Assembly: GCA_036262935.1 (NCBI GenBank) | Contig: DATAHW010000058.1 | Span: 6,024 to 70,023, forward strand | Origin: Gemmatimonadales bacterium | Lineage (GTDB): Bacteria; Gemmatimonadota; Gemmatimonadetes; Gemmatimonadales; GWC2-71-9 | Direction: 5' to 3' | Length of the DNA: 64,000 nucleotides | Part shown: positions 1-64,000 of the stretch, piece after piece | How the letters are laid out: each line of letters opens with the position of its first letter | How positions within the stretch are numbered: the first letter of the stretch is position 1 | Notes under the pieces: generated by a model | The model's database searches: none | What the model saw: only the letters and a program-made list of their open reading frames with translations | What the model was told of the DNA's origin: nothing | Position numbers and translations under genes: made by a program

Positions 1-1464
1 GCGTCGCTGGTGGTGGTGAATCTGCTCGGCGGGTACATCGGCGGGCGGCTGGATCTTTCGCCGGGACGGGCGTACACCCTCTCACCGGCCACGCGTCAGG
101 TGCTCGGAAACCTGGACGATCTGGTTACGATCAAGCTGTTCGCCTCGGCGGAGCTCCCGACCGAGGTGGCGCTGATGAAGCGCGACGTGGACGACCTGCT
201 GCGCGACGTCCGCGCCGCGGGGCACGGCCGCATCCGGGTCATCGAGCGCGATCCGTCGAGCGATGCCGCAGCCCGGCAGGACGCGCAGTCGCTGGGCATC
301 CAGCCGGTGCAGTTCAACGTGATCGGCCAGTCGGAGCTGCAGGTGAAGCAGGGCTATCTGGGGCTGGCCATCCAGCACGGCTCCCAGACCGACGCGGTGC
401 CGTTCGTGCAGCAGACCGACGATCTCGAGTACCGTCTCATCTCCTCCATCCGGAACCTCACGCGCGCGCACAAGCCCGCCATCGGCTTCCTGGCCGGCGC
501 GGCCGGCGGCCCGAGCGCCGGCACCGGCTACCAGGACATGCAGGAGCAGCTCGCCAAATCGTACGACGTCCGGTCCCTCGCCCCGGGCGACTCGATCCAG
601 CACGACACCGCCTTCGCCGCGATCGTGCTGGCGGGGGCGCCGGATTCGGTCCCCGCGGGCCAGCTCGCCCGGCTCGAGCGCTACCTGGATCACGGCGGCA
701 GCATCCTCGTCCTGGCCGGCGGCATGGCGATCGCGCCGGACATGCCGATGGCCCGCCCGCGCGCGCTCCCCTGGAACGCGCTGCTGCAGCGATTCGGCAT
801 CTCGGTGCGCGGCGACCTGGCCTACGATCTCCTGGCCAACGAGGCGATTCCGGTCCCCAGCGACTTCGGACGGGTGATGCAGATGTACCCGTTCTTCATC
901 CGGGCGGAGAGTACGCGCCGCTCGCCCATCAACCAGGACCTGGGCGCCGCCGTCCTCACCTGGGCCAGCACGATCGACACCAGCAAGGCGGCGCCCGGCA
1001 CGATCACGCCGCTCCTGGTCACCAGCGACGCGGCCGGGACCTTCACCGACGCGGCCTCGATCGATCCCGGGAGCACCTTTCCGCGGGACAAGCTGGGCCG
1101 GCGGCTGCTGGCGGTGGTGGCGGCGCCCAGGGACAGCGCGCGGGGGCGTGCCGTGGTGATCGGCAGCACCGATTTCGCCACCGACCGATTCGTGCGGGTG
1201 GCACCCGAGAACCTGGCGCTCGCGCTCAACGCGACCGACTGGCTGGCGGAGGACGAAGGCCTGATCGCGATCCGTTCGAAGGACCGGCGGCCGGTGCCAC
1301 TCGTCTTCGAGACCGCGACCGAGCGGGAGCTGGCCAAGTACGGCAACCTGATCGGGCTGCCGCTGCTGGTCGCGCTGGTCGGGCTCGTGCACCTGGCCCG
1401 GCGGCGCCGCCGCACGCGGGAGCCCTACCAGCCATTCGTTCCCGCGGGGGAGGCGGCCACGTGA
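1..1464 (+). CDS. GldG-like auxiliary component of an ABC-type (gliding-associated) transport system. The 5' end is cut by the window edge.
   Basis: The frame is open from base 1. The large extracytoplasmic domain begins RLDLSPGRAYTLSPATRQVL..VTIKLFAS. The C-terminal TM helix LIGLPLLVALVGLV is followed by RRRRR. A GTGA stop/start overlap links it to the following DUF4340-like gene, its usual partner. Confidence 0.6.
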   Translation, partial: ASLVVVNLLGGYIGGRLDLSPGRAYTLSPATRQVLGNLDDLVTIKLFASAELPTEVALMKRDVDDLLRDVRAAGHGRIRVIERDPSSDAAARQDAQSLGIQPVQFNVIGQSELQVKQGYLGLAIQHGSQTDAVPFVQQTDDLEYRLISSIRNLTRAHKPAIGFLAGAAGGPSAGTGYQDMQEQLAKSYDVRSLAPGDSIQHDTAFAAIVLAGAPDSVPAGQLARLERYLDHGGSILVLAGGMAIAPDMPMARPRALPWNALLQRFGISVRGDLAYDLLANEAIPVPSDFGRVMQMYPFFIRAESTRRSPINQDLGAAVLTWASTIDTSKAAPGTITPLLVTSDAAGTFTDAASIDPGSTFPRDKLGRRLLAVVAAPRDSARGRAVVIGSTDFATDRFVRVAPENLALALNATDWLAEDEGLIAIRSKDRRPVPLVFETATERELAKYGNLIGLPLLVALVGLVHLARRRRRTREPYQPFVPAGEAAT

Positions 1465-2399
1465 GCGCGAAGCAGCTTCTCCGCCTGGTCATCCTGTTCG
1501 GTGTGGTGCTCGTCCTCTGGGGCGCCGCCGCGCTGGTGCGCCGTCGCGAGGTGGCGCCCGCGGCCGGCGACGCGTTCCGGCTCCCGCCGATCACGCGCTC
1601 GCAGGTGGACACGGTCGTGCTGTCGGATTCGGCCGGCACGGTCGTCCTCGCGAAGAAGGACACGAGTGCGTGGACCGCGAACGGGCACCGCGCGGACATG
1701 CAGGCAGTGGCGGATCTGCTCACCGCCCTGACCGACAGCGCACCCGGCGGCGAGCTCGTCGCCGAGCGGAAGGCGTCCCACGCGGCGCTCGGCGTGGACA
1801 GCGCGGGTGGAACCCGCGTGCGAGTGGCGGCTGGCGGCCGCACGCTGGCGGAGCTCGTCGTGGGCCACCGCGCGCCGGAGCTCTCGGGTGGGTACGTACG
1901 CCGGGCCGGCGAGGAGCCGACCTGGCTGGTGCGCGGGGGACTCGTCAATGCGCTGAGCCGCCGGGGCGACGAATGGCGCGACCACCGGATCGCGGCCGTC
2001 CCGCCCGACAGCATCGCGGCGATCGAGCTCTCGCGGGGTGCCAGGCGCTACACGGTGCGGCGTGCGGGAAGCGGGTGGGCGCTGTCGCCTGGCGGTGCGG
2101 CCGATTCGGCGCAGGCCGAGCAGCTCGTGGCGGCGTTCCGTACGGTGGATGCGACGGGCTTCCCGACGGAGGCGCAGGCGGACTCCGCGCGGTTCGAGCG
2201 GCCCGACCGCCGGGCGCGGCTGCTCCGGAAGGACGGGACGCCGCTGCTCACGCTTCTGTTCGATTCGACCGCCGCGGGGTTCCGGGTGCGGGCGGATACG
2301 GGGAAGACGGTGTACACGATGGACGGATACAGCGTGGACCGGCTGGTGCCGGCGGATAGCACGCTGGCGGTGAGTCGGGTACGCGGCAAGACCCGGTAA
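1461..2399 (+). CDS. DUF4340-like membrane-anchored protein, the usual partner of GldG-type proteins
   Basis: GTG start overlaps the upstream stop (GTGA). It has one N-terminal TM helix (LLRLVILFGVVLVLWGAAALV) followed by a soluble domain. Position and size fit DUF4340. Confidence 0.5.
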   Translation: MSAKQLLRLVILFGVVLVLWGAAALVRRREVAPAAGDAFRLPPITRSQVDTVVLSDSAGTVVLAKKDTSAWTANGHRADMQAVADLLTALTDSAPGGELVAERKASHAALGVDSAGGTRVRVAAGGRTLAELVVGHRAPELSGGYVRRAGEEPTWLVRGGLVNALSRRGDEWRDHRIAAVPPDSIAAIELSRGARRYTVRRAGSGWALSPGGAADSAQAEQLVAAFRTVDATGFPTEAQADSARFERPDRRARLLRKDGTPLLTLLFDSTAAGFRVRADTGKTVYTMDGYSVDRLVPADSTLAVSRVRGKTR

Positions 2400-2420
2400 A
2401 TAGGTCCCCTGCCCGCGGCC

Positions 2421-3704
2421 TCACCCGAACGGCTGGTCGATCCCCGCGCTCTGTCTCGAGAAGAACCTCGGTCCCTCCTCCGTCATGTAGATGCAGTCCT
2501 CCAGCCGGATACCGAACTCCCCGTAGATCGCGATCGTCGGTTCGTCGCTGAAGCACATCCCCGGCGCGAGCGGCGTGCTGTTGCCGCGCACGATGTACGG
2601 CCGCTCGTGCCCGTCCATGCCGATGCCGTGCCCCGTGCGATGCGGCAGCCCGGGTACCCGGTAGCCAGGCCCGAAGCCGGCGCCGGTGATCACCTGTCTG
2701 GCAGCTGCGTCGACCGCCTCGCACGGGACTCCGACCCTGGCGGCCGCGAACGCCGCGTCCTGCGCCCGCCGCTCCAGGTTCCAGATCTCGGTCTGCCGTG
2801 CGGTCGGAGTGCCGAAAACCGTGGTCCGCGTGATGTCGGACTGGTACCCGTGGAGCGCGCAGCCGGCGTCGAGCAGGACGATGTGGCCGGCCTCGAGCTT
2901 CTGCGGCTGCACGCTGCCGTGGGGAAACGCAGAGGATTTCCCGAACCCCACCAACGCCCACGGATCGGCGCCGCCCACCCGGCGGAGCGCCGCCAGCATG
3001 TTGTCCTCCAGGTCGTACTGCGTCATCCCCTCATGGAGCGCGGCGAACGCGGCCTTGAAGGCGGCGATGGTCATGTCGCTCACCCGCTGCATCAGCGCCA
3101 GCTCGGCGGAGGATTTGTACATCCGGCAGCCGGCTGTGATCGGCGTGGCGCTCGCCAGCTCGAGCGCGGGGAGCTCGGTCCGAAAGCCGTCCACGACGAA
3201 GAACCGCACGTCCTCTTCCAGCCCGATTCTCCCCGTGGCGACGCCGCGGTCCCGCAGCAACCCCGCGAGGAGCCGGAACGGGCTCTCGTCCTCCTGCCAG
3301 GTGCGCACGTCGTTCCCGAACCGGATCAGCTCCCGGGCGCGTGCCTCCTCGAACGCCGGGCAGATCCAGGCCGGCTCGCCGCGCGCCGGGAGCACGAGGA
3401 TGAACGGGCGCTCCGAGGTGGACCACCCCACCCCCGTGTAGTAGCTCATCGTGGAGCCCGGCTCGATGACCACCGCCCCGATCCCCAGCGTCGCCATGAG
3501 TCGCTGCGCCTTCGCGATCCGGGCGCGCCGCTCCGGATCGCCGATCGGCGCCGCCCCGGCCGTCATCGGCTCGAGCCGCCGGATGGGCGCGGGCAGATCG
3601 CAGGGATCGGGCTCACCGGCGGACGGTGCGCGGCCAGGCCGGGTGGCCGCGGCACCGGCCAGCCCGGTCAAGGTGATGGCGAATTCCCGTCGGGTGAGTT
3701 CCAT
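2421..3704 (-). CDS. M24 family Xaa-Pro aminopeptidase with a Tat signal peptide
   Basis: The N-terminus MELTRREFAITLTGLAGAAA carries a twin-arginine motif. The C-terminal pita-bread domain has metal-ligand contexts (LLDAGCALHGYQSDITRT, HRTGHGIGMDGHE, SDEPTIAIYGEFGIRLED). Confidence 0.75.
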   Translation of the reverse strand: MELTRREFAITLTGLAGAAATRPGRAPSAGEPDPCDLPAPIRRLEPMTAGAAPIGDPERRARIAKAQRLMATLGIGAVVIEPGSTMSYYTGVGWSTSERPFILVLPARGEPAWICPAFEEARARELIRFGNDVRTWQEDESPFRLLAGLLRDRGVATGRIGLEEDVRFFVVDGFRTELPALELASATPITAGCRMYKSSAELALMQRVSDMTIAAFKAAFAALHEGMTQYDLEDNMLAALRRVGGADPWALVGFGKSSAFPHGSVQPQKLEAGHIVLLDAGCALHGYQSDITRTTVFGTPTARQTEIWNLERRAQDAAFAAARVGVPCEAVDAAARQVITGAGFGPGYRVPGLPHRTGHGIGMDGHERPYIVRGNSTPLAPGMCFSDEPTIAIYGEFGIRLEDCIYMTEEGPRFFSRQSAGIDQPFG

Positions 3705-3780
3705 TTGAGTGGTGGGAAGCTACGGAGGATCCGCGCGCCCGGGAAGAGCGATACGTTCGGAGTCCAGCCGGAAGAAAGCC

Positions 3781-4318
3781 GTGAGACCGGCCGCTGAAGC
3801 CTTCCGGCGCCTCCGCGCCTTCGCCACAGCCGCGGCTCTGACGGCCACCGTGTCCGGTGGCCTGCTCGCCCAGACGGGCGCGGCGCCCTCCTATCACGTC
3901 GTCCGCTCCATCACGCTCGGCGGGAGCGGCCGGTGGGACTACATCACGCTGGACTCCGTGAAGCACCGGCTGTTCATCGCCCGGCAGACCCGGGTGATGG
4001 TGGTGAACCCCGAGTCCGGCAAACTGCTCGGTGAGGTTCCGGGGCTCGACGGCGCGCACGGCGTGGCCCTCGACTACGCGACGGGCCATGGCTTCGCCAC
4101 GTCGGGCCGCGACGGCAGCGTGACGATGTTCGCTCTCGGAACCCTGCGGGTGCTCCGGCGGACCCCGGCCGGCGCGGGCGCCGATGCCGTGCTCTACGAC
4201 CCCGCCTCCAGGCGCGTCTTCACCGACCATGGCGCTGGATCAGCGCACGCACCGGCTCTACACAGTGACGAGCCCGGCGTCGGACACCTTCTCACTGCTC
4301 GTGCTCGACCGCCGGTGA
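3781..4318 (+). pseudogene. YncE/YVTN-type beta-propeller remnant with an internal deletion and a frame change
   Basis: A signal peptide (..TVSGGLLA/QTG) and about 2.5 propeller blades (WDYITLDSVKHRLFIARQTRVMVV.., GVALDYATGHGFATSGRDGSVTMF.., AVLYDPASRRVFT) are read in frame 1. The typical family C-terminus (ALDQRTHRLYTVTSPASDTFSLLVLDRR*) continues in frame 2 from about 4229 and stops at 4316-4318. The total is about 180 codons, whereas I expect about 330 for this family. Confidence 0.5.
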
Positions 4319-4343
4319 CCAACCGGGCAGGAGGGATTCGCGC

Positions 4344-6215
4344 ATGACGTCGCTCGATCTCATCCCGTTCGGGGCCGAGGCGCAGCGGGCTGTGGAGCGC
4401 CAGTGGCTCGCGGCGGTCCGCGACCATGCCCTGCCGGGCGGGGTCCGGACAGCCGTGCGAAGCTCCTGGGAGCGAAGTCTCGGCGCGGCCGTGCCGCCCG
4501 ATCTGCGCGAGGCGCCGGTCGTCATGGACGCGAGCGCGCTGGTGGACGCGGTGGAGACCACCGACTGGCTCGACCTGGCCCGCGCCCGGATGGCAGAGCA
4601 CGAGCAGTCTTTCGCCGGCGCCGGACACATCCTCACGCTGTTCGATCACGAGGCCCGGATGCTGTCCGCCGAGGGCGATCCCGCCGCCCTGGAAGGCCTC
4701 GCCGACATCAATTTCCGCCCGGGTGCGCTCTGGTCCGAACACGTCGTCGGCACCAACGGGCCCGGCACCGCCCTCGCCACCGGCAGCGCCGTGCACATCG
4801 TCGGCGCCGAGCATTTCTGCGCCCGCTGGCAGCGCTGGCACTGTGCCGCGGTCCCCATCCGCGAACTGTCCACCGGGCGGAGCCTCGGCGTGCTCGACGT
4901 CTCCGGGTTCCGGGACCAGGCGCACCCGCACACCCTGAACCTGGCCCTAGCCCTCGCGCTGGCGATCGAGCAGAGCGTTGCCGCGCGAGAGATCGAGCGC
5001 CGGTATCTCGTGGTCACGCGGCTTACGCATCTGAGTCAGCGCTATCCTGCCGACGGCGTCGTGGCGGTCGACCGGCGTGGACGGATCCTCCTCGCCTCGC
5101 CCGCGGCGCCGACGGAGTTGAGCCCGGGGCGGGAAGATCCCGCGCTCCGGGCGCTCGTCCCGGAACTCGTCGGCCGGACGCGCGACCCGCTCCCGCAGGA
5201 GGTCGCCCTCGCGGGCGACGCAGGTGGTGGTGCAAGGCGAGGAGTGTGGCACCCCGTCCTGGAGGGGCACACCGTGGTAGGAGGCTGCCTGGTGCTGGAG
5301 CATCGGGAGACGGGAGCCCGTCCGCGCGCCCGGAAGGCGCCGGGCCGGCTGGGCAGCCCCCGGCACACCTTCGCCGACATCGTCGGGGAGAGCCCGGCGT
5401 GCCGGTCCGCCCGCCAGGCCGCGCTCGCCGCGGCCGGGACCGACTTGCCGGTTCTGCTCCTGGGCGAGCCGGGCACGGGCGCGGAGCTGTTCGCCCAGGC
5501 GATTCACCAGGCGGGGAGCCGGCGGGACCGGCCGTTTCTCGCCGCCAACTGCGCGGCGTTGTCCCGCCGACAGATCGAGGCGGCAGGAGAGGGGACCCTC
5601 TTCCTCGCCGAGCTGGGCGACCTGCCGCCCGCGGCCCAGGCGACGCTCCTCCGCGCACTGGAGGAGGGCGAGGACGTGCGGATCATCGGCGCCACCAGCC
5701 GCGATCCGGCCGCCCTGCTCGCGAGCGGCTTTGCGCCCGCGCTGTACCGTGCGATCAGCGTGATGCGCGTCCAGCTCCACCCGCTCCGCGCCAGGCGGGA
5801 GGACCTCCCCGCGCTTGCCGGCCGGCTATTCGAGACGGTAGCGCGTGACCTCGGCCGCCCCGAAGTGGTGGTCGACCCGGAGGTGCTCACCGCGTTCCAG
5901 GCGTACGCCTGGCCGGGGAACCTCCGGGAGCTCAGGAACGTGGTCCGCCGGCTGATGGTCTTTGCGGGACACACGATCGGGGTGGCCGATCTCCCGCAGG
6001 CCATCCGGGCGGCGCATTATGGCAATGCCATGGTCCCAGCGCCGCTCGCCCCCACCTCGCCCATCGACCTCGAGGACGCCCGGCTCATGGAAGTGATCAA
6101 CCGCTCCCATACCATGGCCGATGCCGCCGCCGAGCTCGGGGTCACCCGCAGCACCCTCTACCGCCGCATGGAACGCTTCGGGCTCCGGCCCAAGCGCGTG
6201 GTCGACCGGGAATAG
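4344..6215 (+). CDS. AcoR-like transcriptional activator (GAF-like sensor, degenerate sigma-54-type AAA+ core, Fis-type HTH)
   Basis: GGAGGG lies 8 nt upstream of the ATG. The central domain is recognisable (FADIVGESPA.., WPGNLRELRNVV) and the C-terminal HTH reads AAAELGVTRSTLYRRMERFGL. The Walker A is GEPGTGAE (Ala where Lys is expected), the Walker B is AELGD, and the ESELFGHEKGAFTGA segment is absent. Confidence 0.75.
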   Translation: MTSLDLIPFGAEAQRAVERQWLAAVRDHALPGGVRTAVRSSWERSLGAAVPPDLREAPVVMDASALVDAVETTDWLDLARARMAEHEQSFAGAGHILTLFDHEARMLSAEGDPAALEGLADINFRPGALWSEHVVGTNGPGTALATGSAVHIVGAEHFCARWQRWHCAAVPIRELSTGRSLGVLDVSGFRDQAHPHTLNLALALALAIEQSVAAREIERRYLVVTRLTHLSQRYPADGVVAVDRRGRILLASPAAPTELSPGREDPALRALVPELVGRTRDPLPQEVALAGDAGGGARRGVWHPVLEGHTVVGGCLVLEHRETGARPRARKAPGRLGSPRHTFADIVGESPACRSARQAALAAAGTDLPVLLLGEPGTGAELFAQAIHQAGSRRDRPFLAANCAALSRRQIEAAGEGTLFLAELGDLPPAAQATLLRALEEGEDVRIIGATSRDPAALLASGFAPALYRAISVMRVQLHPLRARREDLPALAGRLFETVARDLGRPEVVVDPEVLTAFQAYAWPGNLRELRNVVRRLMVFAGHTIGVADLPQAIRAAHYGNAMVPAPLAPTSPIDLEDARLMEVINRSHTMADAAAELGVTRSTLYRRMERFGLRPKRVVDRE

Positions 6216-6216
6216 C

Positions 6217-6234
6217 GCGCGACAAATGTCGCGC
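6217..6234. promoter_or_regulatory. Perfect inverted repeat GCGCGACA-AA-TGTCGCGC, 5 nt upstream of the -35 of the aldehyde dehydrogenase promoter. Candidate activator site, or a weak terminator hairpin.
   Basis: Read directly: 8-bp arms and a 2-nt spacer, starting 2 nt after the regulator's stop codon. Confidence 0.45.
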
Positions 6235-6239
6235 ACCGC

Positions 6240-6268
6240 TTGACCGCCGCCGCACCCGGCCGTATGGT
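6240..6268 (+). promoter_or_regulatory. Sigma-70-like promoter TTGACC-17 nt-TATGGT upstream of the aldehyde dehydrogenase gene
   Basis: Hexamers at 6240-6245 and 6263-6268 are separated by a 17-nt spacer. No TGGCAC-N5-TTGC (sigma-54) element was seen in 6216-6329. Confidence 0.4.
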
Positions 6269-6329
6269 CGAGCCAGTCCCTCTCGACGCGCACCCGCGCC
6301 GTCTGTCCCCTTCGTGTGGAGGTATCCCC

Positions 6330-7874
6330 GTGGGTACCACAACCCAGCAGCTCCCGACCGCGACGCTCCCGGCCGGCGTGAAGCTTCCCATTCCGATCCG
6401 GAGCCGGTACGACAACTGGATCGGCGGCGAGTACGCCGCGCCGGCGCGCGGCCAGTACTTCATGAACCCCACGCCCATCACCGGCCAGCCCCTGTGTGAG
6501 GTGGCCCGCTCGACCCACGAGGACGTGGACAAGGCGCTGGACGCGGCCCACGCCGCCGCGCTGAGCTGGAACACCACGTCGGCCGGCTACCGCGCCAACA
6601 TCCTCAACCGCATCGCGGACCGGCTGGAGCAGAACCTCGAGGCCATCGCGCTGATCGAGACGATCGACAACGGCAAGCCCATCCGCGAGACGATGGCGGC
6701 CGATCTGCCGCTCGCCATCGACCACTTCCGTTACTTCGCCGGGGCCATCCGGGCGCAGGAAGGCGGCATCTCCGAGCTCGACGCGGACACCGTCGCCTAT
6801 CACTTCCACGAGCCGCTCGGCGTCGTGGCGCAGATCATCCCGTGGAACTTTCCTCTGCTGATGGCCACGTGGAAGCTCGCTCCCGCGCTCGCGGCGGGGA
6901 ACTGCGTGGTCCTCAAGCCGGCCGAGCAGACGCCGGTGTCGATCATGGCGTTCATGGAGCTCATCGCCGACATCCTGCCGAGCGGCGTGGTCAACGTGGT
7001 GCAGGGCTTCGGCGTCGAGGCAGGCAAGCCGCTGGCGCAGAGCCCGCGGGTGGCCAAGGTGGCGTTCACCGGCGAGACCACGACCGGCCGGCTCATCATG
7101 CAGTACGCGTCGGAGAACCTGATTCCGGTGACGCTGGAGCTGGGCGGGAAGTCGCCCAACATCTTCTTCGCCGACGTCATGGAGGCGGATGACGACTTCT
7201 TCGACAAGGCGCTCGAGGGCTTCGCCATGTTCGCCCTCAACCAGGGCGAGGTCTGCACCTGTCCCTCCCGCGCCCTGGTGCAGGAATCCATCTACGACCG
7301 GTTCATGGAGCGCGCGGTGGCCCGCACCCGCGCCATCGTGGAAGGCAACCCGCTCGACCCCAACACCATGCTCGGTGCCCAGGCCTCGAATGACCAGCTA
7401 GAGAAGATTTTGAGCTACTTCGACATCGGAAAGAAGGAAGGAGCCAAGGTCCTCACCGGCGGGAAGCGCCGCGTGCACGAGGGGGAGCTGAGTGAGGGCT
7501 ACTACGTCCAGCCCACGATCCTCGAGGGCCACAACAAGATGCGCGTGTTCCAGGAGGAGATCTTCGGGCCGGTGGTGTCGGTCACCAAGTTCAAGGACTA
7601 CGACGACGCGCTCGCCATCGCCAACGACACGCTCTACGGCCTGGGCGCCGGGCTCTGGAGCCGGGACGCCAACACCTGTTACCGCATGGGCCGCGCGATC
7701 AAGGCCGGGCGCGTCTGGACCAACTGCTATCACCTGTATCCGGCGCACGCGGCGTTCGGCGGCTACAAGCAGTCGGGCATGGGGCGCGAGAACCACCGGA
7801 TGATGCTCGATCACTACCAGCAGACGAAGAACATGCTGGTCAGCTACAGCCCCAAGAAGCTTGGCTTCTTCTGA
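6330..7874 (+). CDS. NAD-dependent aldehyde dehydrogenase (AcoD/AldA-like, about 514 aa)
   Basis: I prefer the GTG start at 6330, with GGAGG 7 nt upstream. The ORF track's 6240 start adds a non-homologous extension. Family motifs are [14 protein letters not shown], the catalytic Cys context [11 protein letters not shown], and EEIFGPV. Confidence 0.85.
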
Positions 7875-8265
7875 TCCGCAGGCGGTCCCGCGCGTCGAGA
7901 TCACGCCCGAGGCCGCCACCGTGCTCCGCCAACTCGCGGCGGAGCACGGTCCGCTGCTCTTCCACCAGTCCGGCGGCTGCTGCGACGGCAGCTCGCCCAT
8001 GTGCTACCCCGCGCGCGAGTTCCGCGTGGGCCAACGCGATGTCATGCTGGGCGAGGTGGGGGGCGTGCCGGTGTACATCGGCGCGCTGCAGTACGAGCTG
8101 TGGCGCCACACCCAACTGCTGATCGACGTGGTACCGGGCCGGGGCGCGGGCTTCTCGCTCGAGGCGCCGCTCGGCGTGCGGTTCCTCACCCGATCGCGGG
8201 TGTTCGATCCGGCGGAGCAGGCGTGGCTGGACGGGTGCCCGCCCCGGATCGGACCGGCGGCGTAG
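7861..8265 (+). CDS. DUF779 family protein, the conserved partner of acoD-type aldehyde dehydrogenases
   Basis: It carries [18 protein letters not shown] and [16 protein letters not shown] motifs and lies immediately downstream of the dehydrogenase with a slight overlap. The exact start is uncertain. Confidence 0.7.
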
Positions 8266-10249
8266 GTCCCATCAGGCGCTGCACGTGGGCCGCCAAGGTG
8301 TCGGGGGAAAACGGCTTCTGCAGGAACTCGTGTCCGGCCGAGAGCCCCTGCCTCACGACGTCGCCGTCGGGGTGGCCGGACAGGAACAGCACGGGAACGG
8401 TGAGCCCCCGCCCGGCCAGCCTGGTTGCCAGCTCCGCTCCCCCCATGACCGGCATGGCGAGATCCGTCACCAGCAGGCACAGGTCCCCCCCGAGGCCTGC
8501 CTCCAGGTGCGCCAGGGCTTCCGCGCCCTGACCCGCCTCGACCACCCGGAAGCCCTCCTCGGTAAGCACGCGGGTGATGAGCGAGCGGACCGACACCTCG
8601 TCCTCGGCCACGATTGCCACGCCGCGTGAGTGCCGCTCCGCCGCCGCCGCCGCACTCGGCACCGGAGCATCCGTCACGCCGGGCCTGACCCCAGTGGATC
8701 GAGGCAGATAGATCGTCAGCTTTGCCCCCGCCCTGCGGGCGCTCTCCGCCGTCACATAGCCGCCGCTCTGCCGGACGATGCCATAGACGGTCGAGAGCCC
8801 GAGCCCCGTGCCCTGCCCTGTCGGCTTGGTGGTGAAGAAGGGCTCGAACGCCCGCCGCAGGGTCAGCTCATCCATGCCCACGCCCGTATCGCTCACGCTC
8901 AGCGTCACATAGTGCCCGGGTACGGCCTCCTGCCCGCCATCGATCGAATTGCCCGCGCGTACCTCCACGTTCGCCGTCTGGATGCGAAGCACGCCCCCTT
9001 CCGGCATCGCGTCGCGGGCATTCAGGATGAGGTTGAGGAGCGCCTGCCCGAGCTGTCCGCGATCGGCCGTCGCAACCGCGAGATCGGGGGCGAGCGAGAG
9101 CTGCAGCTCGATCCGCGGCCCCAGCGTCCGGGAGAGGATAGTCTCCATTTCGGTGACGATGGTGTTGAGCGCCAGCTCCTCCGGCCGCAGCAGTTGGCGC
9201 CGTCCGAAGGCGAGCAACTGGGCCGTGATGTTGGCGCTGCGCCGTGCCGCCCGCTCGATCTGGTCGAGGTCCGCCCGGAACCCCTCAGGCACATCGGACC
9301 GGCGCAGCAGGAAGTCCGCCGACCCGAGCACCACGGTCATCTGGTTGTTCACCTCGTGCGCGACCCCTCCGGCCAACTGGCCCACGGCGTCCATGCGCTG
9401 GGACTGCTGCAGTTGCTCCTCGGCGCGCCGGCGCTCCGTCACATCACGGAAGAACACCGCCATGCCATCGGGCGTGGCGTACGCGTGGATCTCGAGCCAG
9501 CGCGCATGGGCGGGATACCACTGCTCGAACGACCTGGGGGCGCGATCGGCCATGACGCGCCGATACTCCTGCTCGGCCCGGGTGCCCAGGAGGTCAGGCC
9601 ACAGTTCCCACATCGTGTGACCGTGCAACGCCTCACCGGGCAGGCCGGGCGCCTCCAGGCCATAGCCCCGGAGCATGCTCGCCGCCTGGTGATTCATGTA
9701 GCTGATCCGCCACTCGCGATCGAACGCGATGTAGGCGTCCGGCGTGCCCTCGAGCACCGCCCCGAGCGTGCGCTCCGCCGCTTCGCGGCGCGCCATTTCG
9801 ACCTCCAGCGCGACCACCCGGTCGGCCGCCAGTTGGGCGCTCGCCGCTGCCGCCTGTCCCTGCCGCTCCGCCTCCCGCGCGAAGCGTTCGGTACGCCGCC
9901 GAGCCATATGCTGGGCCGTGCCCAAGCCTACCAGCAGCAGGTTGTTGAAGACATTGATGCCGAGCGCCAGGATCGTGTCCCGGCTGGGCGCGCCGAACCC
10001 TGCCTGGGGAGGCAGGAGGAAGAACCACACCCCGAGCGTGCCAAGCGTCAACGCGGTCAGCCCGGGCCCCAGCCCCCCGAACCAGGTGGCCACGTATACC
10101 CCGACAAAGAGCGTGATGAAGGGGTAGGCCGTCGGCAGGATCGGGCGCAGGGCCTCCCGCCCCAGGACCACGGCCGCGGCGCACACGACGGCCACGGCGT
10201 AGCCGTGCCAGCCGCGAGAAGCCGGCCGTGGCGTGGGACTCGACGTCAT
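8186..10249 (-). CDS. Hybrid sensor histidine kinase/response regulator (TM sensor, PAS, HisKA, HATPase_c, REC)
   Basis: I prefer the ATG at 10249 (MTSSPTPRP..). H-box GGVAHEVNNQMTVV; N/G boxes LNLILNARDAM, DTGVGM, GTGLGLS; C-terminal receiver VAIVAEDE..LLVTDLAMPVMGG..KPF. The non-homologous tail overlaps the DUF779 3' end by 80 nt. Confidence 0.8.
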   Translation of the reverse strand: MTSSPTPRPASRGWHGYAVAVVCAAAVVLGREALRPILPTAYPFITLFVGVYVATWFGGLGPGLTALTLGTLGVWFFLLPPQAGFGAPSRDTILALGINVFNNLLLVGLGTAQHMARRRTERFAREAERQGQAAAASAQLAADRVVALEVEMARREAAERTLGAVLEGTPDAYIAFDREWRISYMNHQAASMLRGYGLEAPGLPGEALHGHTMWELWPDLLGTRAEQEYRRVMADRAPRSFEQWYPAHARWLEIHAYATPDGMAVFFRDVTERRRAEEQLQQSQRMDAVGQLAGGVAHEVNNQMTVVLGSADFLLRRSDVPEGFRADLDQIERAARRSANITAQLLAFGRRQLLRPEELALNTIVTEMETILSRTLGPRIELQLSLAPDLAVATADRGQLGQALLNLILNARDAMPEGGVLRIQTANVEVRAGNSIDGGQEAVPGHYVTLSVSDTGVGMDELTLRRAFEPFFTTKPTGQGTGLGLSTVYGIVRQSGGYVTAESARRAGAKLTIYLPRSTGVRPGVTDAPVPSAAAAAERHSRGVAIVAEDEVSVRSLITRVLTEEGFRVVEAGQGAEALAHLEAGLGGDLCLLVTDLAMPVMGGAELATRLAGRGLTVPVLFLSGHPDGDVVRQGLSAGHEFLQKPFSPDTLAAHVQRLMGPTPPVRSGAGTRPATPAPPDRTPAIG

Positions 10250-10358
10250 GCCCGCTCCTTGCGGCAGAAGAGGCAGCGTACGTTCTCGGGGACGCACCGG
10301 CAGGAACCTCTCGAACGGCGCGTACAGCAAGATAACGCTCAACCGGGCAAACGACCGA

Positions 10359-10383
10359 AGCGGCCGCCCGATGGGCCGCCGCT
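10359..10383 (-). terminator. GC-rich hairpin downstream of pilC (11-bp stem with one mismatch, 3-nt loop)
   Basis: AGCGGCGGCCC-ATC-GGGCGGCCGCT on the minus strand, 50 nt after the pilC stop, followed by TCGGTCGTTTGCC. Confidence 0.4.
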
Positions 10384-10432
10384 CCGGTGTACAGCGCGTT
10401 TGGGAGGCTGGGTGCCTGGGGCGACGGGCCCG

Positions 10433-11635
10433 CTACTGCACCGCGTTCATCATATCGAAGATCGGCAGGTACATCGCGATGACCATCCCACCCACGATCA
10501 CCCCCAAAACCACGATCATCATCGGCTCCATCATGCTGAGCAGCGCGCTGACGGCGACGTCCACCTCCTCGTCGTAGAAGTCCGCGATCTTGCTCAGCAT
10601 CTCGTCGAGGCCGCCGGTCTGCTCGCCCACCGCGATCATCGAGATGACCATCGGCGGGAACACCTTCGACTTCTCCAGCGGCGCCGCGATCGTCTCGCCG
10701 CCCGCGATACTCTGGCGCGACTCCATGACGGCGTTGTGGACCACCTGGTTGCCCGCCGTCTTGGCCGTGATCTCGAGCCCCTCGAGAATCGAGACGCCCG
10801 AGCTCACCAGCGTGCCCAGCGTCCGGGTGAAGCGCGACACCGCCGACTTCCGGATCACGTCGCCCAGCACCGGCGCCTTGAGCAGGATGGCGTCGATCTG
10901 GAGGCGGCCGGCCGCCGTGGCGTAGTAGCTCCGGATGGAGAAGATGATGCCGCCGACGGCCAGCAGGATGGCCCACCAGAATCCGATCAGGAAGTGCGAC
11001 ATCCCGATCACCACCCGCGTCGGGAGCGGCAGCTCCAGGTTGGCGGAGGCGAACATGGTCTGGAACGTGGGGATCACGAACACGAGCAGGATGCAGATGG
11101 CGATCGCCGCCACCGACATGATCACGCCCGGGTAGATCATCGCGCCCTTCACCTTCCGCACCAGGGCGTCGTTCTTTTCCAGGAATGTGGCCAGCCGGAG
11201 CAGAATCGTGTCCAGGATGCCGCCGGCCTCGCCCGCGGCCACCATGTTCACGTAGAGCGCCGAGAACGCCTTGGGGTGCTTGGAGAAGGCGTCGGCCAGC
11301 GTGTTGCCGCTCTCCACGTCATACACCACGGCCCGGGTGACGTCGGCCAGGGCCTTGTTCTCGGTCTGCGAGGCCAGGATGTTGAGCGACTGCACCAGCG
11401 GCAGACCGGCGTTGATCATCGTGGCGAACTGGCGCGTAAAGATGACCACGTCCCGCGTCTTGATGCGGGGCGCGCCCATGCTGAGCTTGATCTGCTTGGG
11501 CGCTTCCCGCACGCTCACCAGGATCAGGCGGTTCTTCCGCAGATGCGCGGTGACGTCGTCCCTGGTGGGGACGTCGAGCTGGCCCTTCTGGATCTGCCCG
11601 GTCTGCGAGCGGGCGGTGTACTCGAACATCGGCAT
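10433..11635 (-). CDS. pilC: Type IV pilus platform protein PilC (GspF family)
   Basis: 400 aa with duplicated T2SS-F domains and 3 TM segments, directly downstream of pilT and pilB. Confidence 0.85.
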   Translation of the reverse strand: MPMFEYTARSQTGQIQKGQLDVPTRDDVTAHLRKNRLILVSVREAPKQIKLSMGAPRIKTRDVVIFTRQFATMINAGLPLVQSLNILASQTENKALADVTRAVVYDVESGNTLADAFSKHPKAFSALYVNMVAAGEAGGILDTILLRLATFLEKNDALVRKVKGAMIYPGVIMSVAAIAICILLVFVIPTFQTMFASANLELPLPTRVVIGMSHFLIGFWWAILLAVGGIIFSIRSYYATAAGRLQIDAILLKAPVLGDVIRKSAVSRFTRTLGTLVSSGVSILEGLEITAKTAGNQVVHNAVMESRQSIAGGETIAAPLEKSKVFPPMVISMIAVGEQTGGLDEMLSKIADFYDEEVDVAVSALLSMMEPMMIVVLGVIVGGMVIAMYLPIFDMMNAVQ

Positions 11636-11650
11636 CGGCAGGGCCTCCGA

Positions 11651-12781
11651 TTAACGACGGCCGGCGGTGGCGCGCTGGTTTCCGTTGACGGTCGCGATGT
11701 CCTGCTCCTCCATCGGCGTCACGCCGATCATCCGGAGGAACTCCTTCGGCTCCGAGGACACGCGCTCGCACTCCTCCTGGGTCACCTCGCGGCTGGTGTA
11801 GAGCTGGAACAGCGCGTCGTTCATGGTCTGCATCCCGTGCTTCTTGCCCGACTGCATCGCGGAGTAGATCTGGTGGATCTTGTCGTCGCGGATGAGCGCG
11901 CGGATGGCGGGCGTGGCCACCATGATCTCGCAGGCCATGACCCGGCCGCGACCGCGCTGCTTGGGGAGCAGGGTCTGGGTCACGACGCCCTCGAGCACGA
12001 ACGCGAGCTGCGCCCGGACCTGCGACTGCTGGTTCGAGGGGAAGACGTCGATGATGCGGTTGATCGATTCCGCCGCGGAGTTGGTGTGCAGCGTCGCCAG
12101 AGCCAGGTGGCCGGTCTCCGCGATCGTGAGCGCGGCGGCGATGGTTTCGAGATCGCGCATCTCGCCCACCAGGATCACGTCCGGATCCTCTCGCAGCGCA
12201 TACTTGAGCGCGGTGGCGAAGCTCTTGGTGTCGGTGCCGATCTCCCGCTGGTTGACGATGCAGCCCTGGTGGCGGTGGATGAACTCGATCGGGTCTTCCA
12301 CCGTGATGATGTGGCCCTTCCGCTCCTTGTTGATCTTGTCGATGATGGCCGCCAGCGTGGTGCTCTTACCCGAGCCGGTCGGCCCCGTTACCAGGATCAG
12401 CCCCCGCGGGCGCTCGGCCAGCTTGGCGATGACCGGCGGCAGCCCCAACTCGTTGAAGGTTCGCACATTGAACGGAATCATGCGGATTACCATGGACACG
12501 CAGCCGCGCTGCTTGAAGCAGTTGCCGCGGAATCGGGCCAGATTCTGGATGCCGAACGAGAAATCGAGCTCGTCCTCGGTCTCGAAGCGCTTCTTCTGGT
12601 TCTCGGTCAGGACCGAGTAGGCCAGGTGGAGGGTGTCCTTGGGCGTCAGGATCTCGGCGACCGAGCTGTCGGCCATGTCTCCGTCGATGCGCAGCTTGGG
12701 CCGCTCGCCCGTGCTGATGTGCAGGTCGGAGGCCTCCTTCTCGATCATCTCCTCCAGCAATGCCCGCAGATTGAAGCTCAT
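11651..12781 (-). CDS. pilT: Twitching-motility retraction ATPase PilT
   Basis: Walker A GPTGSGKST, VGEMRDLETI, and a PilT-type AIRALIRDDKIHQI motif. ATGA overlap with the pilB stop. Confidence 0.85.
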   Translation of the reverse strand: MSFNLRALLEEMIEKEASDLHISTGERPKLRIDGDMADSSVAEILTPKDTLHLAYSVLTENQKKRFETEDELDFSFGIQNLARFRGNCFKQRGCVSMVIRMIPFNVRTFNELGLPPVIAKLAERPRGLILVTGPTGSGKSTTLAAIIDKINKERKGHIITVEDPIEFIHRHQGCIVNQREIGTDTKSFATALKYALREDPDVILVGEMRDLETIAAALTIAETGHLALATLHTNSAAESINRIIDVFPSNQQSQVRAQLAFVLEGVVTQTLLPKQRGRGRVMACEIMVATPAIRALIRDDKIHQIYSAMQSGKKHGMQTMNDALFQLYTSREVTQEECERVSSEPKEFLRMIGVTPMEEQDIATVNGNQRATAGRR

Positions 12782-14490
12782 CCGGCTGTCTCCTTGACCA
12801 CTTCTTCGAGGGTGGTGACACCGCGCTCGACCTTCTTCATGCCGTCCATGCGCAAGGTGAGCATCCCCTCGGATACCGCCTGCTCCTGCATCTCGGAGAC
12901 GGAGGCACCGCGGAGAATCATCCGGCGCAGTTCGGGCGACATGGCCATCACTTCATACAGGCCCGCCCGGCCCTTGTAGCCGGTCCCGCTGCAGGTATCG
13001 CAGCCGGTCCCCTTCATGAACGGTATCGCGCGCAGCTTCTCAATATCCGTGCCCAGGGGGGACAACTGCTCGTCGGTGTACTTGTGCGGACCTTTGCAGT
13101 CCTTGCAGATCCGTCGCACCAGCCGCTGTGCCACCACCAGATTGACGGCGCTGGCCACGTTGAACGCCTCGATGCCCATGTCGATCATTCGCGTAATCGT
13201 GCTCGGCGCGTCGTTGGTGTGGAGCGTCGAGAGCACCAGGTGGCCGGTGAGCGCGGCCTTGATGGCGATGCCGCCGGTTTCCAGGTCCCGGATCTCGCCG
13301 ATCATGATGATGTTCGGGTCCTGCCGCAGGAACGCCTTGAGTGCCGCCGCGAACGTCAGGCCGATCTCCGTGCGCACCAGCACCTGATTGATGCCCATCA
13401 GGTTGTACTCGACGGGGTCCTCCGCCGTCATGATGTTCACTTCGGGCGTGTTGACCCGCGAGAGCGCGGAGTAGAGCGTCGTGGTCTTGCCCGAGCCCGT
13501 CGGGCCGGTGACGAGCACCATGCCATACGGGTTCAGGATGGCCTTCATGAGGTCCTTCTCCGCCTTCACCTCGAAGCCGAACTTGGTCAGGTCGAGCGTC
13601 AGATTGCCCTTGTCCAGGATCCGGAGCACGATCTTCTCGCCGTAGAGCACCGGCAGGGTCGAGACGCGGAAGTCGATGACGCGGTTTCCCATCTTGAGCT
13701 TGAGGCGGCCGTCCTGCGGCACCCGCCGCTCGGCGATGTTGAGCTGCGAGAGGATCTTGATGCGGGAGGTGAGCGCCGCCTTCATCCGGAGCGGCGGCCG
13801 CATGATCTCGAGGAGCGAGCCGTCGATTCGGTAGCGCACCCGGATCTCGTGCTCGAACGGTTCGATGTGGATGTCGCTCGCGCCGCGCTTGACCGCCTCG
13901 ACCAAAAGCCCGTTGATCAGCTTCACCACCGGCGCATCCTCGATCTGCGCCTGGGTGACCGTCTCCTCCTCCCGCTCCTCGACGACCTCGAGGTCCTCGC
14001 CCGCCTCCATGTCGCGCAGGATGCTCTGCAGCTCCTGCTCGTTGCTGGCCTGGTAGTGCTTCTCGATCAGGCCGCGCAACGTGTACTCCCCCGCGATGAC
14101 CGGGAAGAGATCGAAACGGGTGACGAACTTGAGGTCCTCGAGCAACCCCATGTCGCTCGGATCGGCCATGGCGACGGTGAGGGTCCGGCCTTCCCGCTTG
14201 AGCGGCAGCACCATGCCCTTGGCCGCCATATCGCCGGGGACCAGCTTCAGGATCTTGGGATCCACGTCGAACCGGGACAGATCGACCGCCGGCATCCGGT
14301 ATTGGCGGGCGAGGACCTTGGTGACCTCGAGCTCCGGCACGAAGCCCAGCTTGACCAGGAGATACCCCAGGCGCTGCTTCGTGGCCTTCTGCTCCACGAG
14401 CGCCTGACCGAGCTGCTCGCGCGAGAGAAGACCGTCGCGCAGGAGGGTTTCGCCGAGCCGGTCGCTGTTGCCGGCGGCCGCGGTGGCCAT
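12778..14490 (-). CDS. pilB: Type IV pilus assembly ATPase PilB (GspE family)
   Basis: N-terminal GspE_N-type domain, Walker A GPTGSGKTT, IGEIRDLET, and a tetracysteine motif CKDC..CDTC. Confidence 0.85.
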   Translation of the reverse strand: MATAAAGNSDRLGETLLRDGLLSREQLGQALVEQKATKQRLGYLLVKLGFVPELEVTKVLARQYRMPAVDLSRFDVDPKILKLVPGDMAAKGMVLPLKREGRTLTVAMADPSDMGLLEDLKFVTRFDLFPVIAGEYTLRGLIEKHYQASNEQELQSILRDMEAGEDLEVVEEREEETVTQAQIEDAPVVKLINGLLVEAVKRGASDIHIEPFEHEIRVRYRIDGSLLEIMRPPLRMKAALTSRIKILSQLNIAERRVPQDGRLKLKMGNRVIDFRVSTLPVLYGEKIVLRILDKGNLTLDLTKFGFEVKAEKDLMKAILNPYGMVLVTGPTGSGKTTTLYSALSRVNTPEVNIMTAEDPVEYNLMGINQVLVRTEIGLTFAAALKAFLRQDPNIIMIGEIRDLETGGIAIKAALTGHLVLSTLHTNDAPSTITRMIDMGIEAFNVASAVNLVVAQRLVRRICKDCKGPHKYTDEQLSPLGTDIEKLRAIPFMKGTGCDTCSGTGYKGRAGLYEVMAMSPELRRMILRGASVSEMQEQAVSEGMLTLRMDGMKKVERGVTTLEEVVKETAG

Positions 14491-14553
14491 GGTCCAGTGA
14501 AGTCCGGATCTGGGGGTGGTCAGGGATTGTGGCTGGAAGCGGGACCGGGGGAG

Positions 14554-15204
14554 TCAAGGACCGCTCACCCGGAGACGTCCCTGCAACCTGCCAAGGGCGG
14601 CCGGACCAAAACCCGGCACCCGAGCCAATTCCTGCACAGCACGGAATGGGCCGTTGGCCTCCCGAAACGCGAGGATCGCGCGCGCACGCGCTAACCCGAT
14701 TCCCGGCAGAGCGTCAAACTCCGAGACACCGGCTGTATTGAGATCCACTACGTTCGGCAGCCCCGGAGCGCCCGATCCATCGGCGCTTACCCGCGGCTCG
14801 GCAGACCCACGCGGCTGTCCGGAGAAGGCGAGATGCGGGCCCAGGGTGGCGAGCAACCCCGGACCCACGCCGGCCACACGGTCGAGCCCGTTGAGGCTGC
14901 CGAATGGCCCGTTGGCCTCGCGATCCGCCACGATCCTCTTGGCGAGCGCCAGACCTACTCGGGGCAGACGCGCGAGCTCCTCCGCGCCCGCCCGGTCCGC
15001 ATCGATGCGCTCATCCGGCGCGAGTGGTCGTGACAGTGCGAGGATGCTGTCCCGGTGGGCGGCCGGCGAGCGCGGCGGAAGCGCTGCAAGCAGTTGCACC
15101 TCTCCGGGCGCCTCCCCAGGACGGGTCAACCACCACCGAACTCCCTGACCTGCAAGAGCCAGGGACAGGAGGAGCAGCAGCGCACGACGCTCGGCGGCGG
15201 ACAT
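14554..15204 (-). CDS. comEA: ComEA-like DNA-binding protein with two helix-hairpin-helix modules
   Basis: I prefer the ATG at 15204 (MSAAERRALLLLLSLALAG, membrane anchor). The 330-aa ORF-track version runs upstream into a repeat element. There are two HhH units: AEELARLPRVGLALAKRIVADREANGPF and VSEFDALPGIGLARARAILAFREANGPF. Confidence 0.7.
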   Translation of the reverse strand: MSAAERRALLLLLSLALAGQGVRWWLTRPGEAPGEVQLLAALPPRSPAAHRDSILALSRPLAPDERIDADRAGAEELARLPRVGLALAKRIVADREANGPFGSLNGLDRVAGVGPGLLATLGPHLAFSGQPRGSAEPRVSADGSGAPGLPNVVDLNTAGVSEFDALPGIGLARARAILAFREANGPFRAVQELARVPGFGPAALGRLQGRLRVSGP

Positions 15205-15230
15205 GTCCCACGCTAGCGCGGTGAGCAAAA

Positions 15231-15450
15231 GGGAAGGAGGCGGAAACGCGCGGGGCGGGGCGGAAAGCCGGAGGGAGGAAAAGTCGGAAGGCCGTGAGCC
15301 AGCCAGCACTGTCATCCCGAGCGGAGCGAGGGACCTACTCACCCGGAGTCCGAACTCGGCCAGGCTAGGTCCCTCGCTCCGCTCGGGATGACAGTGCCGA
15401 CGCCCGCGCCGTTCCGTCCTTCCGTCTTTCCGTCCTTCAGTCCTTCCGTC
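15231..15450. repeat. Family A nested palindromic repeat, copy A1: purine-rich 8-nt periodic left flank, GTGAGCC, 90-bp hairpin core (15307-15396), pyrimidine-rich (TCCGTCYT)n right flank
   Basis: Core arms are CACTGTCATCCCGAGCGGAGCGAGGGACC and GGTCCCTCGCTCCGCTCGGGATGACAGTG. The same core recurs at 25288-25373 and 54454-54542. Confidence 0.85.
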
Positions 15451-16349
15451 TACTCCTCCCTCCGCACCAGCGCCACCGCCACGTCGCCGACGATCTGGAG
15501 GCTCGCGGCGCTCACTTTGTCGATGGTGTCGTCCGGGGTGTGCCACGAGGGGTAATCGAAGTCTACGACATCGATGGCGCGGATGCCGACTTTCTGGAGC
15601 TCGAGATGGTCGTCGATCAGCGTGTGCTTCGGCGTGGCTACGAACGTGCCGGCGTAGCCGAGGTCCTTGGCGGTGTCCCAGACGAGCTCGACCACCTCGG
15701 GCGCGCCGACTAGGGAGTTCCCCTCCTCGAAGATCTGCAGGTCCTTGTCGGCCACCAGGTCGAAGAGTACTGCGTAGAGCGGCTGCGGTCCCGCTACCGG
15801 ATGCGTCGCGTAGTAGCGCGAGCCGATGAGCACGTCATTGGGGGCGTTGGTGAAGTCGCCGTAGTCCTCGCCATCCACGAAGAGCAGATCCACGCCGACC
15901 GACGGGGGCGCGCGCTTGAGCACGTCCGCCACGCCCAGCAGCACGGCCACGCCGGAACCACCGTCGTTCGCGCCGGGAACCGGCTTGGTCGAGTCGCTCG
16001 AGGCCGGCCCGTCGGCCGTGGGCCGGCTGTCCCAGTGCGCCAGGAACAGGATGCGTTTGGCCGCCCCCGGCTTGAATCGGGCGATGAAGTTGGTAAGCGG
16101 AAGCGAGTCGCCCTTCGCGGTCACATGGGTCCACGACTGCACGACCACCGTGTCGGCCCGCTGCCGGAGCAGACTGTCGAGCCACGCGGCGGCGCGCCGG
16201 TGCGCCTCCGTCCCGGGAATCCGCGGCCCGAAACCGACCTGGGTCTCGATGTACTGGAAGGCTGTGGTCCCCGCGAACTCGCGGGCGTGAGAAGTCCGGT
16301 CGTGACACCCGGCGACCAGGATGAAAACCAGCAAGGCAATGCGGCGCAT
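15450..16349 (-). CDS. M28-fold lipoprotein, either glutaminyl-cyclase-like or an aminopeptidase
   Basis: I prefer the ATG at 16349 (MRRIALLVFILVAGC, lipobox). Motifs: AHWDSRPTAD, GANDGGSGVAVLL, FVDGEDYG, SWHTPDDT. It is the next gene downstream of sprA on the same strand. Confidence 0.6.
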   Translation of the reverse strand: MRRIALLVFILVAGCHDRTSHAREFAGTTAFQYIETQVGFGPRIPGTEAHRRAAAWLDSLLRQRADTVVVQSWTHVTAKGDSLPLTNFIARFKPGAAKRILFLAHWDSRPTADGPASSDSTKPVPGANDGGSGVAVLLGVADVLKRAPPSVGVDLLFVDGEDYGDFTNAPNDVLIGSRYYATHPVAGPQPLYAVLFDLVADKDLQIFEEGNSLVGAPEVVELVWDTAKDLGYAGTFVATPKHTLIDDHLELQKVGIRAIDVVDFDYPSWHTPDDTIDKVSAASLQIVGDVAVALVRREE

Positions 16350-16370
16350 GGGCAGGAAGGTAACAGGGAG

Positions 16371-16443
16371 AGGACGGACGGAAAGACGGAAGGCCGTGAG
16401 CCAGCCGACGTCCGCGCCGTTCCGTCCTTCCGTCCTTCCGTCT
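16371..16443. repeat. Family A flank-only copy (A4), an 'empty site' without the hairpin core
   Basis: GGACGGACGGAAAGACGGAAGGCCGTGAGCCAGCC|GACGTCCGCGCCGTTCCGTCCTTCCGTCCTTCCGTC matches the sequence on both sides of the A1 core almost base for base, but lacks the roughly 94-bp core. Confidence 0.75.
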
Positions 16444-19400
16444 ACCGATAGTCCCCCGCGAACAGCGAGAGCTGAAATGACGCGATCACCGAGATCTGCG
16501 AGGTTCGCCGGCTCAGATGGCGCGAGTCGGTCACCGAGTAGTCGAGCTGCAGGCCGCCGCTCAGGGTCTGCAGCAGGTCGGTGTCCACACCGGCGCGGAC
16601 CTCCTGGCGGCGGACGTCGGAGATCACCTCGCACTCGGGCTCGGTGCCCTGGCTCAGGCAGGTCTTGGCTGCCGTCTGCAGATAGGACAGCGAGCTTCGC
16701 AGCGGCTTCCGCGCCCGGCTGATCGAACGCGGCAGCCGGAAGGCGTAGTTGAGCGCGCCGGTCACGTCGTTCTGGTCGAGCAGCGTCTCGTTCCCGTTCG
16801 ACAGGTTCGACTGGTTGGTCCGGTTGAGCCCCAGGGTCATGCTGATCCCGTTGCGCAGTCCGATCTGCAGGTCGGGCACGAAGGAGGAGGACGAGATCGA
16901 CGTCAAGGCCGGCGGGCCGGTCCGGCTGGCCTGCACGGAGCTGCCCTCGCGCCGGCGGAAGGTCGTGCCGAGGGCCAGGATGGAGAACGGGCCCTTGGGG
17001 AAGGTGTGGCTCCAGCGGACGTTCCCGACGGGGAACTCGCGCTGCTTGGTTTCCGTCTCCACGAACCCTTCCCCCACGCGCTGGAGGCGCGTGGTCCGGG
17101 TGAGCGCGTGGGACAGCGTGAAGGTGATGCCGAACGGCAGATCGGCGCCACTCGAGACCGTGGCGGTCCGGGCCTCGGAGACTCCGCGGGCGGGAGCGCC
17201 CTCCTGGCTGAGGAATCCCCCCTCGAGCCCGCCGAGCGCGAGCTGGTACTTGATGGCGGGGTCAAACGCGCTGAGATCGAACGTCGAGCCCCTGGTGATC
17301 CGGGTGCTCGCGTCGAGCGGGCGGATGCGGGCCACCGCCTTGCCCACGGTGCTGCTGTCACCCACGATCTGCCGCAGAAAGCCGGAGACATCGAACGCGG
17401 CGCCGAGCTCGTTGGTGCGCGAATTATTGAGCGTCTGCGGCAGCACGAACGCGCCGCTGTCCTCCTCCACGCGCACCGGGTCCCGACTCGACAGCATGCG
17501 CGACAGCACGAAGTTGCTGCTGCTGAGGAACCGCGGCCGGAGCCATGCCGTGAGCGCCGGCGTGAGCGAGAGCGCGGTGGTCAGCGACCGATCGCGCTCG
17601 ACACCCACCGGGATACCGGCCAGGAAGCGCCGCTCGCTGTACGCCAGCCGGCCGATCGGAAGCGAGTCGGGATAGACCCGGAGGTCGCGGGTGCTGGTCA
17701 GGTCACTGCTCAGCGAGAGCATGCCGAGCGGCTGCCAGGTCAGGCCGGCCGCGTTCCGCCACAGGTGATTGAGCGCGAGCGTGGGCTGGAGCGCCTGGTC
17801 GTCGCTCCGCGCCACCGGGAAGCGGAACGCCGTGGCCTCCGCCTGATCGCGGGTGAGCCCGCTGGTGAACGAGATCCGGGTCGGCGCGAGGCTCAGGGTC
17901 GCGTGCGTCAGGCTCTTGCCGATCTCGCTCTCCCGCAGGAAGTCCGGCAGGATGCCGACCAGGCCGCCGAGCGGCAGGCGGAAGCCGTGGCGCCGCATCT
18001 GGAGCAGGTAGGTGAGGTTGACCGTGTAGTTGCTCGAGCTCGCCTCGGACAGCTCGGTGGCGGCATGGCCGTTGGTCACGCTCGCGGACATCGAGAGTGG
18101 ATCGAGCAGCCCGCGCGCCAACCAGCTCTTCCCCGCCCGGCTCCTCCGGATGGCCAGGCTGAAGCTGGTGCTGCTGTTCTCCGGCGTGCGGAGGCCGGAC
18201 AGCGCGTCGCCCCGGATATCGGTGCCCGTGAGGAGCTCGGGGCTGATGCCGGTGCGCGCGTAGTTGATGGTGAACGGAATCGCGAGCCCGAGCGCGGCGG
18301 GCAGGAACTTCTCGAGCCGCAGGCTGCTCGAGAGCTGCAGCGCATCCTTGCCGAGGTACGTCGGGTCCTGATTGATCTGACGGAACTGCCCGTTCTGCCG
18401 GATATAGGACATCGTGACAGTGCCGACAGTGGACGCCGTGAGCCGGGCGTCCACCGAGGCCGCCGTGCCGGTGGCGGACACCGGCTCGCTCAACCGGATA
18501 TCGTCCACCCAGAGCTCGACCGACGGGGTCGTGACCGTTTCCGCAACCCGGTAGATGCCGGCGGAGATCTCCTGCACCGCGGCGAGGTTCGGCGGGTTGA
18601 CGCCGGGGTCGCGGACGTGGACCAGGTACGGCCCCTCGCACGCCACGTATGCCTCTGGCTCCTCCGTACCGCACTCCGCGGCCCCCGAAGGACCTTGGCC
18701 GCTGAGCCAGCGGTTCTCCACTTCGGCCCGGAGGCGTCGCCAGGTCTCGAGATCGATCGTGAACTCGGGCTCCCAGGTGGTGGACTTCGCCGGCCCGCGA
18801 TAGAGATAGAAGTTGTCGTTGTCGCTGCCGACCTTGAGGTACGCCTGCAGATCGCCCTCTTCCCAGCCGGGCCCATGGCCCCGCATCCAGACACGGAGCG
18901 TGCGGTAGTTGAGGAGGTTCTGCGGCCCCGAGGGCACGCGCAGGTATGCCTCCGCGCGTTCCCCCTGGTGCAGGTCCTGCCCGATGACGCGGAGCGACCG
19001 CTCGTTGATCTGGGTGCCCTGCGCGTTCCGGTCGCCGCCCCGGTGGGCGACGTCGTCGAACACGCCCGGCGGCGATGTATAGCCCAGGTCGATCAGATTC
19101 TCGGTGGAAACCGTCGACGTACTGACGCTGCCGTGCGGCTGGCCGAGGGCGCCGGTGAGCCCCGCGATCGGCGTCTCCGACCGGCGCACCCAGGGGGAGC
19201 CCACGAAGCGGAGTCGCGCCAGGGCCAGCCGGGCCACGATGTCGGGATGGTCCGGGCCGCCGTCCGGCGGCGTGGCGAGGGTGATGCGGAGATGCTGGGC
19301 CAGCCGGAGCGTCGGCGTGTTGATCGTGTCGTTCGCCTGGCGGAGCGGGATCCGGTACAGCTTCCAGGTTGCCCGGCGGCCCTGACCGTCGATGGTGCTC

Positions 19401-22400
19401 ACGCCGTCCCGCACGTAGAAGCTGTCCGCCGCCAGATCCACGATGTAGCGGAAGACGTTCTCGTTGGGGCCGTCGCCGTCGAGGACGGTATCGCCGTTCA
19501 GGTCTTCGGTATCGAGCACGCCGTTGCCGTTGGAGCAGCGGGCGCTCAGGTCGCCCCAGGGGAAGACCGGCACGGCCGCGGTGAGCACCCGGCTGCAGAG
19601 CGGCAGCTCCGCCACAGGCCCCTCACCGGTGACGTAGATGGAGGATGGCCGGTCGCCGAGGATACCGATGTCGTCCGTCTCGGTGTTGAAGATGCCGATC
19701 CCGCTGCGCTCGCTGTCGAGCCGGCCCAGTCCTACGTACTGCCGCCCGGTGAACACCGTGTCGGCGCCGTTCGGGGTCAGCGTGTCCGGCGCGATGGCGA
19801 GCGCGTCCTCGCTGACCGTGCCGAGATCGACGACCAGCCGGAGTCCGGCGGAGTCGGCGGGGAGCTCGGCCGGCTGGAACAGCCAGAACTCGAGGAACTC
19901 GTCCTTGGTGAGATCGAGCCCGGTGGGGCTGAGCGAGGTGACCATGGACCGCCAGCGCGGCCGGAAATCCCGCCGCGGCAGGGTCCAGCGGGAGGCGCTG
20001 TTGCGCTGCACGATCCCGCCCGCGGTATCGGCGTGGAGCGTCAGGTACATCACGGTCTCGGGCTCGTCCCCTCGGCCGGCCACGCGGATCAGGGTGTCGA
20101 TGTCCTGCGCGTGGAGCTCGATCGGCCGGCCGGCTTCGGCGGAGGGGATGAGGTTCTGCCAGGTGAGCGCGACGGCGTCGTCGGGATCGAAGCCACCGGC
20201 GAACCCGATATCTTCCAGACCGGTGGCCTGCTGCGGTCGGCTCCCGAACTCCCAGAGCGACTCACGCAGCGAGATCGGGAGCCCCGATTCACCCTCGAAC
20301 TCCTCGAGGTAGGCCTGACCCGAGCGGTTGGGGTCGGGCTTGGTGAACGCGAGCTCCGCGTTCACGTCCAGCAGTGAGGGCGCGGTGGTGGGCTCCGAGG
20401 TGAGCCGGTTGAGCGCCCGGGTCATCCACGTGGGCTTGAAGTGCAGCTCCGTGTTCACCCCGCCGATCAGGTTCGCGGCGGCCTCGAAGCCCAGCGCGGG
20501 CCGGGTGAAAGCGCTCGATTCGCGCTGATACAGGCCGAGCAGGTTGATCGCGCCGCGGTCGCCGAGGGAGTATCGGGTCGACATCCCGAAGATCGTGGTC
20601 GGCGCCACCGCGAAGAGTCCCCGCTCCTCGAACCGCGCGGTCACCTGCGCCGACCCCGTGCCGAACAGGTCGTCCGGGTTGAGGAAGGTCACCTGACCCA
20701 CGTCGTAATTGATGTCGTAGTCCACGTGGCGCACCAGCTTCCGGCCGCCGATGAAGAGCTGCTCGCTGTCTTCGCGCAGCTGCAGGGCATTGAGGCTGAG
20801 CGTGCTGCGGTCGCCGCCGCCGGTGGCCTGGTACTGCAGCCGCAAGGCGTACTTGGTCGGCGGCCCCTGGCTCGTGAGCAGGAACAGCGGGGTGCGATAG
20901 AGCGAGTCGGAAGTCTCCGCCGGCGAGAGCCGCGCCGGGTCCGCGAACGGCTGCAGGTGCGGGAAGATGATGTAGGAATCGCGGACGACCTGCGCGGCGT
21001 CGGGATCCTGCTGCCGGGGAAAGAGCCGGTTCGGCTGGTCGAACACCGCCGGGTCGCTCGGCGTGGCGAGCCCGAGCTGCTGCAGGTAGGTCTGGGCATC
21101 GCCGCTGATCGGCCGCTCGGAGCGGTTGAGCGTGATGCCGACCTGGAGCGAGGACGCCTGCAGGTCGGCGCCGGCGACGCGGTAGACCTGGCGCATCTCG
21201 TAGCGGAACGTCGGCAGCTCGGGCCCCTGCTGCGGCTTGACGATCAGCTCGATCGTGTCTCTCGCCTGCTGCACGCCGCCGACATCGACCGTGCCGCGAT
21301 CGCTTTCGGGAAAGGTGCCCACCGAGTTCCCCGCGACCGTGCGGTAGCTGACGGCGAGGTAGTCCTCCTGGTCAAGCTTGGTGGCCAGCACGATCCAGAG
21401 CCCCGATTCATCGAGGTAATAGTCGGTCCCCTGGATCAGCAGCTCCCAGCGTGCGGGGCCGAATTGCAGCGGGTTGTCGCTCCGACGCGCCAGTGCGGTG
21501 ATGCCGCCGATGTTGGGATTGACCTCGCTCTTGCTGCTGGCGGCGCGATAGCGATACACCCGCACCTGCGACGGCCGGTAGGTCGGCGAGATGGCGGCCG
21601 TTCCCAGATTGAGGATGTCGAGCGCCGGGTAGCCCGGGATGCTGTCCGGGTCGGCGATCCAGAAGAACCGACCGGTCTCGAAATCGAGATCGCGCACCTG
21701 CCGGTCCTGCGCCTGGGTCGTGGTCTGCCCGACGGTATAGGTCCGCTCGGCGACCTGACTACCCTTCTGCGTGGCCGCGAGCGCCTGAAGCTGGACGGGG
21801 CCGACCTGGAAGGTCGCGTTGACGCCGAAGTTGCTGGCAGGCACCGCGGCGGAAATGAAGCGTGAGGGCGGTGGCTGGAACACGACCGTGCCCACGTCCA
21901 CCCGGCGGACGATCTCGTCCTCGAGGCCCTCGTAATAGATCTGCAGGTTGTTGTTGGCGGAGAAGTCGCGCTCGGTGTCCAGGTCCACGTTGACGTGGAT
22001 GCGGCGGCCGAGGAGCCCGCTGGTGCGCAGGTTGAGCTGATTGTCGAGGCTGGGCGCCTTGAAGCCCCCCCGGCACCCCGAGTTGGGATCGAGCGAGAGC
22101 GCCGGCGTACACCGCTCCTCCCGCACCCGGCTGCTGCGGATCTCGAGCCGGGCCTGGCCGTCCACCGTCAGGTCGGCGTAGTCCGTCGGCAGGCCCAGGA
22201 TGTTGTTCCGGTGCGGGCGCTCGGCCTCGACTTCGGCCGAGTCGGTGACAGCCACGACCGGTTCGCCGTAGAGGCTCCGGAGCCGGAGCCCGCGGGCCCG
22301 GTCCGTGCGGTCGGCCGCCAGAGCTTTCGCGAGCGTGCTGTCGAACGCTGCGCGCCGGGCGGCCGGCACGAGCCGGGGGGCGCCCAACCAGGGCGCCCGG

Positions 22401-22537
22401 AGCGCGGCTGGCTGCTGGAGTTCGAAGGGGGCCTGCTCGAAGCGGAGCCGCAGGCCGAAGCCGGTGGTGTCCGCCTGGGCGCACAGCACCCGGGGCAGCC
22501 AGAGAAGGCAGCCCAGGGCGACCAGGAAGCGTGTCAC
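16442..22537 (-). CDS. sprA: SprA-like giant outer-membrane protein (candidate T9SS translocon), 2031 aa
   Basis: Sec signal peptide MTRFLVALGCLLWLPRVLCA/QAD. It is about 2000 aa with beta-strand-like alternating patterns throughout and a beta-barrel-like C-terminus (IASFQLSLFAGDYR). Size and context (PorV-like gene, CTD cargo, GldG) fit SprA/Sov. The assignment is from recognition, not a search. Confidence 0.55.
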   Translation of the reverse strand: MTRFLVALGCLLWLPRVLCAQADTTGFGLRLRFEQAPFELQQPAALRAPWLGAPRLVPAARRAAFDSTLAKALAADRTDRARGLRLRSLYGEPVVAVTDSAEVEAERPHRNNILGLPTDYADLTVDGQARLEIRSSRVREERCTPALSLDPNSGCRGGFKAPSLDNQLNLRTSGLLGRRIHVNVDLDTERDFSANNNLQIYYEGLEDEIVRRVDVGTVVFQPPPSRFISAAVPASNFGVNATFQVGPVQLQALAATQKGSQVAERTYTVGQTTTQAQDRQVRDLDFETGRFFWIADPDSIPGYPALDILNLGTAAISPTYRPSQVRVYRYRAASSKSEVNPNIGGITALARRSDNPLQFGPARWELLIQGTDYYLDESGLWIVLATKLDQEDYLAVSYRTVAGNSVGTFPESDRGTVDVGGVQQARDTIELIVKPQQGPELPTFRYEMRQVYRVAGADLQASSLQVGITLNRSERPISGDAQTYLQQLGLATPSDPAVFDQPNRLFPRQQDPDAAQVVRDSYIIFPHLQPFADPARLSPAETSDSLYRTPLFLLTSQGPPTKYALRLQYQATGGGDRSTLSLNALQLREDSEQLFIGGRKLVRHVDYDINYDVGQVTFLNPDDLFGTGSAQVTARFEERGLFAVAPTTIFGMSTRYSLGDRGAINLLGLYQRESSAFTRPALGFEAAANLIGGVNTELHFKPTWMTRALNRLTSEPTTAPSLLDVNAELAFTKPDPNRSGQAYLEEFEGESGLPISLRESLWEFGSRPQQATGLEDIGFAGGFDPDDAVALTWQNLIPSAEAGRPIELHAQDIDTLIRVAGRGDEPETVMYLTLHADTAGGIVQRNSASRWTLPRRDFRPRWRSMVTSLSPTGLDLTKDEFLEFWLFQPAELPADSAGLRLVVDLGTVSEDALAIAPDTLTPNGADTVFTGRQYVGLGRLDSERSGIGIFNTETDDIGILGDRPSSIYVTGEGPVAELPLCSRVLTAAVPVFPWGDLSARCSNGNGVLDTEDLNGDTVLDGDGPNENVFRYIVDLAADSFYVRDGVSTIDGQGRRATWKLYRIPLRQANDTINTPTLRLAQHLRITLATPPDGGPDHPDIVARLALARLRFVGSPWVRRSETPIAGLTGALGQPHGSVSTSTVSTENLIDLGYTSPPGVFDDVAHRGGDRNAQGTQINERSLRVIGQDLHQGERAEAYLRVPSGPQNLLNYRTLRVWMRGHGPGWEEGDLQAYLKVGSDNDNFYLYRGPAKSTTWEPEFTIDLETWRRLRAEVENRWLSGQGPSGAAECGTEEPEAYVACEGPYLVHVRDPGVNPPNLAAVQEISAGIYRVAETVTTPSVELWVDDIRLSEPVSATGTAASVDARLTASTVGTVTMSYIRQNGQFRQINQDPTYLGKDALQLSSSLRLEKFLPAALGLAIPFTINYARTGISPELLTGTDIRGDALSGLRTPENSSTSFSLAIRRSRAGKSWLARGLLDPLSMSASVTNGHAATELSEASSSNYTVNLTYLLQMRRHGFRLPLGGLVGILPDFLRESEIGKSLTHATLSLAPTRISFTSGLTRDQAEATAFRFPVARSDDQALQPTLALNHLWRNAAGLTWQPLGMLSLSSDLTSTRDLRVYPDSLPIGRLAYSERRFLAGIPVGVERDRSLTTALSLTPALTAWLRPRFLSSSNFVLSRMLSSRDPVRVEEDSGAFVLPQTLNNSRTNELGAAFDVSGFLRQIVGDSSTVGKAVARIRPLDASTRITRGSTFDLSAFDPAIKYQLALGGLEGGFLSQEGAPARGVSEARTATVSSGADLPFGITFTLSHALTRTTRLQRVGEGFVETETKQREFPVGNVRWSHTFPKGPFSILALGTTFRRREGSSVQASRTGPPALTSISSSSFVPDLQIGLRNGISMTLGLNRTNQSNLSNGNETLLDQNDVTGALNYAFRLPRSISRARKPLRSSLSYLQTAAKTCLSQGTEPECEVISDVRRQEVRAGVDTDLLQTLSGGLQLDYSVTDSRHLSRRTSQISVIASFQLSLFAGDYR

Positions 22538-22558
22538 TCTAGAGGGTCACGGCGTAGC

Positions 22559-22588
22559 TTGAGGATGAGAGATCGGGCCAATATAATG
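22559..22588 (+). promoter_or_regulatory. Sigma-70-like promoter TTGAGG-18 nt-TATAAT in the sprA/lptF divergent region
   Basis: This 89-bp intergenic region has low GC. TATAAT sits at 22583-22588, 38 nt upstream of the TTG start of lptF. Confidence 0.35.
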
Positions 22589-22626
22589 CGTGGAACAAAC
22601 CCTTACAACCATATGAGTTAGCTGTC

Positions 22627-24159
22627 TTGCGCCTGCTCAGTCGGTACCTCCTTCGCCAGCTCGCCGCGCCGTTCCTGTTCGCCCTCGGCGCGCTGACGAG
22701 CCTCATGCTGCTGAGCCAGGTGGCGAAGAAGTTCGGCGCGCTGGTGGGCAAGGGTCTGCCCTGGGGCGTCATCGCCGAGGTGTTCGCGCTGAGCGTGCCC
22801 TTCATCGTGGCCATGACGCTGCCGATGGCCGTGCTGCTGGCGGTTCTCTACGCCTTCAGCCACCTGGCGGCGGACAACGAGATCACCGCGATGCGGGCCA
22901 GCGGGATCAGCGTCTATCAGATCCTCGCGCCGGTCCTGGCGTGGGGCGTCTTCATGGCGGCGTTCAATTTCGTCTTCGTGGACCAGGTACTCCCCCAGAC
23001 CAATGCCCAGCTCCGGGGGCTGCTGATCGACATCGGCCGGAAGAAGCCGACCTTCGAGCTGCGCGAGCAGGTGATCAACGAAGTGCCCCCCTCGCAGTAC
23101 TTCCTCCGGGCCGGCCGCATCGACGCCGCCACGGGCCGGCTCAAGGACATCACCATCTATGACCTGGGCGGCGAGTCGAGCCGGCGGATCATCTACGCCG
23201 ACAGCGGCCTGATGGCGTACGCCGAGGGGCAGACCGACCTGAGTCTCCGGCTGTACGACGGGGCGATCCACCAGTACCGCCCCTCGGACCCGACCGCGTT
23301 CCAGCTCACCTACTACAAGGTGGACGACATCCGGGTGAAGAACGTGTTCGACGAGCTGGTGCGCAACAGCACGGAGACGGTGCGCGGCGATCGCGAGATG
23401 AGCACGTGCGAGATGCTCTCCGTCATTCACGAGGCCGACAGCGACGAGCGCCAGGCCGCCCAGGAGCGGGCCGAGTTGCTCCGCGGCGACCTTCGGGCGC
23501 TGCTGGCCCTTCCCCCGCTCGGCCCGCCGCCCGCGGCCAGGGCGGAGGAGAAGCTGCCGGGCTATTGCGGCTGGGTCAACCGGCTGCAGGAAATCCTTAC
23601 ACCGAGGACGGCGGAAGCCCAGACACCCGCACAGCGGCCTGCCCCACCCCGGCTCGGTCTCCCGAAGGTCCCGGGGCAGGTGCCGGCGCGAGGGGCGGCC
23701 GAGCGCCGAATCCAGCTCTCCAACTGGTCGCAGGTGGTCACCGCCACCGACCGGGCCAAGGACGCCCAGCGCCAGGCCGACCGCTACTGGGTCGAGGTGC
23801 ACAAGAAGTGGGCGATCAGCATGGCCTGCATCTCGTTCGTGATCATCGGCGTCGTGATGGCGCTCCGGTTCCCGCGGGGCGGGATCGGGCTGGTGATCGG
23901 TGGCGGCCTGCTGGTCTTCTCGATCCATTACGTGGGGCTCACCGCGGGCGAGAGTCTGGCCGACCGGGGGCTGGTCGCGCCCTGGGCGGCCATGTGGAGC
24001 CCGAACATCGTGCTGACGGTGATCGGGCTGATCGGCCTGGTGCGAGTGAGCCGGGAGTCCGGGTCCACCCGGGGCGGCGACTTCCAGGAGATTTTCGACG
24101 CCGTGCGCCACCTGTTCCGGCGGCTGCTCCGTCTCAAGGCGCCCGGGGAGGCCGGGTGA
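22627..24159 (+). CDS. lptF: LptF/LptG family LPS export permease (LptF-like, with an enlarged periplasmic region)
   Basis: The YjgP/YjgQ N-terminus LSRYLLRQLAAPFLFALGALTSLMLL is followed by 3+3 TM helices. At 510 aa it includes a Pro-rich insert. Confidence 0.7.
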   Translation: MRLLSRYLLRQLAAPFLFALGALTSLMLLSQVAKKFGALVGKGLPWGVIAEVFALSVPFIVAMTLPMAVLLAVLYAFSHLAADNEITAMRASGISVYQILAPVLAWGVFMAAFNFVFVDQVLPQTNAQLRGLLIDIGRKKPTFELREQVINEVPPSQYFLRAGRIDAATGRLKDITIYDLGGESSRRIIYADSGLMAYAEGQTDLSLRLYDGAIHQYRPSDPTAFQLTYYKVDDIRVKNVFDELVRNSTETVRGDREMSTCEMLSVIHEADSDERQAAQERAELLRGDLRALLALPPLGPPPAARAEEKLPGYCGWVNRLQEILTPRTAEAQTPAQRPAPPRLGLPKVPGQVPARGAAERRIQLSNWSQVVTATDRAKDAQRQADRYWVEVHKKWAISMACISFVIIGVVMALRFPRGGIGLVIGGGLLVFSIHYVGLTAGESLADRGLVAPWAAMWSPNIVLTVIGLIGLVRVSRESGSTRGGDFQEIFDAVRHLFRRLLRLKAPGEAG

Positions 24160-25241
24160 CCGCCGTCCGCACACTCGACCGCTACGTCTTCGGAAGCTGG
24201 GTCCGCATCTTCGTGCTGACCGCGCTTGGTTTCCCACTGGTGTCGATCCTGATCAACCTGACCGATACGCTCAACCGGCTGCTCGACCGGGGCCTCACAC
24301 CCCGGGAGATCGTGGTCAGCTACATCTACTCGATTCCCGAGAACGCGTTCATCGTGATGCCGGCGGCGGTGCTGTTCGCCACGGTGTTCACGGTTGGCGC
24401 CATGGGGCGCTACTCGGAGCTCACGGCGGCCAAGGCCAGCGGGATGAGCTTCCACCGGGTGGTGCTGCCGATTTTCGTCGCGTCGGCGCTCGCGACCGTG
24501 CTGGCGTTCGTCGTGGGCGAGGTGGCGCCGGGCGCGACGGCCCGGCAGCTGGAGATCCAGAAGACCAAGCAGGCACGGCCCACCAGCTCGCGGTACAACT
24601 TCGTCTACCGGGCCGACGCCGGCTGGGTCTACACCGTCCGGTCGCTCGACGTGAACACGCGCCAGCTCAAGCAGCTCCTGCTCGAGCGCCAGGGCGGCGG
24701 GGACAAGTACCCCAGCCTCATCATCACGGCGGACAGCGCCAGCTACGACGATGCCCACGGAACCTGGCAGGTGAAGCACGGCATCAGCCGGGTCATCGCC
24801 GGACCCACCCACCAGGCCGCCTTCGAGTTCCGGACGCTCCGCCTTCGCGCGCTCTCTCAATCGCCTGCCGACCTGCTGGCCGAGCCCAAGGCGCCGGACG
24901 AAATGCGCTACGCCGAGCTGGGCCGCTACATCGACGCGCTCAAACGCTCGGGGAACGATGCCAACAAGCTGATCGTGGAGCAGGCGCTGAAGCTGGCGCT
25001 GCCCGCCACCTGCCTCATCATCGCACTGTTCGGCGCGCCGCTCGCGGTCCAGAACCCGCGCGCCGGCGCCGCCATCGGCGTGGCGATCAGCCTCGGCACG
25101 ACGGTCGTGTTTCTGCTGGTCACCCAGATCATGAAGGCGGTCGGCTCGGGCGGCCTGGTCGACCCCACCCTGGCGGCATGGCTGCCGAACATGGTGTTTC
25201 TGGCGGCGGGGGTGGTGCTGATGGCGAGGGTGAGAACGTAG
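24156..25241 (+). CDS. lptG: LptF/LptG family LPS export permease (LptG-like)
   Basis: GTG at 24156 overlaps the lptF stop (GTGA). The N-terminus is LDRYVFGSWVRIFVLTALGFPLVSILINL. It is 362 aa with the 3+3 TM layout. Confidence 0.7.
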   Translation: MTAVRTLDRYVFGSWVRIFVLTALGFPLVSILINLTDTLNRLLDRGLTPREIVVSYIYSIPENAFIVMPAAVLFATVFTVGAMGRYSELTAAKASGMSFHRVVLPIFVASALATVLAFVVGEVAPGATARQLEIQKTKQARPTSSRYNFVYRADAGWVYTVRSLDVNTRQLKQLLLERQGGGDKYPSLIITADSASYDDAHGTWQVKHGISRVIAGPTHQAAFEFRTLRLRALSQSPADLLAEPKAPDEMRYAELGRYIDALKRSGNDANKLIVEQALKLALPATCLIIALFGAPLAVQNPRAGAAIGVAISLGTTVVFLLVTQIMKAVGSGGLVDPTLAAWLPNMVFLAAGVVLMARVRT

Positions 25242-25443
25242 CGGGCGGGCGGGCAGGCGGGCGGGGAGTAACGACGGGAAACACCGTCACTGTCATCCCG
25301 AGCGAAGCGAGGGATCTCGGCGGGCCGAGTTCGAGCAGTGGCTGAGTAGATCCCTCGCTGCGCTCGGGATGACCGCCTGCCCCCCTGCCCGCCTGCCCGC
25401 CTGACCGGCTGCCCGCCCGACCGCCCGTCCGCCCGCCCGCCCT
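25241..25443. repeat. Family A nested palindromic repeat, copy A2 (core 25288-25373) with (GGGC)-type and (GCCTGCCC)n flanks
   Basis: Core arms are CACTGTCATCCCGAGCGAAGCGAGGGATC and GATCCCTCGCTGCGCTCGGGATGAC. The flanks are reverse-complementary 8-nt periodic G-rich and C-rich tracts. Confidence 0.85.
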
Positions 25444-25464
25444 CGCCGCGCTATATTTCCCCCC

Positions 25465-26958
25465 ATGATCCCCCCTCGCCCCGTCATCGTCGGAACGGGC
25501 ATTGCCGGCCTCTGGACGGCCTGGCGACTCGCTTCGGAGGGGCGGGCGACCGTGCTGGTCACGAAGGAATCCCTGGCCGACAGCGCCAGCGCGTGGGCGC
25601 AGGGCGGAATCGCGGTGGCGCTCGGGCCGGGGGACAGTCCCAGCCAGCACGCCGCCGACACCCTCGCCGCCGGCGACGGCCTCGCCGATCCTGAAGCCGT
25701 CCGAATCCTCACCAGTGAAGGGCCGCAGCGAATCTACGAGCTCCTCGCGCTCGGGGCCCGGTTCGACCGCGGGAGCGACGGGCGGCTCCGGTTCGGACTG
25801 GAAGCGGCGCATACCCGGCCGAGGATCATCCATTCGGGTGGGGACCGGACCGGCGCGGCGCTGATCGGATGCCTGGCCCACGTGGTAGGGGCGCACCCGC
25901 TGGTCGAGCTGATCGAGCATACCGAGGTGACCCGGTTGCTGGAACAGGACGGGCGCGTCGCCGGGGTGGTGGCGCTGCCTCACGGGGGCGAGAGCTACGT
26001 GATTCCGAGCCCTGCGGTGATCCTGGCCACGGGCGGCGTCGGCCAGCTCTACGCGGTCACCACCAATCCCCAGGTGGCCACGGCAGATGGCTGGGCCGTC
26101 GCGCACCGGGCCGGTGTCCGGCTTCGCGACCTCGAGTTCCTGCAGTTCCATCCCACCGCGCTGAAGTTGCCCGCCGTAAACCCGGCGCCGCTCATCTCGG
26201 AGGCGGTCCGCGGCGCGGGGGCGCTGCTGGTGGATCGTGTGGGCAGGCGGTTCGCGCTCGACGTGGACGCCCGCGGCGAGCTCGCCCCGCGCGACATCGT
26301 GGCCCGGGCCGTGGCTGCGGCCGACGCGGCAGGCGGCGCGTGGCTCGACGCGCGACGGATCGACGACTTCCCCACCCTCTTTCCCGGGATCACCGCCATG
26401 CTGGCCCTCCACGGGCTCGACGCGGCGCGGGATCTCCTTCCGGTGGCGCCGGCGCTGCATTACGCGATGGGCGGGATCCAAACCGATCTCGAGGGCCGGG
26501 CCAGCGTTTCCGGACTGTGGGCCGTGGGCGAGGTGGCCTCGACGGGCGTGCACGGGGCCAACCGCCTTGCCTCCAACTCGCTCCTCGAAGGGCTGGTCTT
26601 CGCCCACCGGGCCGGCGGCAGCGTCAGCTCGGCGGTCGAGGCGCCGAAAGGCGCCCCGCCCGAGGCAGCGGCCGAGCGCGACAGCGGCGCCGACGACTCG
26701 TGCGGCGGCATCCGGCAGGAGATGCGCGAGCTCATGACCGCCAGCGTCGGCGTGCAGCGGAGCGAGACCTCGCTGCTCCACGCCGAACGGGAGCTCGAGC
26801 GCCTGACCGGCGCCACCCCGGTGACGGCGTGGCGCACGCGGAATCAGCTCCTGGTGGCACGGCTGATCACCCAGGCAGCCCGACGCCGCCGCGAGAGCCG
26901 CGGCGGCCACCGGCGGCTGGACTATCCGCCACCCGTCTTCACCCGGGAGAGCGCGTGA
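25465..26958 (+). CDS. nadB: L-aspartate oxidase
   Basis: FAD-binding N-terminus VIVGTGIAGL and family motifs (HYAMGGI, NRLASNSLLEG). It is the first gene of a nadB-nadA-nadC operon. Confidence 0.85.
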   Translation: MIPPRPVIVGTGIAGLWTAWRLASEGRATVLVTKESLADSASAWAQGGIAVALGPGDSPSQHAADTLAAGDGLADPEAVRILTSEGPQRIYELLALGARFDRGSDGRLRFGLEAAHTRPRIIHSGGDRTGAALIGCLAHVVGAHPLVELIEHTEVTRLLEQDGRVAGVVALPHGGESYVIPSPAVILATGGVGQLYAVTTNPQVATADGWAVAHRAGVRLRDLEFLQFHPTALKLPAVNPAPLISEAVRGAGALLVDRVGRRFALDVDARGELAPRDIVARAVAAADAAGGAWLDARRIDDFPTLFPGITAMLALHGLDAARDLLPVAPALHYAMGGIQTDLEGRASVSGLWAVGEVASTGVHGANRLASNSLLEGLVFAHRAGGSVSSAVEAPKGAPPEAAAERDSGADDSCGGIRQEMRELMTASVGVQRSETSLLHAERELERLTGATPVTAWRTRNQLLVARLITQAARRRRESRGGHRRLDYPPPVFTRESA

Positions 26959-27950
26959 CCATCGCCCTGCCCGTCATCGAGCGGCTGGAACAGTCGCCGG
27001 CGGAGATCGCCGCGCTGCAGGCGGAGATCCACGAGCTGGCACGGGCGCGGAACGCCGTCGTGCTCGCCCACAACTATCAGCGGCCCGAGGTGCAGGACGT
27101 GGCCGACTACGTGGGCGACTCGCTCGGCCTCTCACGCCAGGCCGCCGCCACCCCGGCGGAGGTCATCATCTTCGCCGGCGTGCATTTCATGGCGGAGACC
27201 GCGGCGATCCTGTCGCCCACGAAACGGGTCCTGCTGCCCGATCTTCGGGCCGGCTGCTCGCTCGCGGCCACGGTGACGGCGGAGGACGTGCGCCGCTGGA
27301 AGGCGGAGTTTCCCGACTACATCGCCGTGGGCTACGTCAACACGACGGCGGAGGTGAAGGCGGAGCTCGACTACTGCTGCACCAGCGGCAACGTGCTCGA
27401 GGTGATCGACGCCATCCCCGAGGACAAGGGCATCCTCTTTCTCCCCGACTTCTTCCTCGGCGCCCACGTCCGCCGCATGCGTCCCGACCGCCGGGTCGAG
27501 GTCTGGATGGGCGAGTGCCACGTGCACAAGGGAATCCGCGCGGAGACGCTGAACGCCGCGCGGGAGCGCTATCCCGACGCCGAGGTGCTGGTCCACCCGG
27601 AGTGCGGCTGCGCCGGGCAGCTCATCTACGAGATGGGACGGGGCGACATCCGGCCCGAGGGGCTGCACATCGCCTCCACCGAGGGAATGATCCGTGCGGT
27701 CACGGCGCGGCCGGTCGACCGCTTCATCGTGGCGACCGAGACCGGGATCATGCACCGCATGGAGCAGATGGCGCCGGAGAAAGAGTTCATCGCGGCCGAC
27801 CCCGAGGCGCAGTGCGCCTTCATGAAGACGATCACGCTGGCCAACGTGCGCGATGCGCTCGCGCTCGACCGCTACCACATCACCGTCCCTCCCGACATCG
27901 CGGCGCGTGCGCGCGGCGCCATCGACCGCATGGTGGCCCTCGGGAAGTGA
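26955..27950 (+). CDS. nadA: Quinolinate synthase
   Basis: GTGA overlap with nadB. Motifs VLAHNYQRPEVQDVAD, FMAETAAILSP, ECHVHK. 331 aa. Confidence 0.85.
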   Translation: MTIALPVIERLEQSPAEIAALQAEIHELARARNAVVLAHNYQRPEVQDVADYVGDSLGLSRQAAATPAEVIIFAGVHFMAETAAILSPTKRVLLPDLRAGCSLAATVTAEDVRRWKAEFPDYIAVGYVNTTAEVKAELDYCCTSGNVLEVIDAIPEDKGILFLPDFFLGAHVRRMRPDRRVEVWMGECHVHKGIRAETLNAARERYPDAEVLVHPECGCAGQLIYEMGRGDIRPEGLHIASTEGMIRAVTARPVDRFIVATETGIMHRMEQMAPEKEFIAADPEAQCAFMKTITLANVRDALALDRYHITVPPDIAARARGAIDRMVALGK

Positions 27951-28789
27951 GCGCCGACCCGGCGCGCATTGCCGCCCTGGCTCTCGCCGAGGATGGCGAG
28001 AGCGACATCACCACCGCCGTCACGGTCCCCGCGGGACTCCAGGCCGAGGGAATCATCGAGTACCGCAGCGGCGGCGTGCTGGCCGGCGCCGCGTACGCCG
28101 ACGCCGTGGCCCACGCGTGCGACTGCCGGGTCGAGTGGCGCGCCGCCGATGGCCGCCCCGTGCGCGCGGGCGCGGTCGTGGGGCTGCTGCGCGGCTCCCT
28201 CGCGCGGATCCTTCGGGCCGAGCGCCCGATGCTCAACCTGCTGCAGCGGGCGTCGGGCATCGCCACGAGCACCCGTGCCTATGTGGATGCCGTGGCCGGC
28301 ACCCGCTGCCGCATCCTCCACACGCGGAAGACCGCGCCCGGTCTTCGCGCGCTGGACATCGCCGCCGTGCTCGCCGGGGGAGGCACACGGCACCGGGCGG
28401 ACCTGGGCCACGAATTAATGGTGAAGGACAATCACTGGCGCGCGCTGGTCCGGGGCGGCGGGACGCTCGCGGCGGCGCTGGAAGCGGCGCGGCAGCGGGG
28501 GATCACGGCACTGCAGGTGGAGGTCGAGTCCGTTGGCCAACTGGAGGAGGCCTGCGCCGCCGGCGCGACGCGGCTGCTGGTGGACAACCAGACGCCGGAC
28601 ACCCTGGCGCTCTGGGCCGAGCGGGCGCGGTCGCTGCGGCCGGGGATCGAGATCGAGGCGACGGGCGGGATCACGCTGTCGAACGTGAGGGCCTATGCCG
28701 AGGCGGGAGCGGACTTCGTCTCGATCGGGGCGCTGACGCACAGCGTGGTGGCAGCGGATCTGGCGATCGAAGTGCGCGTGCTCGGGTAG
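27947..28789 (+). CDS. nadC: Nicotinate-nucleotide pyrophosphorylase (carboxylating)
   Basis: GTGA overlap with nadA. Motifs ERPMLNLLQRASGIAT, HTRKTAPGLR, MVKDNH, ATGGITL. Confidence 0.85.
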   Translation: MSADPARIAALALAEDGESDITTAVTVPAGLQAEGIIEYRSGGVLAGAAYADAVAHACDCRVEWRAADGRPVRAGAVVGLLRGSLARILRAERPMLNLLQRASGIATSTRAYVDAVAGTRCRILHTRKTAPGLRALDIAAVLAGGGTRHRADLGHELMVKDNHWRALVRGGGTLAAALEAARQRGITALQVEVESVGQLEEACAAGATRLLVDNQTPDTLALWAERARSLRPGIEIEATGGITLSNVRAYAEAGADFVSIGALTHSVVAADLAIEVRVLG

Positions 28790-28820
28790 CTTTCGTCGCT
28801 TCGGTGGAGATCGTTGCCGT

Positions 28821-28969
28821 TTCACCACAGAGGCACAGAGGGCACAGAGGGGGCTCGGGCCCGCGGCGCATCCGGGAGCGGAGCCACCACCAATTTGTTG
28901 GTGTTGTCCGGGTCCAAGGTGCCCTCCTGGTGTGGGAGCCCTCCGTTCTCTCTGTGCCTCTGTGGTGAA
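28821..28969. repeat. Family B palindromic repeat, copy B1 (TTCACCACAGAGGCACAGAGGGCACAGAGG ... CTCTCTGTGCCTCTGTGGTGAA)
   Basis: Terminal inverted arms of about 30 bp enclose about 90 bp that has its own inner palindrome (CACCACCAATTTGTTGGTGTTG). It lies between the convergent nadC and permease genes. Confidence 0.8.
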
Positions 28970-29009
28970 CGGCCGTACGGCTTCGAGGCCCGGCGAAACC
29001 GCAAGCTGC

Positions 29010-30371
29010 CTATTCCAACCCCAGTGCGGTCGCAGGCGCAGGGCCGCCCCATGTCCGCCAGAGGTAGTACACCGGAATCCCCACCAGAATGATCCCGAAC
29101 GTGATCCCGGTATTGACCGGATCGGTCCACAGCGCGTTCACCACCATCGCCACCGACGCGACGAGAAAGAGCAGCGGCACGACCGGATACCCCCACGTCC
29201 GGTACGGACGCGGCATGTCCGGCCGGGTGCGCCGGAGCACGAACACGGCCGCCACCGCGAGCGCGTAGAACGGCCAGATGCCCAGGATGAACTTGTCGGC
29301 CAGTTGCTGGAAGTCGTTGAACAGCACGTAGAGCATGCCCAGCGCCGTGGCGAGCCAGATGGCCACCGACGGGCTCTGGAAGCGGGGCGAGACGCGCGCG
29401 ATGGCGCGGAAGAAGAGCCCCCGGTCGGCCATGGCGAAGAAGATCCGCGGGCCGGTGATCATCGAGCCCGTGAGCGCGCCGAAGCACGAGAGCATGACGA
29501 TGCCGGAGATCACGGCGCCCCCCGCGCCCCCGAACAGCGGGATGCGGTCGGCCGCGGTGGCGGCGATGAGCTTGGAGCCGGCCATCTCGGGCAGCGGCAC
29601 CAGCCAGATGTAGGCGACGTTGAGCAGCAGGTAGACCAGGACGATCGCCGCCGTGCCGAGGATCAACGCCAGCGGCAGGGTGCGCGCGGGGTTCTTCACT
29701 TCGCCGCCGACGAACGACAGGTCCGCCCACCCGTCGTAGGTCCACATGATGGCGATGAGTGCCGTCCCCATGAGCGACAGGTCGAGCCCGCCCTCCCATG
29801 CCGGCGAGAAGTGGCCGGCGCTCCCCCTCCCGGCCGTGAAGGCCAGCAGGGCCAGCGCCGCGAGCGCGCCGTACTTGGCCACGGTGGTGAGGTTCATCAC
29901 GACGGCCGCGCTGCTCACCCCCACATAATTGAGTGTGCCCACCAGGAGCACCGCGCCCGCAGCCACCCACCGCACCTGGAGCGGTGACAGCTCGATGAAA
30001 TAGCCGAGATACTCGGCGAAGATGGTCGAAATGGCGCCGAGCGCCGACGCCCGGATGACGGTGAGCTCGGACCAGCCGAAGAGGAAGGCGGGGAGCGGCC
30101 CGAACCCCTCGAGGATGTAGGCGAAGACGCCCCCCGACCGGGGCAGCGCCGCCGCCAGCTCGGCATAGGTGAGCGCGCCGAACAGCGCGACCAGCCCGCC
30201 CACGACCCAGGCCAGGAGCACCGGCCCCGCCTGGTGCAGTTGGCCCGCGACGCCGGCCGGCACCCGGAAGATGCCGCTTCCAATGGTGGAGCCCACGAGG
30301 ACGGCGATGGCGCTCCCCAGACCCAGGTGGCGGGGGAGCCGCTCACCCCAGGCATCGCGCTGTGATGACAT
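29010..30371 (-). CDS. APC superfamily amino acid permease
   Basis: 453 aa with about 12 TM helices and an N-terminal GSTIGSGIF motif typical of APC transporters. Confidence 0.75.
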   Translation of the reverse strand: MSSQRDAWGERLPRHLGLGSAIAVLVGSTIGSGIFRVPAGVAGQLHQAGPVLLAWVVGGLVALFGALTYAELAAALPRSGGVFAYILEGFGPLPAFLFGWSELTVIRASALGAISTIFAEYLGYFIELSPLQVRWVAAGAVLLVGTLNYVGVSSAAVVMNLTTVAKYGALAALALLAFTAGRGSAGHFSPAWEGGLDLSLMGTALIAIMWTYDGWADLSFVGGEVKNPARTLPLALILGTAAIVLVYLLLNVAYIWLVPLPEMAGSKLIAATAADRIPLFGGAGGAVISGIVMLSCFGALTGSMITGPRIFFAMADRGLFFRAIARVSPRFQSPSVAIWLATALGMLYVLFNDFQQLADKFILGIWPFYALAVAAVFVLRRTRPDMPRPYRTWGYPVVPLLFLVASVAMVVNALWTDPVNTGITFGIILVGIPVYYLWRTWGGPAPATALGLE

Positions 30372-30424
30372 GAGCTAAATATAGGCTTGACAACGCTCTG
30401 CCGGATAGGTTCTTTCCCCGCGTT

Positions 30425-32332
30425 ATGACGAGTTCCACCCCCGATCGGGCGCTCCTGCTGCGCCGCCTGGCCTGGACCGGCGCGGTCCTGGCGCTCGGCC
30501 TCATTGTGCTCGGCGGCGTCGTCCGGATCACCGGTTCCGGCCTCGGCTGCGGCGAGCACTGGCCCCGCTGCAACGGGGAGTGGTTCCCGCCGCTCGACCT
30601 TCCCACCATGATCGAGATCGGCCACCGCTGGGCGGCGGCCCTGGTGAGCGTCTTCGTCCTGGCCGTGGCCGTCGTCGCGTGGCGGCGGCACCGGCAGGAG
30701 CCGGCCCTCCGGAACCCGGCGCTCCTTGCCCTGGTGCTGCTGGTGGTTCAGGTGCTGCTGGGGGCGGTCACGGTCAAGCTGTCGCTGCCGCCCTGGGTGA
30801 TCATCACCCATCTGGCCAACGCCATGCTGCTGCTCGCCACGCTCATCGTGGTGGGGCTCAGGGCCGGGGCGCCCGAGGGGCCGGCGCCACCCAGGCTCGA
30901 GGCGCGCCACCACGCGCACCGGCTGGTCGTGGCGACGGCGGCGTTCGGATTCGTCGTGATTCTGTTCGGCGCCCAGGTCGCCAACTTCCACGCCGGCCTG
31001 TTCTGCCTGGGCTTCCCGCTGTGCGACGGGGCCATCCTGCCGCCGGCCTCCGCGCGCGGAACGCTCCACTGGTCGCACCGGGTACTGGCCTACCTGTTCC
31101 TCGGGCTGGCCGTGATGATGGTGGCCCGGGTGAGCCGGCGACACGACTCGGCGAGCCGTGAGCTTCGGCGCGCAGCAGGGATGGTGCTCGCGGCAACCGT
31201 GGCGCAGATCGCCGTGGGCGGAGCCATGGTGCTCCACCTGCTGCCCCCCGCGCTGCGGGCCCTCCACCTGCTGGTCGGAACGCTCGTCTGGGCCGCGTTG
31301 GTGGTGCTGGTGTTCCATTCCCGGCGGACTCCGGCCGCGGAACCCGCACCGGCGGACGCGGTGCCGGGCCCGCGGCGGCCCTCGCTCGCCTCCGACATGG
31401 TGACGCTCACCAAGCCGCGCATCATCTCGCTGCTCCTGGTCACCACGATCGCACCGATGTTCATCACCCCTGCGGGCCTCCCGACCTGGAGCCAGCTCTT
31501 CTGGGTGACCGTGGGCGGCTACCTGATGGCCGGCGGGGCCAACACGATCAATATGTGGTTCGACCGGGATATCGACACCCGGATGACGCGCACGAAGCTC
31601 CGGCCCATCCCGGCGGGCCGTGTCTCGGCGGGGTTCGGCCTGGCGTTCGGGGTGACGCTCGGCATCGCGGCGTTCGCCATCTTCTGGTATCGGGTCAACG
31701 AGCTGAGCGCCTGGCTGGCGCTCGCCGGGCTGCTGTTCTACGTCTTCATCTATACCATGTGGCTCAAGCGCACGAGCCCGCAGAACATCGTGATCGGCGG
31801 CGCGGCCGGTGCATTCCCCCCGCTGGTGGGCTGGGCGGCAATGACGGGGCGAATCGACCTCGCCGCGGTGTACCTCTTCGCCATCATCTTCTACTGGACC
31901 CCGCCGCACTTCTGGGCGCTGGCGCTGATCAAGCAGGCAGACTACGCGCGCGCCGGCATCCCCATGATGCCGGTGGTTCGGGGCGAAGCGCGCACCAAGT
32001 ACGAGATGCTGGTCTACACGCTGATGCTGCTGCCGCTCACCATCATGCCGACCTTCTTCGGCGCGCTCGGCCCCTTCTATGGGGTGGCGGCGGCGATCCT
32101 GGGCGCGCGGCTGCTGTGGTACTGCATCCGGCTCAGGCGCGAGCGGTCGGTGACGCCGGTGGCGTGGCAGATGTACAAGTACTCCCTGCTGTACCTGGCG
32201 CTGCTCTTTGCGGCGATGGGGATCGATCGCGCGCTGCCGTTCGGCCACCGGGCGGAGGCGCACGACGTCATCATCCTCGACCAGCCCGGCGAGGAGCTCG
32301 CGACGCCGGCCGGGGCGCACGTCCATCCTTGA
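30425..32332 (+). CDS. ctaA-ctaB: Fused heme A synthase (CtaA/COX15) and protoheme IX farnesyltransferase (CtaB/CyoE)
   Basis: The N-terminal half carries COX15 motifs (VRITGSGLGCGEHWPRCNG, paired His-containing helices). The C-terminal half carries UbiA-type motifs (GGANTINMWFDRDIDTRMTRT, YWTPPHFWALAL). It is one uninterrupted 635-codon frame. Confidence 0.8.
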   Translation: MTSSTPDRALLLRRLAWTGAVLALGLIVLGGVVRITGSGLGCGEHWPRCNGEWFPPLDLPTMIEIGHRWAAALVSVFVLAVAVVAWRRHRQEPALRNPALLALVLLVVQVLLGAVTVKLSLPPWVIITHLANAMLLLATLIVVGLRAGAPEGPAPPRLEARHHAHRLVVATAAFGFVVILFGAQVANFHAGLFCLGFPLCDGAILPPASARGTLHWSHRVLAYLFLGLAVMMVARVSRRHDSASRELRRAAGMVLAATVAQIAVGGAMVLHLLPPALRALHLLVGTLVWAALVVLVFHSRRTPAAEPAPADAVPGPRRPSLASDMVTLTKPRIISLLLVTTIAPMFITPAGLPTWSQLFWVTVGGYLMAGGANTINMWFDRDIDTRMTRTKLRPIPAGRVSAGFGLAFGVTLGIAAFAIFWYRVNELSAWLALAGLLFYVFIYTMWLKRTSPQNIVIGGAAGAFPPLVGWAAMTGRIDLAAVYLFAIIFYWTPPHFWALALIKQADYARAGIPMMPVVRGEARTKYEMLVYTLMLLPLTIMPTFFGALGPFYGVAAAILGARLLWYCIRLRRERSVTPVAWQMYKYSLLYLALLFAAMGIDRALPFGHRAEAHDVIILDQPGEELATPAGAHVHP

Positions 32333-32358
32333 GCGCATCGTTCACTCTGAGCGCCCTG

Positions 32359-32458
32359 TTCACCACAGAGGCACAGAGGGCACAGAGGTGCACGGAGACC
32401 ACAAACAAGCTCTTGTTTGCTCCGTGTGCCTCTGTTCCCTCTCTGCCTCTGTGGTGAA
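32359..32458. repeat. Family B palindromic repeat, copy B2 (about 100-bp near-perfect hairpin)
   Basis: It has the same terminal arms as B1 and the inner stem CACGGAG..CAAACAAG-CT-CTTGTTTG-CTCCGTG. It lies between ctaAB and the ABC exporter. Confidence 0.8.
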
Positions 32459-32476
32459 CTCCGTCACACGGGTCTC

Positions 32477-34303
32477 ATGACGGAATCTGAACCAGGCAAG
32501 GGACCGCGCAGCCGCCGTCTGCCGAAGCCGGGCCGGCTCGTGCGGCTCTGGCCCAGGGTCCGGCCGTACCGTGGCCTGCTGCTGGGCGCCACCGCCGCGC
32601 TGGTGCTGAGCAGCCTAGCGAGCCTGGCCTTTCCGATGGTGGTGAAGTACCTGCTCGATGCCGCGTTCGTGAACCACGACCGGGCGCTGCTCGACCGCAT
32701 CGCCCTGGGGCTGGTGGGGCTCTTCTGCGTGCAGGCGGTGCTCAACTACATCCAGACCTATCTGCTGAGCGCCGCGGGCGAGCAGGCGGTCGCGGGCCTC
32801 CGCCGAGAGCTGTTCTCGCGGCTGCTCGACATGCCGCCCGGGTTCTTCGCCGAGCGGCGGACGGGCGAGCTGACCAGCCGGCTCACGGTGGACATCGGCC
32901 TGCTGCAGAGCGTGCTGAGTCACCAGGTCTCCGAGTTCGCCCGGCAGGTGCTGGCGCTGGTGGGCGGCGTCGTCCTGCTCACCTGGCTGCAGCCCACGCT
33001 CGCCCTCACGGCGCTGGGGGTGGCGCCGGTGGTCGTAGGGACGGCGCTGATCTTCGGCAAGCGGCTCCGCCGGATGACCACGGGCGTCCAGGACCGGATC
33101 GCGGAGGCGAGCGCGGTGGCGGAGGAGGCATTCTCCCAGATTCGAACCGTGCAGAGCTTCGTGCAGGAGCCGGCGGAGCGCGAACGCTACGGCGACCGCA
33201 TCGATGCGAGCGTCCGGACCGCGCTGCAACGCGCCAACGTCCGGGGCGTGTTCTTCGGCATGCTCACCTTTTCGACCTTTGCCGGGATCGTCTTCGTGCT
33301 CTGGCAGGGCGGCCTGCTGGTGCTGGACGGGAAGCTCACGGCTGGGGCGCTGGTCTCCTTCCTCTTATATACCATCACGATCGCCGCCTCGATCGGCGCG
33401 CTGGCCACCTCGTTCACGACGTACCAGGAGGCGGTGGGCGCGGCCGAGCGGGTGTTCGAGATCCTGGAGATGTCGCCGGAGATCGCCGATCCGGCCCAGC
33501 CGGCGTCGCTACCCGTGCAGGTGCGCGGGCGGGTGGCGTACGAGGACGTGAGCTTCCGCTATCAGGCGGAGCCGGACGCACCCTGGACGCTCGACGGCAT
33601 CAACCTGTCGGTGGCGCCCGGCGAGATCGTGGCGCTGGTGGGACCCTCGGGCGCGGGGAAGACGACGCTGGTCTCGCTGCTGCCGCGGTTCTGGGACGTG
33701 AACCGCGGCCGGATCACGCTGGACGGCGTGGACATCCGCGCCCTCCGGCTGGCCGATCTCCGCGGCGCGATCGGGATCGTGCCGCAGGAGCCGGCGCTGT
33801 TCAGCGGGACGATCCGAGAGAACATCGCGTACGCGCGCCCGAGCGCGACGGACGCGGAGGTCGAAGCGGCGGCGCGGGCCGCCCACGCGCACGAGTTCGT
33901 GGAGCGCCTGGCGCTCGGCTATGAAACCCTGGTGGGCGAGCGCGGGATCAAGCTGAGCGGCGGGCAGCGGCAACGGGTGGCCATCGCCCGGGCCATCCTC
34001 AAGGACCCGGCGGTGCTCATCCTGGACGAGGCCACGAGCAACCTGGACACCGAGAGCGAGCGGCTGATCGAGGATGCCCTCTCCCGGCTGCTCGTGGGAC
34101 GGACGACCCTGATCATCGCTCACCGCCTCAGCACGGTGCAGCGGGCCGACCGGCTCGTGGTGCTGGAGCACGGGCGGGTGGTGGAGGAGGGGACGCACGG
34201 GGAGCTGCTGGCGCTGGGCGGGTTGTACGCGCGGCTCTATCAGCGGCAGTTTAGGGATGGGGCAGGGGTACCGCTGCTTGAATCGCCGTCGTTCGGCGGG
34301 TAA
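32477..34303 (+). CDS. ABC exporter, fused permease/ATPase (MsbA-like)
   Basis: I prefer the ATG at 32477, because the ORF-track start lies inside repeat B2. There are 6 TM helices followed by Walker A GPSGAGKTT, signature LSGGQRQR and Walker B LILDEATS. Confidence 0.8.
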   Translation: MTESEPGKGPRSRRLPKPGRLVRLWPRVRPYRGLLLGATAALVLSSLASLAFPMVVKYLLDAAFVNHDRALLDRIALGLVGLFCVQAVLNYIQTYLLSAAGEQAVAGLRRELFSRLLDMPPGFFAERRTGELTSRLTVDIGLLQSVLSHQVSEFARQVLALVGGVVLLTWLQPTLALTALGVAPVVVGTALIFGKRLRRMTTGVQDRIAEASAVAEEAFSQIRTVQSFVQEPAERERYGDRIDASVRTALQRANVRGVFFGMLTFSTFAGIVFVLWQGGLLVLDGKLTAGALVSFLLYTITIAASIGALATSFTTYQEAVGAAERVFEILEMSPEIADPAQPASLPVQVRGRVAYEDVSFRYQAEPDAPWTLDGINLSVAPGEIVALVGPSGAGKTTLVSLLPRFWDVNRGRITLDGVDIRALRLADLRGAIGIVPQEPALFSGTIRENIAYARPSATDAEVEAAARAAHAHEFVERLALGYETLVGERGIKLSGGQRQRVAIARAILKDPAVLILDEATSNLDTESERLIEDALSRLLVGRTTLIIAHRLSTVQRADRLVVLEHGRVVEEGTHGELLALGGLYARLYQRQFRDGAGVPLLESPSFGG

Positions 34304-34325
34304 CAGGACGGACGGGAGGGAAGCA

Positions 34326-34359
34326 CACCGCCCCGCGGATGTCGATCCGCGGGGCGGTG
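34326..34359. terminator. Bidirectional terminator-like hairpin (15-bp perfect stem, 4-nt loop) between convergent genes
   Basis: CACCGCCCCGCGGAT-GTCG-ATCCGCGGGGCGGTG, read directly. Confidence 0.6.
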
Positions 34360-34387
34360 TCGTCCGTGCTGGCCCTCAGACCGGGGC

Positions 34388-35449
34388 TCAGTCGCCGGTC
34401 GAGGGCACCTCATGACTCAGCGTGAGCTGGAAATACGGCGGCGCATCGCCCTCGAACAGCACGACGGAATAGAAGTAGGTGCCGGGTTGGAGCGTGAGCG
34501 TGCCGTCCTCGGGCTGCGTCGATCCGGTACCGGCAAAGGCGCCGTCACTGCAACCCGCGTCGAAGCAGACGATCGCATCCAGGTCGGCCGCGTTCGGCCA
34601 GTTGGTCACGAAGTGGTAATCGCCCGCTTCGGTTACGGTAAAGCGGTAGTACTGCGCACCCAGACCACCGTCGCCCGTGATGTCCGGGTTCGCGAGCGCA
34701 CCGGTATCGAAGAAGTTGACCGTCCCGCCGAGCGCCGGCACGGGAATGATCGGTCCGGTATTCGGCGAATCGCTGCCGGGCAGCTGCGTCGAACTCGCGG
34801 CTACAGCTTCCGTCGTCGGCAGTGTGAGCGGTACACCGGGTAGATCGGAGAAACCGACGCCGCCCAGCGTCAGCGGACCAGTGCTGCCGGGAATCAGCAC
34901 CACCGACAGCGAGGTGCCGTCGGGAGACACCGACTGCACCAGGCCGGAGCCGAGGCCCGACTCGACGGTGGCTTCGGGCGAGAAGGTATACCCGGCCGGT
35001 AGCGTGATCGTCGCCGCCTCGTTGACCGCCGGCGTTGCGGTCGAGAAGGTGGCCGCGATGATCGTGGGGAGCACCCGGACCGGCACCGGCTGCGTGAGGT
35101 TGCCCCCATTCACCGTGAACCCGCTGGTGCCGACCGTCAAGCCCGACACGATGAACCGCTGGCGCGTGTTGAGCTTCGTGCCGTTCGTCGTCTCGAGAAA
35201 TGTGGTGTCCTCCACCACGGAGATCTTCGAATCGACATCCGTCGGCTGGAAGTTGACGGGCAACTGATTGCCCTGCTCATCCAGCAGTTGCGCCGTCACG
35301 AAGACGTTGGCACCCTGATTGACAAACACCACGGAGGGATCGGTGGAGATTTCCTTCCCGGTCTCCTCAAAGGACCCCGTGGGATCTCCACCGCACGCCC
35401 CGGCGCCGGCAGCAAGGAGGAGAAGCAAGCCACACTTCGAACGCGTCAT
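34388..35449 (-). CDS. Secreted lipoprotein with Ig-like repeats and a PPC (pre-peptidase C-terminal)-like domain. Last gene of the TBDR-cargo-PorV operon.
   Basis: Lipobox LLLLAAGAGAC, beta-rich repeats, and a C-terminal segment YYRFTVTEAGDYHFVTNWPNAADLDAIVCFDAGC..GTYFYSVVLFEG that resembles PPC domains. Confidence 0.45.
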   Translation of the reverse strand: MTRSKCGLLLLLAAGAGACGGDPTGSFEETGKEISTDPSVVFVNQGANVFVTAQLLDEQGNQLPVNFQPTDVDSKISVVEDTTFLETTNGTKLNTRQRFIVSGLTVGTSGFTVNGGNLTQPVPVRVLPTIIAATFSTATPAVNEAATITLPAGYTFSPEATVESGLGSGLVQSVSPDGTSLSVVLIPGSTGPLTLGGVGFSDLPGVPLTLPTTEAVAASSTQLPGSDSPNTGPIIPVPALGGTVNFFDTGALANPDITGDGGLGAQYYRFTVTEAGDYHFVTNWPNAADLDAIVCFDAGCSDGAFAGTGSTQPEDGTLTLQPGTYFYSVVLFEGDAPPYFQLTLSHEVPSTGD

Positions 35450-35510
35450 ACGGGCACCTCGTGTTGAGAGAGCGATGGAAACGGTTCAGCCGGTCCGGCA
35501 GACGGCCGGG

Positions 35511-36968
35511 TCACTGCCGCCGAGCCTGCGACAACAGGTCTACGCCCAGGAATCGGCCGGCGTCTTCGACCGCGGGCGCCCCGAGCAGTTCACCCCACCC
35601 CGGCAGCCCCGGCTCCTTCAGGTCATTCGAGTAGATCAGCTTGTACGCGCCGAATCCCGACCGATCGGCGAAGATGTAGAACGCGCCCTTCCCCGTGGCG
35701 TACCGCCACACCTCGTATGGCGGAGCCCGGCCCTCCTGCTGCCTGCGGTAGACTTCCTCGGGCGCACCGTTCTTGGCGTAGATCCGCCCGCGATCGGTCC
35801 GCCACCCCGCCACCGCCGTACGTCCGCCCTCGCGGTAGGTATGGTCGGCGTAATCGACCGCCTGATAGAACTGCTCGCGCCGCTCGTTGCGGGGCGTTCC
35901 GGGCGTCGGGTCCCGGGCTTGCCAGAAGTTGGCCAGGAACCGCCGCTTGGCGGTAACGCTGAGCTTGTCGTTCCAGGCCCCGAGCTCGCCCGACTCCGCG
36001 ATGTACGACAGCGGGGCCTTGGCCTGGTCGAGCTGCTCGGCCGTCATCTCGCCGAAGTAGCCCTCGTCGGTGACGCGGTTCTCCGCGCGGCGGGCGCTGT
36101 CCCGCGCCAGTGTCGCGCCCAGCGGCGCCATGACGAACTCCCCCGAGCGGCGCACCATGCCGTCCTGGAGCTTCATCTCCGCCGTCATCGTGAACTCGCC
36201 CGGCGGAAGCCCGGTGAGATCCAGTTGCCCCTTCAGAATGCTCCCGCCCGGGGCCACGACGATCGGGATGGATGCCGTCTGCAACACCTTCGCTCCCGCG
36301 GAATCAGCTACCAGGACACTGAGTGTGCCCTTGTCGACCGCGGGGGAGTACGCCTCGAGCAAGTAGTACACCTTGGGCCGGAGCGGCGTGATCGTGACCT
36401 CCGCCGCCGCGGTGACCAGATTATTGCCCGTCCGGAACTCGCCCGGCCGGGGCCCTGCCTCGCTGTCCGCCGGCACCCGCATCTCCGGCGAGATCAGGAG
36501 GTCCGACGCCTTGGCGGTGTCCGCCAGTGCGTCGATGGGCACGGCCGCGCTCACCTGTCGGCCCGATACGGAGTCCCGGACGTCCACCTCGAACCGGTAG
36601 TGCCCGGGCGCGACCGCGAAGTCCACGATCTCGACCGCGGACTGCCCGTCCTGGCCCGCGCCGGACGGGACGTGGTTGGCCCACTCCTGGTGGAACAGCG
36701 TCAGGCCGGTGGAGTCGGCCACCCGCGCCGAGACCGTGTAGCCCCCCGCACCACCCGAGCCCGCCGGCGTGACGATCGAGAGCGGAATCTGCACCAGTCC
36801 CTTGACCCGGGTCTGCTTCGAGTCCGCCCGGTAGAACCGGAGCGCCCTGACCGTCAGCCCAGAATCGTTCTGACCGGCCCTGCCCGCCGCGGGCATCATG
36901 CCGAGCACCGCGGCGAGTCCGGCCGTCATCAATCGCAACATGAACATACCCATTCCACGGGAGCCCAA
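35511..36968 (-). CDS. GWxTD domain protein
   Basis: Signal peptide, then a C-terminal region with FWQARDPTPGTPRNERREQFY..AVAGWRTDRGRIY..YEVWRY..FADRSGFGAYKLIYS, which matches the GWxTD signature. Confidence 0.65.
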   Translation of the reverse strand: MGSRGMGMFMLRLMTAGLAAVLGMMPAAGRAGQNDSGLTVRALRFYRADSKQTRVKGLVQIPLSIVTPAGSGGAGGYTVSARVADSTGLTLFHQEWANHVPSGAGQDGQSAVEIVDFAVAPGHYRFEVDVRDSVSGRQVSAAVPIDALADTAKASDLLISPEMRVPADSEAGPRPGEFRTGNNLVTAAAEVTITPLRPKVYYLLEAYSPAVDKGTLSVLVADSAGAKVLQTASIPIVVAPGGSILKGQLDLTGLPPGEFTMTAEMKLQDGMVRRSGEFVMAPLGATLARDSARRAENRVTDEGYFGEMTAEQLDQAKAPLSYIAESGELGAWNDKLSVTAKRRFLANFWQARDPTPGTPRNERREQFYQAVDYADHTYREGGRTAVAGWRTDRGRIYAKNGAPEEVYRRQQEGRAPPYEVWRYATGKGAFYIFADRSGFGAYKLIYSNDLKEPGLPGWGELLGAPAVEDAGRFLGVDLLSQARRQ

Positions 36969-36984
36969 GCTCCCGCATGCATGC

Positions 36985-38115
36985 CTACCAACCGACCGTC
37001 ACGCTGAAGAAATTCGTGCCGCCCAGCACGCCGTGGTACTTCCAGGCGTAGTCGAACCCGAGGTCGAAGCCCGGGGTGGCGTAGTTGACACCGCCGCCGA
37101 GGGCGAGACCCTGCAGGTTCTCCTCGTCGCTCAGCGCCGTGGTGCTGCGCGGGTCGGTGGGGCTCAGGTTGTTGGCCGCCATGTAGCTGTAGCTGCCGCG
37201 GACGGCGAACCCGAAGGGCGAGTCGCCGAGATGCTGGGTCGCCCACTCCGCGCCGCCCGAGAAGCCGGCCTTGTTGTTGTTCGGCTGGTTGAAGTCGCCG
37301 AGCAGGGAGAGTCGGTTGTTCTCGCCGGTCATGAGATCATACGCCAAGCCCACCCGAAATGTGGTGGGGAGGTTGAACCCCGTGGTGCGGAATTCCGACG
37401 GCTGGGGGTTCTCCGGCACCGTGGGCTCGCCGGGGATCGGGTCCCGCGGGGTGTCCGTGTCGAGCGCGTTGCCGCTGTACGACAGGTTGGTCCCGAGGTT
37501 GGAGAGCACGAACGAGAACTGGATCGGGTGGCCGTTGAGCTGGGAATGGAAGTTGGTGCCGAAGTCCACGCCGAACGCGTTGCCGCTCGCCTCACCGAGT
37601 TGATCGAAGATCCCCTTGGCCGTGACGCCGGCGGAGAAGCGGTCGGAGAAATTCTGCGACAACGTCAGGCCGACGAAGGTCTCGTTGACGGAGTACACCG
37701 ACCCGGTGCCCTCGGGCTGGGTGGCGGTGTAGACCGGCTGGTCCTTGAACCCGTAAGTGCCGACCTGCAGGCCCACGGCGCGCGTGCCGCCGGAGAAGGG
37801 AAAGACGAGACCGCCCCAGCTGTACCGGGTGTCGGCAATGTAGTCATAGGTGCTGATCATGGCCCCCGGCCGCGTCACCAGTGCCGCGCCGCCGGGGTTG
37901 TAGTAAAGCGCGCTCACGTCGGTCGCGATCGCCGCGAAGGCGCCGCCGAGCGCGGTGCCCCGCGCGCCGGCGCCGAACAGCAGGAATTCCGCCGAGGTGG
38001 TGCCGTACGAGGTGTTGTCCTGATTGATGTCGTCCTGGGCGGACGCCATCGCGGGAAGTCCACTCAGCAGCGCGGCCACCAGTGCGGCCAGGTGTCGAGC
38101 CCGAAAATCACTCAT
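36985..38115 (-). CDS. porV: PorV/PorQ family outer-membrane beta-barrel protein (T9SS cargo shuttle-like)
   Basis: Signal peptide ..LPAMASA/QDD. The N-terminal signature GTTSAEFLLFGAGARGTALGGAFAAIATDVSALYYNPGG, an alternating beta-strand pattern and the C-terminus FFSVTVGW fit the family. AGGAGA lies upstream of the ATG. Confidence 0.7.
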   Translation of the reverse strand: MSDFRARHLAALVAALLSGLPAMASAQDDINQDNTSYGTTSAEFLLFGAGARGTALGGAFAAIATDVSALYYNPGGAALVTRPGAMISTYDYIADTRYSWGGLVFPFSGGTRAVGLQVGTYGFKDQPVYTATQPEGTGSVYSVNETFVGLTLSQNFSDRFSAGVTAKGIFDQLGEASGNAFGVDFGTNFHSQLNGHPIQFSFVLSNLGTNLSYSGNALDTDTPRDPIPGEPTVPENPQPSEFRTTGFNLPTTFRVGLAYDLMTGENNRLSLLGDFNQPNNNKAGFSGGAEWATQHLGDSPFGFAVRGSYSYMAANNLSPTDPRSTTALSDEENLQGLALGGGVNYATPGFDLGFDYAWKYHGVLGGTNFFSVTVGW

Positions 38116-38143
38116 ATGCGTTCCGTCTCCTGGATGCTGGGGA

Positions 38144-38165
38144 GGGCAGGCCCGAAGGCCTGCCC
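38144..38165 (-). other. Intra-operon hairpin GGGCAGGCC-TTCG-GGCCTGCCC between the cargo gene and the porV-like gene
   Basis: 9-bp perfect stem with a TTCG tetraloop (minus-strand reading), located 14 nt after the cargo stop. Confidence 0.5.
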
Positions 38166-38178
38166 CCGGGGGCCTCTA

Positions 38179-41100
38179 CTACTGAGCGAAGTTGACGATG
38201 GTGAACCGGCCCACTCTCCGGGCGTCACCGGCCTCGATGTGGTAGAAGTACACGCCGCTCGCCACGACCTGATTGTTCCGGTTCCGCACGTTCCAGTTCT
38301 CGGCGCCGCCGAACTGGTCGGAGTGGTGCTCCAGCAGATTCACCAGCACGCCGCTGGACGAGTAGATCCGGATGATCGCGTCAGTCGGGAGATTGACGAA
38401 CTTGATCACCTTCGAGTCGGTGGTCGACTCGAACTGGTTGGTGACGTAGTACGGATCGGGCACCGTGTGGACCTTCGTCAGATCGTTGGCGGTGGCCGCG
38501 ACCACGTTGTTCACCACCGTGATCTTGGTGCTGAGCTCCACGCCCACGGCCGTCAGCGGTCGGATGCCTTCGGGGTTGCTATAGGCGTACGGGCCGAGGC
38601 TGCCGGCGCCGACACCGTTGCCGCCCGTGATCGCGCCGACGTACTGGCGCAGCGCCCACACAGTTCCCGCCGCCGGCACCGCGCCGCCGGCCAGCTCGAA
38701 GGTGAACATGTCGCCGGAGATGTAGAGCGCGAAGCCGTTGCTCCCGCCGGGCACGATCGGCACCGCCGGCGGATATGCGCCGCCGCTGAAGAAGCCCACG
38801 GTGCCGGGCACGGCGGTATTGCTGAGCCTGTAGGGCGCCGTGGTGCTCGGGCAGATGAGCCCGCCCGCCGCGTAGGTCCGGAATGGCTCGACGCACGCGA
38901 AGTCGGCGTTGGTGAGCGTCGCGCTTCCGTCCAGGCCGGGTCCGACGGCGGTGGCGGCCTGGTTCAGCACGCCCCAGGTCCCCCCCGCGATCGAGTCGAA
39001 CGGCACGACGACGTTATGGGTTACGTCGATGACCGAGTCGATGACCCCGCCGGTGCCCCAGTAGAGGTTGAAGTCCGCCGCGCGCTTGGCCCCGGACTGG
39101 ATGCCGGCCACCGGACGGCAGCTGGCGCCACCCGCCGACTGGTAGCACTGCGTCTGGTAGATCGTGGTCACGCCGGGAAGCGCGCCCGCGTTGTTGAAGC
39201 AGGGCATCGGGGTATTGGTGAAGTTGCCGGTGTTGCACCCGATCGGATCGGCTTGGGTCTCGTTGTTCTGGGGCGATGGCCCGGCGAACCAGCGTGATCC
39301 ATTGTAGGCGCATTCGCCTGCGTCACCGAAGCCCTCCTGGTTGTTGACGCAGCCGCGGCCATAGAGCGCGAGGTAGTCCGGACCAGGGAGGCTCACGGTC
39401 GCCGATGCGGAGAGCTTGAAATTCGCATTGCCGCCGAACCGGCTCGCCAAGCTCGGGTCGATCGGTACAGCCGGTGCCCCCGCCGACGCCGTCGTGACGC
39501 CGGTCTCCTCGGGCTGGAGGATGGGAACGCTCGCGATGCCCGAGGAGCTGCCGGAGGCAACCGTAAACCAGTACTTGTGCGGGACTCCTTGATAGGGCGA
39601 TCCGAGCGTGACGCTGTCCAGCCGGGCTGAGACGTCGGTTTCGCCGGTCAGCACTTGGGTGGCGATCGCACCAACCCCCACGCTCCAGCCGTTCGCCGGC
39701 GGGAACGGACCGCTGAACATGCCGGTCGTCGGGTCGATCGTCGGGTTGGGCGCGGCGCTGTCGAGTGCCTGCCCGCGGCCCAGGAACGCGGTGGTCACGT
39801 TCGCAATGTCGTTCTGGAAGTTCGGGGACTGCGCCGCCGGGGTGACCGACTTGGTGTTACGCGGCGACTCGATGCTCGCCGGCCCGGACTGCAGGGAGTT
39901 GATGTCGAACGCGGTCACCGAATAGAAATAGCGCAGGTTGCTGCGCACTCCGTGGTCGATGAAGGTGAAGGGGATGCCGGTGTCCCGGAGTGCAGGATAC
40001 CCCTGGCCTCCGCCCGTGGTGGCGGTATCGGCGTGCAGGATGAGCGCCTCGCCCGTTGCGAGCGCGGTGCGGTCGCCCTTCCTGACCTGGATCACCGGAC
40101 CAACGAGAGGAATATCCACGCCGATGGTCGGCACCACGCCCGAGGTGGTATCGAACGGGACAGGGCAGGCGATGGCGATCCCGAGCTCCGGTGCGCACTG
40201 CGGGGACGGGTTGACCTGGCCAGTGAAGTCCTTGATCAGCGTGCCCACGTAGTCGAACTGGGCCACCAGCGAGAGCGAGTTGGGGGAATCCACCCGACCG
40301 CGGTAGATCCGGTAGCCCTCGACGTCGAACTGGCGGTAGTTCGGATCGAACAGCAGGTTCGGCGCGCCTTCCGGGGTGAGCGGCTGGCTGGCGATGGCGA
40401 AGAACGGATCGCCGGTCGTCTCGCTCGCGGTCTGGCGCCACAGCACAGTTACCTGGTTGTCGCCCGGGATCAGGAAGAACTCGGGCGCGTCGGGCGCGAA
40501 CGGCAGCAGGAAGCCGTTGTTGAACACCTGCTGTGCCACGAGCGCCTTGCCCAGCAGCGAGTTGGGCACCACGTCGATCGAGTCCTGGACCACTGCGCCG
40601 TTGGCATCCGCCCCGCGGAAACCGCGATAGCCGGTGACGGAGTCCACCGCGTTAGCGCCGGCGTTGAGTGCCGTCGGAGAGCTGAGCCTCGTGGGGTCGC
40701 CCGGCGCCAGATCGCAGGTGCCCGGGCCGGTGCACGAGCCGGTGATGACCGGGGCGGCAAAGATGTAGGCCACCACGATGGAGCCGAACTGGCCGGGGCC
40801 GAGTGTCAGGGGGCCCGACGACTGGAAGAACCGCATGTCGTCCGGCGCCGTGTTGTTGATGAAGCAGATATGGCTGACGTGCGGGTCGCCGGTGTTGCAG
40901 TTGGCGTCGCCCGCGGCCGGGCTGATGTTGTTGGAGATGTAGCGGTAGAGCTGCGTCGTGTTCTGCGCGTCGTCGAACGAGCCGCCGTTGATGGTGTTGC
41001 TGAAGAGGGTGAGGCCCACCTCGGCGCCGTTCACGATCGGGCTCTTGAGGTACTTCACCCCGACGAACCCCGAGCCGGGAAAGAACGGCGGGCTGAAGAT

Positions 41101-42108
41101 CGACGGGTCGAAGGTCCAGCCGTCAGCGCCCGCGAAGTCGCTCGCGTACACATACCCCAGGGCGAACGGCACGTTCACCGACGAGAAGTTGGAAGTGGCC
41201 TCGGCGACGTCCATGTCGGCCGAGAACGCCGCGAACATGTTGGTGACGGTGTAGCCGCCGTCCGGAATCTGGATCCCGAACGCCTGCTCGTTCTTCTCCT
41301 GGAAGATCTGCCCCTGGCGGGCCAGGATCTCGTCCATGCCGGGGCGCACGCCGTTGGCCTGGTACACCCCGATATCCGACGAGGTCACGTTGTAGAACGT
41401 GTAGATGTAGTAGAGGATGTCCTCGTTGCCCACGGGATAGTTCCAGCCCATGCCCCGCTGTTCGACCATGATACCTAGCGGATGCGGGCGGCCGGCGCCC
41501 AGCGCCGGATTGCCATCCCACGAGAGCCACCAGACGTCGCCCTGCGATGCCACGGCACGGCCGCGGAGGAGCGGGTTGAACAGCTCCGCCTGGGTGTCGC
41601 CGTTGGGCACCTTGGCCGCCTTGGACACGATGTCGGCGCCGGCGGTGGTGTCCGACATGAAGGTGAGGTCGTCCGGGTTGCTGGAATTGTAGATCGGCTC
41701 GACTTCTTCCCCGTGCTGGGTCGTGCCCTTGGGGTCGAAGAAGAAGGCGCCGGTGGTGTCACCCGCCCATTCGGGGTTGGCGTCGCCGCCAATGATGCCG
41801 GCGAGCTGCAGGCCGGAGTTGAACACGTACTGGTCGGCCGTGCCCTTGGGCCAGAAGCCGCCGCCGATGGTGGACGAGTTCGTCGAGTCCACGCAGACCT
41901 CGCCGTCCGAGTTCAAGCCGCAATAGATGCGGTTGACCGTGATCGCGCCGAGGGTGCGGGCAAACAGGCGGAAGCCGCGCTTCCCGGGCACGCCCGGCTT
42001 GGGCTTGGCGGGCTCCAGGGCCGCGGACGCCGTGGGCGTCAGGACCGCCAGACCGAGCGAGCAGAGCGCGGCCAGCAGCACGGTGCGCGTACGCAAAAAG
42101 GAGTGCAT
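38179..42108 (-). CDS. 1309-aa secreted protein of unknown function with a T9SS-type C-terminal sorting domain (CTD)
   Basis: Signal peptide ..LTPTASA/ALE. The last about 85 aa (VPDPYYV..IKFVNLPTDAIIRIYSSSGVLVNLLEH..WNVRNRNNQVVASGVYFYHIEAGDARRVGRFTIVNFAQ) match the Por_Secre_tail/FlgD-Ig-like pattern. I recognised no catalytic motif in the body. Confidence 0.65.
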   Translation of the reverse strand: MHSFLRTRTVLLAALCSLGLAVLTPTASAALEPAKPKPGVPGKRGFRLFARTLGAITVNRIYCGLNSDGEVCVDSTNSSTIGGGFWPKGTADQYVFNSGLQLAGIIGGDANPEWAGDTTGAFFFDPKGTTQHGEEVEPIYNSSNPDDLTFMSDTTAGADIVSKAAKVPNGDTQAELFNPLLRGRAVASQGDVWWLSWDGNPALGAGRPHPLGIMVEQRGMGWNYPVGNEDILYYIYTFYNVTSSDIGVYQANGVRPGMDEILARQGQIFQEKNEQAFGIQIPDGGYTVTNMFAAFSADMDVAEATSNFSSVNVPFALGYVYASDFAGADGWTFDPSIFSPPFFPGSGFVGVKYLKSPIVNGAEVGLTLFSNTINGGSFDDAQNTTQLYRYISNNISPAAGDANCNTGDPHVSHICFINNTAPDDMRFFQSSGPLTLGPGQFGSIVVAYIFAAPVITGSCTGPGTCDLAPGDPTRLSSPTALNAGANAVDSVTGYRGFRGADANGAVVQDSIDVVPNSLLGKALVAQQVFNNGFLLPFAPDAPEFFLIPGDNQVTVLWRQTASETTGDPFFAIASQPLTPEGAPNLLFDPNYRQFDVEGYRIYRGRVDSPNSLSLVAQFDYVGTLIKDFTGQVNPSPQCAPELGIAIACPVPFDTTSGVVPTIGVDIPLVGPVIQVRKGDRTALATGEALILHADTATTGGGQGYPALRDTGIPFTFIDHGVRSNLRYFYSVTAFDINSLQSGPASIESPRNTKSVTPAAQSPNFQNDIANVTTAFLGRGQALDSAAPNPTIDPTTGMFSGPFPPANGWSVGVGAIATQVLTGETDVSARLDSVTLGSPYQGVPHKYWFTVASGSSSGIASVPILQPEETGVTTASAGAPAVPIDPSLASRFGGNANFKLSASATVSLPGPDYLALYGRGCVNNQEGFGDAGECAYNGSRWFAGPSPQNNETQADPIGCNTGNFTNTPMPCFNNAGALPGVTTIYQTQCYQSAGGASCRPVAGIQSGAKRAADFNLYWGTGGVIDSVIDVTHNVVVPFDSIAGGTWGVLNQAATAVGPGLDGSATLTNADFACVEPFRTYAAGGLICPSTTAPYRLSNTAVPGTVGFFSGGAYPPAVPIVPGGSNGFALYISGDMFTFELAGGAVPAAGTVWALRQYVGAITGGNGVGAGSLGPYAYSNPEGIRPLTAVGVELSTKITVVNNVVAATANDLTKVHTVPDPYYVTNQFESTTDSKVIKFVNLPTDAIIRIYSSSGVLVNLLEHHSDQFGGAENWNVRNRNNQVVASGVYFYHIEAGDARRVGRFTIVNFAQ

Positions 42109-42149
42109 CGAGTCCTCTCTTCAAGTTGGAACGAAGGGGGCCCGGCCTT

Positions 42150-42179
42150 CCGGCCGCCGGTCGGTGTGACCGGGGCCGG
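42150..42179 (-). other. Intra-operon hairpin (12-bp stem with one bulge) between the TonB-dependent receptor and the cargo gene
   Basis: CCGGCCCCGGTC-ACACC-GACCGG(C)GGCCGG on the minus strand, beginning 16 nt after the receptor stop. Confidence 0.4.
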
Positions 42180-42194
42180 AATGCCGTGCTCAGC

Positions 42195-45100
42195 CTAGAA
42201 GTTCAGCTCCAGCCCGAGCCGGAACCGCCGCGGCGAACTGGTGAAGTTGTGGATCCCGCGCACCTCATCATAGAGGGCGTTGGATGCCGCGCGCTGCTCG
42301 TTCAGGTCGAACACGTGATCGCCGTTGCCGTACCGCTCCTCGGTGCGGATGAGCGCGACGCAGTTCGGTGAGCCCGGAGAGCCATCCTGCTTGAGCCACG
42401 AGTCGCACCCGGTCCGGGGATCGGTCGCGCCATTGAAGCTCAGGTCGATGGATCCGTCGTTGAGCAGGAAACCGCCCCGGTCCGCCTCGTTCGCGTAGTC
42501 TGCGCTGTCGGCGGCGAAGTTCTGCGTCCGCTCCCGCTCGTTGGCCACGTCGTTCGTGGTCGTGAAGACCTGGATGATGTTCTTGAAGTTGAGGACGTTC
42601 CGCGCCTCCAGGTAGCCGGTGAGGTCCATCCCCCGGATCGTGAAGCCCTTGGTCAGCCGCAGGTCCAGGTTCTTGTACGCCGGCAGCCGCGAGCTGTTGA
42701 GCGGCTCCGGGAAGGTCCGGTTGCAGCTATCGCCCGAGACGATGTCCTCGTCGCCGGCGTTCTGCGCGCAGGGCGTGTACGGGGTGCCGCTGGTGTAGCG
42801 GAAGGTGGCGAACAGACCCACGTTCTGAAGCACCGAGCCCAGCGTGGACCCGCGCTTCCAGTCGTTGGGGAAATTGAGGGCCCCCGCCAGGGCCAGGTTG
42901 TGCGGCCGATTGAAGTCGGTCGGCAGGATGGCCTGCGGCGGCGGCTGATTGCCACCCGACACCTGGTTCAGCACCCGCGAGCCGAAGTCGAGATAAGTAT
43001 CCGGGTCCGAGCCGGTGTTCTTCGACTGCTGGTAGGTGTAGGAGAGCGTGCCGTTGAAGAAGTTGCCGAACCGGCGGTCGAGCCGAACGTCGACGCCGCG
43101 GGTGTTGCCGAAGTCCGCGTTGGTGATGATGCGGAGGTTGTTGTCGATCCCGCGCAGCGGGTCGAAGCGCGACACCAGACGGCCGGCGGCGTTCGCCAGA
43201 TTGTCCTTGTTGTACGCCGCGATGTCCAGGACCATGTCGTCGCTGAACGCGTGCCGGATGCCGAACTCGAACGTGATCGTCTTGCCGAAGTCCAGGTCGC
43301 TGCCGTAGAAGTTGTTGGTGTTCGTCGTGGCCAGGTCGGTGTTGATGCCCTGCAGCACCACGCCGAAGTCCGGGGCCTGGACCTGGTGGGCGTAGGAGAA
43401 CCGGAAATTCGTCCGGTCCGTCACCGGGAACGACACCTGGATGTGCGGGCTCAGGTAGTCGTGCGCCTTGTCCCGCGGGAACAGCGAGTCGCTGGTGAAG
43501 AACGCCTGTGGATCGGTTGGGTTGAACGCCGGATTGGTCGAGATCCGGGGGAAGCCGTTCCACCGGCGCGCCCGGGTGTCGTACCGATCGTACCGGAGCC
43601 CGCCAACCACCACCACGTCGCCCAGGTCGAGCCGGTCCTCGAGGAACGCGTTCCAGCGGATGGGCTTCTCCATGTAGAAGTCGGAGAACGCCTGGCTGTC
43701 GAGCTGGTGCGAGTAGCTGTCGAGATGGTACTGGGTGAACTCGCCGCCCAGCTTGAGCCGGTTATAGCGGTCGAACTGCCAGTCCAGGTTGGCCTTGCCG
43801 ATGTAGCGGTTCTCGCGATAGAGCACCAGCGTCTGGGCAAACCGCGAGGACCCGGCCGGACCACCGCTCTCGGGGAAGAGCACCGAGGCGAACTCGTCCA
43901 GATTGTACAGGCCATAGGCGTTGTTCCGCCACTCGTCGGTGAGCGCGTACTGTGCCGTGTTCTCCAGATTGTAGGGCGACCGGCGGCTGCCGGCGATATT
44001 CTGCCGGTAGTTGTTGAGCAGGCTGTCGTCCAGCGGGAAGTTGTCGAAATTGAACAGGAAGTCGATCGGCTTGATCATGAACCCGCCGAACGGATCACGG
44101 GTGTTGAGCTCGCTCTCACTGGTCATCGTCCCGTTGATCGTGCGGTCGGTCTGGTACGAGAGGTACACGTCCAGCGCCAGGGCCCGCTCCGTGCTCCGGG
44201 TCAGGTTCTGGGTCCAGTTGAGGGTGAGGACATTGCTCCAGTTCCGGAAGGCCGGCAGGTTCTGCGGGGTGGAGAGCGCGCCGTAGGTCAGGAACCGGCC
44301 CGCGACGTCCAGGTTTTCGCGGAAGGTCCGCCCCTCGAACTGACTGCTCAGCGCCGTGAGCGCGATACGCGAGCCGGTGCCGAACGTGTAGTTGAGCTTG
44401 CCGGTGAGCTGGTACGTGGAGCGCGCCGACCAGGGCACCCGCACGCCCTCGCAGTCCACGCCGTAATTGCTGGCGATGCCCGGGTTGGTGCTGTTGGCGA
44501 AGGTGTCGCAGTCGCCCCGCGAGATGGCGTAGTTGTACACCGGCACGACCGTGGTATCCGCCGTCGGGTCGTTCACCGCGCTCGGCACCCGCAGCGTGGT
44601 GTCGATCCCCGCCTGCAGGAAGATCGGGAACTTCTGGCTGTCGAACCCGCTTTCGACCGACTGCTGTCCCTCCAGCGACCCCGACACGTAGAACGTGAAG
44701 TTCTTCGCGATCGGTCCGCCCAGGCTGGCCAGCACCCGATTGAAGCCGATGCTGTTGCCCACGCCGAACGGCTCGTCGGTCTCGAAGTTCAGGGACCCGC
44801 TGTACCGGTCGCCGCCGGTCCGGGTGGACAACGAAATGACGCCCGACTGGGCGTTGCCGAACTCGGCCGACGACGACCCGGTGGTGACCGACGCCTCTTC
44901 CAGCGAGTTCTTGCCGATGGCGATCTGCGTCCCCGCCGAGCCGCGGCGCGAGTCGCCACGGTATCCCGGGGAGACGGGCACGCCGTCGATGTAGGTCACG
45001 GCCTCCTCGGTGCGGCCGCCGCGGATCGAGATGGCACTCCCGCTCGAGTTGGCCGCCACCACGCCCGGCTGCAGGATCAGGACGCTGTTCAGCCGGTCCA

Positions 45101-45575
45101 CCGGCAGCTTCTCGGTGAACACGCCGTCGATCCGCTGCTTCGAGGTGACCTCGTCGCGCGGCACCAGCGGCTGGGTCTGGGTGACGACGGTGATCTCCTG
45201 GATCTCGACCGCCGTCTGCTCGAGCTGGACGTCCACCGTGATCGTCTGGCCGGCGAGGACCTTCACGCCTTCGACCTGGGTGGACTTGTACCCGATGAAG
45301 GCGGCGCGGACGGCCACCGTGCCGGCGGGGACGTTGTTGATGAAATAGTAGCCCTGAGGGTTGGTGAGGGCGTTGAACGCCGTCCCCACCACATACACCT
45401 GGGCATTGGCGATGGGCGCGCCCGCCTGATCTCGCACCCTGCCTTCGATTTTACCAGTCGAGCCCTGGGCCAGGAGCGAGCCGGCTCCCAGACCCAGCGC
45501 GACTGCCGCGAGCGCGACCGATCGCGAAAGCGATCGCGCGACGCGTGCGAAGGCGCTGACACGGCTTTGCTTCAT
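42195..45575 (-). CDS. TonB-dependent outer-membrane receptor with an N-terminal CarboxypepD_reg domain (SusC/Oar-like, about 1126 aa)
   Basis: I prefer the ATG at 45575, with GGAGG 7 nt upstream. Signal peptide ..GAGSLLA/QGS. The CarboxypepD_reg segment is GKIEGRVRDQAGAPIANAQVYVVGT..GYYFINNVPAGTVAVRAAFIGYKS, followed by the plug (LILQPGVV..ISIRGGR) and a long barrel ending RLGLELNF. Confidence 0.8.
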   Translation of the reverse strand: MKQSRVSAFARVARSLSRSVALAAVALGLGAGSLLAQGSTGKIEGRVRDQAGAPIANAQVYVVGTAFNALTNPQGYYFINNVPAGTVAVRAAFIGYKSTQVEGVKVLAGQTITVDVQLEQTAVEIQEITVVTQTQPLVPRDEVTSKQRIDGVFTEKLPVDRLNSVLILQPGVVAANSSGSAISIRGGRTEEAVTYIDGVPVSPGYRGDSRRGSAGTQIAIGKNSLEEASVTTGSSSAEFGNAQSGVISLSTRTGGDRYSGSLNFETDEPFGVGNSIGFNRVLASLGGPIAKNFTFYVSGSLEGQQSVESGFDSQKFPIFLQAGIDTTLRVPSAVNDPTADTTVVPVYNYAISRGDCDTFANSTNPGIASNYGVDCEGVRVPWSARSTYQLTGKLNYTFGTGSRIALTALSSQFEGRTFRENLDVAGRFLTYGALSTPQNLPAFRNWSNVLTLNWTQNLTRSTERALALDVYLSYQTDRTINGTMTSESELNTRDPFGGFMIKPIDFLFNFDNFPLDDSLLNNYRQNIAGSRRSPYNLENTAQYALTDEWRNNAYGLYNLDEFASVLFPESGGPAGSSRFAQTLVLYRENRYIGKANLDWQFDRYNRLKLGGEFTQYHLDSYSHQLDSQAFSDFYMEKPIRWNAFLEDRLDLGDVVVVGGLRYDRYDTRARRWNGFPRISTNPAFNPTDPQAFFTSDSLFPRDKAHDYLSPHIQVSFPVTDRTNFRFSYAHQVQAPDFGVVLQGINTDLATTNTNNFYGSDLDFGKTITFEFGIRHAFSDDMVLDIAAYNKDNLANAAGRLVSRFDPLRGIDNNLRIITNADFGNTRGVDVRLDRRFGNFFNGTLSYTYQQSKNTGSDPDTYLDFGSRVLNQVSGGNQPPPQAILPTDFNRPHNLALAGALNFPNDWKRGSTLGSVLQNVGLFATFRYTSGTPYTPCAQNAGDEDIVSGDSCNRTFPEPLNSSRLPAYKNLDLRLTKGFTIRGMDLTGYLEARNVLNFKNIIQVFTTTNDVANERERTQNFAADSADYANEADRGGFLLNDGSIDLSFNGATDPRTGCDSWLKQDGSPGSPNCVALIRTEERYGNGDHVFDLNEQRAASNALYDEVRGIHNFTSSPRRFRLGLELNF

Positions 45576-45782
45576 GGATACGTCCTCCAAAGGCGTGAAC
45601 CTGCGCGTACGACCGACTTCCGCGTCGATCACTTCCGGCGGGGAGCGCACACGCCCCCCTGGGCACGGTGGCCCATGTGGCATGCGACAGCTGTGGGATT
45701 ACACCTGCGTCGTGAAGAGGAGTACGATCACGCGGGCATTGCGCCAGCGTGTGCGACGACCGCGGCCCGGTCGACGCCGCCT

Positions 45783-45811
45783 AATATGGAGCGCGCAAAA
45801 TTGCGTGTCAA
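45783..45811 (-). promoter_or_regulatory. Sigma-70-like promoter TTGACA-17 nt-CATATT, about 200 nt upstream of the TonB-dependent receptor start
   Basis: The minus strand reads TTGACACGCAATTTTGCGCGCTCCATATT. The spacer contains the inverted repeat CGCAA-TT-TTGCG. Confidence 0.45.
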
Positions 45812-46047
45812 GCAAATGCCGCGGCGCGAGGCCGGGCGCTCACCATCATGTAACTCTGTTTAGCCCGCGAAGTTGCCTATTGAAACACGATCGGTCGTCA
45901 CGCGGCATCGCGACGGTGCGGTGCGCGGGCGCCGCGAACGAGCGCTCGCGACGAAGGACGGCGGCAACGGTGGTGTGATCGATTCTTCAAATCGGAACCG
46001 CGGACGGACGCGATAGTAACGCCGCCCGGAAGTTTTGGGAAGGGCGG

Positions 46048-47214
46048 CTACCCGGGAACGATCAGCTCGCGCTGCGGCGCACCGGGCGTGACCTCGAGTC
46101 CCGCCGGGTCCCAGTGCATGTTGATCTCGCTGCGCACGCCGAATTCCCCGGGGAGATACACGCCCGGTTCCACCGAGAACCCCACGCCCGGGACGAGCCG
46201 GCGGTCGTCGTGGGTCTCGTAGTCGTCGAGGTGCGGCCCGGAGCCGTGCAGGTCGCGGTCGATCGAATGCCCCGTCCGGTGGACGAACGCGCGCCCGAAC
46301 CCCGCCGCCTCGATGACGCCGCGCGCCGCCCGGTCGGCCTCGTACCCGGCGATGGGCCGCCCCGCCGCCGCCGCGCTCCTGACGGCGGCCACCGCGGCGT
46401 CGCGGGCGGCGCGCACTGTCTCCCACACCAGCTCCACCCGCTCCGGCACCGGGCTCCCGGCGAATCCCATCCAGGTCTGGTCGGCGAACACCGTGTCGAG
46501 ACGCCGCCCGGCCCAGAGGTCGAGCAGCACCACGTCGCCGGTGCGAAGCGTCGCGTCCCGACCGGCGTGCGGCTCGTAGTGCGGATTGGCCGAGTTGGCG
46601 CCGAAGGCGACGATCGGGAAGGTGTCGAACACCAGCCCCCGCGCCTCCGCGGCCGCCACGACGCCCGCCTGCAGCGCGGTCTCGGTTAGACCGGTCCCGC
46701 CCTCCCGCACCGCCCGCGCGAGCGCGGCCCGCGCCACCTCCGCCAGCACCTCCGCGGCGAAGCGGTGGTCGGCCGCCTCCTCGGGCGTCCACCCGGCCGC
46801 GAACCGGCTCACCAGCGCCCCCGAGGGGACCACGGTGGCACCCAGCCGCCGGATCAGCTCGACTACACCGTACGGCACCCGGTCGAGGTACGGCACCGCG
46901 TCGTCGGGCGAGATCTCCATCGCGAGCCGCCGGCCCGCGACGACCGAGCCGAGCGCCGCATGGAGCTCCTCCCACCGGGCGTATGGCACCACTCGCCCGG
47001 GGAAACCCTCCACCGACGCGAGCTCGATCTTGTGCGCCACCGCGACCGGGTCGCCGTCCCGCGGCAGCAGCACGAACAGCCGGCGGGTGTTGAGTCCGCT
47101 GAGGCCCAGCACCCGCGTCGCCACCGGATTGAGCCCGTGAAACGCGTAGAGGAGCCAGGCGTCGGCGCCCGCCTCGGCCAGCGCATCCCGGAGCGCCGCG
47201 CGGTCCGGGATCAT
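46048..47214 (-). CDS. M24 family Xaa-Pro dipeptidase (cytoplasmic)
   Basis: I prefer the ATG at 47214 (MIPDRAAL..). The 870-aa ORF-track call is a run-on. Motifs LLDLWAGRRLDTVFADQTW, HRTGHSIDRDLHGSGP, SVEPGVY..GVRSEINM. Confidence 0.75.
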   Translation of the reverse strand: MIPDRAALRDALAEAGADAWLLYAFHGLNPVATRVLGLSGLNTRRLFVLLPRDGDPVAVAHKIELASVEGFPGRVVPYARWEELHAALGSVVAGRRLAMEISPDDAVPYLDRVPYGVVELIRRLGATVVPSGALVSRFAAGWTPEEAADHRFAAEVLAEVARAALARAVREGGTGLTETALQAGVVAAAEARGLVFDTFPIVAFGANSANPHYEPHAGRDATLRTGDVVLLDLWAGRRLDTVFADQTWMGFAGSPVPERVELVWETVRAARDAAVAAVRSAAAAGRPIAGYEADRAARGVIEAAGFGRAFVHRTGHSIDRDLHGSGPHLDDYETHDDRRLVPGVGFSVEPGVYLPGEFGVRSEINMHWDPAGLEVTPGAPQRELIVPG

Positions 47215-47840
47215 TCGTAGACCTCGGCGGCCGCGCAGCGCCAGACGCAGGCCTCGTCCCCGCGCGAGCGGCAGGCCTCGTGGAGCATGGCGCCCTCGAA
47301 CCCGCTCAGTGAACGGAGCAGCTCGCCGTAGGCGGCACCATAGAACGCGCAGGCCGCGCCGTCCGGAACGGCGAGGATGGAGAGCGGGTCGGCCATGCGC
47401 ACCTCGGTGCCGGTGGCGGGCGCCCGGAGCTCGCCGCCGAACACCTGGCCCGCAAGCCGCGACGCGGCCCGGCGCGAGACCCGTCGGCCCAGTCCGCCGG
47501 GCGACACCCGCGCGAGCGTCCGCGCGGAGCGTCCGCCCGAGCGGACGGCGTGGCGCGCGGCCCGCCGCCCGGCATCGGCGAACACCAGCGCCGCGTCCGG
47601 CCGCCGTCCCACCAGCCGGATCACCGAGACGACCTCGTCGAGCTCGACCGTCCCGTCCCGCTCCGCGGCGGTGCGATAGCGCTGGATCTGCGCCGCCACG
47701 GTGGGGCTCAGTCCCAGCCGGCGCACGACGATCTCTTCGGCGAGCTCGTCGAGTCCGTCCTCGACGGGCGTATCGAGGTTGCGGATCGCCTCGAGCAGAC
47801 TGAGGGGAACGAGCGCGGGGACGGCGGGAGGAGTAGGCAC
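47211..47840 (-). CDS. V4R-domain-like protein (putative small-molecule or hydrocarbon sensor domain), translationally coupled to the M24 peptidase
   Basis: The C-terminus reads ACAFYGAAYGELLRSLSGFEGAMLHEACRSRGDEACVWRC (V4R-like H..C..G...C.W.C). ATGA overlap with the peptidase start. GTG start. Confidence 0.4.
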   Translation of the reverse strand: MPTPPAVPALVPLSLLEAIRNLDTPVEDGLDELAEEIVVRRLGLSPTVAAQIQRYRTAAERDGTVELDEVVSVIRLVGRRPDAALVFADAGRRAARHAVRSGGRSARTLARVSPGGLGRRVSRRAASRLAGQVFGGELRAPATGTEVRMADPLSILAVPDGAACAFYGAAYGELLRSLSGFEGAMLHEACRSRGDEACVWRCAAAEVYE

Positions 47841-47883
47841 GGGAATCGTGCCCGGAAGCTAGCGGGTCCATTACATTCTTTCC

Positions 47884-48456
47884 ATGGCCGAGCCCTCCAC
47901 CGCCGGGCGTCAGTTCAACGCCGAGGCGCTGCCCCATCTCGACGCGCTGTACCGCACCGCGCTCCGGCTCACCGGCGATCCGTCCCAGGCGGAAGACCTG
48001 GTCCAGGATACCATGCTCAAGGCCTACCGGGCATGGCGGCAATACCAGCCGGGAACCAACGCCAAGGGTTGGCTGCTCACCATCCTGCGGAACACGTTCA
48101 TCAACGACTACCGGCGCCGGAAGCTGGAGCCGATCGCCACCGACCTGGAGCTGGTCGAGCCGCATGCCCTCTATCGCGCCATCGAGGACGTCGACCCCGA
48201 GGGCGCGTTCTTCGCCAAGATCGTGGACGAAAAGGTGCTGGAGGCGATCGACGCGCTGCCGCCCGACTTCCGGGAGGTGCTGGTGCTGAGTGATATGGAA
48301 GGGATGAGCTACGGCGAGATCGCGGAGGCGCTCGAGATCCCGGTCGGGACAGTCAAGTCGCGCCTGTTCCGCGCGCGCCGGCTGCTGCAGTCCTCGCTCT
48401 ACGCCTACGCGGTGGAGACGGGAATAATTCCGCCCCGGGAGGATCATGATGGGTGA
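47884..48456 (+). CDS. ECF-type RNA polymerase sigma factor
   Basis: Region 2 (DLVQDTMLKAYRAWRQY..GWLLTILRNTFINDYRR) and region 4 (LPPDFREVLVLSDMEGMSYGEIAEALEIPVGTVKSRLFRAR). Confidence 0.85.
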   Translation: MAEPSTAGRQFNAEALPHLDALYRTALRLTGDPSQAEDLVQDTMLKAYRAWRQYQPGTNAKGWLLTILRNTFINDYRRRKLEPIATDLELVEPHALYRAIEDVDPEGAFFAKIVDEKVLEAIDALPPDFREVLVLSDMEGMSYGEIAEALEIPVGTVKSRLFRARRLLQSSLYAYAVETGIIPPREDHDG

Positions 48457-48697
48457 GCCGATCAACTGCCGCGAGGCGGCGGAACGGCTGCAGGATTTCC
48501 TCAAGCAGGAGCTGACCCCGGAGCTCGAGGCGGAGATGCAGGCGCACCTCGAACGCTGCCGCCCCTGTTTCGACGAGGCGCGGTTCGAGGCCAACTTCGT
48601 GCTCATGCTCGAGGTCCGGGCGCGACGCGTCGAGTGTCCCGCCGCGCTCCGGGCGCGCATCGCCCGCCTGCTCCAGAGCGAGATGGAGCGGGGCTGA
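48446..48697 (+). CDS. Small cytoplasmic zinc-binding anti-sigma factor (ZAS, RsrA-like)
   Basis: 83 aa with no TM segment. It has C8 plus H34-x3-C38-x2-C41 (HLERCRPC at 48545-48568). It overlaps the sigma gene's 3' end. Confidence 0.7.
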   Translation: MMGEPINCREAAERLQDFLKQELTPELEAEMQAHLERCRPCFDEARFEANFVLMLEVRARRVECPAALRARIARLLQSEMERG

Positions 48698-48705
48698 CGG
48701 CGGCG

Positions 48706-49479
48706 GTGCTCCCGTCGATCGCGGCGCTCGCGGCGGGGGCGGTGGCACTGCTCGCCTGGCGGGCGGGTTCGCTGACGGGCGGCGGTGCCGCGGCGGGCTG
48801 GCTGGTCGGCACGCTGGTGCTGGTGGGGACGGGGTGGGCGGGCGGCGCGGTGCTGGCCGCCTTTTTCGTCTCCAGCAGCGTGGTCGGCCGGCTGGCGCCG
48901 GCGCGGCCCTCGCTGGATGCCAAGGGCGAGCGCCGGGACGAACGTCAGGTCGCGGCCAACGGCGGGCCCGCCGCGGCCGGCGCCCTCCTTGGCCTGTGGC
49001 AGCCCTCGCTCGGTCTCTGGATCGTGACCGGGAGCCTGGCCGCCGCGGCCGCCGACACCTGGGCCACCAGCACCGGCGCCTGGAGCCGCGCGGCCCCGCG
49101 ACTGAGGCTCCTCGGGCCGCTGGTCGCTCCGGGAACGAGCGGTGGAATGACGCCGCTGGGCTGTGCCGGCGCGCTGGTCGGCGCGGTGCTCGTGGCGGCT
49201 TCGGGAGCGGCGGCCGGGAGCGCCCCGGCGCTCCTACCCATGGGAACGCTGGTAGGTTTCGCCGGCATGTTCGCCGACTCGGTGCTCGGGTCGGTGTTGC
49301 AGGGCCGCTTCCGCTGCCCCGTGTGCGGGCAAGCCAGCGAGTGGCAGGTGCATCGCTGCGGGGCCCGCACCGTACGGGAGGGAGGGCTGGGATGGCTGGA
49401 CAACGACGGAGTGAACCTCGTGGCCACCTCGCTCGCCGCCGTGCTGGCCGGCGTGGCCTGGCTGGCGTGGCAGCGCTGA
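48706..49479 (+). CDS. DUF92/TMEM19 family integral membrane protein (the family of the plant phytyl-phosphate kinase VTE6)
   Basis: A multi-TM protein with GGGAAAGWLVGTLVL..AAFFVSSSVVGRL and DSVLGSVLQGRFRCPVCG..H.CG..GWLDNDGVNL motifs. The start (GTG 48706) is uncertain. Confidence 0.55.
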   Translation: MLPSIAALAAGAVALLAWRAGSLTGGGAAAGWLVGTLVLVGTGWAGGAVLAAFFVSSSVVGRLAPARPSLDAKGERRDERQVAANGGPAAAGALLGLWQPSLGLWIVTGSLAAAAADTWATSTGAWSRAAPRLRLLGPLVAPGTSGGMTPLGCAGALVGAVLVAASGAAAGSAPALLPMGTLVGFAGMFADSVLGSVLQGRFRCPVCGQASEWQVHRCGARTVREGGLGWLDNDGVNLVATSLAAVLAGVAWLAWQR

Positions 49480-49509
49480 GCCGCCGGCTGCCTGAACCGC
49501 CCGCGTTCG

Positions 49510-50754
49510 ATGACTCCGGGTTTGAGCGCCGGCGCTGAGGGGCGCTCCGCCCTCGACGTGCTGGTTGTCGGCGCGGGGCCGGCGGGCAGTGCCGCCGCGA
49601 CGCTGCTGGCCCGCGCCGGCTACGCGGTGGCCGCGGTGGACCGCGCCGCCTTCCCCCGGGACAAGGCGTGCTCGGAATACATGAGTCCCGAGACGGTCCG
49701 GCTGCTGGACCGGTTGGGCGTAGTCCCGGTGCTCGAGGCGTCCGGGGCCGCGGCCCCGGACGGCACGGTGGTGACCGCCGCGCGGGGGAGCCGGCTCCAC
49801 GGGCGCTTCGTACTGGCCGGCGCGCCGCCGTTCCGCCCCACGGGGCTCGCCGTCTCGCGCCGGGTCCTGGACCACGCGCTCGTCCTGGCCGCGCGCGACG
49901 CGGGAGCCCTGGTGCTGGAGCGCACCGCCGTGGAGGAACTGGTGTACGATCGTGGCGCGGTGGCGGGCGCCGTGGTGCGGGACGCCGGGGGTGCGCGCCG
50001 GGTGCTCCGGGCCCGACTCACCATCGGGGCGGACGGACTCCGCTCGCTCGTCGCCCGGCGGGTCGGCCGGCGGCGGCACGGCCGGCCGCGGCGGCTGGCC
50101 TTCGTGGCCCACATGGATGGCGTCGCCGGCATGGGCGACAGCGCCGAGCTGCACGTCGGCCGCGGCGCCTACGCGGGGCTCAATCCGATCGGCGGCGGGC
50201 GGACCAACGTGGCGCTGGTCGTCAGCACGGAGCTCGCCGCCCGCGCGCGTGGCCGCGTCGAATCCTTCTTCCTCGAGCGCCTGGGCCGGTTCCCCGGGGT
50301 GCACGGGCGCGTGTCGGCCGGCACCTTCACCCGCCCGGTGCTCACCACGGGGCCGTTTGCCGCCTGGTCCGGCCGAGTGGTGGCCGACGGCGCCGCCCTC
50401 GTCGGTGACGCCGCCGATTTCTTCGATCCGTTCACCGGCGAGGGGATCCACAGCGCGCTCCGCGGCGCCATGCTGCTGGCCGACGCCGCCGGCGAGGCGC
50501 TCGCGGACGGCGGGCCGGTGACGGCGCGCCGCCTCGGCGGATACCGCCGCGCCCGGCGTGCGGCGTTCGCCGGCAAATGGGCGGTGGAGCGGCTCATCGG
50601 CTACGGCATGCTGTTCCCGGCGCTCTTCGACCGCGCGGTGGGTCGGCTTGGCCGCCGCGCCGGGATGGCCGACACGCTGATCGGCGTCACCGGAGACTTC
50701 GTCCCCGCGCGCCGGGTGCTCAATCCCGTCTTTCTCGCGAGGATGATTCTCTGA
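49510..50754 (+). CDS. Geranylgeranyl-reductase-family FAD-dependent oxidoreductase
   Basis: DVLVVGAGPAGSAAA, FPRDKACSEYMSP and GDAADFFDPFTGEGIH are typical of the GGR family. No WxWxIP halogenase motif is present. Confidence 0.65.
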   Translation: MTPGLSAGAEGRSALDVLVVGAGPAGSAAATLLARAGYAVAAVDRAAFPRDKACSEYMSPETVRLLDRLGVVPVLEASGAAAPDGTVVTAARGSRLHGRFVLAGAPPFRPTGLAVSRRVLDHALVLAARDAGALVLERTAVEELVYDRGAVAGAVVRDAGGARRVLRARLTIGADGLRSLVARRVGRRRHGRPRRLAFVAHMDGVAGMGDSAELHVGRGAYAGLNPIGGGRTNVALVVSTELAARARGRVESFFLERLGRFPGVHGRVSAGTFTRPVLTTGPFAAWSGRVVADGAALVGDAADFFDPFTGEGIHSALRGAMLLADAAGEALADGGPVTARRLGGYRRARRAAFAGKWAVERLIGYGMLFPALFDRAVGRLGRRAGMADTLIGVTGDFVPARRVLNPVFLARMIL

Positions 50755-51233
50755 ACCGATCCGCCGTCGACGAGTCCCGCTTCCGCCGGTTGCTGGGACG
50801 CTTCGCCACGGGCGTCACCGTCCTCACCGTGCGCGGCCCGCAGGGCCGGCCCGCGGGGATGACCGCGAGCAGCCTCGCCTCGGTGTCGCTGGAGCCGCCG
50901 CTGGTCTCGGTGTGCGTGGACCACGCGGCGGAGCTGCACGACCTCATCGCGGCCGCGCCCGAGTTCGTGGTGAACATCCTCGACAGCGGCCAGGAGGAGC
51001 TGGCCCGGCGATTCTCGCTCCCGCACGAGGACCGCTTCGACGGGGTGGGATACCACATCGGGGCGGAGGGACAGGTCGTCCTCGACGGGACGCTGGCACA
51101 CATCGAGTGCGAGCGGCACGCCCACTATCCCGGCGGGGACCACACGATCATCCTCGGCCGCGTAATCGGCGGCAACACCCGCGACGGGCGCCCGCTCGTC
51201 TATTTCCGCGGCGGATACACCAGCCTCGCATGA
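50751..51233 (+). CDS. Flavin reductase domain protein (DIM6/NTAB family)
   Basis: FRRLLGRFATGVTVLTV..AGMTASSLASVSLEPPLVSVCV..GDHTIILGRV. No ATG, GTG or TTG precedes the conserved N-terminus in frame, so the start is uncertain. A CTG at 50751 or another form of coupling to the upstream gene is possible. Confidence 0.6.
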   Translation: MNRSAVDESRFRRLLGRFATGVTVLTVRGPQGRPAGMTASSLASVSLEPPLVSVCVDHAAELHDLIAAAPEFVVNILDSGQEELARRFSLPHEDRFDGVGYHIGAEGQVVLDGTLAHIECERHAHYPGGDHTIILGRVIGGNTRDGRPLVYFRGGYTSLA

Positions 51234-51934
51234 CCAGCGAGCCCCTGACCCTGAGCCCCGTCGGCACCGAGCTGCTCGACGATCCGGCCGCCGATCCCGG
51301 CGCGGTCACCGAGTCGCTGCGCAACATCGCCCGCGCGAACCGCTGGTTCGGCGGCGCGGCCGCCGTCCGGCACGGGCTGGCCCGCGCCCTGACCGGGGTG
51401 CCGGCGGGCACCACGCTGACACTCACCGACCTCGGCACCGGCCTCGGCGACCTGCCGCGCGCCGCCGCGCGCTGGGGCGCACGGCGCGGCCTCCGGCTGC
51501 TGCCCGTCGGCCTCGAGCGGAGCCGCGTGGCTGCCCGCCTTGCCCGGGACGGCGGAGTGCCGAGCGCGGTGGGATGCGCCGGCGCGCCGCCGTTCGGCGA
51601 GAAATCGGTGGACCTGGTGCTCGTGAGCCAGGTGGCGCACCACCTGGCGCCGGCGTCGGTCGTGCGCCTCTTCCGCGCGTGCGACCGCCTGGCGCGGCGC
51701 GCCGTCATCGTGGCCGACCTCCGCCGCGGCCCGCTCGGTCCGCTCGTGTTCCGGGTCGGCGCGCGCGTGCTCCGCTTCGATGCCAACACCGTCTCGGACG
51801 GGGTCACCTCGCTCCGCCGGGGCTACACCGCCGGAGAGCTGCGTGCGCTGCTCGCGGCGGCGGGCGTGGACGGCACGGTCGAGCGCCGGCCGGGCTACCG
51901 CCTGGTGGCGGTGTGGCGGCCGCGGCCGGCGTGA
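51230..51934 (+). CDS. SAM-dependent methyltransferase
   Basis: ATGA overlap with the upstream gene. Motif I-like LTLTDLGTGLGDL and post-I LVLVSQVAHHL. 234 aa. Confidence 0.55.
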   Translation: MTSEPLTLSPVGTELLDDPAADPGAVTESLRNIARANRWFGGAAAVRHGLARALTGVPAGTTLTLTDLGTGLGDLPRAAARWGARRGLRLLPVGLERSRVAARLARDGGVPSAVGCAGAPPFGEKSVDLVLVSQVAHHLAPASVVRLFRACDRLARRAVIVADLRRGPLGPLVFRVGARVLRFDANTVSDGVTSLRRGYTAGELRALLAAAGVDGTVERRPGYRLVAVWRPRPA

Positions 51935-52392
51935 TGCGTACCGTGGATCGCAGCCGGATGCGCGCACCCGTCGAGCGGGTGCTCGCCGCGGCCGTAGACG
52001 TGGAACGCTGGCCGGCGCTGCTGCCCCACTACCGCCGAGTCCGGATGCTCGAGCGGCGGACGGACGGCGGCCTGGTCGAGATGGCCGCGTGGCGCCCGTT
52101 CGGGCCGCTCAATTATCCGACCTGGTGGGTGTCCGAGATGCGGGTGGACCGGGCGGCGCGGGCGGTGCACTACCGCCACGTCCGCGGGATCACAGCAGGC
52201 ATGGACGTGGTCTGGCGGCTGGAGCCGGCGGGCGATGACACCGAGGTGACGATCGTGCACGACTGGGCCGGGCCGCCGTGGCCCGTCGTCGGGGGCGCCG
52301 CGGCAGCATGGGTGATCGGCCCCGTCTTCATTCACGGAATCGCGTCGCGGACCCTGGCGGGCATCCGGCGGGCGGTGGAGGCAGGACCATGA
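51934..52392 (+). CDS. SRPBCC (START/polyketide cyclase-dehydrase-like) protein
   Basis: 152 aa. VERVLAAAVDVERWPALLPHY.. is typical of the SRPBCC N-terminus. It overlaps the stops and starts of both neighbouring genes. Confidence 0.5.
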   Translation: MRTVDRSRMRAPVERVLAAAVDVERWPALLPHYRRVRMLERRTDGGLVEMAAWRPFGPLNYPTWWVSEMRVDRAARAVHYRHVRGITAGMDVVWRLEPAGDDTEVTIVHDWAGPPWPVVGGAAAAWVIGPVFIHGIASRTLAGIRRAVEAGP

Positions 52393-53636
52393 GCGACGCG
52401 CGGCGGGTGGTGGTCACGGGCATCGGGGCGGTCACCCCGATCGGGCTGGGAGTGGACGGTCTGTGGGAGGGACTCCGGCGGCGCCAGTCGGCGGTCCGCT
52501 GCATTACCCGCTTCGACCCCACGGCCTTCAAGTCGCGTGTCGCGGGCGAGGTCGCCGACTTCGTGCCGACCGACCACATCGAGGAGCGACGGGCCCGGCG
52601 GCTCGACCGGTACTCCCAGTTCACCATCGCGGCGACCCGGATGGCCCTGGCCGACGCCCACCTCGACCTCGCGCGCGAGGACCCCGATCGGGTGGGCGCC
52701 ATGATGGGCACCGCGCTGGGCGGCGTGGCCCACGGCGAGAAGAACTATCATGCCTTCCTGACCGTCGGCCCGCGCGCGGTGGACCCGGCGCTGGCGCTCA
52801 CGGTCTTCGCCGGCGCCGCGAGCTGCAATATCGCCATCGAGTTCGGCTGCACCGGCCCCAACTCCACCAATGGAATGAGCTGCGCCTCGGGCGCGATCGC
52901 CATCGGCGACGGGTTCCGCGCGATCGTGCGGGGCGACGCGGACGTGATGCTGGCCGGCGGGGCGGAGGCCCCGCTCGCGCCGCTCTGCTTCGGCGCGTTC
53001 GCCATCATCCGCGCGATGTCCACCCGGAACGACGATCCGACCCACGCGAGCCGTCCGTTCGACGCCGGCCGGGACGGATTCGTGATGGCCGAGGGCGCGG
53101 CCGTGCTGGTGCTGGAGGAGCGGAGCCGTGCGCTCGCGCGGGGCGCGCCGGTGTATGCCGAGCTCTGCGGGTTCGGGCTCACCAACGACGCGCACCACAT
53201 GACGGCGCCCCGGCCGGACGGGCGCCAGGCCGCGCGCGCCATGCGGAACGCCCTGGGCGAGGCCCACGTGACGCCGGGCGAGGTGGGCTACATTAACGCG
53301 CACGGCTCTTCCACTCCGCTCAACGACCCGACCGAGACCTCCGCGATCAAGCAGGTGTTCGGCGACCTGGCTTATCGGGTGGCGCTGAGCGGTACCAAGG
53401 GGTACTACGGGCACGCGCTCGGCGCGAGCGGCGCCATCGAAGCGGCCATCTGCGCCCTGGCCTCCCGGCGCGGCTGGCTCCCCCCCACCGTCAACCTGGA
53501 GACCCCCGATCCCGCCTGCGACCTGCCGCAGGTCACGGGCGACGGACGCGACGGCCGGCCCGAGGTGCTGCTCAGCAACTCGTTCGGCTTCGGCGGCATC
53601 AACGCCGCGCTGGTGTTTCGTCGGGCGGACGCCTAG
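52389..53636 (+). CDS. Beta-ketoacyl synthase (FabF/KAS I-II type)
   Basis: RVVVTGIGAVTPIG, active-site Cys context NGMSCASGAIAIG, His contexts INAHGSSTPLND and GYYGHALGASG, C-terminal NSFGFGGINAALVF. ATGA overlap with the upstream gene. Confidence 0.8.
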   Translation: MSDARRVVVTGIGAVTPIGLGVDGLWEGLRRRQSAVRCITRFDPTAFKSRVAGEVADFVPTDHIEERRARRLDRYSQFTIAATRMALADAHLDLAREDPDRVGAMMGTALGGVAHGEKNYHAFLTVGPRAVDPALALTVFAGAASCNIAIEFGCTGPNSTNGMSCASGAIAIGDGFRAIVRGDADVMLAGGAEAPLAPLCFGAFAIIRAMSTRNDDPTHASRPFDAGRDGFVMAEGAAVLVLEERSRALARGAPVYAELCGFGLTNDAHHMTAPRPDGRQAARAMRNALGEAHVTPGEVGYINAHGSSTPLNDPTETSAIKQVFGDLAYRVALSGTKGYYGHALGASGAIEAAICALASRRGWLPPTVNLETPDPACDLPQVTGDGRDGRPEVLLSNSFGFGGINAALVFRRADA

Positions 53637-53680
53637 ATTCGCGGCCGTCCTCACCCCTGACACCACACCAAGGATGCCCG

Positions 53681-54361
53681 ATGACTTCGCTCTTGCGCCG
53701 GTCGCTCGCGGAAGCCGTGGGAACCTTCGCCTTCGTCTTCATCGGGTGCGCGGTCGTCGTGATGAAATCGGCGCCCGGCGCGGGCTACGGGCTGCTGGGC
53801 ATCGCCTGGGGTCATGCCATCGCGCTGTCCATCATGGTCACGGCGACGATGGCGATCTCCGGCGGTCACCTGAACCCCGCCGTCACGGTCGGGCTGCTCG
53901 TGGGGCGGCGCATCAACGGGCAGACGGCCGCCGGGTACATCGTGGCCCAGCTCGTGGGCGCCGTGATCGCGGCACTCTGCGTCAAGCACCTGTTCCCTAT
54001 CGGCTCCGTCCGGGCCACGTCCCTCGGCACGCCTGCCCTGGCCGGAAACGTCCAGCTCTCGCAGGCCATCGGCATCGAGGCGGTCCTGACCTTCTTTCTG
54101 GTCTCCATGGTGTACGGGACCTGCGTCAACTCCGAGTCACCCAAGGTCGGCGGTTTCGCCATCGGCCTCGTGCTGCTGTGCGACATCCTGATCGGCGGCC
54201 CCCTGACCGGCGCCGCGGCCAACCCCGCCCGCGCCTTCGGCCCAGCCCTGGTATCCGGCCAGTGGGTGGCCCACAGCGTCTACTGGATCGGGCCACTGCT
54301 GGGCGGGATCGTGGCGGGACTGCTCTGGGAATACGTGCTGCTGCCGAAGCGGGAGAGGTGA
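53681..54361 (+). CDS. aqpZ: Aquaporin (MIP family, AqpZ-like)
   Basis: Two NPA motifs (GGHLNPAVTVG and AAANPARAFGP) and 6 TM helices. AAGGA lies upstream of the ATG. Confidence 0.85.
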   Translation: MTSLLRRSLAEAVGTFAFVFIGCAVVVMKSAPGAGYGLLGIAWGHAIALSIMVTATMAISGGHLNPAVTVGLLVGRRINGQTAAGYIVAQLVGAVIAALCVKHLFPIGSVRATSLGTPALAGNVQLSQAIGIEAVLTFFLVSMVYGTCVNSESPKVGGFAIGLVLLCDILIGGPLTGAAANPARAFGPALVSGQWVAHSVYWIGPLLGGIVAGLLWEYVLLPKRER

Positions 54362-54615
54362 CGGGGGACGGAAAGACGGAAAGACGGAAGGGCAGAAAGA
54401 CCGAAGGGCGGATGGCGGAAGGACGGAAGGATGGAACGCGGTGAGCCGGCGGGCACTGTCATCCCGAGCGAAGCGAGGGATCTGGCCGGGCCGAGTTCGA
54501 GCAACGCGGAGTAGATCCCTCGCTTCGCTCGGGATGACAGTGCTTCCTATGGGCCCGTCTGACCCCCCGACCGTCCGCCCGCCTGACCGTCCGCCCGCCC
54601 ATCCGCCTTCCGCAC
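54362..54615. repeat. Family A nested palindromic repeat, copy A3 (core 54454-54542) with (ACGGAARG)n left and C-rich 8-nt periodic right flanks
   Basis: Core arms are CACTGTCATCCCGAGCGAAGCGAGGGATC and GATCCCTCGCTTCGCTCGGGATGACAGTG. GTGAGCC precedes the core, as in A1 and A4. Confidence 0.85.
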
Positions 54616-54714
54616 CCTTCCCCACAGCGCCGCCAGGTAACCCGCGAGAATCACCGGCGCCACCACATATGCCGCGACGAGGTAGCCGACGTTGTGCGGC
54701 GTCTCAGCCGGCAT
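54547..54714 (-). CDS. ccmD: Heme exporter protein CcmD with a repeat-encoded C-terminal tail
   Basis: MPAETPHNVGYLVAAYVVAPVILAGYLAALW is a typical single-TM CcmD. Its start overlaps the ccmC stop. The tail GRADGQAGGRSGGQTGP is translated from the family A flank. Confidence 0.55.
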   Translation of the reverse strand: MPAETPHNVGYLVAAYVVAPVILAGYLAALWGRVRKADGRADGQAGGRSGGQTGP

Positions 54715-55432
54715 CGGTGGCCTCCGCGGCCTCGTCGCGGGCCTCTTCCGCCAGCGCAAGCGCGTAACGCAGCGTCACCAGCCCCACGTAGAGCAGCGTG
54801 AACACCGCCGTCGAGACGAGCAGCGTCCGGAGCATCTCCGGCGGCAGCGAGGGCGCGCTGGGCTTGAGCACTACCGGCTGGGGGTGGAGCGTGCGGAAGA
54901 GATAGACGCTCAGGTGGATGAAGGGGACCAGCAGCATTCCCAGGATTCCCACCACCGCGCTGAAACGCGCGCGCTCCTCGGGGTCGTGCACCGAGGCTCT
55001 GAGGGCGAGGTAGCCGATGAACAGAAAGAACAGAAAGAGCGTGAGCGTGAGCCGCGCGTCCCAGGTCCACCAGGTGCCCCAGATCGGCTTGGCCCAGATG
55101 GGGCCGGTGGTGAGCATGACCGCGCTGAAGGCGACCCCTACCTCCGCGGACGACGCGGCGAAGCGGTCCAGCCGCGGGTCGTGCAGCCAGAGGTAGAGCG
55201 CGCTCGTGACCCCGACGAGGGAGAAAGCGATCAGCGCGCTCCACGCCGCCGGTACGTGGAGATAGAAGATCTTCTGCGCCGGCCCCTGCCGCAGCTCCAC
55301 CGGCGTGAACTTCAGCGCCAGCACGTACACGCCCGCCAGGCCGAGCAGCGCCGCCAGGCTGATGCGGAGCCCGCGGCGCGCGAGGGTCCGGGCGACCGAG
55401 GCGGCGGCGGTGCGGCTGCCGGAGCCCGTCAT
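54704..55432 (-). CDS. ccmC: Heme exporter protein CcmC
   Basis: WWD motif WGTWWTWDARLT and a multi-TM layout. ATGA overlap with the ccmB stop when started at 55432. Confidence 0.85.
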   Translation of the reverse strand: MTGSGSRTAAASVARTLARRGLRISLAALLGLAGVYVLALKFTPVELRQGPAQKIFYLHVPAAWSALIAFSLVGVTSALYLWLHDPRLDRFAASSAEVGVAFSAVMLTTGPIWAKPIWGTWWTWDARLTLTLFLFFLFIGYLALRASVHDPEERARFSAVVGILGMLLVPFIHLSVYLFRTLHPQPVVLKPSAPSLPPEMLRTLLVSTAVFTLLYVGLVTLRYALALAEEARDEAAEATDAG

Positions 55433-56109
55433 TCGTCCACCACGGCGGAGAAAGCCATCGTACACAGGGTCACGAATACCACGTCGTAGAGGGCAAGGAG
55501 TCTAAGCCAACCCAGCATCTCGCTCAATGGACGCCCGGCCAGGAGCCGTGATGTTACCTGCACCGCCCCGATGAGCGGCGGCACCATGAACGGCAGCAGC
55601 AGGACCGGCAGCATCAGCTCCGCGAACCGGGTCCGCACCGCCATGGCGCTGAAGATGGTGCCCACCGACACGAAGCCGATCGTGGCGAGCGCCGTCACCC
55701 CGATGAGCCCCGGCAGTGCCCGCCACAGGTCCACGTTGAAGAACAGCACGAAGAGCGGCAGCGTCACCGCCTCGACCGTGCCCACGAACGCCAGGTTGGC
55801 GAGCAGCTTGCCCGCGAACAGCGCGCCCCGCGGGAGCGGCGCGAGCAGCAGGCCGTCCAGCGCCCCGTGCTCCCGCTCGATGGTGAACGCCCGGTTGAGC
55901 GCCACCATCGCCGCCAGCGCGAACGTCACCCACAGGACGCTCGGCGCGAGGTCCGTGGCGGCCAGCGCCGTCGGATCGCGGGCGAAGTTGAACACCACCA
56001 GCACCAGCGCCGCGAACACCACCGCGGAGAGCAGCGCCGTACGGCTCCGGAGCTCCGCCCGGATGTCCTTCCCGGCCACCGCGAGCGCCAGCCGGAGCGA
56101 TTCAGCCAC
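55429..56109 (-). CDS. ccmB: Heme exporter permease CcmB
   Basis: 226 aa with 6 TM helices, positioned between ccmA and ccmC. FTIEREHGALDGLLLAP motif. Confidence 0.8.
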   Translation of the reverse strand: MAESLRLALAVAGKDIRAELRSRTALLSAVVFAALVLVVFNFARDPTALAATDLAPSVLWVTFALAAMVALNRAFTIEREHGALDGLLLAPLPRGALFAGKLLANLAFVGTVEAVTLPLFVLFFNVDLWRALPGLIGVTALATIGFVSVGTIFSAMAVRTRFAELMLPVLLLPFMVPPLIGAVQVTSRLLAGRPLSEMLGWLRLLALYDVVFVTLCTMAFSAVVDE

Positions 56110-56821
56110 CGGTCCACTCCCGGTAGCGCGGCAGGAACGCCGTCAGCGGGCCGGCCACGGGCTGCTGCCCCGCCCACCGGCCGCCGACCAGCACCGCCAC
56201 TCGGGTGGCCACATCCCAGACCTCCGCCAGGTTGTGAGTCACGATCACGAGTCCGAGCCCCTCCGCCAGCCGGGTCCGCAACCGGTCGCGGAGCCGGTCG
56301 GCGGAGGCCGCGTCGAGGGCGCTGAAGGGCTCGTCCAGGAGCAGCACCCGCGGGCGGTGCAGCAGCGCCCGCGCGATCGCCGCGCGCTGGAGCAGCCCGC
56401 GGCTCAGCTTCCGCGGGGAGTCATGCGCCCGCGCGGCCAGTCCCGCCTCGGCGAGGGCGTCGCGAGCGGCATCGGCCGGCGCCGGGAGCCCGTAGAGTCT
56501 GGCCGTGAAGGCGAGGTTCTCCAGCAGCGTCAGGTCATCGTACAGCAGCGACTGGTGCGACAGGAGCCCGATCGCGCGGCGCGCCTGGGGCGCGCCCTCG
56601 CCCAGCGCGTGACCGAGCACGCGCACGTCGCCGGCGGCCGGACGCATGAGGCCCGCCAGGATCCGGAGCAGCGTGCTCTTGCCGGCGCCGTTCGGGCCAG
56701 CGACCGCGAGCGCCTCGCCCGGCGCCAGCGTCAGGTCGATGTCGTGGAGGACGCGGAAGCGGCCGAACGAACGGCGGAGCCCACGGGCGACGAGCAGCGG
56801 CGCGCCGTCACAGGACGGCAT
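56102..56821 (-). CDS. ccmA: Heme ABC exporter ATPase CcmA
   Basis: Walker A GPNGAGKST, signature LSRGLLQR, Walker B LLLDEP. Confidence 0.8.
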   Translation of the reverse strand: MPSCDGAPLLVARGLRRSFGRFRVLHDIDLTLAPGEALAVAGPNGAGKSTLLRILAGLMRPAAGDVRVLGHALGEGAPQARRAIGLLSHQSLLYDDLTLLENLAFTARLYGLPAPADAARDALAEAGLAARAHDSPRKLSRGLLQRAAIARALLHRPRVLLLDEPFSALDAASADRLRDRLRTRLAEGLGLVIVTHNLAEVWDVATRVAVLVGGRWAGQQPVAGPLTAFLPRYREWTGG

Positions 56822-57176
56822 CGATCCGCGCGCCGAGTTCGTCGAGGCGGAAGGGTTTGACGATGTAGCCGGAGTGGGGAAGATTCAGGACCTTGAGCTG
56901 GGGCTCGATGCTCATGTAGGCCGTCGTGATGATGACCGGCAGGTCGGGTTGCGTCACCCGGATCCGGCGCAGCAGCTCGATGCCGTCGGTGTCGGGCAGG
57001 CGCATGTCGAGCACCGCGACGTCGGGAGGCTGCAGCTCGAGCTGCTCCAGCGCTTCGGCGCCCGTGGAGGCAAACACCAGGTCGTATCTTGGCTCGAACG
57101 CTCGCTGGTAGCTGAGCCGCAGCGCGGGCTCGTCCTCCACGATCAGGACGCGCCGGCGGCGCTTTGCCTGCGTCAT
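56808..57176 (-). CDS. Single-domain response regulator (CheY-like receiver)
   Basis: VLIVEDEP..DVAVLDMRLPDTDG..VIITTAY..KPF. 122 aa. Its 3' end overlaps the ccmA start by 14 nt. Confidence 0.8.
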   Translation of the reverse strand: MTQAKRRRRVLIVEDEPALRLSYQRAFEPRYDLVFASTGAEALEQLELQPPDVAVLDMRLPDTDGIELLRRIRVTQPDLPVIITTAYMSIEPQLKVLNLPHSGYIVKPFRLDELGARIDAVL

Positions 57177-57306
57177 GCCACGTACCCCGCGACCCGATGC
57201 CGGGCGACACTCGCGTAGTGAGAGGGGGAGCCCGCGGCGTACACTAATCGGTTGCGGGGGAGCCGTCCATCCCGCGAGCGGCCGCGCGACGCGACCGGGC
57301 GCTCGC

Positions 57307-57621
57307 TCAACCGTCTTCTGCTTCGACGATGAACAGGTCGTAGAGCTTCGTGATGGTGAGGAGAAACCGGATCTCCTCGCTGGGATTGCGGAGCACCACC
57401 GTCTGCCGCCGCTCGGCGGCCAGCCGCTGAATCAGCATCAGCGCACCGAGGCCGGCGGAATCGACTTCGCGCGTGTGCATCAGGTCGATGACCAGCCGGC
57501 CGGAGCCTTCGGGCATCTCCTCGAGCAGCCGCTCCGCCGCCTGGCGGATCTCCACACGAGTCTCCAGGCCGAGCACTTCAGGCGCGGCCAGGCCACGTTC
57601 CAGATCCTGCGGGGTCCTCAT
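57307..57621 (-). CDS. STAS domain protein (anti-sigma-factor antagonist, SpoIIAA-like)
   Basis: 104 aa. VIDLMHTREVDSAGLGALMLI contains the conserved phosphorylatable Ser context. AAGGAGG lies upstream of the ATG. Confidence 0.7.
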   Translation of the reverse strand: MRTPQDLERGLAAPEVLGLETRVEIRQAAERLLEEMPEGSGRLVIDLMHTREVDSAGLGALMLIQRLAAERRQTVVLRNPSEEIRFLLTITKLYDLFIVEAEDG

Positions 57622-57916
57622 CCATCCTCCTTCGGCACCGAGCTATCTCACCATGCTTCGGTGAGACCTCTAGTTTTGCGGCCCCGGATCACTCCGGGTG
57701 TGCTCTTATCGGGCGGATCGACGCCTCGCCGCAGGTCACGTTGCGGCTGCGCCCCGGAAAAAGGCGAGTCTGGTGCCAGTGACGGCAAACTGATGTGCGA
57801 GACTGCCTTAGGGATGCCTATCCAGGCCTGAGTGCGACCGCTTGCGTCGCAGACCGCGAGATTGTAGTGCAAAAGGGGCGTGGGGGTAAGAGGAGATGGT
57901 CGCGACCCGCGACCGG

Positions 57917-59800
57917 CTACAGCTGAATCCTTGCCCCGAGCTCCAGCACCCGGTTGGGCGGCAGGTTGAAGAAGGCGGTCGCGGATTGGGCGTTCCGCGC
58001 CATGACGATGAACAGCAGCTTCCGCCAGCGCGCCATCCTCGAGTTGCCATCGGGGAGCAGCGTCTCGCGGCCCAGGTAGAAGCTCGTTTCGGCGGGGCTG
58101 GCCCGCAGGCCGTCGCGCTGCAGCGAGGCGAGCAGCGCCGGCACGTCGGGCGTCTCCATGAACCCGTAGCGGCCCACCACGCGGTGGAACCCGTCGCCCA
58201 GGGACTTGAGTGTGAGGCGCTCCTCCCGCGGCACCTGCGGGATTTCCTCGCCCTCGATCGACATAATGACGACCGTCTCGTGCAGCACCTTGTTGTGCTT
58301 GAGATGGTGGAGCAGCACGACTGGGACGCCGGCCGGGTCCGAAGTCATGAAGACCGCCGTGCCCGGCACCCGCGCCGGCCGGCGCCGCCGGATGTCCTCG
58401 AGAAAGAGGTCCAGCGGAAGCGCGCTCTCCCGCAGCGCCGACGCCACGCTCTCCCGCCCGCGCTTCCAGGTCGTCATCAGGACGTAGAGGACCACCGCGA
58501 TCAGGAGCGGAAGCCACCCGCCGCTCGCGACCTTCGCCAGGTTGGCGCCGAGAAACGCCAGGTCTGCCGACAGGAAGAGCGCCCCGACCAGAGCGACGCG
58601 CCAGCGCGGCCACTGCCACCGGTCCCGTGCTACCGTGCAGAACAGCACGGTCGTGATGGTCATCGTGCCGGTCACCGCGATGCCGTAGGCGGAGGCGAGA
58701 TTGCTGGTGGACTGGAACACCAGCACCAGCAGCACGCAGGTCACCGCCAGGAGCCGGTTGACTCCCGGCAGGTAGATCTGCCCGATCGCGGTCTGCGAGG
58801 TGTGGAGGATGGTGACCCGCGGGCTGTACCCGAGCTGGAGCGCCTGGCGGGTGAGCGAGAAGGCGCCCGAGATGAGCGCCTGCGAGGCCACCACCGCGGC
58901 CGCCGTCGCGATCCCCACCATCGGGTAGAGCGCCCACGACGGGACGAGGGAATAGAATGGATTGCGCGCCGCCGAGGCATCCGACAGCAGCAGCGCCCCC
59001 TGGCCGAAATAGTTGAGCACCAGCGCGGGCAGCACCACGGCAAACCAGCCGAGACGGATCGGCCGCCGGCCGAAGTGGCCCATGTCGGCGTAGAGCGCCT
59101 CGCCGCCGGTCACCACCAGCACGACCGCTCCCAGGATCAGGAACCCGCGCGGCCAGTCCCCCAGGAAGAACGTGATCGCGTGCCACGGGTTGATCGCGGC
59201 GATCACCTCCGGGTGCCGCATGATGCCACCGATCCCGAGCAGCGCGATGGACAGGAACCAGACCACCATCACCCGGCCGAACACCGCTCCCACGCGGGCC
59301 GTGCCCCTGTGCTGGAACACGAACAGAGCCACCAGGATGACGCTCGCCAGGATCGGCACCACCCATCCGGGGATGCTCGACGCGATGTCGATCCCCTCGA
59401 CCGCGCCGAGGACCGAGATCGCGGGCGTGATGACGCCGTCGCCGTACAGGAGCGCCGCTCCGAACAGCGCCAGCCCCACGAGCAGCCGCCGCGTGCGCCG
59501 GTCCCGATGGCGCGGGTGCAGCAGGGCGAGGAGCGCCATGATGCCGCCCTCACCCCGGTTGTCCGCCTGCATGATGAAGGTCAGGTACTTCAGCGAGACC
59601 ACGAAATTGAGTGACCAGAAGATCAGCGACAGCACGCCCAGGACGTTCGGGGCCGTGGGCGCCACCCCGTACTCCGGGGCGAAGCACTCCTTGAGCGCGT
59701 ACAGCGGGCTGGTGCCGATGTCCCCATAGACTACGCCCAGCGCGGCGAGCGCCGCGGCCAGGGACGCGTGGCGGGACGCCGGCTCGTGGTCGGTGGTCAT
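57917..59800 (-). CDS. kup: KUP/HAK/KT family potassium transporter (paralog 1)
   Basis: N-terminal GVVYGDIGTSPLYALKECF, about 12 TM helices and a cytoplasmic C-terminal domain. 627 aa. Confidence 0.85.
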   Translation of the reverse strand: MTTDHEPASRHASLAAALAALGVVYGDIGTSPLYALKECFAPEYGVAPTAPNVLGVLSLIFWSLNFVVSLKYLTFIMQADNRGEGGIMALLALLHPRHRDRRTRRLLVGLALFGAALLYGDGVITPAISVLGAVEGIDIASSIPGWVVPILASVILVALFVFQHRGTARVGAVFGRVMVVWFLSIALLGIGGIMRHPEVIAAINPWHAITFFLGDWPRGFLILGAVVLVVTGGEALYADMGHFGRRPIRLGWFAVVLPALVLNYFGQGALLLSDASAARNPFYSLVPSWALYPMVGIATAAAVVASQALISGAFSLTRQALQLGYSPRVTILHTSQTAIGQIYLPGVNRLLAVTCVLLVLVFQSTSNLASAYGIAVTGTMTITTVLFCTVARDRWQWPRWRVALVGALFLSADLAFLGANLAKVASGGWLPLLIAVVLYVLMTTWKRGRESVASALRESALPLDLFLEDIRRRRPARVPGTAVFMTSDPAGVPVVLLHHLKHNKVLHETVVIMSIEGEEIPQVPREERLTLKSLGDGFHRVVGRYGFMETPDVPALLASLQRDGLRASPAETSFYLGRETLLPDGNSRMARWRKLLFIVMARNAQSATAFFNLPPNRVLELGARIQL

Positions 59801-59803
59801 GTC

Positions 59804-61738
59804 CTAGAACTGGATCTGGGCACCGAGCTCCACGACCCGGTTCGGGGGAAGATTGAAGAACGCGGTGGCGGTCTGGGCGTTCCGCGTCATCACGATGAAC
59901 AGCTTCTTGCGCCACCGCGCCATCCGCCCGGTCAGGGGAATGGCGGCCGCGTCGCGTCGACGGCCGTCGCTCGCGATGAGCGTCTCCCGGCCCAGGTAGA
60001 AGGTCGTGTTCATGAGCGCCACCTCGACCGGTTTCCCGTCGCCACTCGGCCGGCCCAGGGAGCGCAGGATCGCGGGCACGTTCGGCGTCTCCATGAAGCC
60101 GTAGTGGGCGATCACCTGGTAGAATCCCTGCCCGAGCTCGCGGCAATGCACCCGATCGCTCACGTCCACCTGGGGAATCTCCTCGGTGGCGATGGACATG
60201 AGCAGCACCTTCTCGTGCAGCACCTGGTTGTGCTTGAGGTGGTGCAGCAGCACCGGCGGCGCGCCGGTCGCGTCCGAGGTGAGGAACACGGCCGTGCCCC
60301 GAACCCGGTAGGGCTGCCGGCGGCCGAGGTCGTCGAGGAACAGGCCCAGCGGCAGGCTGTTCTCGCGCACCAGCGCCGCGAGCCGCACCCGGCCCCGCTT
60401 CCAGGTGGACATGAGGGTGTAGACGCTCGCCGCCACCACCAGCGGGAACCAGCCGCCGTGGGGAATCTTGAGCAGGTTGGCCCCCACGAAGGACAGGTCC
60501 ACCACCAGGAACAGCGTCGTGAGCGCGGCGACCTTCCACCGGCTCCAGTGCCACCGCCGCCGGGCCACCACGGCGAACAGGATGCTGGTGATCGTCATGG
60601 TGCCCGAGAGCGCCACGCCGTAGGTCGCCGCCAGATTGGCCGACGAGCGGAACGTCACCACCAGACCCAGGCACGCCACCATGAGGAGGTTGTTGACGGC
60701 GGGAATGTAGATCTGCCCGATCTCGGTTTTCGAGGTGTGCACGATGTTGACGCGCGGGCAGTAGCCGAGCTGAACGGCCTGGCGGGTGAGCGAGAAGGCG
60801 CCCGAGATGAGCGCCTGCGAGGCCACCACCGCGGCCGCCGTCGCGATCCCCACCATCGGGTAGAGCGCCCACGACGGGACGAGGGAGTAGAATGGATTGC
60901 GCGCCGCCGAGGCGTCCACCAGCAGCAGCGCCCCCTGGCCGAAGTAGTTGAGCACCAGCGCGGGCAGCACGGCCCCGAACCATGCCAGGCGGATCGGCCG
61001 CTTGCCGAAGTGGCCCATGTCGGCGTAGAGCGCCTCGCCGCCCGTCACCACCAGGATCACGGCCGCGAGGACGGTGATTCCGGCCAGCCCCTGGCGCAGG
61101 AAGAAGTCCACGGCGTACCACGGATTGATCGCCCGCAAGACCGAGGGCTCGCGCAGGATGCCGCCGACGCCCAGCGCGGCCAGGCACACGAACCAGACCG
61201 CCGTCACCGGCCCGAACACCGCGGCCACGCCCGCCGTGCCGCGGCGCTGGAAAAAGAACAGTCCCAGGATGATCAGGAAGGCGATCGGCACCACGAGGTG
61301 CTCGAGCGCCGGGGTGGCGATGCTGAGCCCCTCCACCGCGCCCAGCACGGAGATGGCCGGCGTGATGATGCCGTCGCCGTAGAGCAGCGCGGCGCCGAAG
61401 AGCCCGGCCATGACCAGCGGGCGCCCCCGGCCCGAGCGCGAGCCGCTGGGCCGGGCGAGCGCCATCAGGGCCAGGATCCCGCCCTCGCCCCGGTTGTCCG
61501 CCCGCATGACCACGGTCAGATACTTGAAGGTGACGACGAAGTTGAGTGACCAGAGGATCAGCGAGAGGATGCCGAGGACGTTCTGCTCGTTGACCGGGAA
61601 GCCCTGCGGCCCCCAGAAGCACTCCTTCAGCGAGTAGAGCGGGCTGGTGCCGATGTCCCCGTAGACGATCCCCAGGGCGCCAAGCGCGAGGGTCGCAAGC
61701 GCGCGCCCTCGGGGTGGCTCCTTGGCAGGCTGGGCCAC
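59804..61738 (-). CDS. kup: KUP/HAK/KT family potassium transporter (paralog 2)
   Basis: N-terminal GIVYGDIGTSPLYSLKECF. 644 aa. It lies 3 nt upstream of paralog 1. Confidence 0.85.
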   Translation of the reverse strand: MAQPAKEPPRGRALATLALGALGIVYGDIGTSPLYSLKECFWGPQGFPVNEQNVLGILSLILWSLNFVVTFKYLTVVMRADNRGEGGILALMALARPSGSRSGRGRPLVMAGLFGAALLYGDGIITPAISVLGAVEGLSIATPALEHLVVPIAFLIILGLFFFQRRGTAGVAAVFGPVTAVWFVCLAALGVGGILREPSVLRAINPWYAVDFFLRQGLAGITVLAAVILVVTGGEALYADMGHFGKRPIRLAWFGAVLPALVLNYFGQGALLLVDASAARNPFYSLVPSWALYPMVGIATAAAVVASQALISGAFSLTRQAVQLGYCPRVNIVHTSKTEIGQIYIPAVNNLLMVACLGLVVTFRSSANLAATYGVALSGTMTITSILFAVVARRRWHWSRWKVAALTTLFLVVDLSFVGANLLKIPHGGWFPLVVAASVYTLMSTWKRGRVRLAALVRENSLPLGLFLDDLGRRQPYRVRGTAVFLTSDATGAPPVLLHHLKHNQVLHEKVLLMSIATEEIPQVDVSDRVHCRELGQGFYQVIAHYGFMETPNVPAILRSLGRPSGDGKPVEVALMNTTFYLGRETLIASDGRRRDAAAIPLTGRMARWRKKLFIVMTRNAQTATAFFNLPPNRVVELGAQIQF

Positions 61739-61739
61739 G

Positions 61740-62174
61740 CTAGGTAGCCCGCGGCTCCGGCGCGCGGCGCCGGGCGAGCAGCGCCAGGACCAGCACCGTC
61801 ACGATGATCACCGCGGAGCCGACGCACCACCGGCAGATGGCGTGAATGACGAAGAGCTCGAGCCAGGTGAGATAGGCCGTGAACAGCACGCCGCCCGCGG
61901 CGAACGCGCTGAGCAGATCGGCCGGCCACCGGCGCGACGCGAGCGCGGGCTGCAGCGCGAGCATCGCCAGCACGAACAGGAGCGCGTACCCGATCACCCC
62001 GATCAGGGCCACCTCGATGCCCGCGATACGGCTCCAGGGGCTGGTCTGCACCGTCTCGCAGCCCCCGGTGCCGCACGCCAGCGTCCCGATGCGACCGATC
62101 TTGTACAGGTAGAGGTACGCGGACACGAACAGCCCGAGCAGGCTCATGAGCGCCGCGCCCATCCGGTAGATCAT
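61740..62174 (-). CDS. Vitamin K epoxide reductase (VKOR) family membrane protein
   Basis: CGTGGC loop cysteines and a CRWC active-site motif in the last TM helix, with 4 TM helices. ATGA overlap with the dsbA-like stop. Confidence 0.7.
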   Translation of the reverse strand: MIYRMGAALMSLLGLFVSAYLYLYKIGRIGTLACGTGGCETVQTSPWSRIAGIEVALIGVIGYALLFVLAMLALQPALASRRWPADLLSAFAAGGVLFTAYLTWLELFVIHAICRWCVGSAVIIVTVLVLALLARRRAPEPRAT

Positions 62175-62839
62175 CGCGCGCTGGCGGTGCGCGGCGCGAG
62201 CGAGTCGACCAGCCGGGTGATCGCGTCGGAATCGAACCGGCCCTGGTACAGCCGGCCGCCGACCAGGAGCGTCGGGGTCGAAGTCACCCCGACCCGCACG
62301 CCCTCGTCGTAGCTGGCCTGGATCCGGCCCGCGTACTTGCCCGCCCGCATGCACGCGTCGTAGCGGGCGAGGTCGAGCCCGGCCTCGCCCGCGTAGCGGC
62401 GGAACAGCTTCGCGGCATCCGAGGAGCCGGCCCACTCGGACTGGCCATCGTAGATCCGCTGGTGCTGATCCCAGTACTTCCCCTGCTCGTCCGCGCAGGC
62501 GGCCGAATGCGCCGCCAGACGGGAGTACTGGTGCTGCTGCAGGGGGAAGTCCCGGTAGCGCCAGCGGAGTCGGCCCGTCTTGATGAGCCGCTCCTCGATG
62601 GTCGGCATCTGGAGGGTCGCGAACGTCTGGCAGAAGGGGCACTGGTAATCGGCGTACTCGGTGATCTCGACCGGCGCGCTCGCGGAGCCCTTGATGTAGC
62701 CGCGGAACCCCGCCGTGTCCGACGGCTGGATGGTCACGTTCGCCGGAATGCTGGCCGTGGCGGGCCGGGAGAGCTGGTACCACAGCGCGCCCAGCCCGAT
62801 GACCGCGACGACTGCCAGGACCACGTAGAAGCGCTTCAT
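62171..62839 (-). CDS. DsbA-family thiol:disulfide oxidoreductase (membrane-anchored)
   Basis: I prefer the ATG at 62839 (MKRFYVVLAVVAVIGLG). Active site YQCPFCQ. C-terminal GVTSTPTLLVGG motif. Confidence 0.75.
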   Translation of the reverse strand: MKRFYVVLAVVAVIGLGALWYQLSRPATASIPANVTIQPSDTAGFRGYIKGSASAPVEITEYADYQCPFCQTFATLQMPTIEERLIKTGRLRWRYRDFPLQQHQYSRLAAHSAACADEQGKYWDQHQRIYDGQSEWAGSSDAAKLFRRYAGEAGLDLARYDACMRAGKYAGRIQASYDEGVRVGVTSTPTLLVGGRLYQGRFDSDAITRLVDSLAPRTASAR

Positions 62840-63141
62840 TCCGCCGGGCGGTGCCGCCATGGTTCCTCGTCCTCCGGGTCGTCGGGGTGAAAGGGTTCCT
62901 GCCGCTGCGCCTCGTCCACGATGCGACGGCTGTCGGCCACTTCGGGCGTATCGTAAGTGACGCGGACCTCGTAGTGGAACATCTCGCTCCGGGCGTCACC
63001 CATCAGCCGCAGCAACTCCGGGACGCCCCCGAGCAGGTGCCCGCCCCGGTCGAGCTCCCGGATTCGCTCCGCCAGGGCGCGCAGCATCTCCGCCAGCCGA
63101 TCGGCCCGCGCCTTGTCGTACACTTCATCGTGCTCTGCCAT
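62836..63141 (-). CDS. Hypothetical 101-aa acidic protein, first gene of the dsbA-VKOR-kup-kup operon
   Basis: ATG at 63141 with GAGG 5 nt upstream. ATGA overlap with the dsbA-like start. I recognised no family. Confidence 0.4.
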   Translation of the reverse strand: MAEHDEVYDKARADRLAEMLRALAERIRELDRGGHLLGGVPELLRLMGDARSEMFHYEVRVTYDTPEVADSRRIVDEAQRQEPFHPDDPEDEEPWRHRPAE

Positions 63142-63235
63142 GAGTACCTCGAGGGGCCGCGGCCCCTCGCTCAAGTTCGTGTCACTGTGGCCGATAAACA
63201 TAATCACCCGGCCCGCGGGCCAATGGTCCCGGGGT

Positions 63236-63264
63236 TTGCACCAAAAGGTGCAACCGGATATATT
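63236..63264 (+). promoter_or_regulatory. Sigma-70-like promoter TTGCAC-17 nt-TATATT overlapped by the perfect palindrome TTGCACC-AAAA-GGTGCAA (63236-63253)
   Basis: Read directly in the 195-bp lower-GC divergent intergenic region. The palindrome covers the -35 hexamer and part of the spacer. Confidence 0.45.
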
Positions 63265-63336
63265 CCATCGCGGAAAACGCCGCACATGAGACGCATGTTT
63301 CGTGACAGGCAGTTTCGACTCCAAGTAGGAAGGTGC

Positions 63337-63603
63337 ATGATCAAGAAGAAACCCGAGCGTGATCCCGAAGCGGTAGCGTTTGCCCAGGCCCGTGACGAGC
63401 TGTTCAGTCACATCCTCCGGTGTGGCGTGATCGACGCGCTCCCGGAGCATCAGAAGGACTGGTTTGATGATACCATGCTCTACCTGGCCGACCGGTACGA
63501 GGACCTGAGCGAGGAGGAGCGGACCCAGTTGCGTGTACTGGGCGAGCGCTTCTGCCAGCCGGTCCAGCGGAAGGTGGAGGCGGTCACGACCGGCGCCGCG
63601 TAA
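63337..63603 (+). CDS. Hypothetical 88-aa protein
   Basis: ATG at 63337 preceded by GGAAGG. Normal codon bias. I recognised no family. Confidence 0.4.
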   Translation: MIKKKPERDPEAVAFAQARDELFSHILRCGVIDALPEHQKDWFDDTMLYLADRYEDLSEEERTQLRVLGERFCQPVQRKVEAVTTGAA

Positions 63604-63681
63604 GCGGGTCGGTGCATGAAGCCGGAGCCCCGGTGCGCCATCGCGCACCGGGGCGTTTGTTGTGTGGACCCCGCCCCTGGC

Positions 63682-64000
63682 TCAGAACCCCTGCCAGCCC
63701 GCGGGAAATCGCCGCCAGCGGTACCCCATCGCCAGCCGGGCGCCCCCGCCGACACCCGCCTCGACGAACCACCCCGACGGCGCGCCCGGGCGCCCCTCTA
63801 CCCCGAGCGTCAGGACGACGTAGCCCTGATTCACCGGCCCGCCCACCACAGCGACGCCCCCGGCGCCGTACACTCCGGCGCCGGCCCGCCCGGTCGGGTT
63901 GAGGAGAAAGTGGACCAGCAGCTCGCCCCGCCAGGCGGCCTCCCTGCCGCTCACCCCTGCCAGCGCCGCGGCCGAGACCCGGGTGCGAAGCGAAGTGCGG
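63682..64000 (-). CDS. 3' end of an ORF continuing beyond the window, possibly an outer-membrane beta-barrel protein
   Basis: The frame is open to base 64000. The C-terminus ..RLAMGYRWRRFPAGWQGF ends in an aromatic residue, and the sequence shows Gly-rich alternating patterns. Confidence 0.25.
   Translation of the reverse strand, partial: RTSLRTRVSAAALAGVSGREAAWRGELLVHFLLNPTGRAGAGVYGAGGVAVVGGPVNQGYVVLTLGVEGRPGAPSGWFVEAGVGGGARLAMGYRWRRFPAGWQGF

Follow-up and report, generated by a model that had tools for sequence, protein, structure and literature searches.

A type II glutaminyl cyclase gene directly follows the type IX secretion translocon gene sprA in Gemmatimonadales and in other lineages outside Bacteroidota

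Introduction

To our knowledge, type IX secretion systems (T9SS) were long thought to be confined to Bacteroidetes. Accounts of the Q-rule and its glutaminyl cyclase have likewise presented them as a trait of Bacteroidetes, and work on oral pathogens pursues the cyclase as a drug target. The locus analyzed here, from a soil Gemmatimonadales bacterium, lies in a window of 64,000 nucleotides, by which we mean the whole stretch of DNA that was analyzed, and carries a gene for a giant SprA-like protein directly followed by a gene for a lipoprotein of M28 fold. An earlier note on this DNA had proposed a T9SS translocon and a glutaminyl cyclase, and had correctly guessed a Gemmatimonadota-like host. 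Are the two proteins genuine members of these families, does the Q-rule operate in this host, and does the adjacency of the two genes carry a functional meaning?

According to the Q-rule, glutamine occupies the first position of the mature protein (Gln+1) in most substrates of signal peptidase I, above approximately 48% in Bacteroidetes, while outside this group high Q-values were noted only for a handful of outliers, Ignavibacterium album among them (Bochtler et al. 2018, PMC5837995). Gemmatimonadetes are mentioned neither in that paper nor in its supplements (PMC5837995). Reviews have already mentioned a possible T9SS in Gemmatimonadetes, and earlier literature also mentions T9SS genes outside Bacteroidota (PMC11285876). 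Our literature search found no detailed account of T9SS parts in Gemmatimonadota, and no paper that connects sprA with a gene for a glutaminyl cyclase.

In this work, we describe the sprA-cyclase synteny, which is the novel feature of the locus, both gene types and their annotations in such genomes being already known. The locus reveals no new type of machine; it unites the SprA and cyclase features within a major phylum of soil bacteria, the Gemmatimonadota.

Results and Discussion

Gene content of the locus and identification of SprA

The genes of the locus are arranged as follows.

22627..25241, plus strand: lptF and lptG, permease genes for LPS export that diverge from sprA
16442..22537, minus strand: sprA/sov, ortholog of the T9SS outer-membrane translocon by TIGR04189, SprA_N and 6h3i matches, 2031 aa
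15450..16349, minus strand: type II glutaminyl cyclase (M28 fold, mono-zinc type) by sequence, residues and predicted fold, lipoprotein, 299 aa
14554..15204, minus strand: comEA-like gene with two helix-hairpin-helix HHH_3 repeats and an N-terminal hydrophobic segment, 216 aa
12778-14490, minus strand: pilB, type IV pilus motor gene, downstream of the comEA-like gene
11651-12781, minus strand: pilT, type IV pilus motor gene
10433-11635, minus strand: pilC, type IV pilus motor gene, completing a pilB/pilT/pilC block at 10433..14490

The 2031-aa ORF had been described as SprA-like and signal-peptide-bearing, and profile searches agree: it scored 525.4 bits on TIGR04189, a curated equivalog model with a cut-off of 200, and 45.5 bits on Pfam SprA_N (cut-off 27), and it matched SprA of PDB entry 6h3i_A with E = 2.4e-28 (residues 556-1446 on 669-1611). 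Its signal peptide ends at ...PRVLCA↓QADTT, with cleavage before Gln. Judged from these matches, the protein is a genuine SprA/Sov. It shares the TIGR04189 family with Flavobacterium johnsoniae SprA (PDB 6H3I, 6H3J, 8GL6) and Porphyromonas gingivalis Sov, and is, like them, a giant outer-membrane protein with a signal peptide. It differs from F. johnsoniae SprA in length (2031 aa against 2403 aa, about 370 fewer), and from both models in its host (Gemmatimonadota, not Bacteroidota) and in being followed by the cyclase and comEA-like genes, an order unreported for the Bacteroidota SprA/Sov models.

Other T9SS candidates in the window

Besides SprA, a single product passed a T9SS-family cut-off within the window.

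36985..38115, minus strand: PorV/PorQ-family outer-membrane protein (NF033709), signal peptide MASA↓QDD

This protein scored 143 bits on NF033709 (cut-off 90) and fell under the PorV and PorQ equivalog cut-offs; the earlier call of a PorV-like gene therefore holds at the level of the PorV/PorQ family, but not for either equivalog. The proposed CTD cargo, a putative T9SS cargo of 1309 aa, does have CTD-like tail matches, all of them sub-threshold (CHU_C, E = 3e-4; PorZ tail, E = 8e-6). The gldG assignment was an over-call: the candidate reached 117 bits on TIGR03521, far under the equivalog cut-off of 390, so that 'gldG'/DUF4340 is a generic ABC_transp_aux/DUF4340 pair, and we rejected it as evidence of gliding or of a T9SS. 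Profile searches found none of gldKLMN, porU and porZ among the scanned ORFs of the 64-kb window, consistent with the absence of gldKLMN/porKLMN, porU and porZ that had been noted before.

One could read these missing motor, PorU and PorZ genes, along with a SprA about 370 aa shorter than that of F. johnsoniae and a comEA gene that follows the pair in three lineages, as signs of a SprA working outside a canonical T9SS, as a giant pore that stands alone or is powered differently, with a possible tie to the ComEA/type IV pilus genes. We regard this as distinctly unlikely, given that the window encodes both a protein with a CTD-like tail and a PorV/PorQ-family member that passes its cut-off, and that the pair is unlinked to pilBTC in Zixibacteria. 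Moreover, T9SS genes are normally scattered in genomes, and little can be concluded when a single window lacks them. SprA would, in our preferred reading, function within a complete T9SS.

The 299-aa lipoprotein as a type II glutaminyl cyclase

The product of the second gene begins with MRRIALLVFILVAGC, which contains the lipobox LVAGC (Cys15); the lipobox Cys is present in 61 of the 61 relatives examined. This lipobox and the four motifs quoted in the earlier note were all found in the translated ORF, namely HWDSRPTAD (105-113), GANDGGSGVAVLL (126-138), FVDGEDYG (157-164) and WHTPDDT (269-275). Database labels for this protein and its relatives are ambivalent. Pfam assigns Peptidase_M28 alone (105 bits), NCBI labels the relatives 'M28 family peptidase', and several PDB relatives were originally deposited as 'leucine aminopeptidase', all of which would suit an ordinary dinuclear M28 aminopeptidase trimming periplasmic peptides; IMG labels close relatives 'glutaminyl-peptide cyclotransferase', and two of the PDB entries, 3tc8 and 4fuu, have since been re-assigned as single-zinc cyclases (PMC7948796).

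Sequence and fold comparisons separate the two enzyme types clearly. The best PDB match was the Tannerella cyclase (E = 7e-54), and cyclases 6qro, 6qql, 7cje and 4fuu/7d1d gave E values of 1e-47 to 1e-54, whereas true aminopeptidases reached approximately 1e-8 at best in the PDB sequence search, at least 40 orders of magnitude worse. When the AlphaFold model (pLDDT 86, pTM 0.87) was searched with Foldseek, the best 50 matches were cyclases (50/50) with zero aminopeptidases among them, and the Bacteroidota enzymes superimposed with TM 0.84-0.86.

The residues tell the same story. The cyclase residue set comprises the zinc ligands Asp149, Asp183 and His299 and the catalytic Glu182 (Taudte et al. 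2021, PMC7948796); in bacteroidal cyclases Asp183 replaces the animal Glu as zinc ligand, and a Gly after the first Asp ligand and a Trp before the His mark a cyclase, where aminopeptidases have Asn/Asp and Tyr (PMC7948796). In our alignment, D149/G150/E182/D183/W298/H299 of the P. gingivalis cyclase PgQC correspond to D129/G130/E161/D162/W269/H270, with D129, D162 and H270 as predicted zinc ligands and E161 as the predicted catalytic residue; D197 and D247 are likewise retained. The protein has Gly in place of Asn/Asp after the bridging Asp, Glu-Asp in place of Glu-Glu, and Trp in place of Tyr before the His. Among 40 Gemmatimonadales cyclases, D129, G130, E161, D162 and H270 are invariant, and W269 is present in at least 90%. 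Further residues conserved in bacteroidal cyclases are Gln90, Arg118, Asp175, Trp200, Pro204, His205, Tyr209 and Phe294, of which Q90, R118, D175 and P204 are retained as Q71, R99, D154 and P184, and W200 is replaced by Y180; His205, Tyr209 and Phe294 find no match in the alignment. A 7-residue loop before the Trp-His, the one with PgPhe294, is deleted.

PgQC (PG2157; 6QQL, 7CJE) is 37% identical to the 299-aa protein over 273 aligned residues. Together with TfQC (6QRO), BtQC (4FUU, 7D1D) and PdQC (3TC8), it shares with this protein the M28 fold, the Asp-Asp-His zinc ligands, the catalytic Glu, the Gly and the Trp-His, as well as the N-terminal lipobox and a host in which proteins (in Gemmatimonadales, most of those sampled) carry Gln after the signal peptide. 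The gene neighborhoods differ: the P. gingivalis cyclase gene lies beside PG2158 and hemG, not sov (PMC10653852), whereas the Gemmatimonadales gene adjoins sprA. Two solved cyclases of the same fold and family, from Fimbriiglobus ruber (7D1B; E = 3e-34, TM 0.83) and an Acidobacteriales bacterium (7D18; E = 2e-22, TM 0.77), show that the enzyme type was already known outside Bacteroidota; both are more distant from the 299-aa protein than the Bacteroidota enzymes.

Two tests had been set beforehand, for a match to the SprA model and for clustering and ligands of either the cyclase or the aminopeptidase kind; both were run, and their outcomes were SprA and cyclase, respectively. As far as sequence, residues and predicted fold can tell, the 299-aa protein and the type II glutaminyl cyclases of bacteroidal type are orthologs, as the earlier comparison with dinuclear aminopeptidases had suggested. 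We rejected the aminopeptidase identity on the same grounds and consider it highly implausible.

Conservation of the sprA-cyclase pair across lineages

In 71 of the 76 informative Gemmatimonadales loci, the gene directly upstream of the cyclase is sprA. The spacers have a median length of 70 nt; 17 of 61 are shorter than 20 nt, and some of these genes even overlap by 1 or 4 nt, whereas spacers of some relatives reach 200-360 nt. The pair persists at SprA identities of 25-34% (loci L083, L084, L086 (Glassbacteria) and L093). The comEA-like gene is third in a conserved sprA-cyclase-comEA order, and its place behind the cyclase gene is shared by Gemmatimonadales, Glassbacteria and Zixibacteria. 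Zixibacterial loci read MurB-SprA-cyclase-ComEA, with gene boundaries that overlap by 1-8 nt (L094) or are separated by 1-3 nt (L091/L092), and the flanks consist of murB upstream and rsmD and coaD downstream, with no lptFG or pilBTC.

A metagenome scan with the pattern GANDG[AG]SG, which leaves out the Bacteroidota form GADDGGSG, recovered the pair in 27 of 80 diverse loci. In the cyclase tree, 16 of these 27 fall beyond the Gemmatimonadota clade, one of them in a cluster named Marinimicrobia. The ORFs upstream of the cyclases in these pair loci scored 603-898 bits on TIGR04189. Outside Gemmatimonadota, eight or more separate places of the cyclase tree carry the pair. Three phyla or more beyond Bacteroidota thus have sprA and the cyclase gene side by side, with representatives in Gemmatimonadota (Glassbacteria included), Zixibacteria, Marinimicrobia and other lineages. 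Not every cyclase gene is paired: in the Armatimonadota loci the cyclase is present and sprA is not alongside, several further clades of the cyclase tree have a cyclase without an adjoining sprA, and one Gemmatimonadales clade has retained the cyclase gene with no sprA at the site. The unpaired genes of Armatimonadota and of this Gemmatimonadales clade indicate that the enzyme is independent of the pairing.

Could the adjacency simply be an inherited order without functional meaning, within a stable envelope block of lptFG, sprA, cyclase, comEA and pilBTC? Across Gemmatimonadota it is the entire block, beyond the pair alone, that is conserved (the lptFG context is conserved there, and the pilBTC context in this phylum only), some relatives have the long spacers given above, and the 92-nt spacer of our locus contains a terminator-like hairpin, described below. 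Nevertheless, Zixibacteria keep sprA-cyclase-comEA with overlapping or near-abutting codons amid wholly different flanks, and the pair has survived SprA divergence to 25% identity and stands at its several separate places of the cyclase tree, which makes an order devoid of function, in our view, improbable.

Gln at position +1 and the role of the cyclase

Within the window, Gln+1 was found in SprA, the PorV-like protein, a TonB-dependent receptor, a GWxTD protein and possibly a 188-aa ORF, and the flanks of the relatives' loci added about nine further independent secreted families. The total is about 14-15 of 16 hand-curated independent families, a sample taken from the window and the relatives' loci rather than from a whole proteome. 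Sites were assigned by hand curation and ortholog conservation; an automatic cleavage-site heuristic was noisy, with many false positives, and mis-placed cleavage sites (for example, AQA↓D for CA↓QAD). An [AG]↓Q junction is present in 46 of the 46 SprA ortholog N-termini recovered, with variable positions -2, +2 and +3, and Gln directly follows the signal peptide in SprA of Glassbacteria, four Zixibacteria and one Marinimicrobia. The mature N-terminus of the 1309-aa putative cargo is Ala, not Gln. Since most sampled signal-peptidase-I substrates have Gln+1, the Bacteroidetes Q-rule appears to be at work in the Gemmatimonadales host. As in Q-rule Bacteroidetes (PMC5837995; Mizgalska et al. 2023, PMC10653852), a Gln+1 majority, here among the sampled substrates, is accompanied by a lipoprotein cyclase of the same family.

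These data bear on whether the SprA translocon, or type IX secretion, has the cyclase as its own dedicated accessory. SprA, or its partners and cargo, would then require a pyroglutamate cap for assembly or function, and this requirement would hold the two genes in one operon. Such a role would fit a pair kept in at least three phyla despite differing flanks, with stop and start codons overlapping or nearly abutting, and Gln as the mature SprA N-terminus across the pair lineages. It would also fit the observation that T9SS and high Q-values strikingly go together in phylogeny (Bochtler et al. 2018, PMC5837995) and the N-terminal Gln in 86% of the T9SS-related signal-peptidase-I substrates of P. 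gingivalis (PMC10653852). We nonetheless find it unlikely. Gln+1 is also carried by non-T9SS proteins (the TonB-dependent receptor and the GWxTD protein, besides various secreted proteins) and is lacking from the window's putative CTD cargo; cyclases of Armatimonadota and several other clades have no adjoining sprA, and one Gemmatimonadales clade lost the adjacency and kept the cyclase gene. In P. gingivalis the cyclase gene is away from sov, and experiments speak against a T9SS-targeting role (PMC5837995, PMC10653852). A general role in the envelope is more likely for this enzyme than membership of the T9SS.

The explanation that we favor, and consider likely, is that the locus codes for a SprA/Sov translocon belonging to a type IX-like secretion system and for a membrane-anchored type II cyclase that serves the Q-rule, the two genes forming an old linked pair. 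It builds on the families to which the two proteins belong, on the set of catalytic residues, on the frequency of Gln+1 in the sample and on the synteny. The cyclase would be an active, zinc-dependent enzyme of the kind characterized in Porphyromonas, Tannerella and Bacteroides. Envelope proteins would be exported by Sec, the signal peptidase I cut would leave Gln as the new N-terminus, and the lipoprotein cyclase would turn this Gln into pyroglutamate. Candidate substrates are SprA itself, which would then bear pyroglutamate, and the PorV-like protein, the TonB-dependent receptor and the GWxTD protein of the window. In P. gingivalis, pyroglutamate protects proteins of the periplasm, the outer membrane and the T9SS from degradation (PMC10653852). 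The sprA and cyclase genes form an ancient, tightly linked pair, usually with the comEA-like gene as the third member.

A more far-reaching possibility, about which we are doubtful, is that sprA-cyclase, often with the comEA-like gene, represents an ancestral operon of the FCB group outside Bacteroidota, and that the cap is needed for SprA biogenesis or stability; if true, this would provide a mechanistic reason for the co-occurrence of T9SS and the Q-rule. The coupling of translocon and cyclase genes in at least three phyla offers a testable link between N-terminal pyroglutamate and the T9SS pore, and suggests that, as a trait of the FCB group, the Q-rule goes further back.

Spacer hairpin and transcription of the pair

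Three non-coding elements accompany the pair.

22580..22608, minus strand: sigma-70-like promoter match TTGTAA-17-TATATT (consensus match only), in the divergent sprA/lptF spacer
16350..16441, minus strand: sprA-cyclase spacer of 92 nt, mostly a REP-like hairpin of GACGGAAG octamers without a U-tract
15270..15449, minus strand: second copy of the octamer hairpin, directly 3' of the cyclase stop, with another palindromic element nested inside

The spacer is exactly 92 nt long and separates genes of the same strand by a repeat, as previously described. Its hairpin (-51 kcal/mol, z = -3.8), made of GACGGAAG octamers and their complement, could act as a transcription terminator in the Gemmatimonadales locus. 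In relatives with short sprA-cyclase spacers the hairpin is absent, and long spacers contain strong hairpins. The promoter-like match upstream of sprA is the only one on the minus strand between 14400 and 22700, and the pair is probably transcribed from the sprA promoter, in which case the two genes would be co-transcribed. No contig of the public soil metatranscriptomes extends across the 92-nt spacer; contigs cover the cyclase gene at 16008-16374 and sprA at 16867-17110. The octamer repeat is also found after the cyclase stop codon at 15411-15450 and again at 54367-54437; 13 matches were observed against 1.0 expected.

Identification of SprA and the adjacent glutaminyl cyclase

Judged by its sequence, the 2031-aa protein is a genuine SprA ortholog, as the earlier note had proposed. 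In a profile search it scores 525 bits against TIGR04189, the NCBIfam equivalog model for Sov/SprA, the type IX secretion (T9SS) outer-membrane translocon (cut-off 200), as well as 45.5 bits against Pfam SprA_N, and it matches the solved SprA of Flavobacterium johnsoniae with E = 2e-28, being ~370 residues shorter than that protein. The occurrence of SprA in Gemmatimonadota is already known, since it is caught by the NCBI equivalog model, and a review-style introduction already refers to T9SS in Gemmatimonadetes (PMC11285876). In one long-read MAG (locus L009, 3657-9736), sprA is broken into five ORFs, reflecting either assembly frameshift errors or a pseudogene. The window, with a G+C content of ~70%, has its nearest genome records in soil Gemmatimonadales MAGs (identity up to 99%), and this stretch is common in soil metagenomes. 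The pair is surrounded by divergent lptF and lptG, a comEA-like gene, pilB, pilT, pilC, and a hybrid histidine kinase gene.

Features of the window discussed in the text
10-2399, plus strand: generic ABC_transp_aux and DUF4340 gene pair ('gldG/DUF4340')
14554-15204, minus strand: comEA-like gene (HHH_3 repeats), downstream of the cyclase gene
15411-15450: REP-like hairpin copy, directly after the cyclase stop codon
15450..16349, minus strand: cyclase gene, 299 aa, 92 nt downstream of sprA on the same strand
16366-16441: REP-like hairpin copy, directly after the sprA stop codon
16442..22537, minus strand: sprA ORF, 2031 aa
34388-45683, minus strand: five-gene outer-membrane cluster (TonB-dependent receptor, 1309-aa protein with CTD-like tail, PorV/PorQ-family barrel, GWxTD protein, PPC lipoprotein)
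54367-54437: REP-like hairpin copy, directly after the stop codon of the gene ending at 54361

The 299-aa protein begins with MRRIALLVFILVAGC, within which lies the lipobox, and contains all four motifs from which it had been read as a glutaminyl cyclase rather than an aminopeptidase. Pfam reports only Peptidase_M28; the PDB sequence search and the residues tabulated below uphold the cyclase reading. The best PDB match is the Tannerella forsythia glutaminyl cyclase 6qro (7e-54), the Porphyromonas gingivalis enzymes 6qql and 7cje (~1e-47) also being among the top matches, whereas real aminopeptidases reach ~1e-8. Other top matches are the Bacteroides thetaiotaomicron cyclase 4fuu/7d1d, and 3tc8 and 3gux, which were deposited as peptidases and re-assigned as cyclases by Taudte et al. 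2021 (PMC7948796).

Residues of the P. gingivalis type II glutaminyl cyclase (PgQC) and their counterparts in the window protein
Asp149, Zn ligand: D129
Gly150, after the first Asp (Asn/Asp in aminopeptidases): G130
Glu182, catalytic: E161
Asp183, Zn ligand, bacteroidal-specific: D162
Trp298, before the His ligand (Tyr in aminopeptidases): W269
His299, Zn ligand: H270

D197 and D247, both acidic, are likewise present; together with D129, G130, E161, D162, and H270 they are invariant across 40 Gemmatimonadales sequences, of which at least 90% retain W269. The window protein differs from PgQC in having Tyr in place of Trp200 and in lacking the 7-residue loop before Trp-His. Its AlphaFold model (pLDDT 86, pTM 0.87) superimposes on Bacteroidota cyclases with TM 0.84-0.86, and all 50 of its top 50 PDB matches are cyclases. 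Since these include enzymes of Fimbriiglobus ruber and an Acidobacteriales bacterium, cyclases of this type are already known from beyond Bacteroidota. With sequence scores, G130/D162/W269, and fold matches all of cyclase type, an aminopeptidase identity was rejected. The name is not new either, as close relatives are called 'glutaminyl-peptide cyclotransferase' in IMG; in NCBI they are listed as 'M28 family peptidase'.

Spacer structure and transcription

The sprA-cyclase spacer, previously described as a repeat remnant, is mostly a single strong hairpin (-51 kcal/mol, z = -3.8) without a U-tract, composed of GACGGAAG octamers and their complement. The description is correct, because the octamer hairpin is also found after the cyclase stop codon and near 54.4 kb, the element having 13 matches vs 1 expected. 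A second palindromic element (~15330-15400) is nested within the hairpin copy 3' of the cyclase gene. Between 14.4 and 22.7 kb the minus strand has a single sigma-70-like match, which is located upstream of sprA. Contigs from soil metatranscriptomes match sprA and the cyclase gene at 99-100% identity, none of them crossing the spacer hairpin. In Gemmatimonadales the spacer has a median length of 70 nt and is shorter than 20 nt in 17 of 61 cases, some of these being 1-nt or 4-nt overlaps; strong hairpins occupy the long spacers and look like later insertions. In relatives whose genes overlap, co-transcription of the pair is likely.

Conservation of the sprA-cyclase pair

The order lptFG (divergent), sprA, cyclase, comEA, pilB is found in 71 of the 76 informative loci among 80 surveyed in Gemmatimonadales. 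The five exceptions (L057, L063, L064, L070, L076) form a single clade (support 100/99) with lptF abutting the cyclase gene; metagenome loci L147, L164, L174, and L176 belong to the same Gemmatimonadales/Gemmatimonadaceae clade, and no sprA lies within 10 kb of the cyclase gene in any of these loci.

For deeper lineages, cyclase representatives were taken by 50% clustering (687 clusters at E < 1e-30). The pair is kept in L082, L083, and L084 at only 28-34% SprA identity, and in L086 and L093, from a cluster named Candidatus Glassbacteria (GC ~50%), where SprA is 25% identical. Two Zixibacteria species have the order murB, sprA, cyclase, comEA-like, rsmD, coaD, so that the flanks of the pair are entirely different there; at the sprA/cyclase and cyclase/comEA boundaries there are overlaps of 1-8 nt in L094 and gaps of 1-3 nt in L091/L092. 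A comEA-like gene comes next after the cyclase gene in Gemmatimonadales, Glassbacteria (L086 9888-10403), and Zixibacteria (L091 9898-10323; L094 9899-10336), and in the latter two groups the genes overlap or nearly touch; thus the conserved unit may be a trio, sprA-cyclase-comEA. In such a trio a DNA-binding periplasmic protein would travel with a secretion pore.

A metagenome scan queried with an 85-sequence cyclase alignment yielded 80 diverse loci, 27 of which carry sprA directly upstream of the cyclase gene on the same strand. In the cyclase tree, 16 of these 27 fall outside the Gemmatimonadota clade, in at least 8 separate places, including L137 (GC 38%) from a cluster named Candidatus Marinimicrobia and two loci from Zixibacteria clusters. 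Of the upstream ORFs, four were run against TIGR04189 (L086, L091, L105, L137) and score 603-898 bits. In an Armatimonadota genome no sprA was found near the cyclase gene, which pairs with a 5'-nucleotidase gene; loci of this type show a different conserved pairing, in which a small gene encoding a 5'-nucleotidase C-terminal domain precedes the cyclase gene (L096 8277-9939; L087 377-1916; also L115, L129, L130, L136).

Other T9SS-related genes of the window

Among the ORFs scanned in the 64-kb window there was no gldKLMN, porU, or porZ, in agreement with the earlier note, whose other T9SS assignments fared unevenly. Its PorV-like gene holds at the family level (PorV/PorQ family, 143 bits vs cut-off 90), scoring under the PorV and PorQ equivalog cut-offs, and the 1309-aa protein proposed as a CTD cargo has only sub-threshold CTD-like tail matches. 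The gldG assignment fails (TIGR03521, 117 bits vs cut-off 390), and therefore the ABC_transp_aux/DUF4340 pair is no evidence for gliding motility.

N-terminal glutamine and the predicted role of the cyclase

Four window proteins have a plausible signal-peptidase-I site that is immediately followed by Gln, namely SprA (MTRFLVALGCLLWLPRVLCA|QADTT), the PorV-like protein (MASA|QDD), the TonB-dependent receptor (SLLA|QGS), and the GWxTD protein (RAG|QND), and a 188-aa ORF possibly does; the mature 1309-aa protein starts with Ala. Thus 3 of 5 members of the outer-membrane cluster have Gln as their first mature residue. The non-syntenic flanks of relatives' loci encode about nine further independent families of secreted proteins, all with Gln at +1. 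An [AG]|Q junction is present in 46/46 SprA ortholog N-termini with positions -2, +2, and +3 variable, and the mature SprA of Glassbacteria, of four Zixibacteria, and of the Marinimicrobia locus starts with Gln as well. This pattern is known as the Q-rule, i.e. Gln at +1 after signal-peptidase-I cleavage in most substrates, and we regard it as an apparent Q-rule in Gemmatimonadota on a small sample curated by hand, the automatic predictor being too noisy. In its published description the Q-rule belongs to Bacteroidetes rather than to the FCB group as a whole, a few outliers such as Ignavibacterium album excepted (PMC5837995).

The best-supported reading is that the window protein is a predicted general, membrane-anchored glutaminyl cyclase, which would cap N-terminal Gln on envelope proteins exported by Sec, among them SprA, and that its gene and the T9SS translocon gene form an old, operon-like pair. 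Such capping has been demonstrated experimentally in P. gingivalis (PMC5837995, PMC10653852). An enzyme dedicated to the maturation of SprA or the T9SS is possible but less likely, because Gln at +1 extends beyond T9SS proteins and some loci encode the enzyme with no sprA next to it. Overall, SprA and the cyclase are known kinds of protein with one comparative-genomic twist. What is fresh is the apparent Q-rule in Gemmatimonadota together with the cross-phylum sprA-cyclase(-comEA) linkage, of which we found no description in the literature.

In L063, from the clade without adjacent sprA, one secreted protein still starts with Gln. Some cyclases from outside Gemmatimonadota (L101 7995-8909, L142 7929-8831) have no lipobox and carry a signal of the signal-peptidase-I type ending before Gln (LAYG|QSG, GTG|QVP), so that in those loci the cyclase itself may be among its substrates.

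Follow-up and report, generated by a model that had tools for sequence, protein, structure and literature searches.

A cluster of five consecutive genes on the minus strand of the 64-kb window (the whole stretch of DNA analysed) may encode a surface binding protein that is delivered by the T9SS, tethered by its C-terminal domain (CTD) to a dedicated PorV/PorQ paralogue, and feeds a TonB-dependent transporter; we give this reading as a whole somewhat less than an even chance of being right. It includes a putative Gemmatimonadota-specific outer-membrane module with a conserved core of transporter, cargo, PorV-like barrel and GWxTD protein. The coordinates, lengths and gaps (86, 63, 16 and 61 nt) of the five co-directional open reading frames agree with those given in an earlier sequence-only reading, both peptides quoted there (from the gene 2 CTD and the gene 3 N-terminal signature) occur in the translations, and all five products begin with a signal peptide on inspection. 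The earlier reading knew of no described system with this gene combination: the combination is indeed undescribed, but every single element has a precedent in Bacteroidota.

Table 1. Positions of the cluster genes and associated features in the window.
Feature	Position	Strand	Remarks
Gene 1, TonB-dependent transporter	42195..45575, ORF reaching to 45683	-	Corrected start, 1126 aa
Gene 2, secreted 1309-aa cargo	38179..42108	-	Body without Pfam model
T9SS type-A-like CTD of gene 2, residues ~1226-1309	38182..38433	-	TIGR04183, PorZ tail
Gene 3, 376-aa outer-membrane barrel, PorV/PorQ family	36985..38115	-	NF033709
Gene 4, secreted GWxTD-domain protein, 485 aa	35511..36968	-	TIGR04514
Gene 5, probable lipoprotein, weak PPC domain	34388..35449	-	LAAGAGAC lipobox
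Sigma-70-like promoter match TTGACA-17-CATATT	45783..45811	-	10/12 positions, pattern match only
Stem-loop in gene 1-gene 2 spacer, 14-bp GC core	42139..42195	-	-47 kcal/mol
11-bp GC hairpin, UUCG loop, just past gene 2 stop	38142..38167	-	z -0.9
Closing 16-bp GC hairpin, between convergent genes	34325..34360	-	No U-tract
Sov/SprA translocon equivalog, 2031 aa (context, outside the cluster)	16442..22537	-	TIGR04189

Of 80 Gemmatimonadota loci, 48 have the full set of five genes in synteny, which supports the earlier reading of the genes as one module, and the core order of transporter, cargo, PorV-like and GWxTD genes is kept on two divergent contigs (L086 and L087) with cargo identities of 34-36% and unrelated flanks; the PorV/PorQ-family gene holds the same position in these distant loci. 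A transporter gene precedes the cargo in 65 of 72 assessable loci (missing in 7), the PorV-like gene lies immediately downstream in 64 of 73 (missing beside some paralogues, 9 of 73), and a GWxTD gene is present in 55 of 64. Orthologous loci also share their flanks: upstream lies a gene for an ECF sigma factor, downstream one for an ABC exporter. Paralogous loci retain transporter and cargo alone or cargo and PorV-like gene alone, and some cargo paralogues stand in tandem or by themselves. The proposed coupling of transporter and cargo is backed by the paralogous pairs of these two genes, whose ORF coordinates overlap or share one base in L042 and L080; such pairs adjoin Ser/Thr-kinase genes, some with fused DNA-binding and BTAD domains. 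One genome has two copies of the cargo, whose CTDs are 100% and whose bodies are 78% identical, the PorV-like proteins being 99% identical.

Gene 2 has 1133 relatives, of which every named one belongs to Gemmatimonadales; clustering at 50% identity gives 828 clusters, and there are several paralogue groups per genome, beside transporters, kinases or MatE genes. Among the 120 closest clusters identity is 58-84%, a conservation that is unusually high for a protein of nutrient capture and speaks against that role. The protein comprises a signal peptide, a beta-supersandwich (residues ~50-530), an FN3-like domain (~545-760), a beta-rich C-terminal half and the CTD. Outside the CTD, the 22 family members searched gave no Pfam matches. 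The predicted structure of the N-terminal 770 residues (pLDDT 91) has the beta-supersandwich fold of glycoside phosphorylase N-domains followed by the FN3-like domain: Foldseek matched the model to the N-domains of GH94, GH15, GH116 and GH149 and to YidC P1 (best E 5e-6), and more weakly to FN3 arrays. As the supersandwich fold is common to YidC P1, it is no proof of glycan binding. For the last 440 residues of the body, whose model is only moderately confident, there is no matching fold. A catalytic fold, or one like those of PorU or PorZ, was not observed.

No part of the gene 2 protein is better conserved than the CTD. Described earlier as a clear T9SS-type domain, it falls below the curated cut-offs in the window's own protein (TIGR04183, 18.2 bits against 23; CHU_C, 21.3 against 27) and has no match to TIGR04131, but it is recovered across the family: of 22 members, 20 match TIGR04183, all 22 the PorZ tail model and 14 the PorU tail model, and the CTDs of two distant relatives, scored individually on TIGR04183, reach 26 and 30 bits, above the cut-off of 23. 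The PorZ tail model matches the window's CTD with E 7.7e-6. On these matches the CTD is real at the family level, and it most resembles the CTDs that PorZ and PorU retain.

Gene 1 encodes a signal peptide, a CarboxypepD_reg N-terminal extension, a Plug domain and a large barrel. Its assignment as a TonB-dependent barrel stands on CarboxypepD_reg (PF13620, 69.6 bits) and Plug (PF07715, 32.2 bits), both above cut-off, but the window's receptor gives no match to the barrel model PF00593 at E<=0.1. Orthologues have PF00593 on record, and that of L086 also PF25183. With 30 bits (cut-off 368), the SusC/RagA model matches the N-terminus only. The start is most likely the ATG at 45575 (MKQSRV...), which gives 1126 aa rather than 1162; it is preceded by a GGAGGA Shine-Dalgarno sequence, and orthologues are called at 1108-1122 aa.

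The family assignments of genes 3 and 4 hold. The gene 3 product, which has a signal peptide and whose last residue is aromatic (W), scores 143.1 bits on the PorV/PorQ family model NF033709 (cut-off 90) and fails both equivalog cut-offs (PorQ, 60.9 against 220; PorV, 43.8 against 250). By these scores it is a member of the PorV/PorQ family and the equivalog of neither protein. Gene 4, of 478 aa if the ATG at 36947 is used, scores 88.7 bits on TIGR04514 (cut-off 28), contains the motif GWRTD, and has relatives annotated as 'GWxTD domain-containing protein'. The Ig/PPC lipoprotein that had been counted in the module lies outside its deep core: gene 5 is the fastest-evolving member of the cluster, variable in length (551 aa in L003), with identities across loci of 28-58% except for 96% in L037, a near-identical relative of the window, and it has no counterpart in L086 and L087. 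Its PPC domain reaches 23.3 bits, below the cut-off of 25.9. Elsewhere in the window, the SprA equivalog scores 525 bits on TIGR04189 (cut-off 200), with SprA_N at E 7e-12.

The cluster had been read as an operon with one promoter and one terminator. The promoter-like site upstream of gene 1 matches in sequence, as a pattern match only; it sits ~208 nt upstream of the corrected start, and two sites of that kind occur in 12 kb against 0.7 expected by chance. At the downstream end, the claimed terminator is a genuine hairpin (16-bp stem; -55 kcal/mol and z -5.7 for the 91-nt stretch 34300-34390), but the U-tract is absent and the flanking genes converge on it; the last cluster gene is followed by a hairpin in 82% of loci. 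Between genes 1 and 2, none of 200 shuffles folds as well as the native stem-loop (z -4.1), 3' of which lie a pyrimidine-rich tract and the gene 2 Shine-Dalgarno sequence. A long hairpin occurs in 54 of 54 orthologous spacers (66-93 nt), with sequences that vary by locus. The hairpin after the gene 2 stop is by itself not significant in the window, and the 60 nt past the cargo stop have a mean z of -2.8 over 73 loci, with a continuous stem of 8 bp or more in 78%. Hairpins are conserved 3' of genes 1, 2 and 3, and the spacers after them are too short for promoters, each closing with a conserved Shine-Dalgarno sequence. Since strong stem-loops follow genes 1 and 2, the picture of one promoter and one terminator is too simple, and the conservation of the internal hairpins speaks against one simple transcript: the cluster does not look like a plain operon.

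In the reading that we favour, the ~1300-aa cargo would cross the inner membrane via Sec and, by homology, the outer membrane via an SprA-type T9SS, directed by its type-A-like CTD. To our knowledge, T9SS function has never been demonstrated in Gemmatimonadota. The CTD would stay uncleaved and bound to the PorV/PorQ-family barrel encoded directly downstream, in the manner of PorZ-PorQ and PorU-PorV, holding the beta-rich body (supersandwich, FN3 and beta domains) at the cell surface. Gene 3 had been cast as a private shuttle; a private anchor fits better, given the resemblance of the CTD to the retained ones of PorZ and PorU. Alternatively, the gene 3 barrel may be the sole general PorV of its genome. 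The cargo may capture a macromolecule as its ligand, for which the supersandwich fold makes a glycan or glycoconjugate the most plausible candidate, and gene linkage suggests that the ligand or its fragments could be handed to the adjoining transporter for TonB-energised import, a role that would functionally resemble that of the surface glycan-binding proteins partnering SusC. The main locus encodes no ligand, enzyme or regulator pointing to a substrate. The GWxTD protein would be a conserved secreted accessory and the PPC lipoprotein an addition of a particular lineage, and the hairpins after genes 1-3 probably grade expression among the genes.

We consider it unlikely that the cargo and the PorV-like protein are instead core T9SS machinery, a Gemmatimonadota counterpart of PorZ-PorQ or PorU-PorV with another body fold and a secondary linkage to the transporter. 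In Bacteroidota, porU and porV are adjacent genes, and this adjacency fits such a role, as do the best CTD matches (PorZ and PorU tails), the higher score of the gene 3 barrel for PorQ than for PorV, and a single, orthologous and very conserved locus with SprA near. A supersandwich could also bind LPS sugars, as proposed for PorZ (PMC5562754). However, no caspase/gingipain-like or beta-propeller fold was found in gene 2, the PorU and PorZ models matching only its tail; the family has multiplied into paralogue groups with transporters, kinases and MatE, which is unusual for core machinery; and the linkage to transporter and GWxTD genes survives deep divergence. No more probable is a structural surface-layer protein or adhesin anchored by the PorV-like barrel, like Tannerella TfsA/TfsB, beside a functionally unrelated transporter. 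The protein is large and beta-rich, with a CTD and no catalytic signature, tandem paralogue pairs are known in its family, and S-layer proteins are established T9SS cargo (PMC10202324); against this, transporter and cargo adjoin in independent paralogous contexts, overlapping or sharing a base in L042 and L080, and conservation is well above that usual for S-layer proteins.

Mere neighbourhood, with a gene order reflecting general Gemmatimonadales collinearity and no shared function, is improbable. The conserved flanks of orthologous loci would fit it, and the hairpins behind genes 1-3 might act as complete terminators, but the four-gene order persists at ~35% identity despite unrelated flanks, sub-modules have duplicated jointly, and the spacers past the hairpins leave room for a Shine-Dalgarno sequence and not for a promoter. 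It is slightly more improbable still that the TonB-dependent barrel serves to export or release a protein, be it the cargo or another, a possibility raised in the sequence-only reading by analogy to Myxococcus Oar with PopC. The CarboxypepD_reg, Plug and long barrel are Oar-like and PF25183 is recorded for the L086 orthologue, but this architecture cannot separate export from the usual TonB-dependent import, the cluster encodes no PopC-like substrate, the cargo bears a complete T9SS signal of its own in a genome with SprA, and nothing speaks for export through this barrel.

In polysaccharide utilisation loci of Bacteroidota, SusC/SusD occur alongside surface glycan-binding proteins, and some of these loci have enzymes secreted by the T9SS, for example ChiA. 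As there, a CarboxypepD_reg-type TonB-dependent transporter adjoins the gene of a predicted surface-exposed beta-sandwich protein, and paralogous loci bear their own regulator genes; unlike there, the window's locus has no SusD-like gene and encodes no CAZyme, its receptor lies outside the SusC/RagA family, and the partner would be displayed on the surface through T9SS and a barrel anchor rather than as a lipoprotein. The likeness to Oar is confined to receptor architecture, the cargo having its own secretion signal and no evidence of export having been found. Cognate cargo-shuttle gene pairs are on record, and for the type-B CTD cargo of SprB-SprF and PG1035-PorP the partner determines secretion and surface anchorage (PMC12618676, PMC9143113). 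The window shares with them a cargo gene followed by that of its own outer-membrane partner, but this partner is of the PorV/PorQ and not the PorP/SprF family, and the CTD is type-A-like, as the TIGR04131 and CHU_C results indicate. In the Bacteroidota BAM complex, the FadL/PorV-like 14-stranded barrel of BamG-BamH docks a co-encoded extracellular protein (PMC12578637), an arrangement similar to that predicted here; BamH, in contrast, is a surface lipoprotein without a CTD, and the window shows no link to BamA. In the T9SS attachment complex of Porphyromonas gingivalis, PorZ and PorU keep their CTDs, with PorQ and PorV as their respective anchors (PMC5562754). The window's cargo differs in lacking the C25 peptidase fold of PorU and the propellers of PorZ, its barrel lies below both equivalog cut-offs, and the cargo-barrel pair has paralogues as well as linkage to a TonB-dependent transporter and a GWxTD protein. 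The likeness lies in a T9SS-exported protein kept by its CTD on a surface barrel, predicted here from sequence, in a CTD closest to the PorZ and PorU tails with a barrel of the NF033709 family, and in the adjacency of the paired genes, as with porU and porV.

The five minus-strand genes encode a TonB-dependent transporter, a large protein that we call the cargo, a PorV-like barrel, a GWxTD protein and a PPC lipoprotein. The ORF coordinates confirm the intergenic gaps of 86, 63, 16 and 61 nt given in the sequence-only reading, and the peptides it quoted from genes 2 and 3 are found in the translated products. All five genes show the GC3 bias typical of genuine genes (the window is 70% GC). By inspection, their products all carry signal peptides, with a lipobox in that of gene 5. 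The true start of gene 1 is probably at 45575 (MKQSRV..., with GGAGGA upstream), which would give a protein of 1126 aa; its orthologues are annotated at 1108-1122 aa.

Features of the gene cluster and of other genes in the window (L001 and L003 are related loci in other genomes)
Feature	Position	Strand	Remarks
Gene 1, transporter ORF	42195-45683	-	1162 aa
Gene 2, cargo	38179-42108	-	1309 aa
Gene 3, PorV-like barrel	36985-38115	-	376 aa
Gene 4, GWxTD protein	35511-36968	-	485 aa
Gene 5, PPC lipoprotein	34388-35449	-	353 aa
Promoter-like hexamers	45811-45783	-	pattern match; two such sites in this 12 kb, 0.7 expected by chance
Stem-loop, gene 1-gene 2 spacer	42139-42195	-	spacer folds at -47 kcal/mol, z -4.1
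Hairpin after gene 2	38142-38167	-	
Closing hairpin	34325-34360	-	16-bp stem; surrounding 91-nt stretch -55 kcal/mol, z -5.7
ECF sigma factor	47884-48456	+	divergent, ~2.3 kb upstream of cluster; same position in most orthologous loci
Short ORF	48446-48697	+	located where L001 and L003 have a zf-HC2 anti-sigma gene
870-aa ORF	46048-48660	-	probably two genes, called separately in L001 and L003; one part an M24 peptidase of ~387 aa
209-aa part of the 870-aa ORF	47211-47840		function not assigned
Sov/SprA equivalog, T9SS translocon	16442-22537	-	2031 aa; TIGR04189 525 bits, cut-off 200
M28 peptidase ORF	15450-16634	-	directly downstream of the Sov/SprA equivalog, with which its listed ORF overlaps
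Type II secretion / type IV pilus genes	10433-14490	-	T2SSF, 376-aa PilT-like ATPase, 570-aa T2SSE/MshEN ATPase
Kup-type K+ transporter genes	57917-61738	-	tandem, 627 and 644 aa

A profile scan with the cargo, using one genome per species, recovered 479 relatives, and the neighbourhoods of the best 80 loci were examined by tblastn with the window proteins. Among the assessable loci of these 80, the transporter lies upstream of the cargo in 65 of 72 and the PorV-like gene downstream in 64 of 73, with the GWxTD gene (55/64) and the PPC lipoprotein gene (52/62) nearby. All five genes occur together in 48 of the 80 loci, which bears out the five-gene arrangement read from the window. Apart from an unclassified one (L083) and two probably mis-binned contigs, every locus carries the label Gemmatimonadales or Gemmatimonadota; one relative (L037) shares 98% identity with the window. 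Loci L020 and L042, from MAGs labelled Bacillota and Acidobacteria, are typical Gemmatimonadales loci with 52-58% cargo identity, and their placement in other phyla is probably a binning error. Orthologous loci also keep their flanks, an ECF sigma factor gene upstream and an ABC exporter downstream, so synteny alone cannot tell function from collinearity.

The two can be told apart by three additional observations: paralogous sub-modules, distant loci that keep the core, and the co-travel of the T9SS-like C-terminal domain (CTD) with the barrel. In paralogous loci, transporter-cargo pairs adjoin genes for Ser/Thr kinases, some of which are fusions with DNA-binding and BTAD domains; cargo and PorV-like pairs are also found alone, and the cargo occurs beside MatE genes or in tandem. 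The transporter and cargo ORFs of two loci (L042 and L080) overlap or share one base. The kinases flanking the pairs in L039, L040, L042 and L080 are either ~1000 aa (Pkinase and TPR) or ~520 aa (Trans_reg_C, BTAD and Pkinase) long, and are possibly dedicated regulators. In the distant loci L086 and L087, where cargo identity is 34-36% and the flanks are unrelated, the order transporter, cargo, PorV family, GWxTD is retained, and the PPC lipoprotein is absent. One MAG (MFD01721.bin.1.83, contig_14833, loci L012 and L016) contains two cargo copies ~58 kb apart. Their bodies are 78% identical, their last 95 residues 100% identical and the downstream PorV-like proteins 99% identical. The pattern suggests gene conversion or recent duplication of a CTD-plus-barrel unit, with the CTD and the PorV-like barrel travelling together in this genome.

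The earlier assignment of a T9SS CTD to the cargo is borderline for the window protein taken by itself and firmer for its family. The window cargo scores 18.2 bits with the type A model TIGR04183 (cut-off 23; family TIGR04183 / PF18962). The match spans residues 1232-1302 of 1309, right at the C-terminal end, and the N-terminus carries a Sec signal (MHSFLRTRTVLLAALCSLGLAVLTPTASA|A, by inspection); gene 2 matches models at its C-terminal tail alone. Among 22 diverse members of the family, TIGR04183 matches 20 at E<0.1 (best 3.8e-7), the PorZ tail all 22 and the PorU tail 14, and two distant members scored individually exceed the TIGR04183 cut-off with 26 and 30 bits. The window CTD matches the PorZ tail at E 7.7e-6, and two relatives are named 'T9SS type A sorting domain-containing protein' by NCBI. 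On these profile matches the CTD appears secure at the level of the family. A core component of the secretion system co-occurs with the cargo: the Sov/SprA equivalog is encoded within the window, ~12 kb from the cluster. The literature searched contained nothing relevant on T9SS in Gemmatimonadota. Almost all T9SS biology comes from Bacteroidota, and the locus offers a genetically testable cargo-and-partner pair in this other phylum.

The PorV-like character attributed to gene 3 is upheld by the PorV/PorQ family model NF033709, which its product matches nearly over the full length (143.1 bits, cut-off 90; residues 39-374 on profile positions 1-324 of 326). The proteins in the same position at L086 and L087 also pass this model. 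Scores with the models of individual members are far below their cut-offs, both for PorV proper (NF033710, 43.8 bits vs 250) and PorV2 (40 vs 325) and for PorQ proper (NF033711, 60.9 vs 220). The gene 3 protein is a member of a separate subfamily. At L087, two tandem genes of ~378 aa follow the cargo (7997-10278); the first belongs to the PorV/PorQ family (120.6 bits), and the second has no NCBIfam match.

We found 1133 relatives of the cargo, the best 120 clusters being 58-84% identical to it; organism labels are present for few, all Gemmatimonadales, and no Pfam domain is on record for them. An exhaustive search extended the family to full-length members with ~33% identity, and Pfam scans of 22 members returned CTD-type models only. 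In the PDB, neither sequence nor profile searches turned up anything useful on the transporter, the cargo or the PorV-like, GWxTD and PPC proteins. A model of cargo residues 30-1225 built with a 20-sequence alignment (pLDDT 53) had no meaningful PDB fold match. With 68 diverse sequences, the N-terminal 771 residues (30-800) were modelled at pLDDT 91 and pTM 0.88, and the best PDB matches of this model are to the N-terminal beta-supersandwich of GH94 cellobiose/chitobiose phosphorylases (E 5e-6, probability 1.0). Next come GH149, GH15 and GH116 enzymes and the YidC P1 domain, with FN3 arrays weaker. The (alpha/alpha)6 catalytic barrels of the matched enzymes have no counterpart in the almost all-beta cargo. 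A large family, comprising 828 clusters at 50% identity and with a body that has no Pfam model, can now be assigned a fold, partners and a probable route of export.

The similarity of its tail to PorU and PorZ raises the question of whether the cargo is one of these proteins. The matches to the PorU sortase (NF033707, peptidase C25; 11.4 bits vs 420) and to PorZ (NF052228; profile positions 686-744 of 757) are confined to the tail, and the C25 peptidase model matches none of the 22 family members in the Pfam scan. The Foldseek matches to the cargo models include no caspase/gingipain-like or propeller fold, and the cargo is therefore not a homologue of either protein. A type-B CTD with a PorP/SprF partner is rejected as well: CHU_C gives 21.3 bits (cut-off 27), TIGR04131 does not match, and the adjacent gene 3 encodes a PorV/PorQ-family protein.

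For the transporter, the sequence-only reading had suggested a search for carboxypeptidase-like, plug and barrel domains, and had named a SusC/SusD analogue as one possible arrangement. Two of the domains were recovered in the gene 1 product, CarboxypepD_reg (69.6 bits, above cut-off) and Plug (PF07715, 32.2 bits vs 23.9). The barrel model PF00593 was not detected in it at E<=0.1, but has been annotated in the L001 and L086 orthologues; the last residues of the gene 1 product are ...LELNF. Its match to the SusC/RagA family (TIGR04056) is limited to the N-terminus and lies far below the cut-off (30.1 bits vs 368), so that it is not a member, and Pfam and NCBIfam scans of the genes downstream of the transporter found no SusD family. 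Together these results rule out a SusC/SusD pair.

The identification of gene 4 as a GWxTD protein (TIGR04514 / PF20094) stands, with 88.7 bits for TIGR04514 (cut-off 28) and 39.7 bits for a second model (cut-off 26.9). The motif is present as GWRTD at residues 388-392, with G388, W389 and D392 invariant in the alignment. A homologue search returned close Gemmatimonadales relatives only, and the domain has no mention in the literature searched; the locus supplies a conserved neighbourhood for it. The PPC match of gene 5 is below its cut-off (23.3 bits vs 25.9).

The cluster had been read as an operon with one promoter and one terminator. A promoter-like site and a closing hairpin were indeed found, the latter without a U-tract and located between convergent genes, but internal hairpins make a plain single transcript less likely. 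In almost every related locus (spacers of L004-L083, L086 and L087), the two distant ones included, a long GC hairpin lies downstream of each of the transporter, cargo and PorV-like genes. The gene 1-gene 2 spacer measures 66-93 nt in 54 orthologous loci and contains a long GC hairpin in all of them, with sequences that vary by locus; the hairpin is often followed by a pyrimidine-rich tract and then a conserved Shine-Dalgarno sequence. Across loci, the mean z is -3.5, -2.8, -2.5 and -4.0 for the hairpins 3' of the transporter, cargo, PorV-like and last genes, with no signal after the GWxTD gene (+0.2). These structures look like partial terminators or stabilisers of mRNA 3' ends. The cluster is therefore likelier to be a punctuated operon, its genes expressed at graded levels, than one plain transcript.

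Homology and gene linkage are established for the cluster, and a composite model agrees with the way the genes are linked, with the cargo fold and with the PorZ/PorU-like character of the CTD. The cargo would be exported by the T9SS, keep its CTD uncleaved, be anchored on the PorV-like barrel and hand over ligand to the transporter. We consider it possible, if rather unlikely, that the cluster is an uptake machine of a new plan in Gemmatimonadota. The capture subunit of its TonB-dependent transporter would be a T9SS-delivered protein of ~1300 aa in place of a SusD/SusE-type lipoprotein. Its CTD, left uncleaved, would dock it on a PorV/PorQ paralogue dedicated to it, and the GWxTD protein would be a further obligatory component. 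If so, the T9SS would serve outside Bacteroidota to assemble transporter complexes, and a first functional context would be available for the GWxTD family. Should the coupling to the transporter be real, it would be another way to give a TonB-dependent transporter a surface capture protein, and would bear on substrate acquisition by abundant soil Gemmatimonadota.

Every element of the cluster has a precedent. Transporter loci with surface binding proteins are known. Proteins with a retained CTD are held by PorV and PorQ (PMC5562754), type-B CTDs have cognate cargo-shuttle gene pairs (PMC12618676, PMC9143113), and FadL-like barrels dock surface proteins (PMC12578637). The cargo shares a CTD-tail match with PorU and PorZ but has neither the C25 nor the propeller fold of these proteins. 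In type-B systems the linked partner is a PorP/SprF protein, whereas here it is a paralogue of the PorV/PorQ family. This partner is new, as are the cargo family itself, its constant linkage to a GWxTD protein and to a transporter that is not a SusC, and the phylum in which the cluster occurs.
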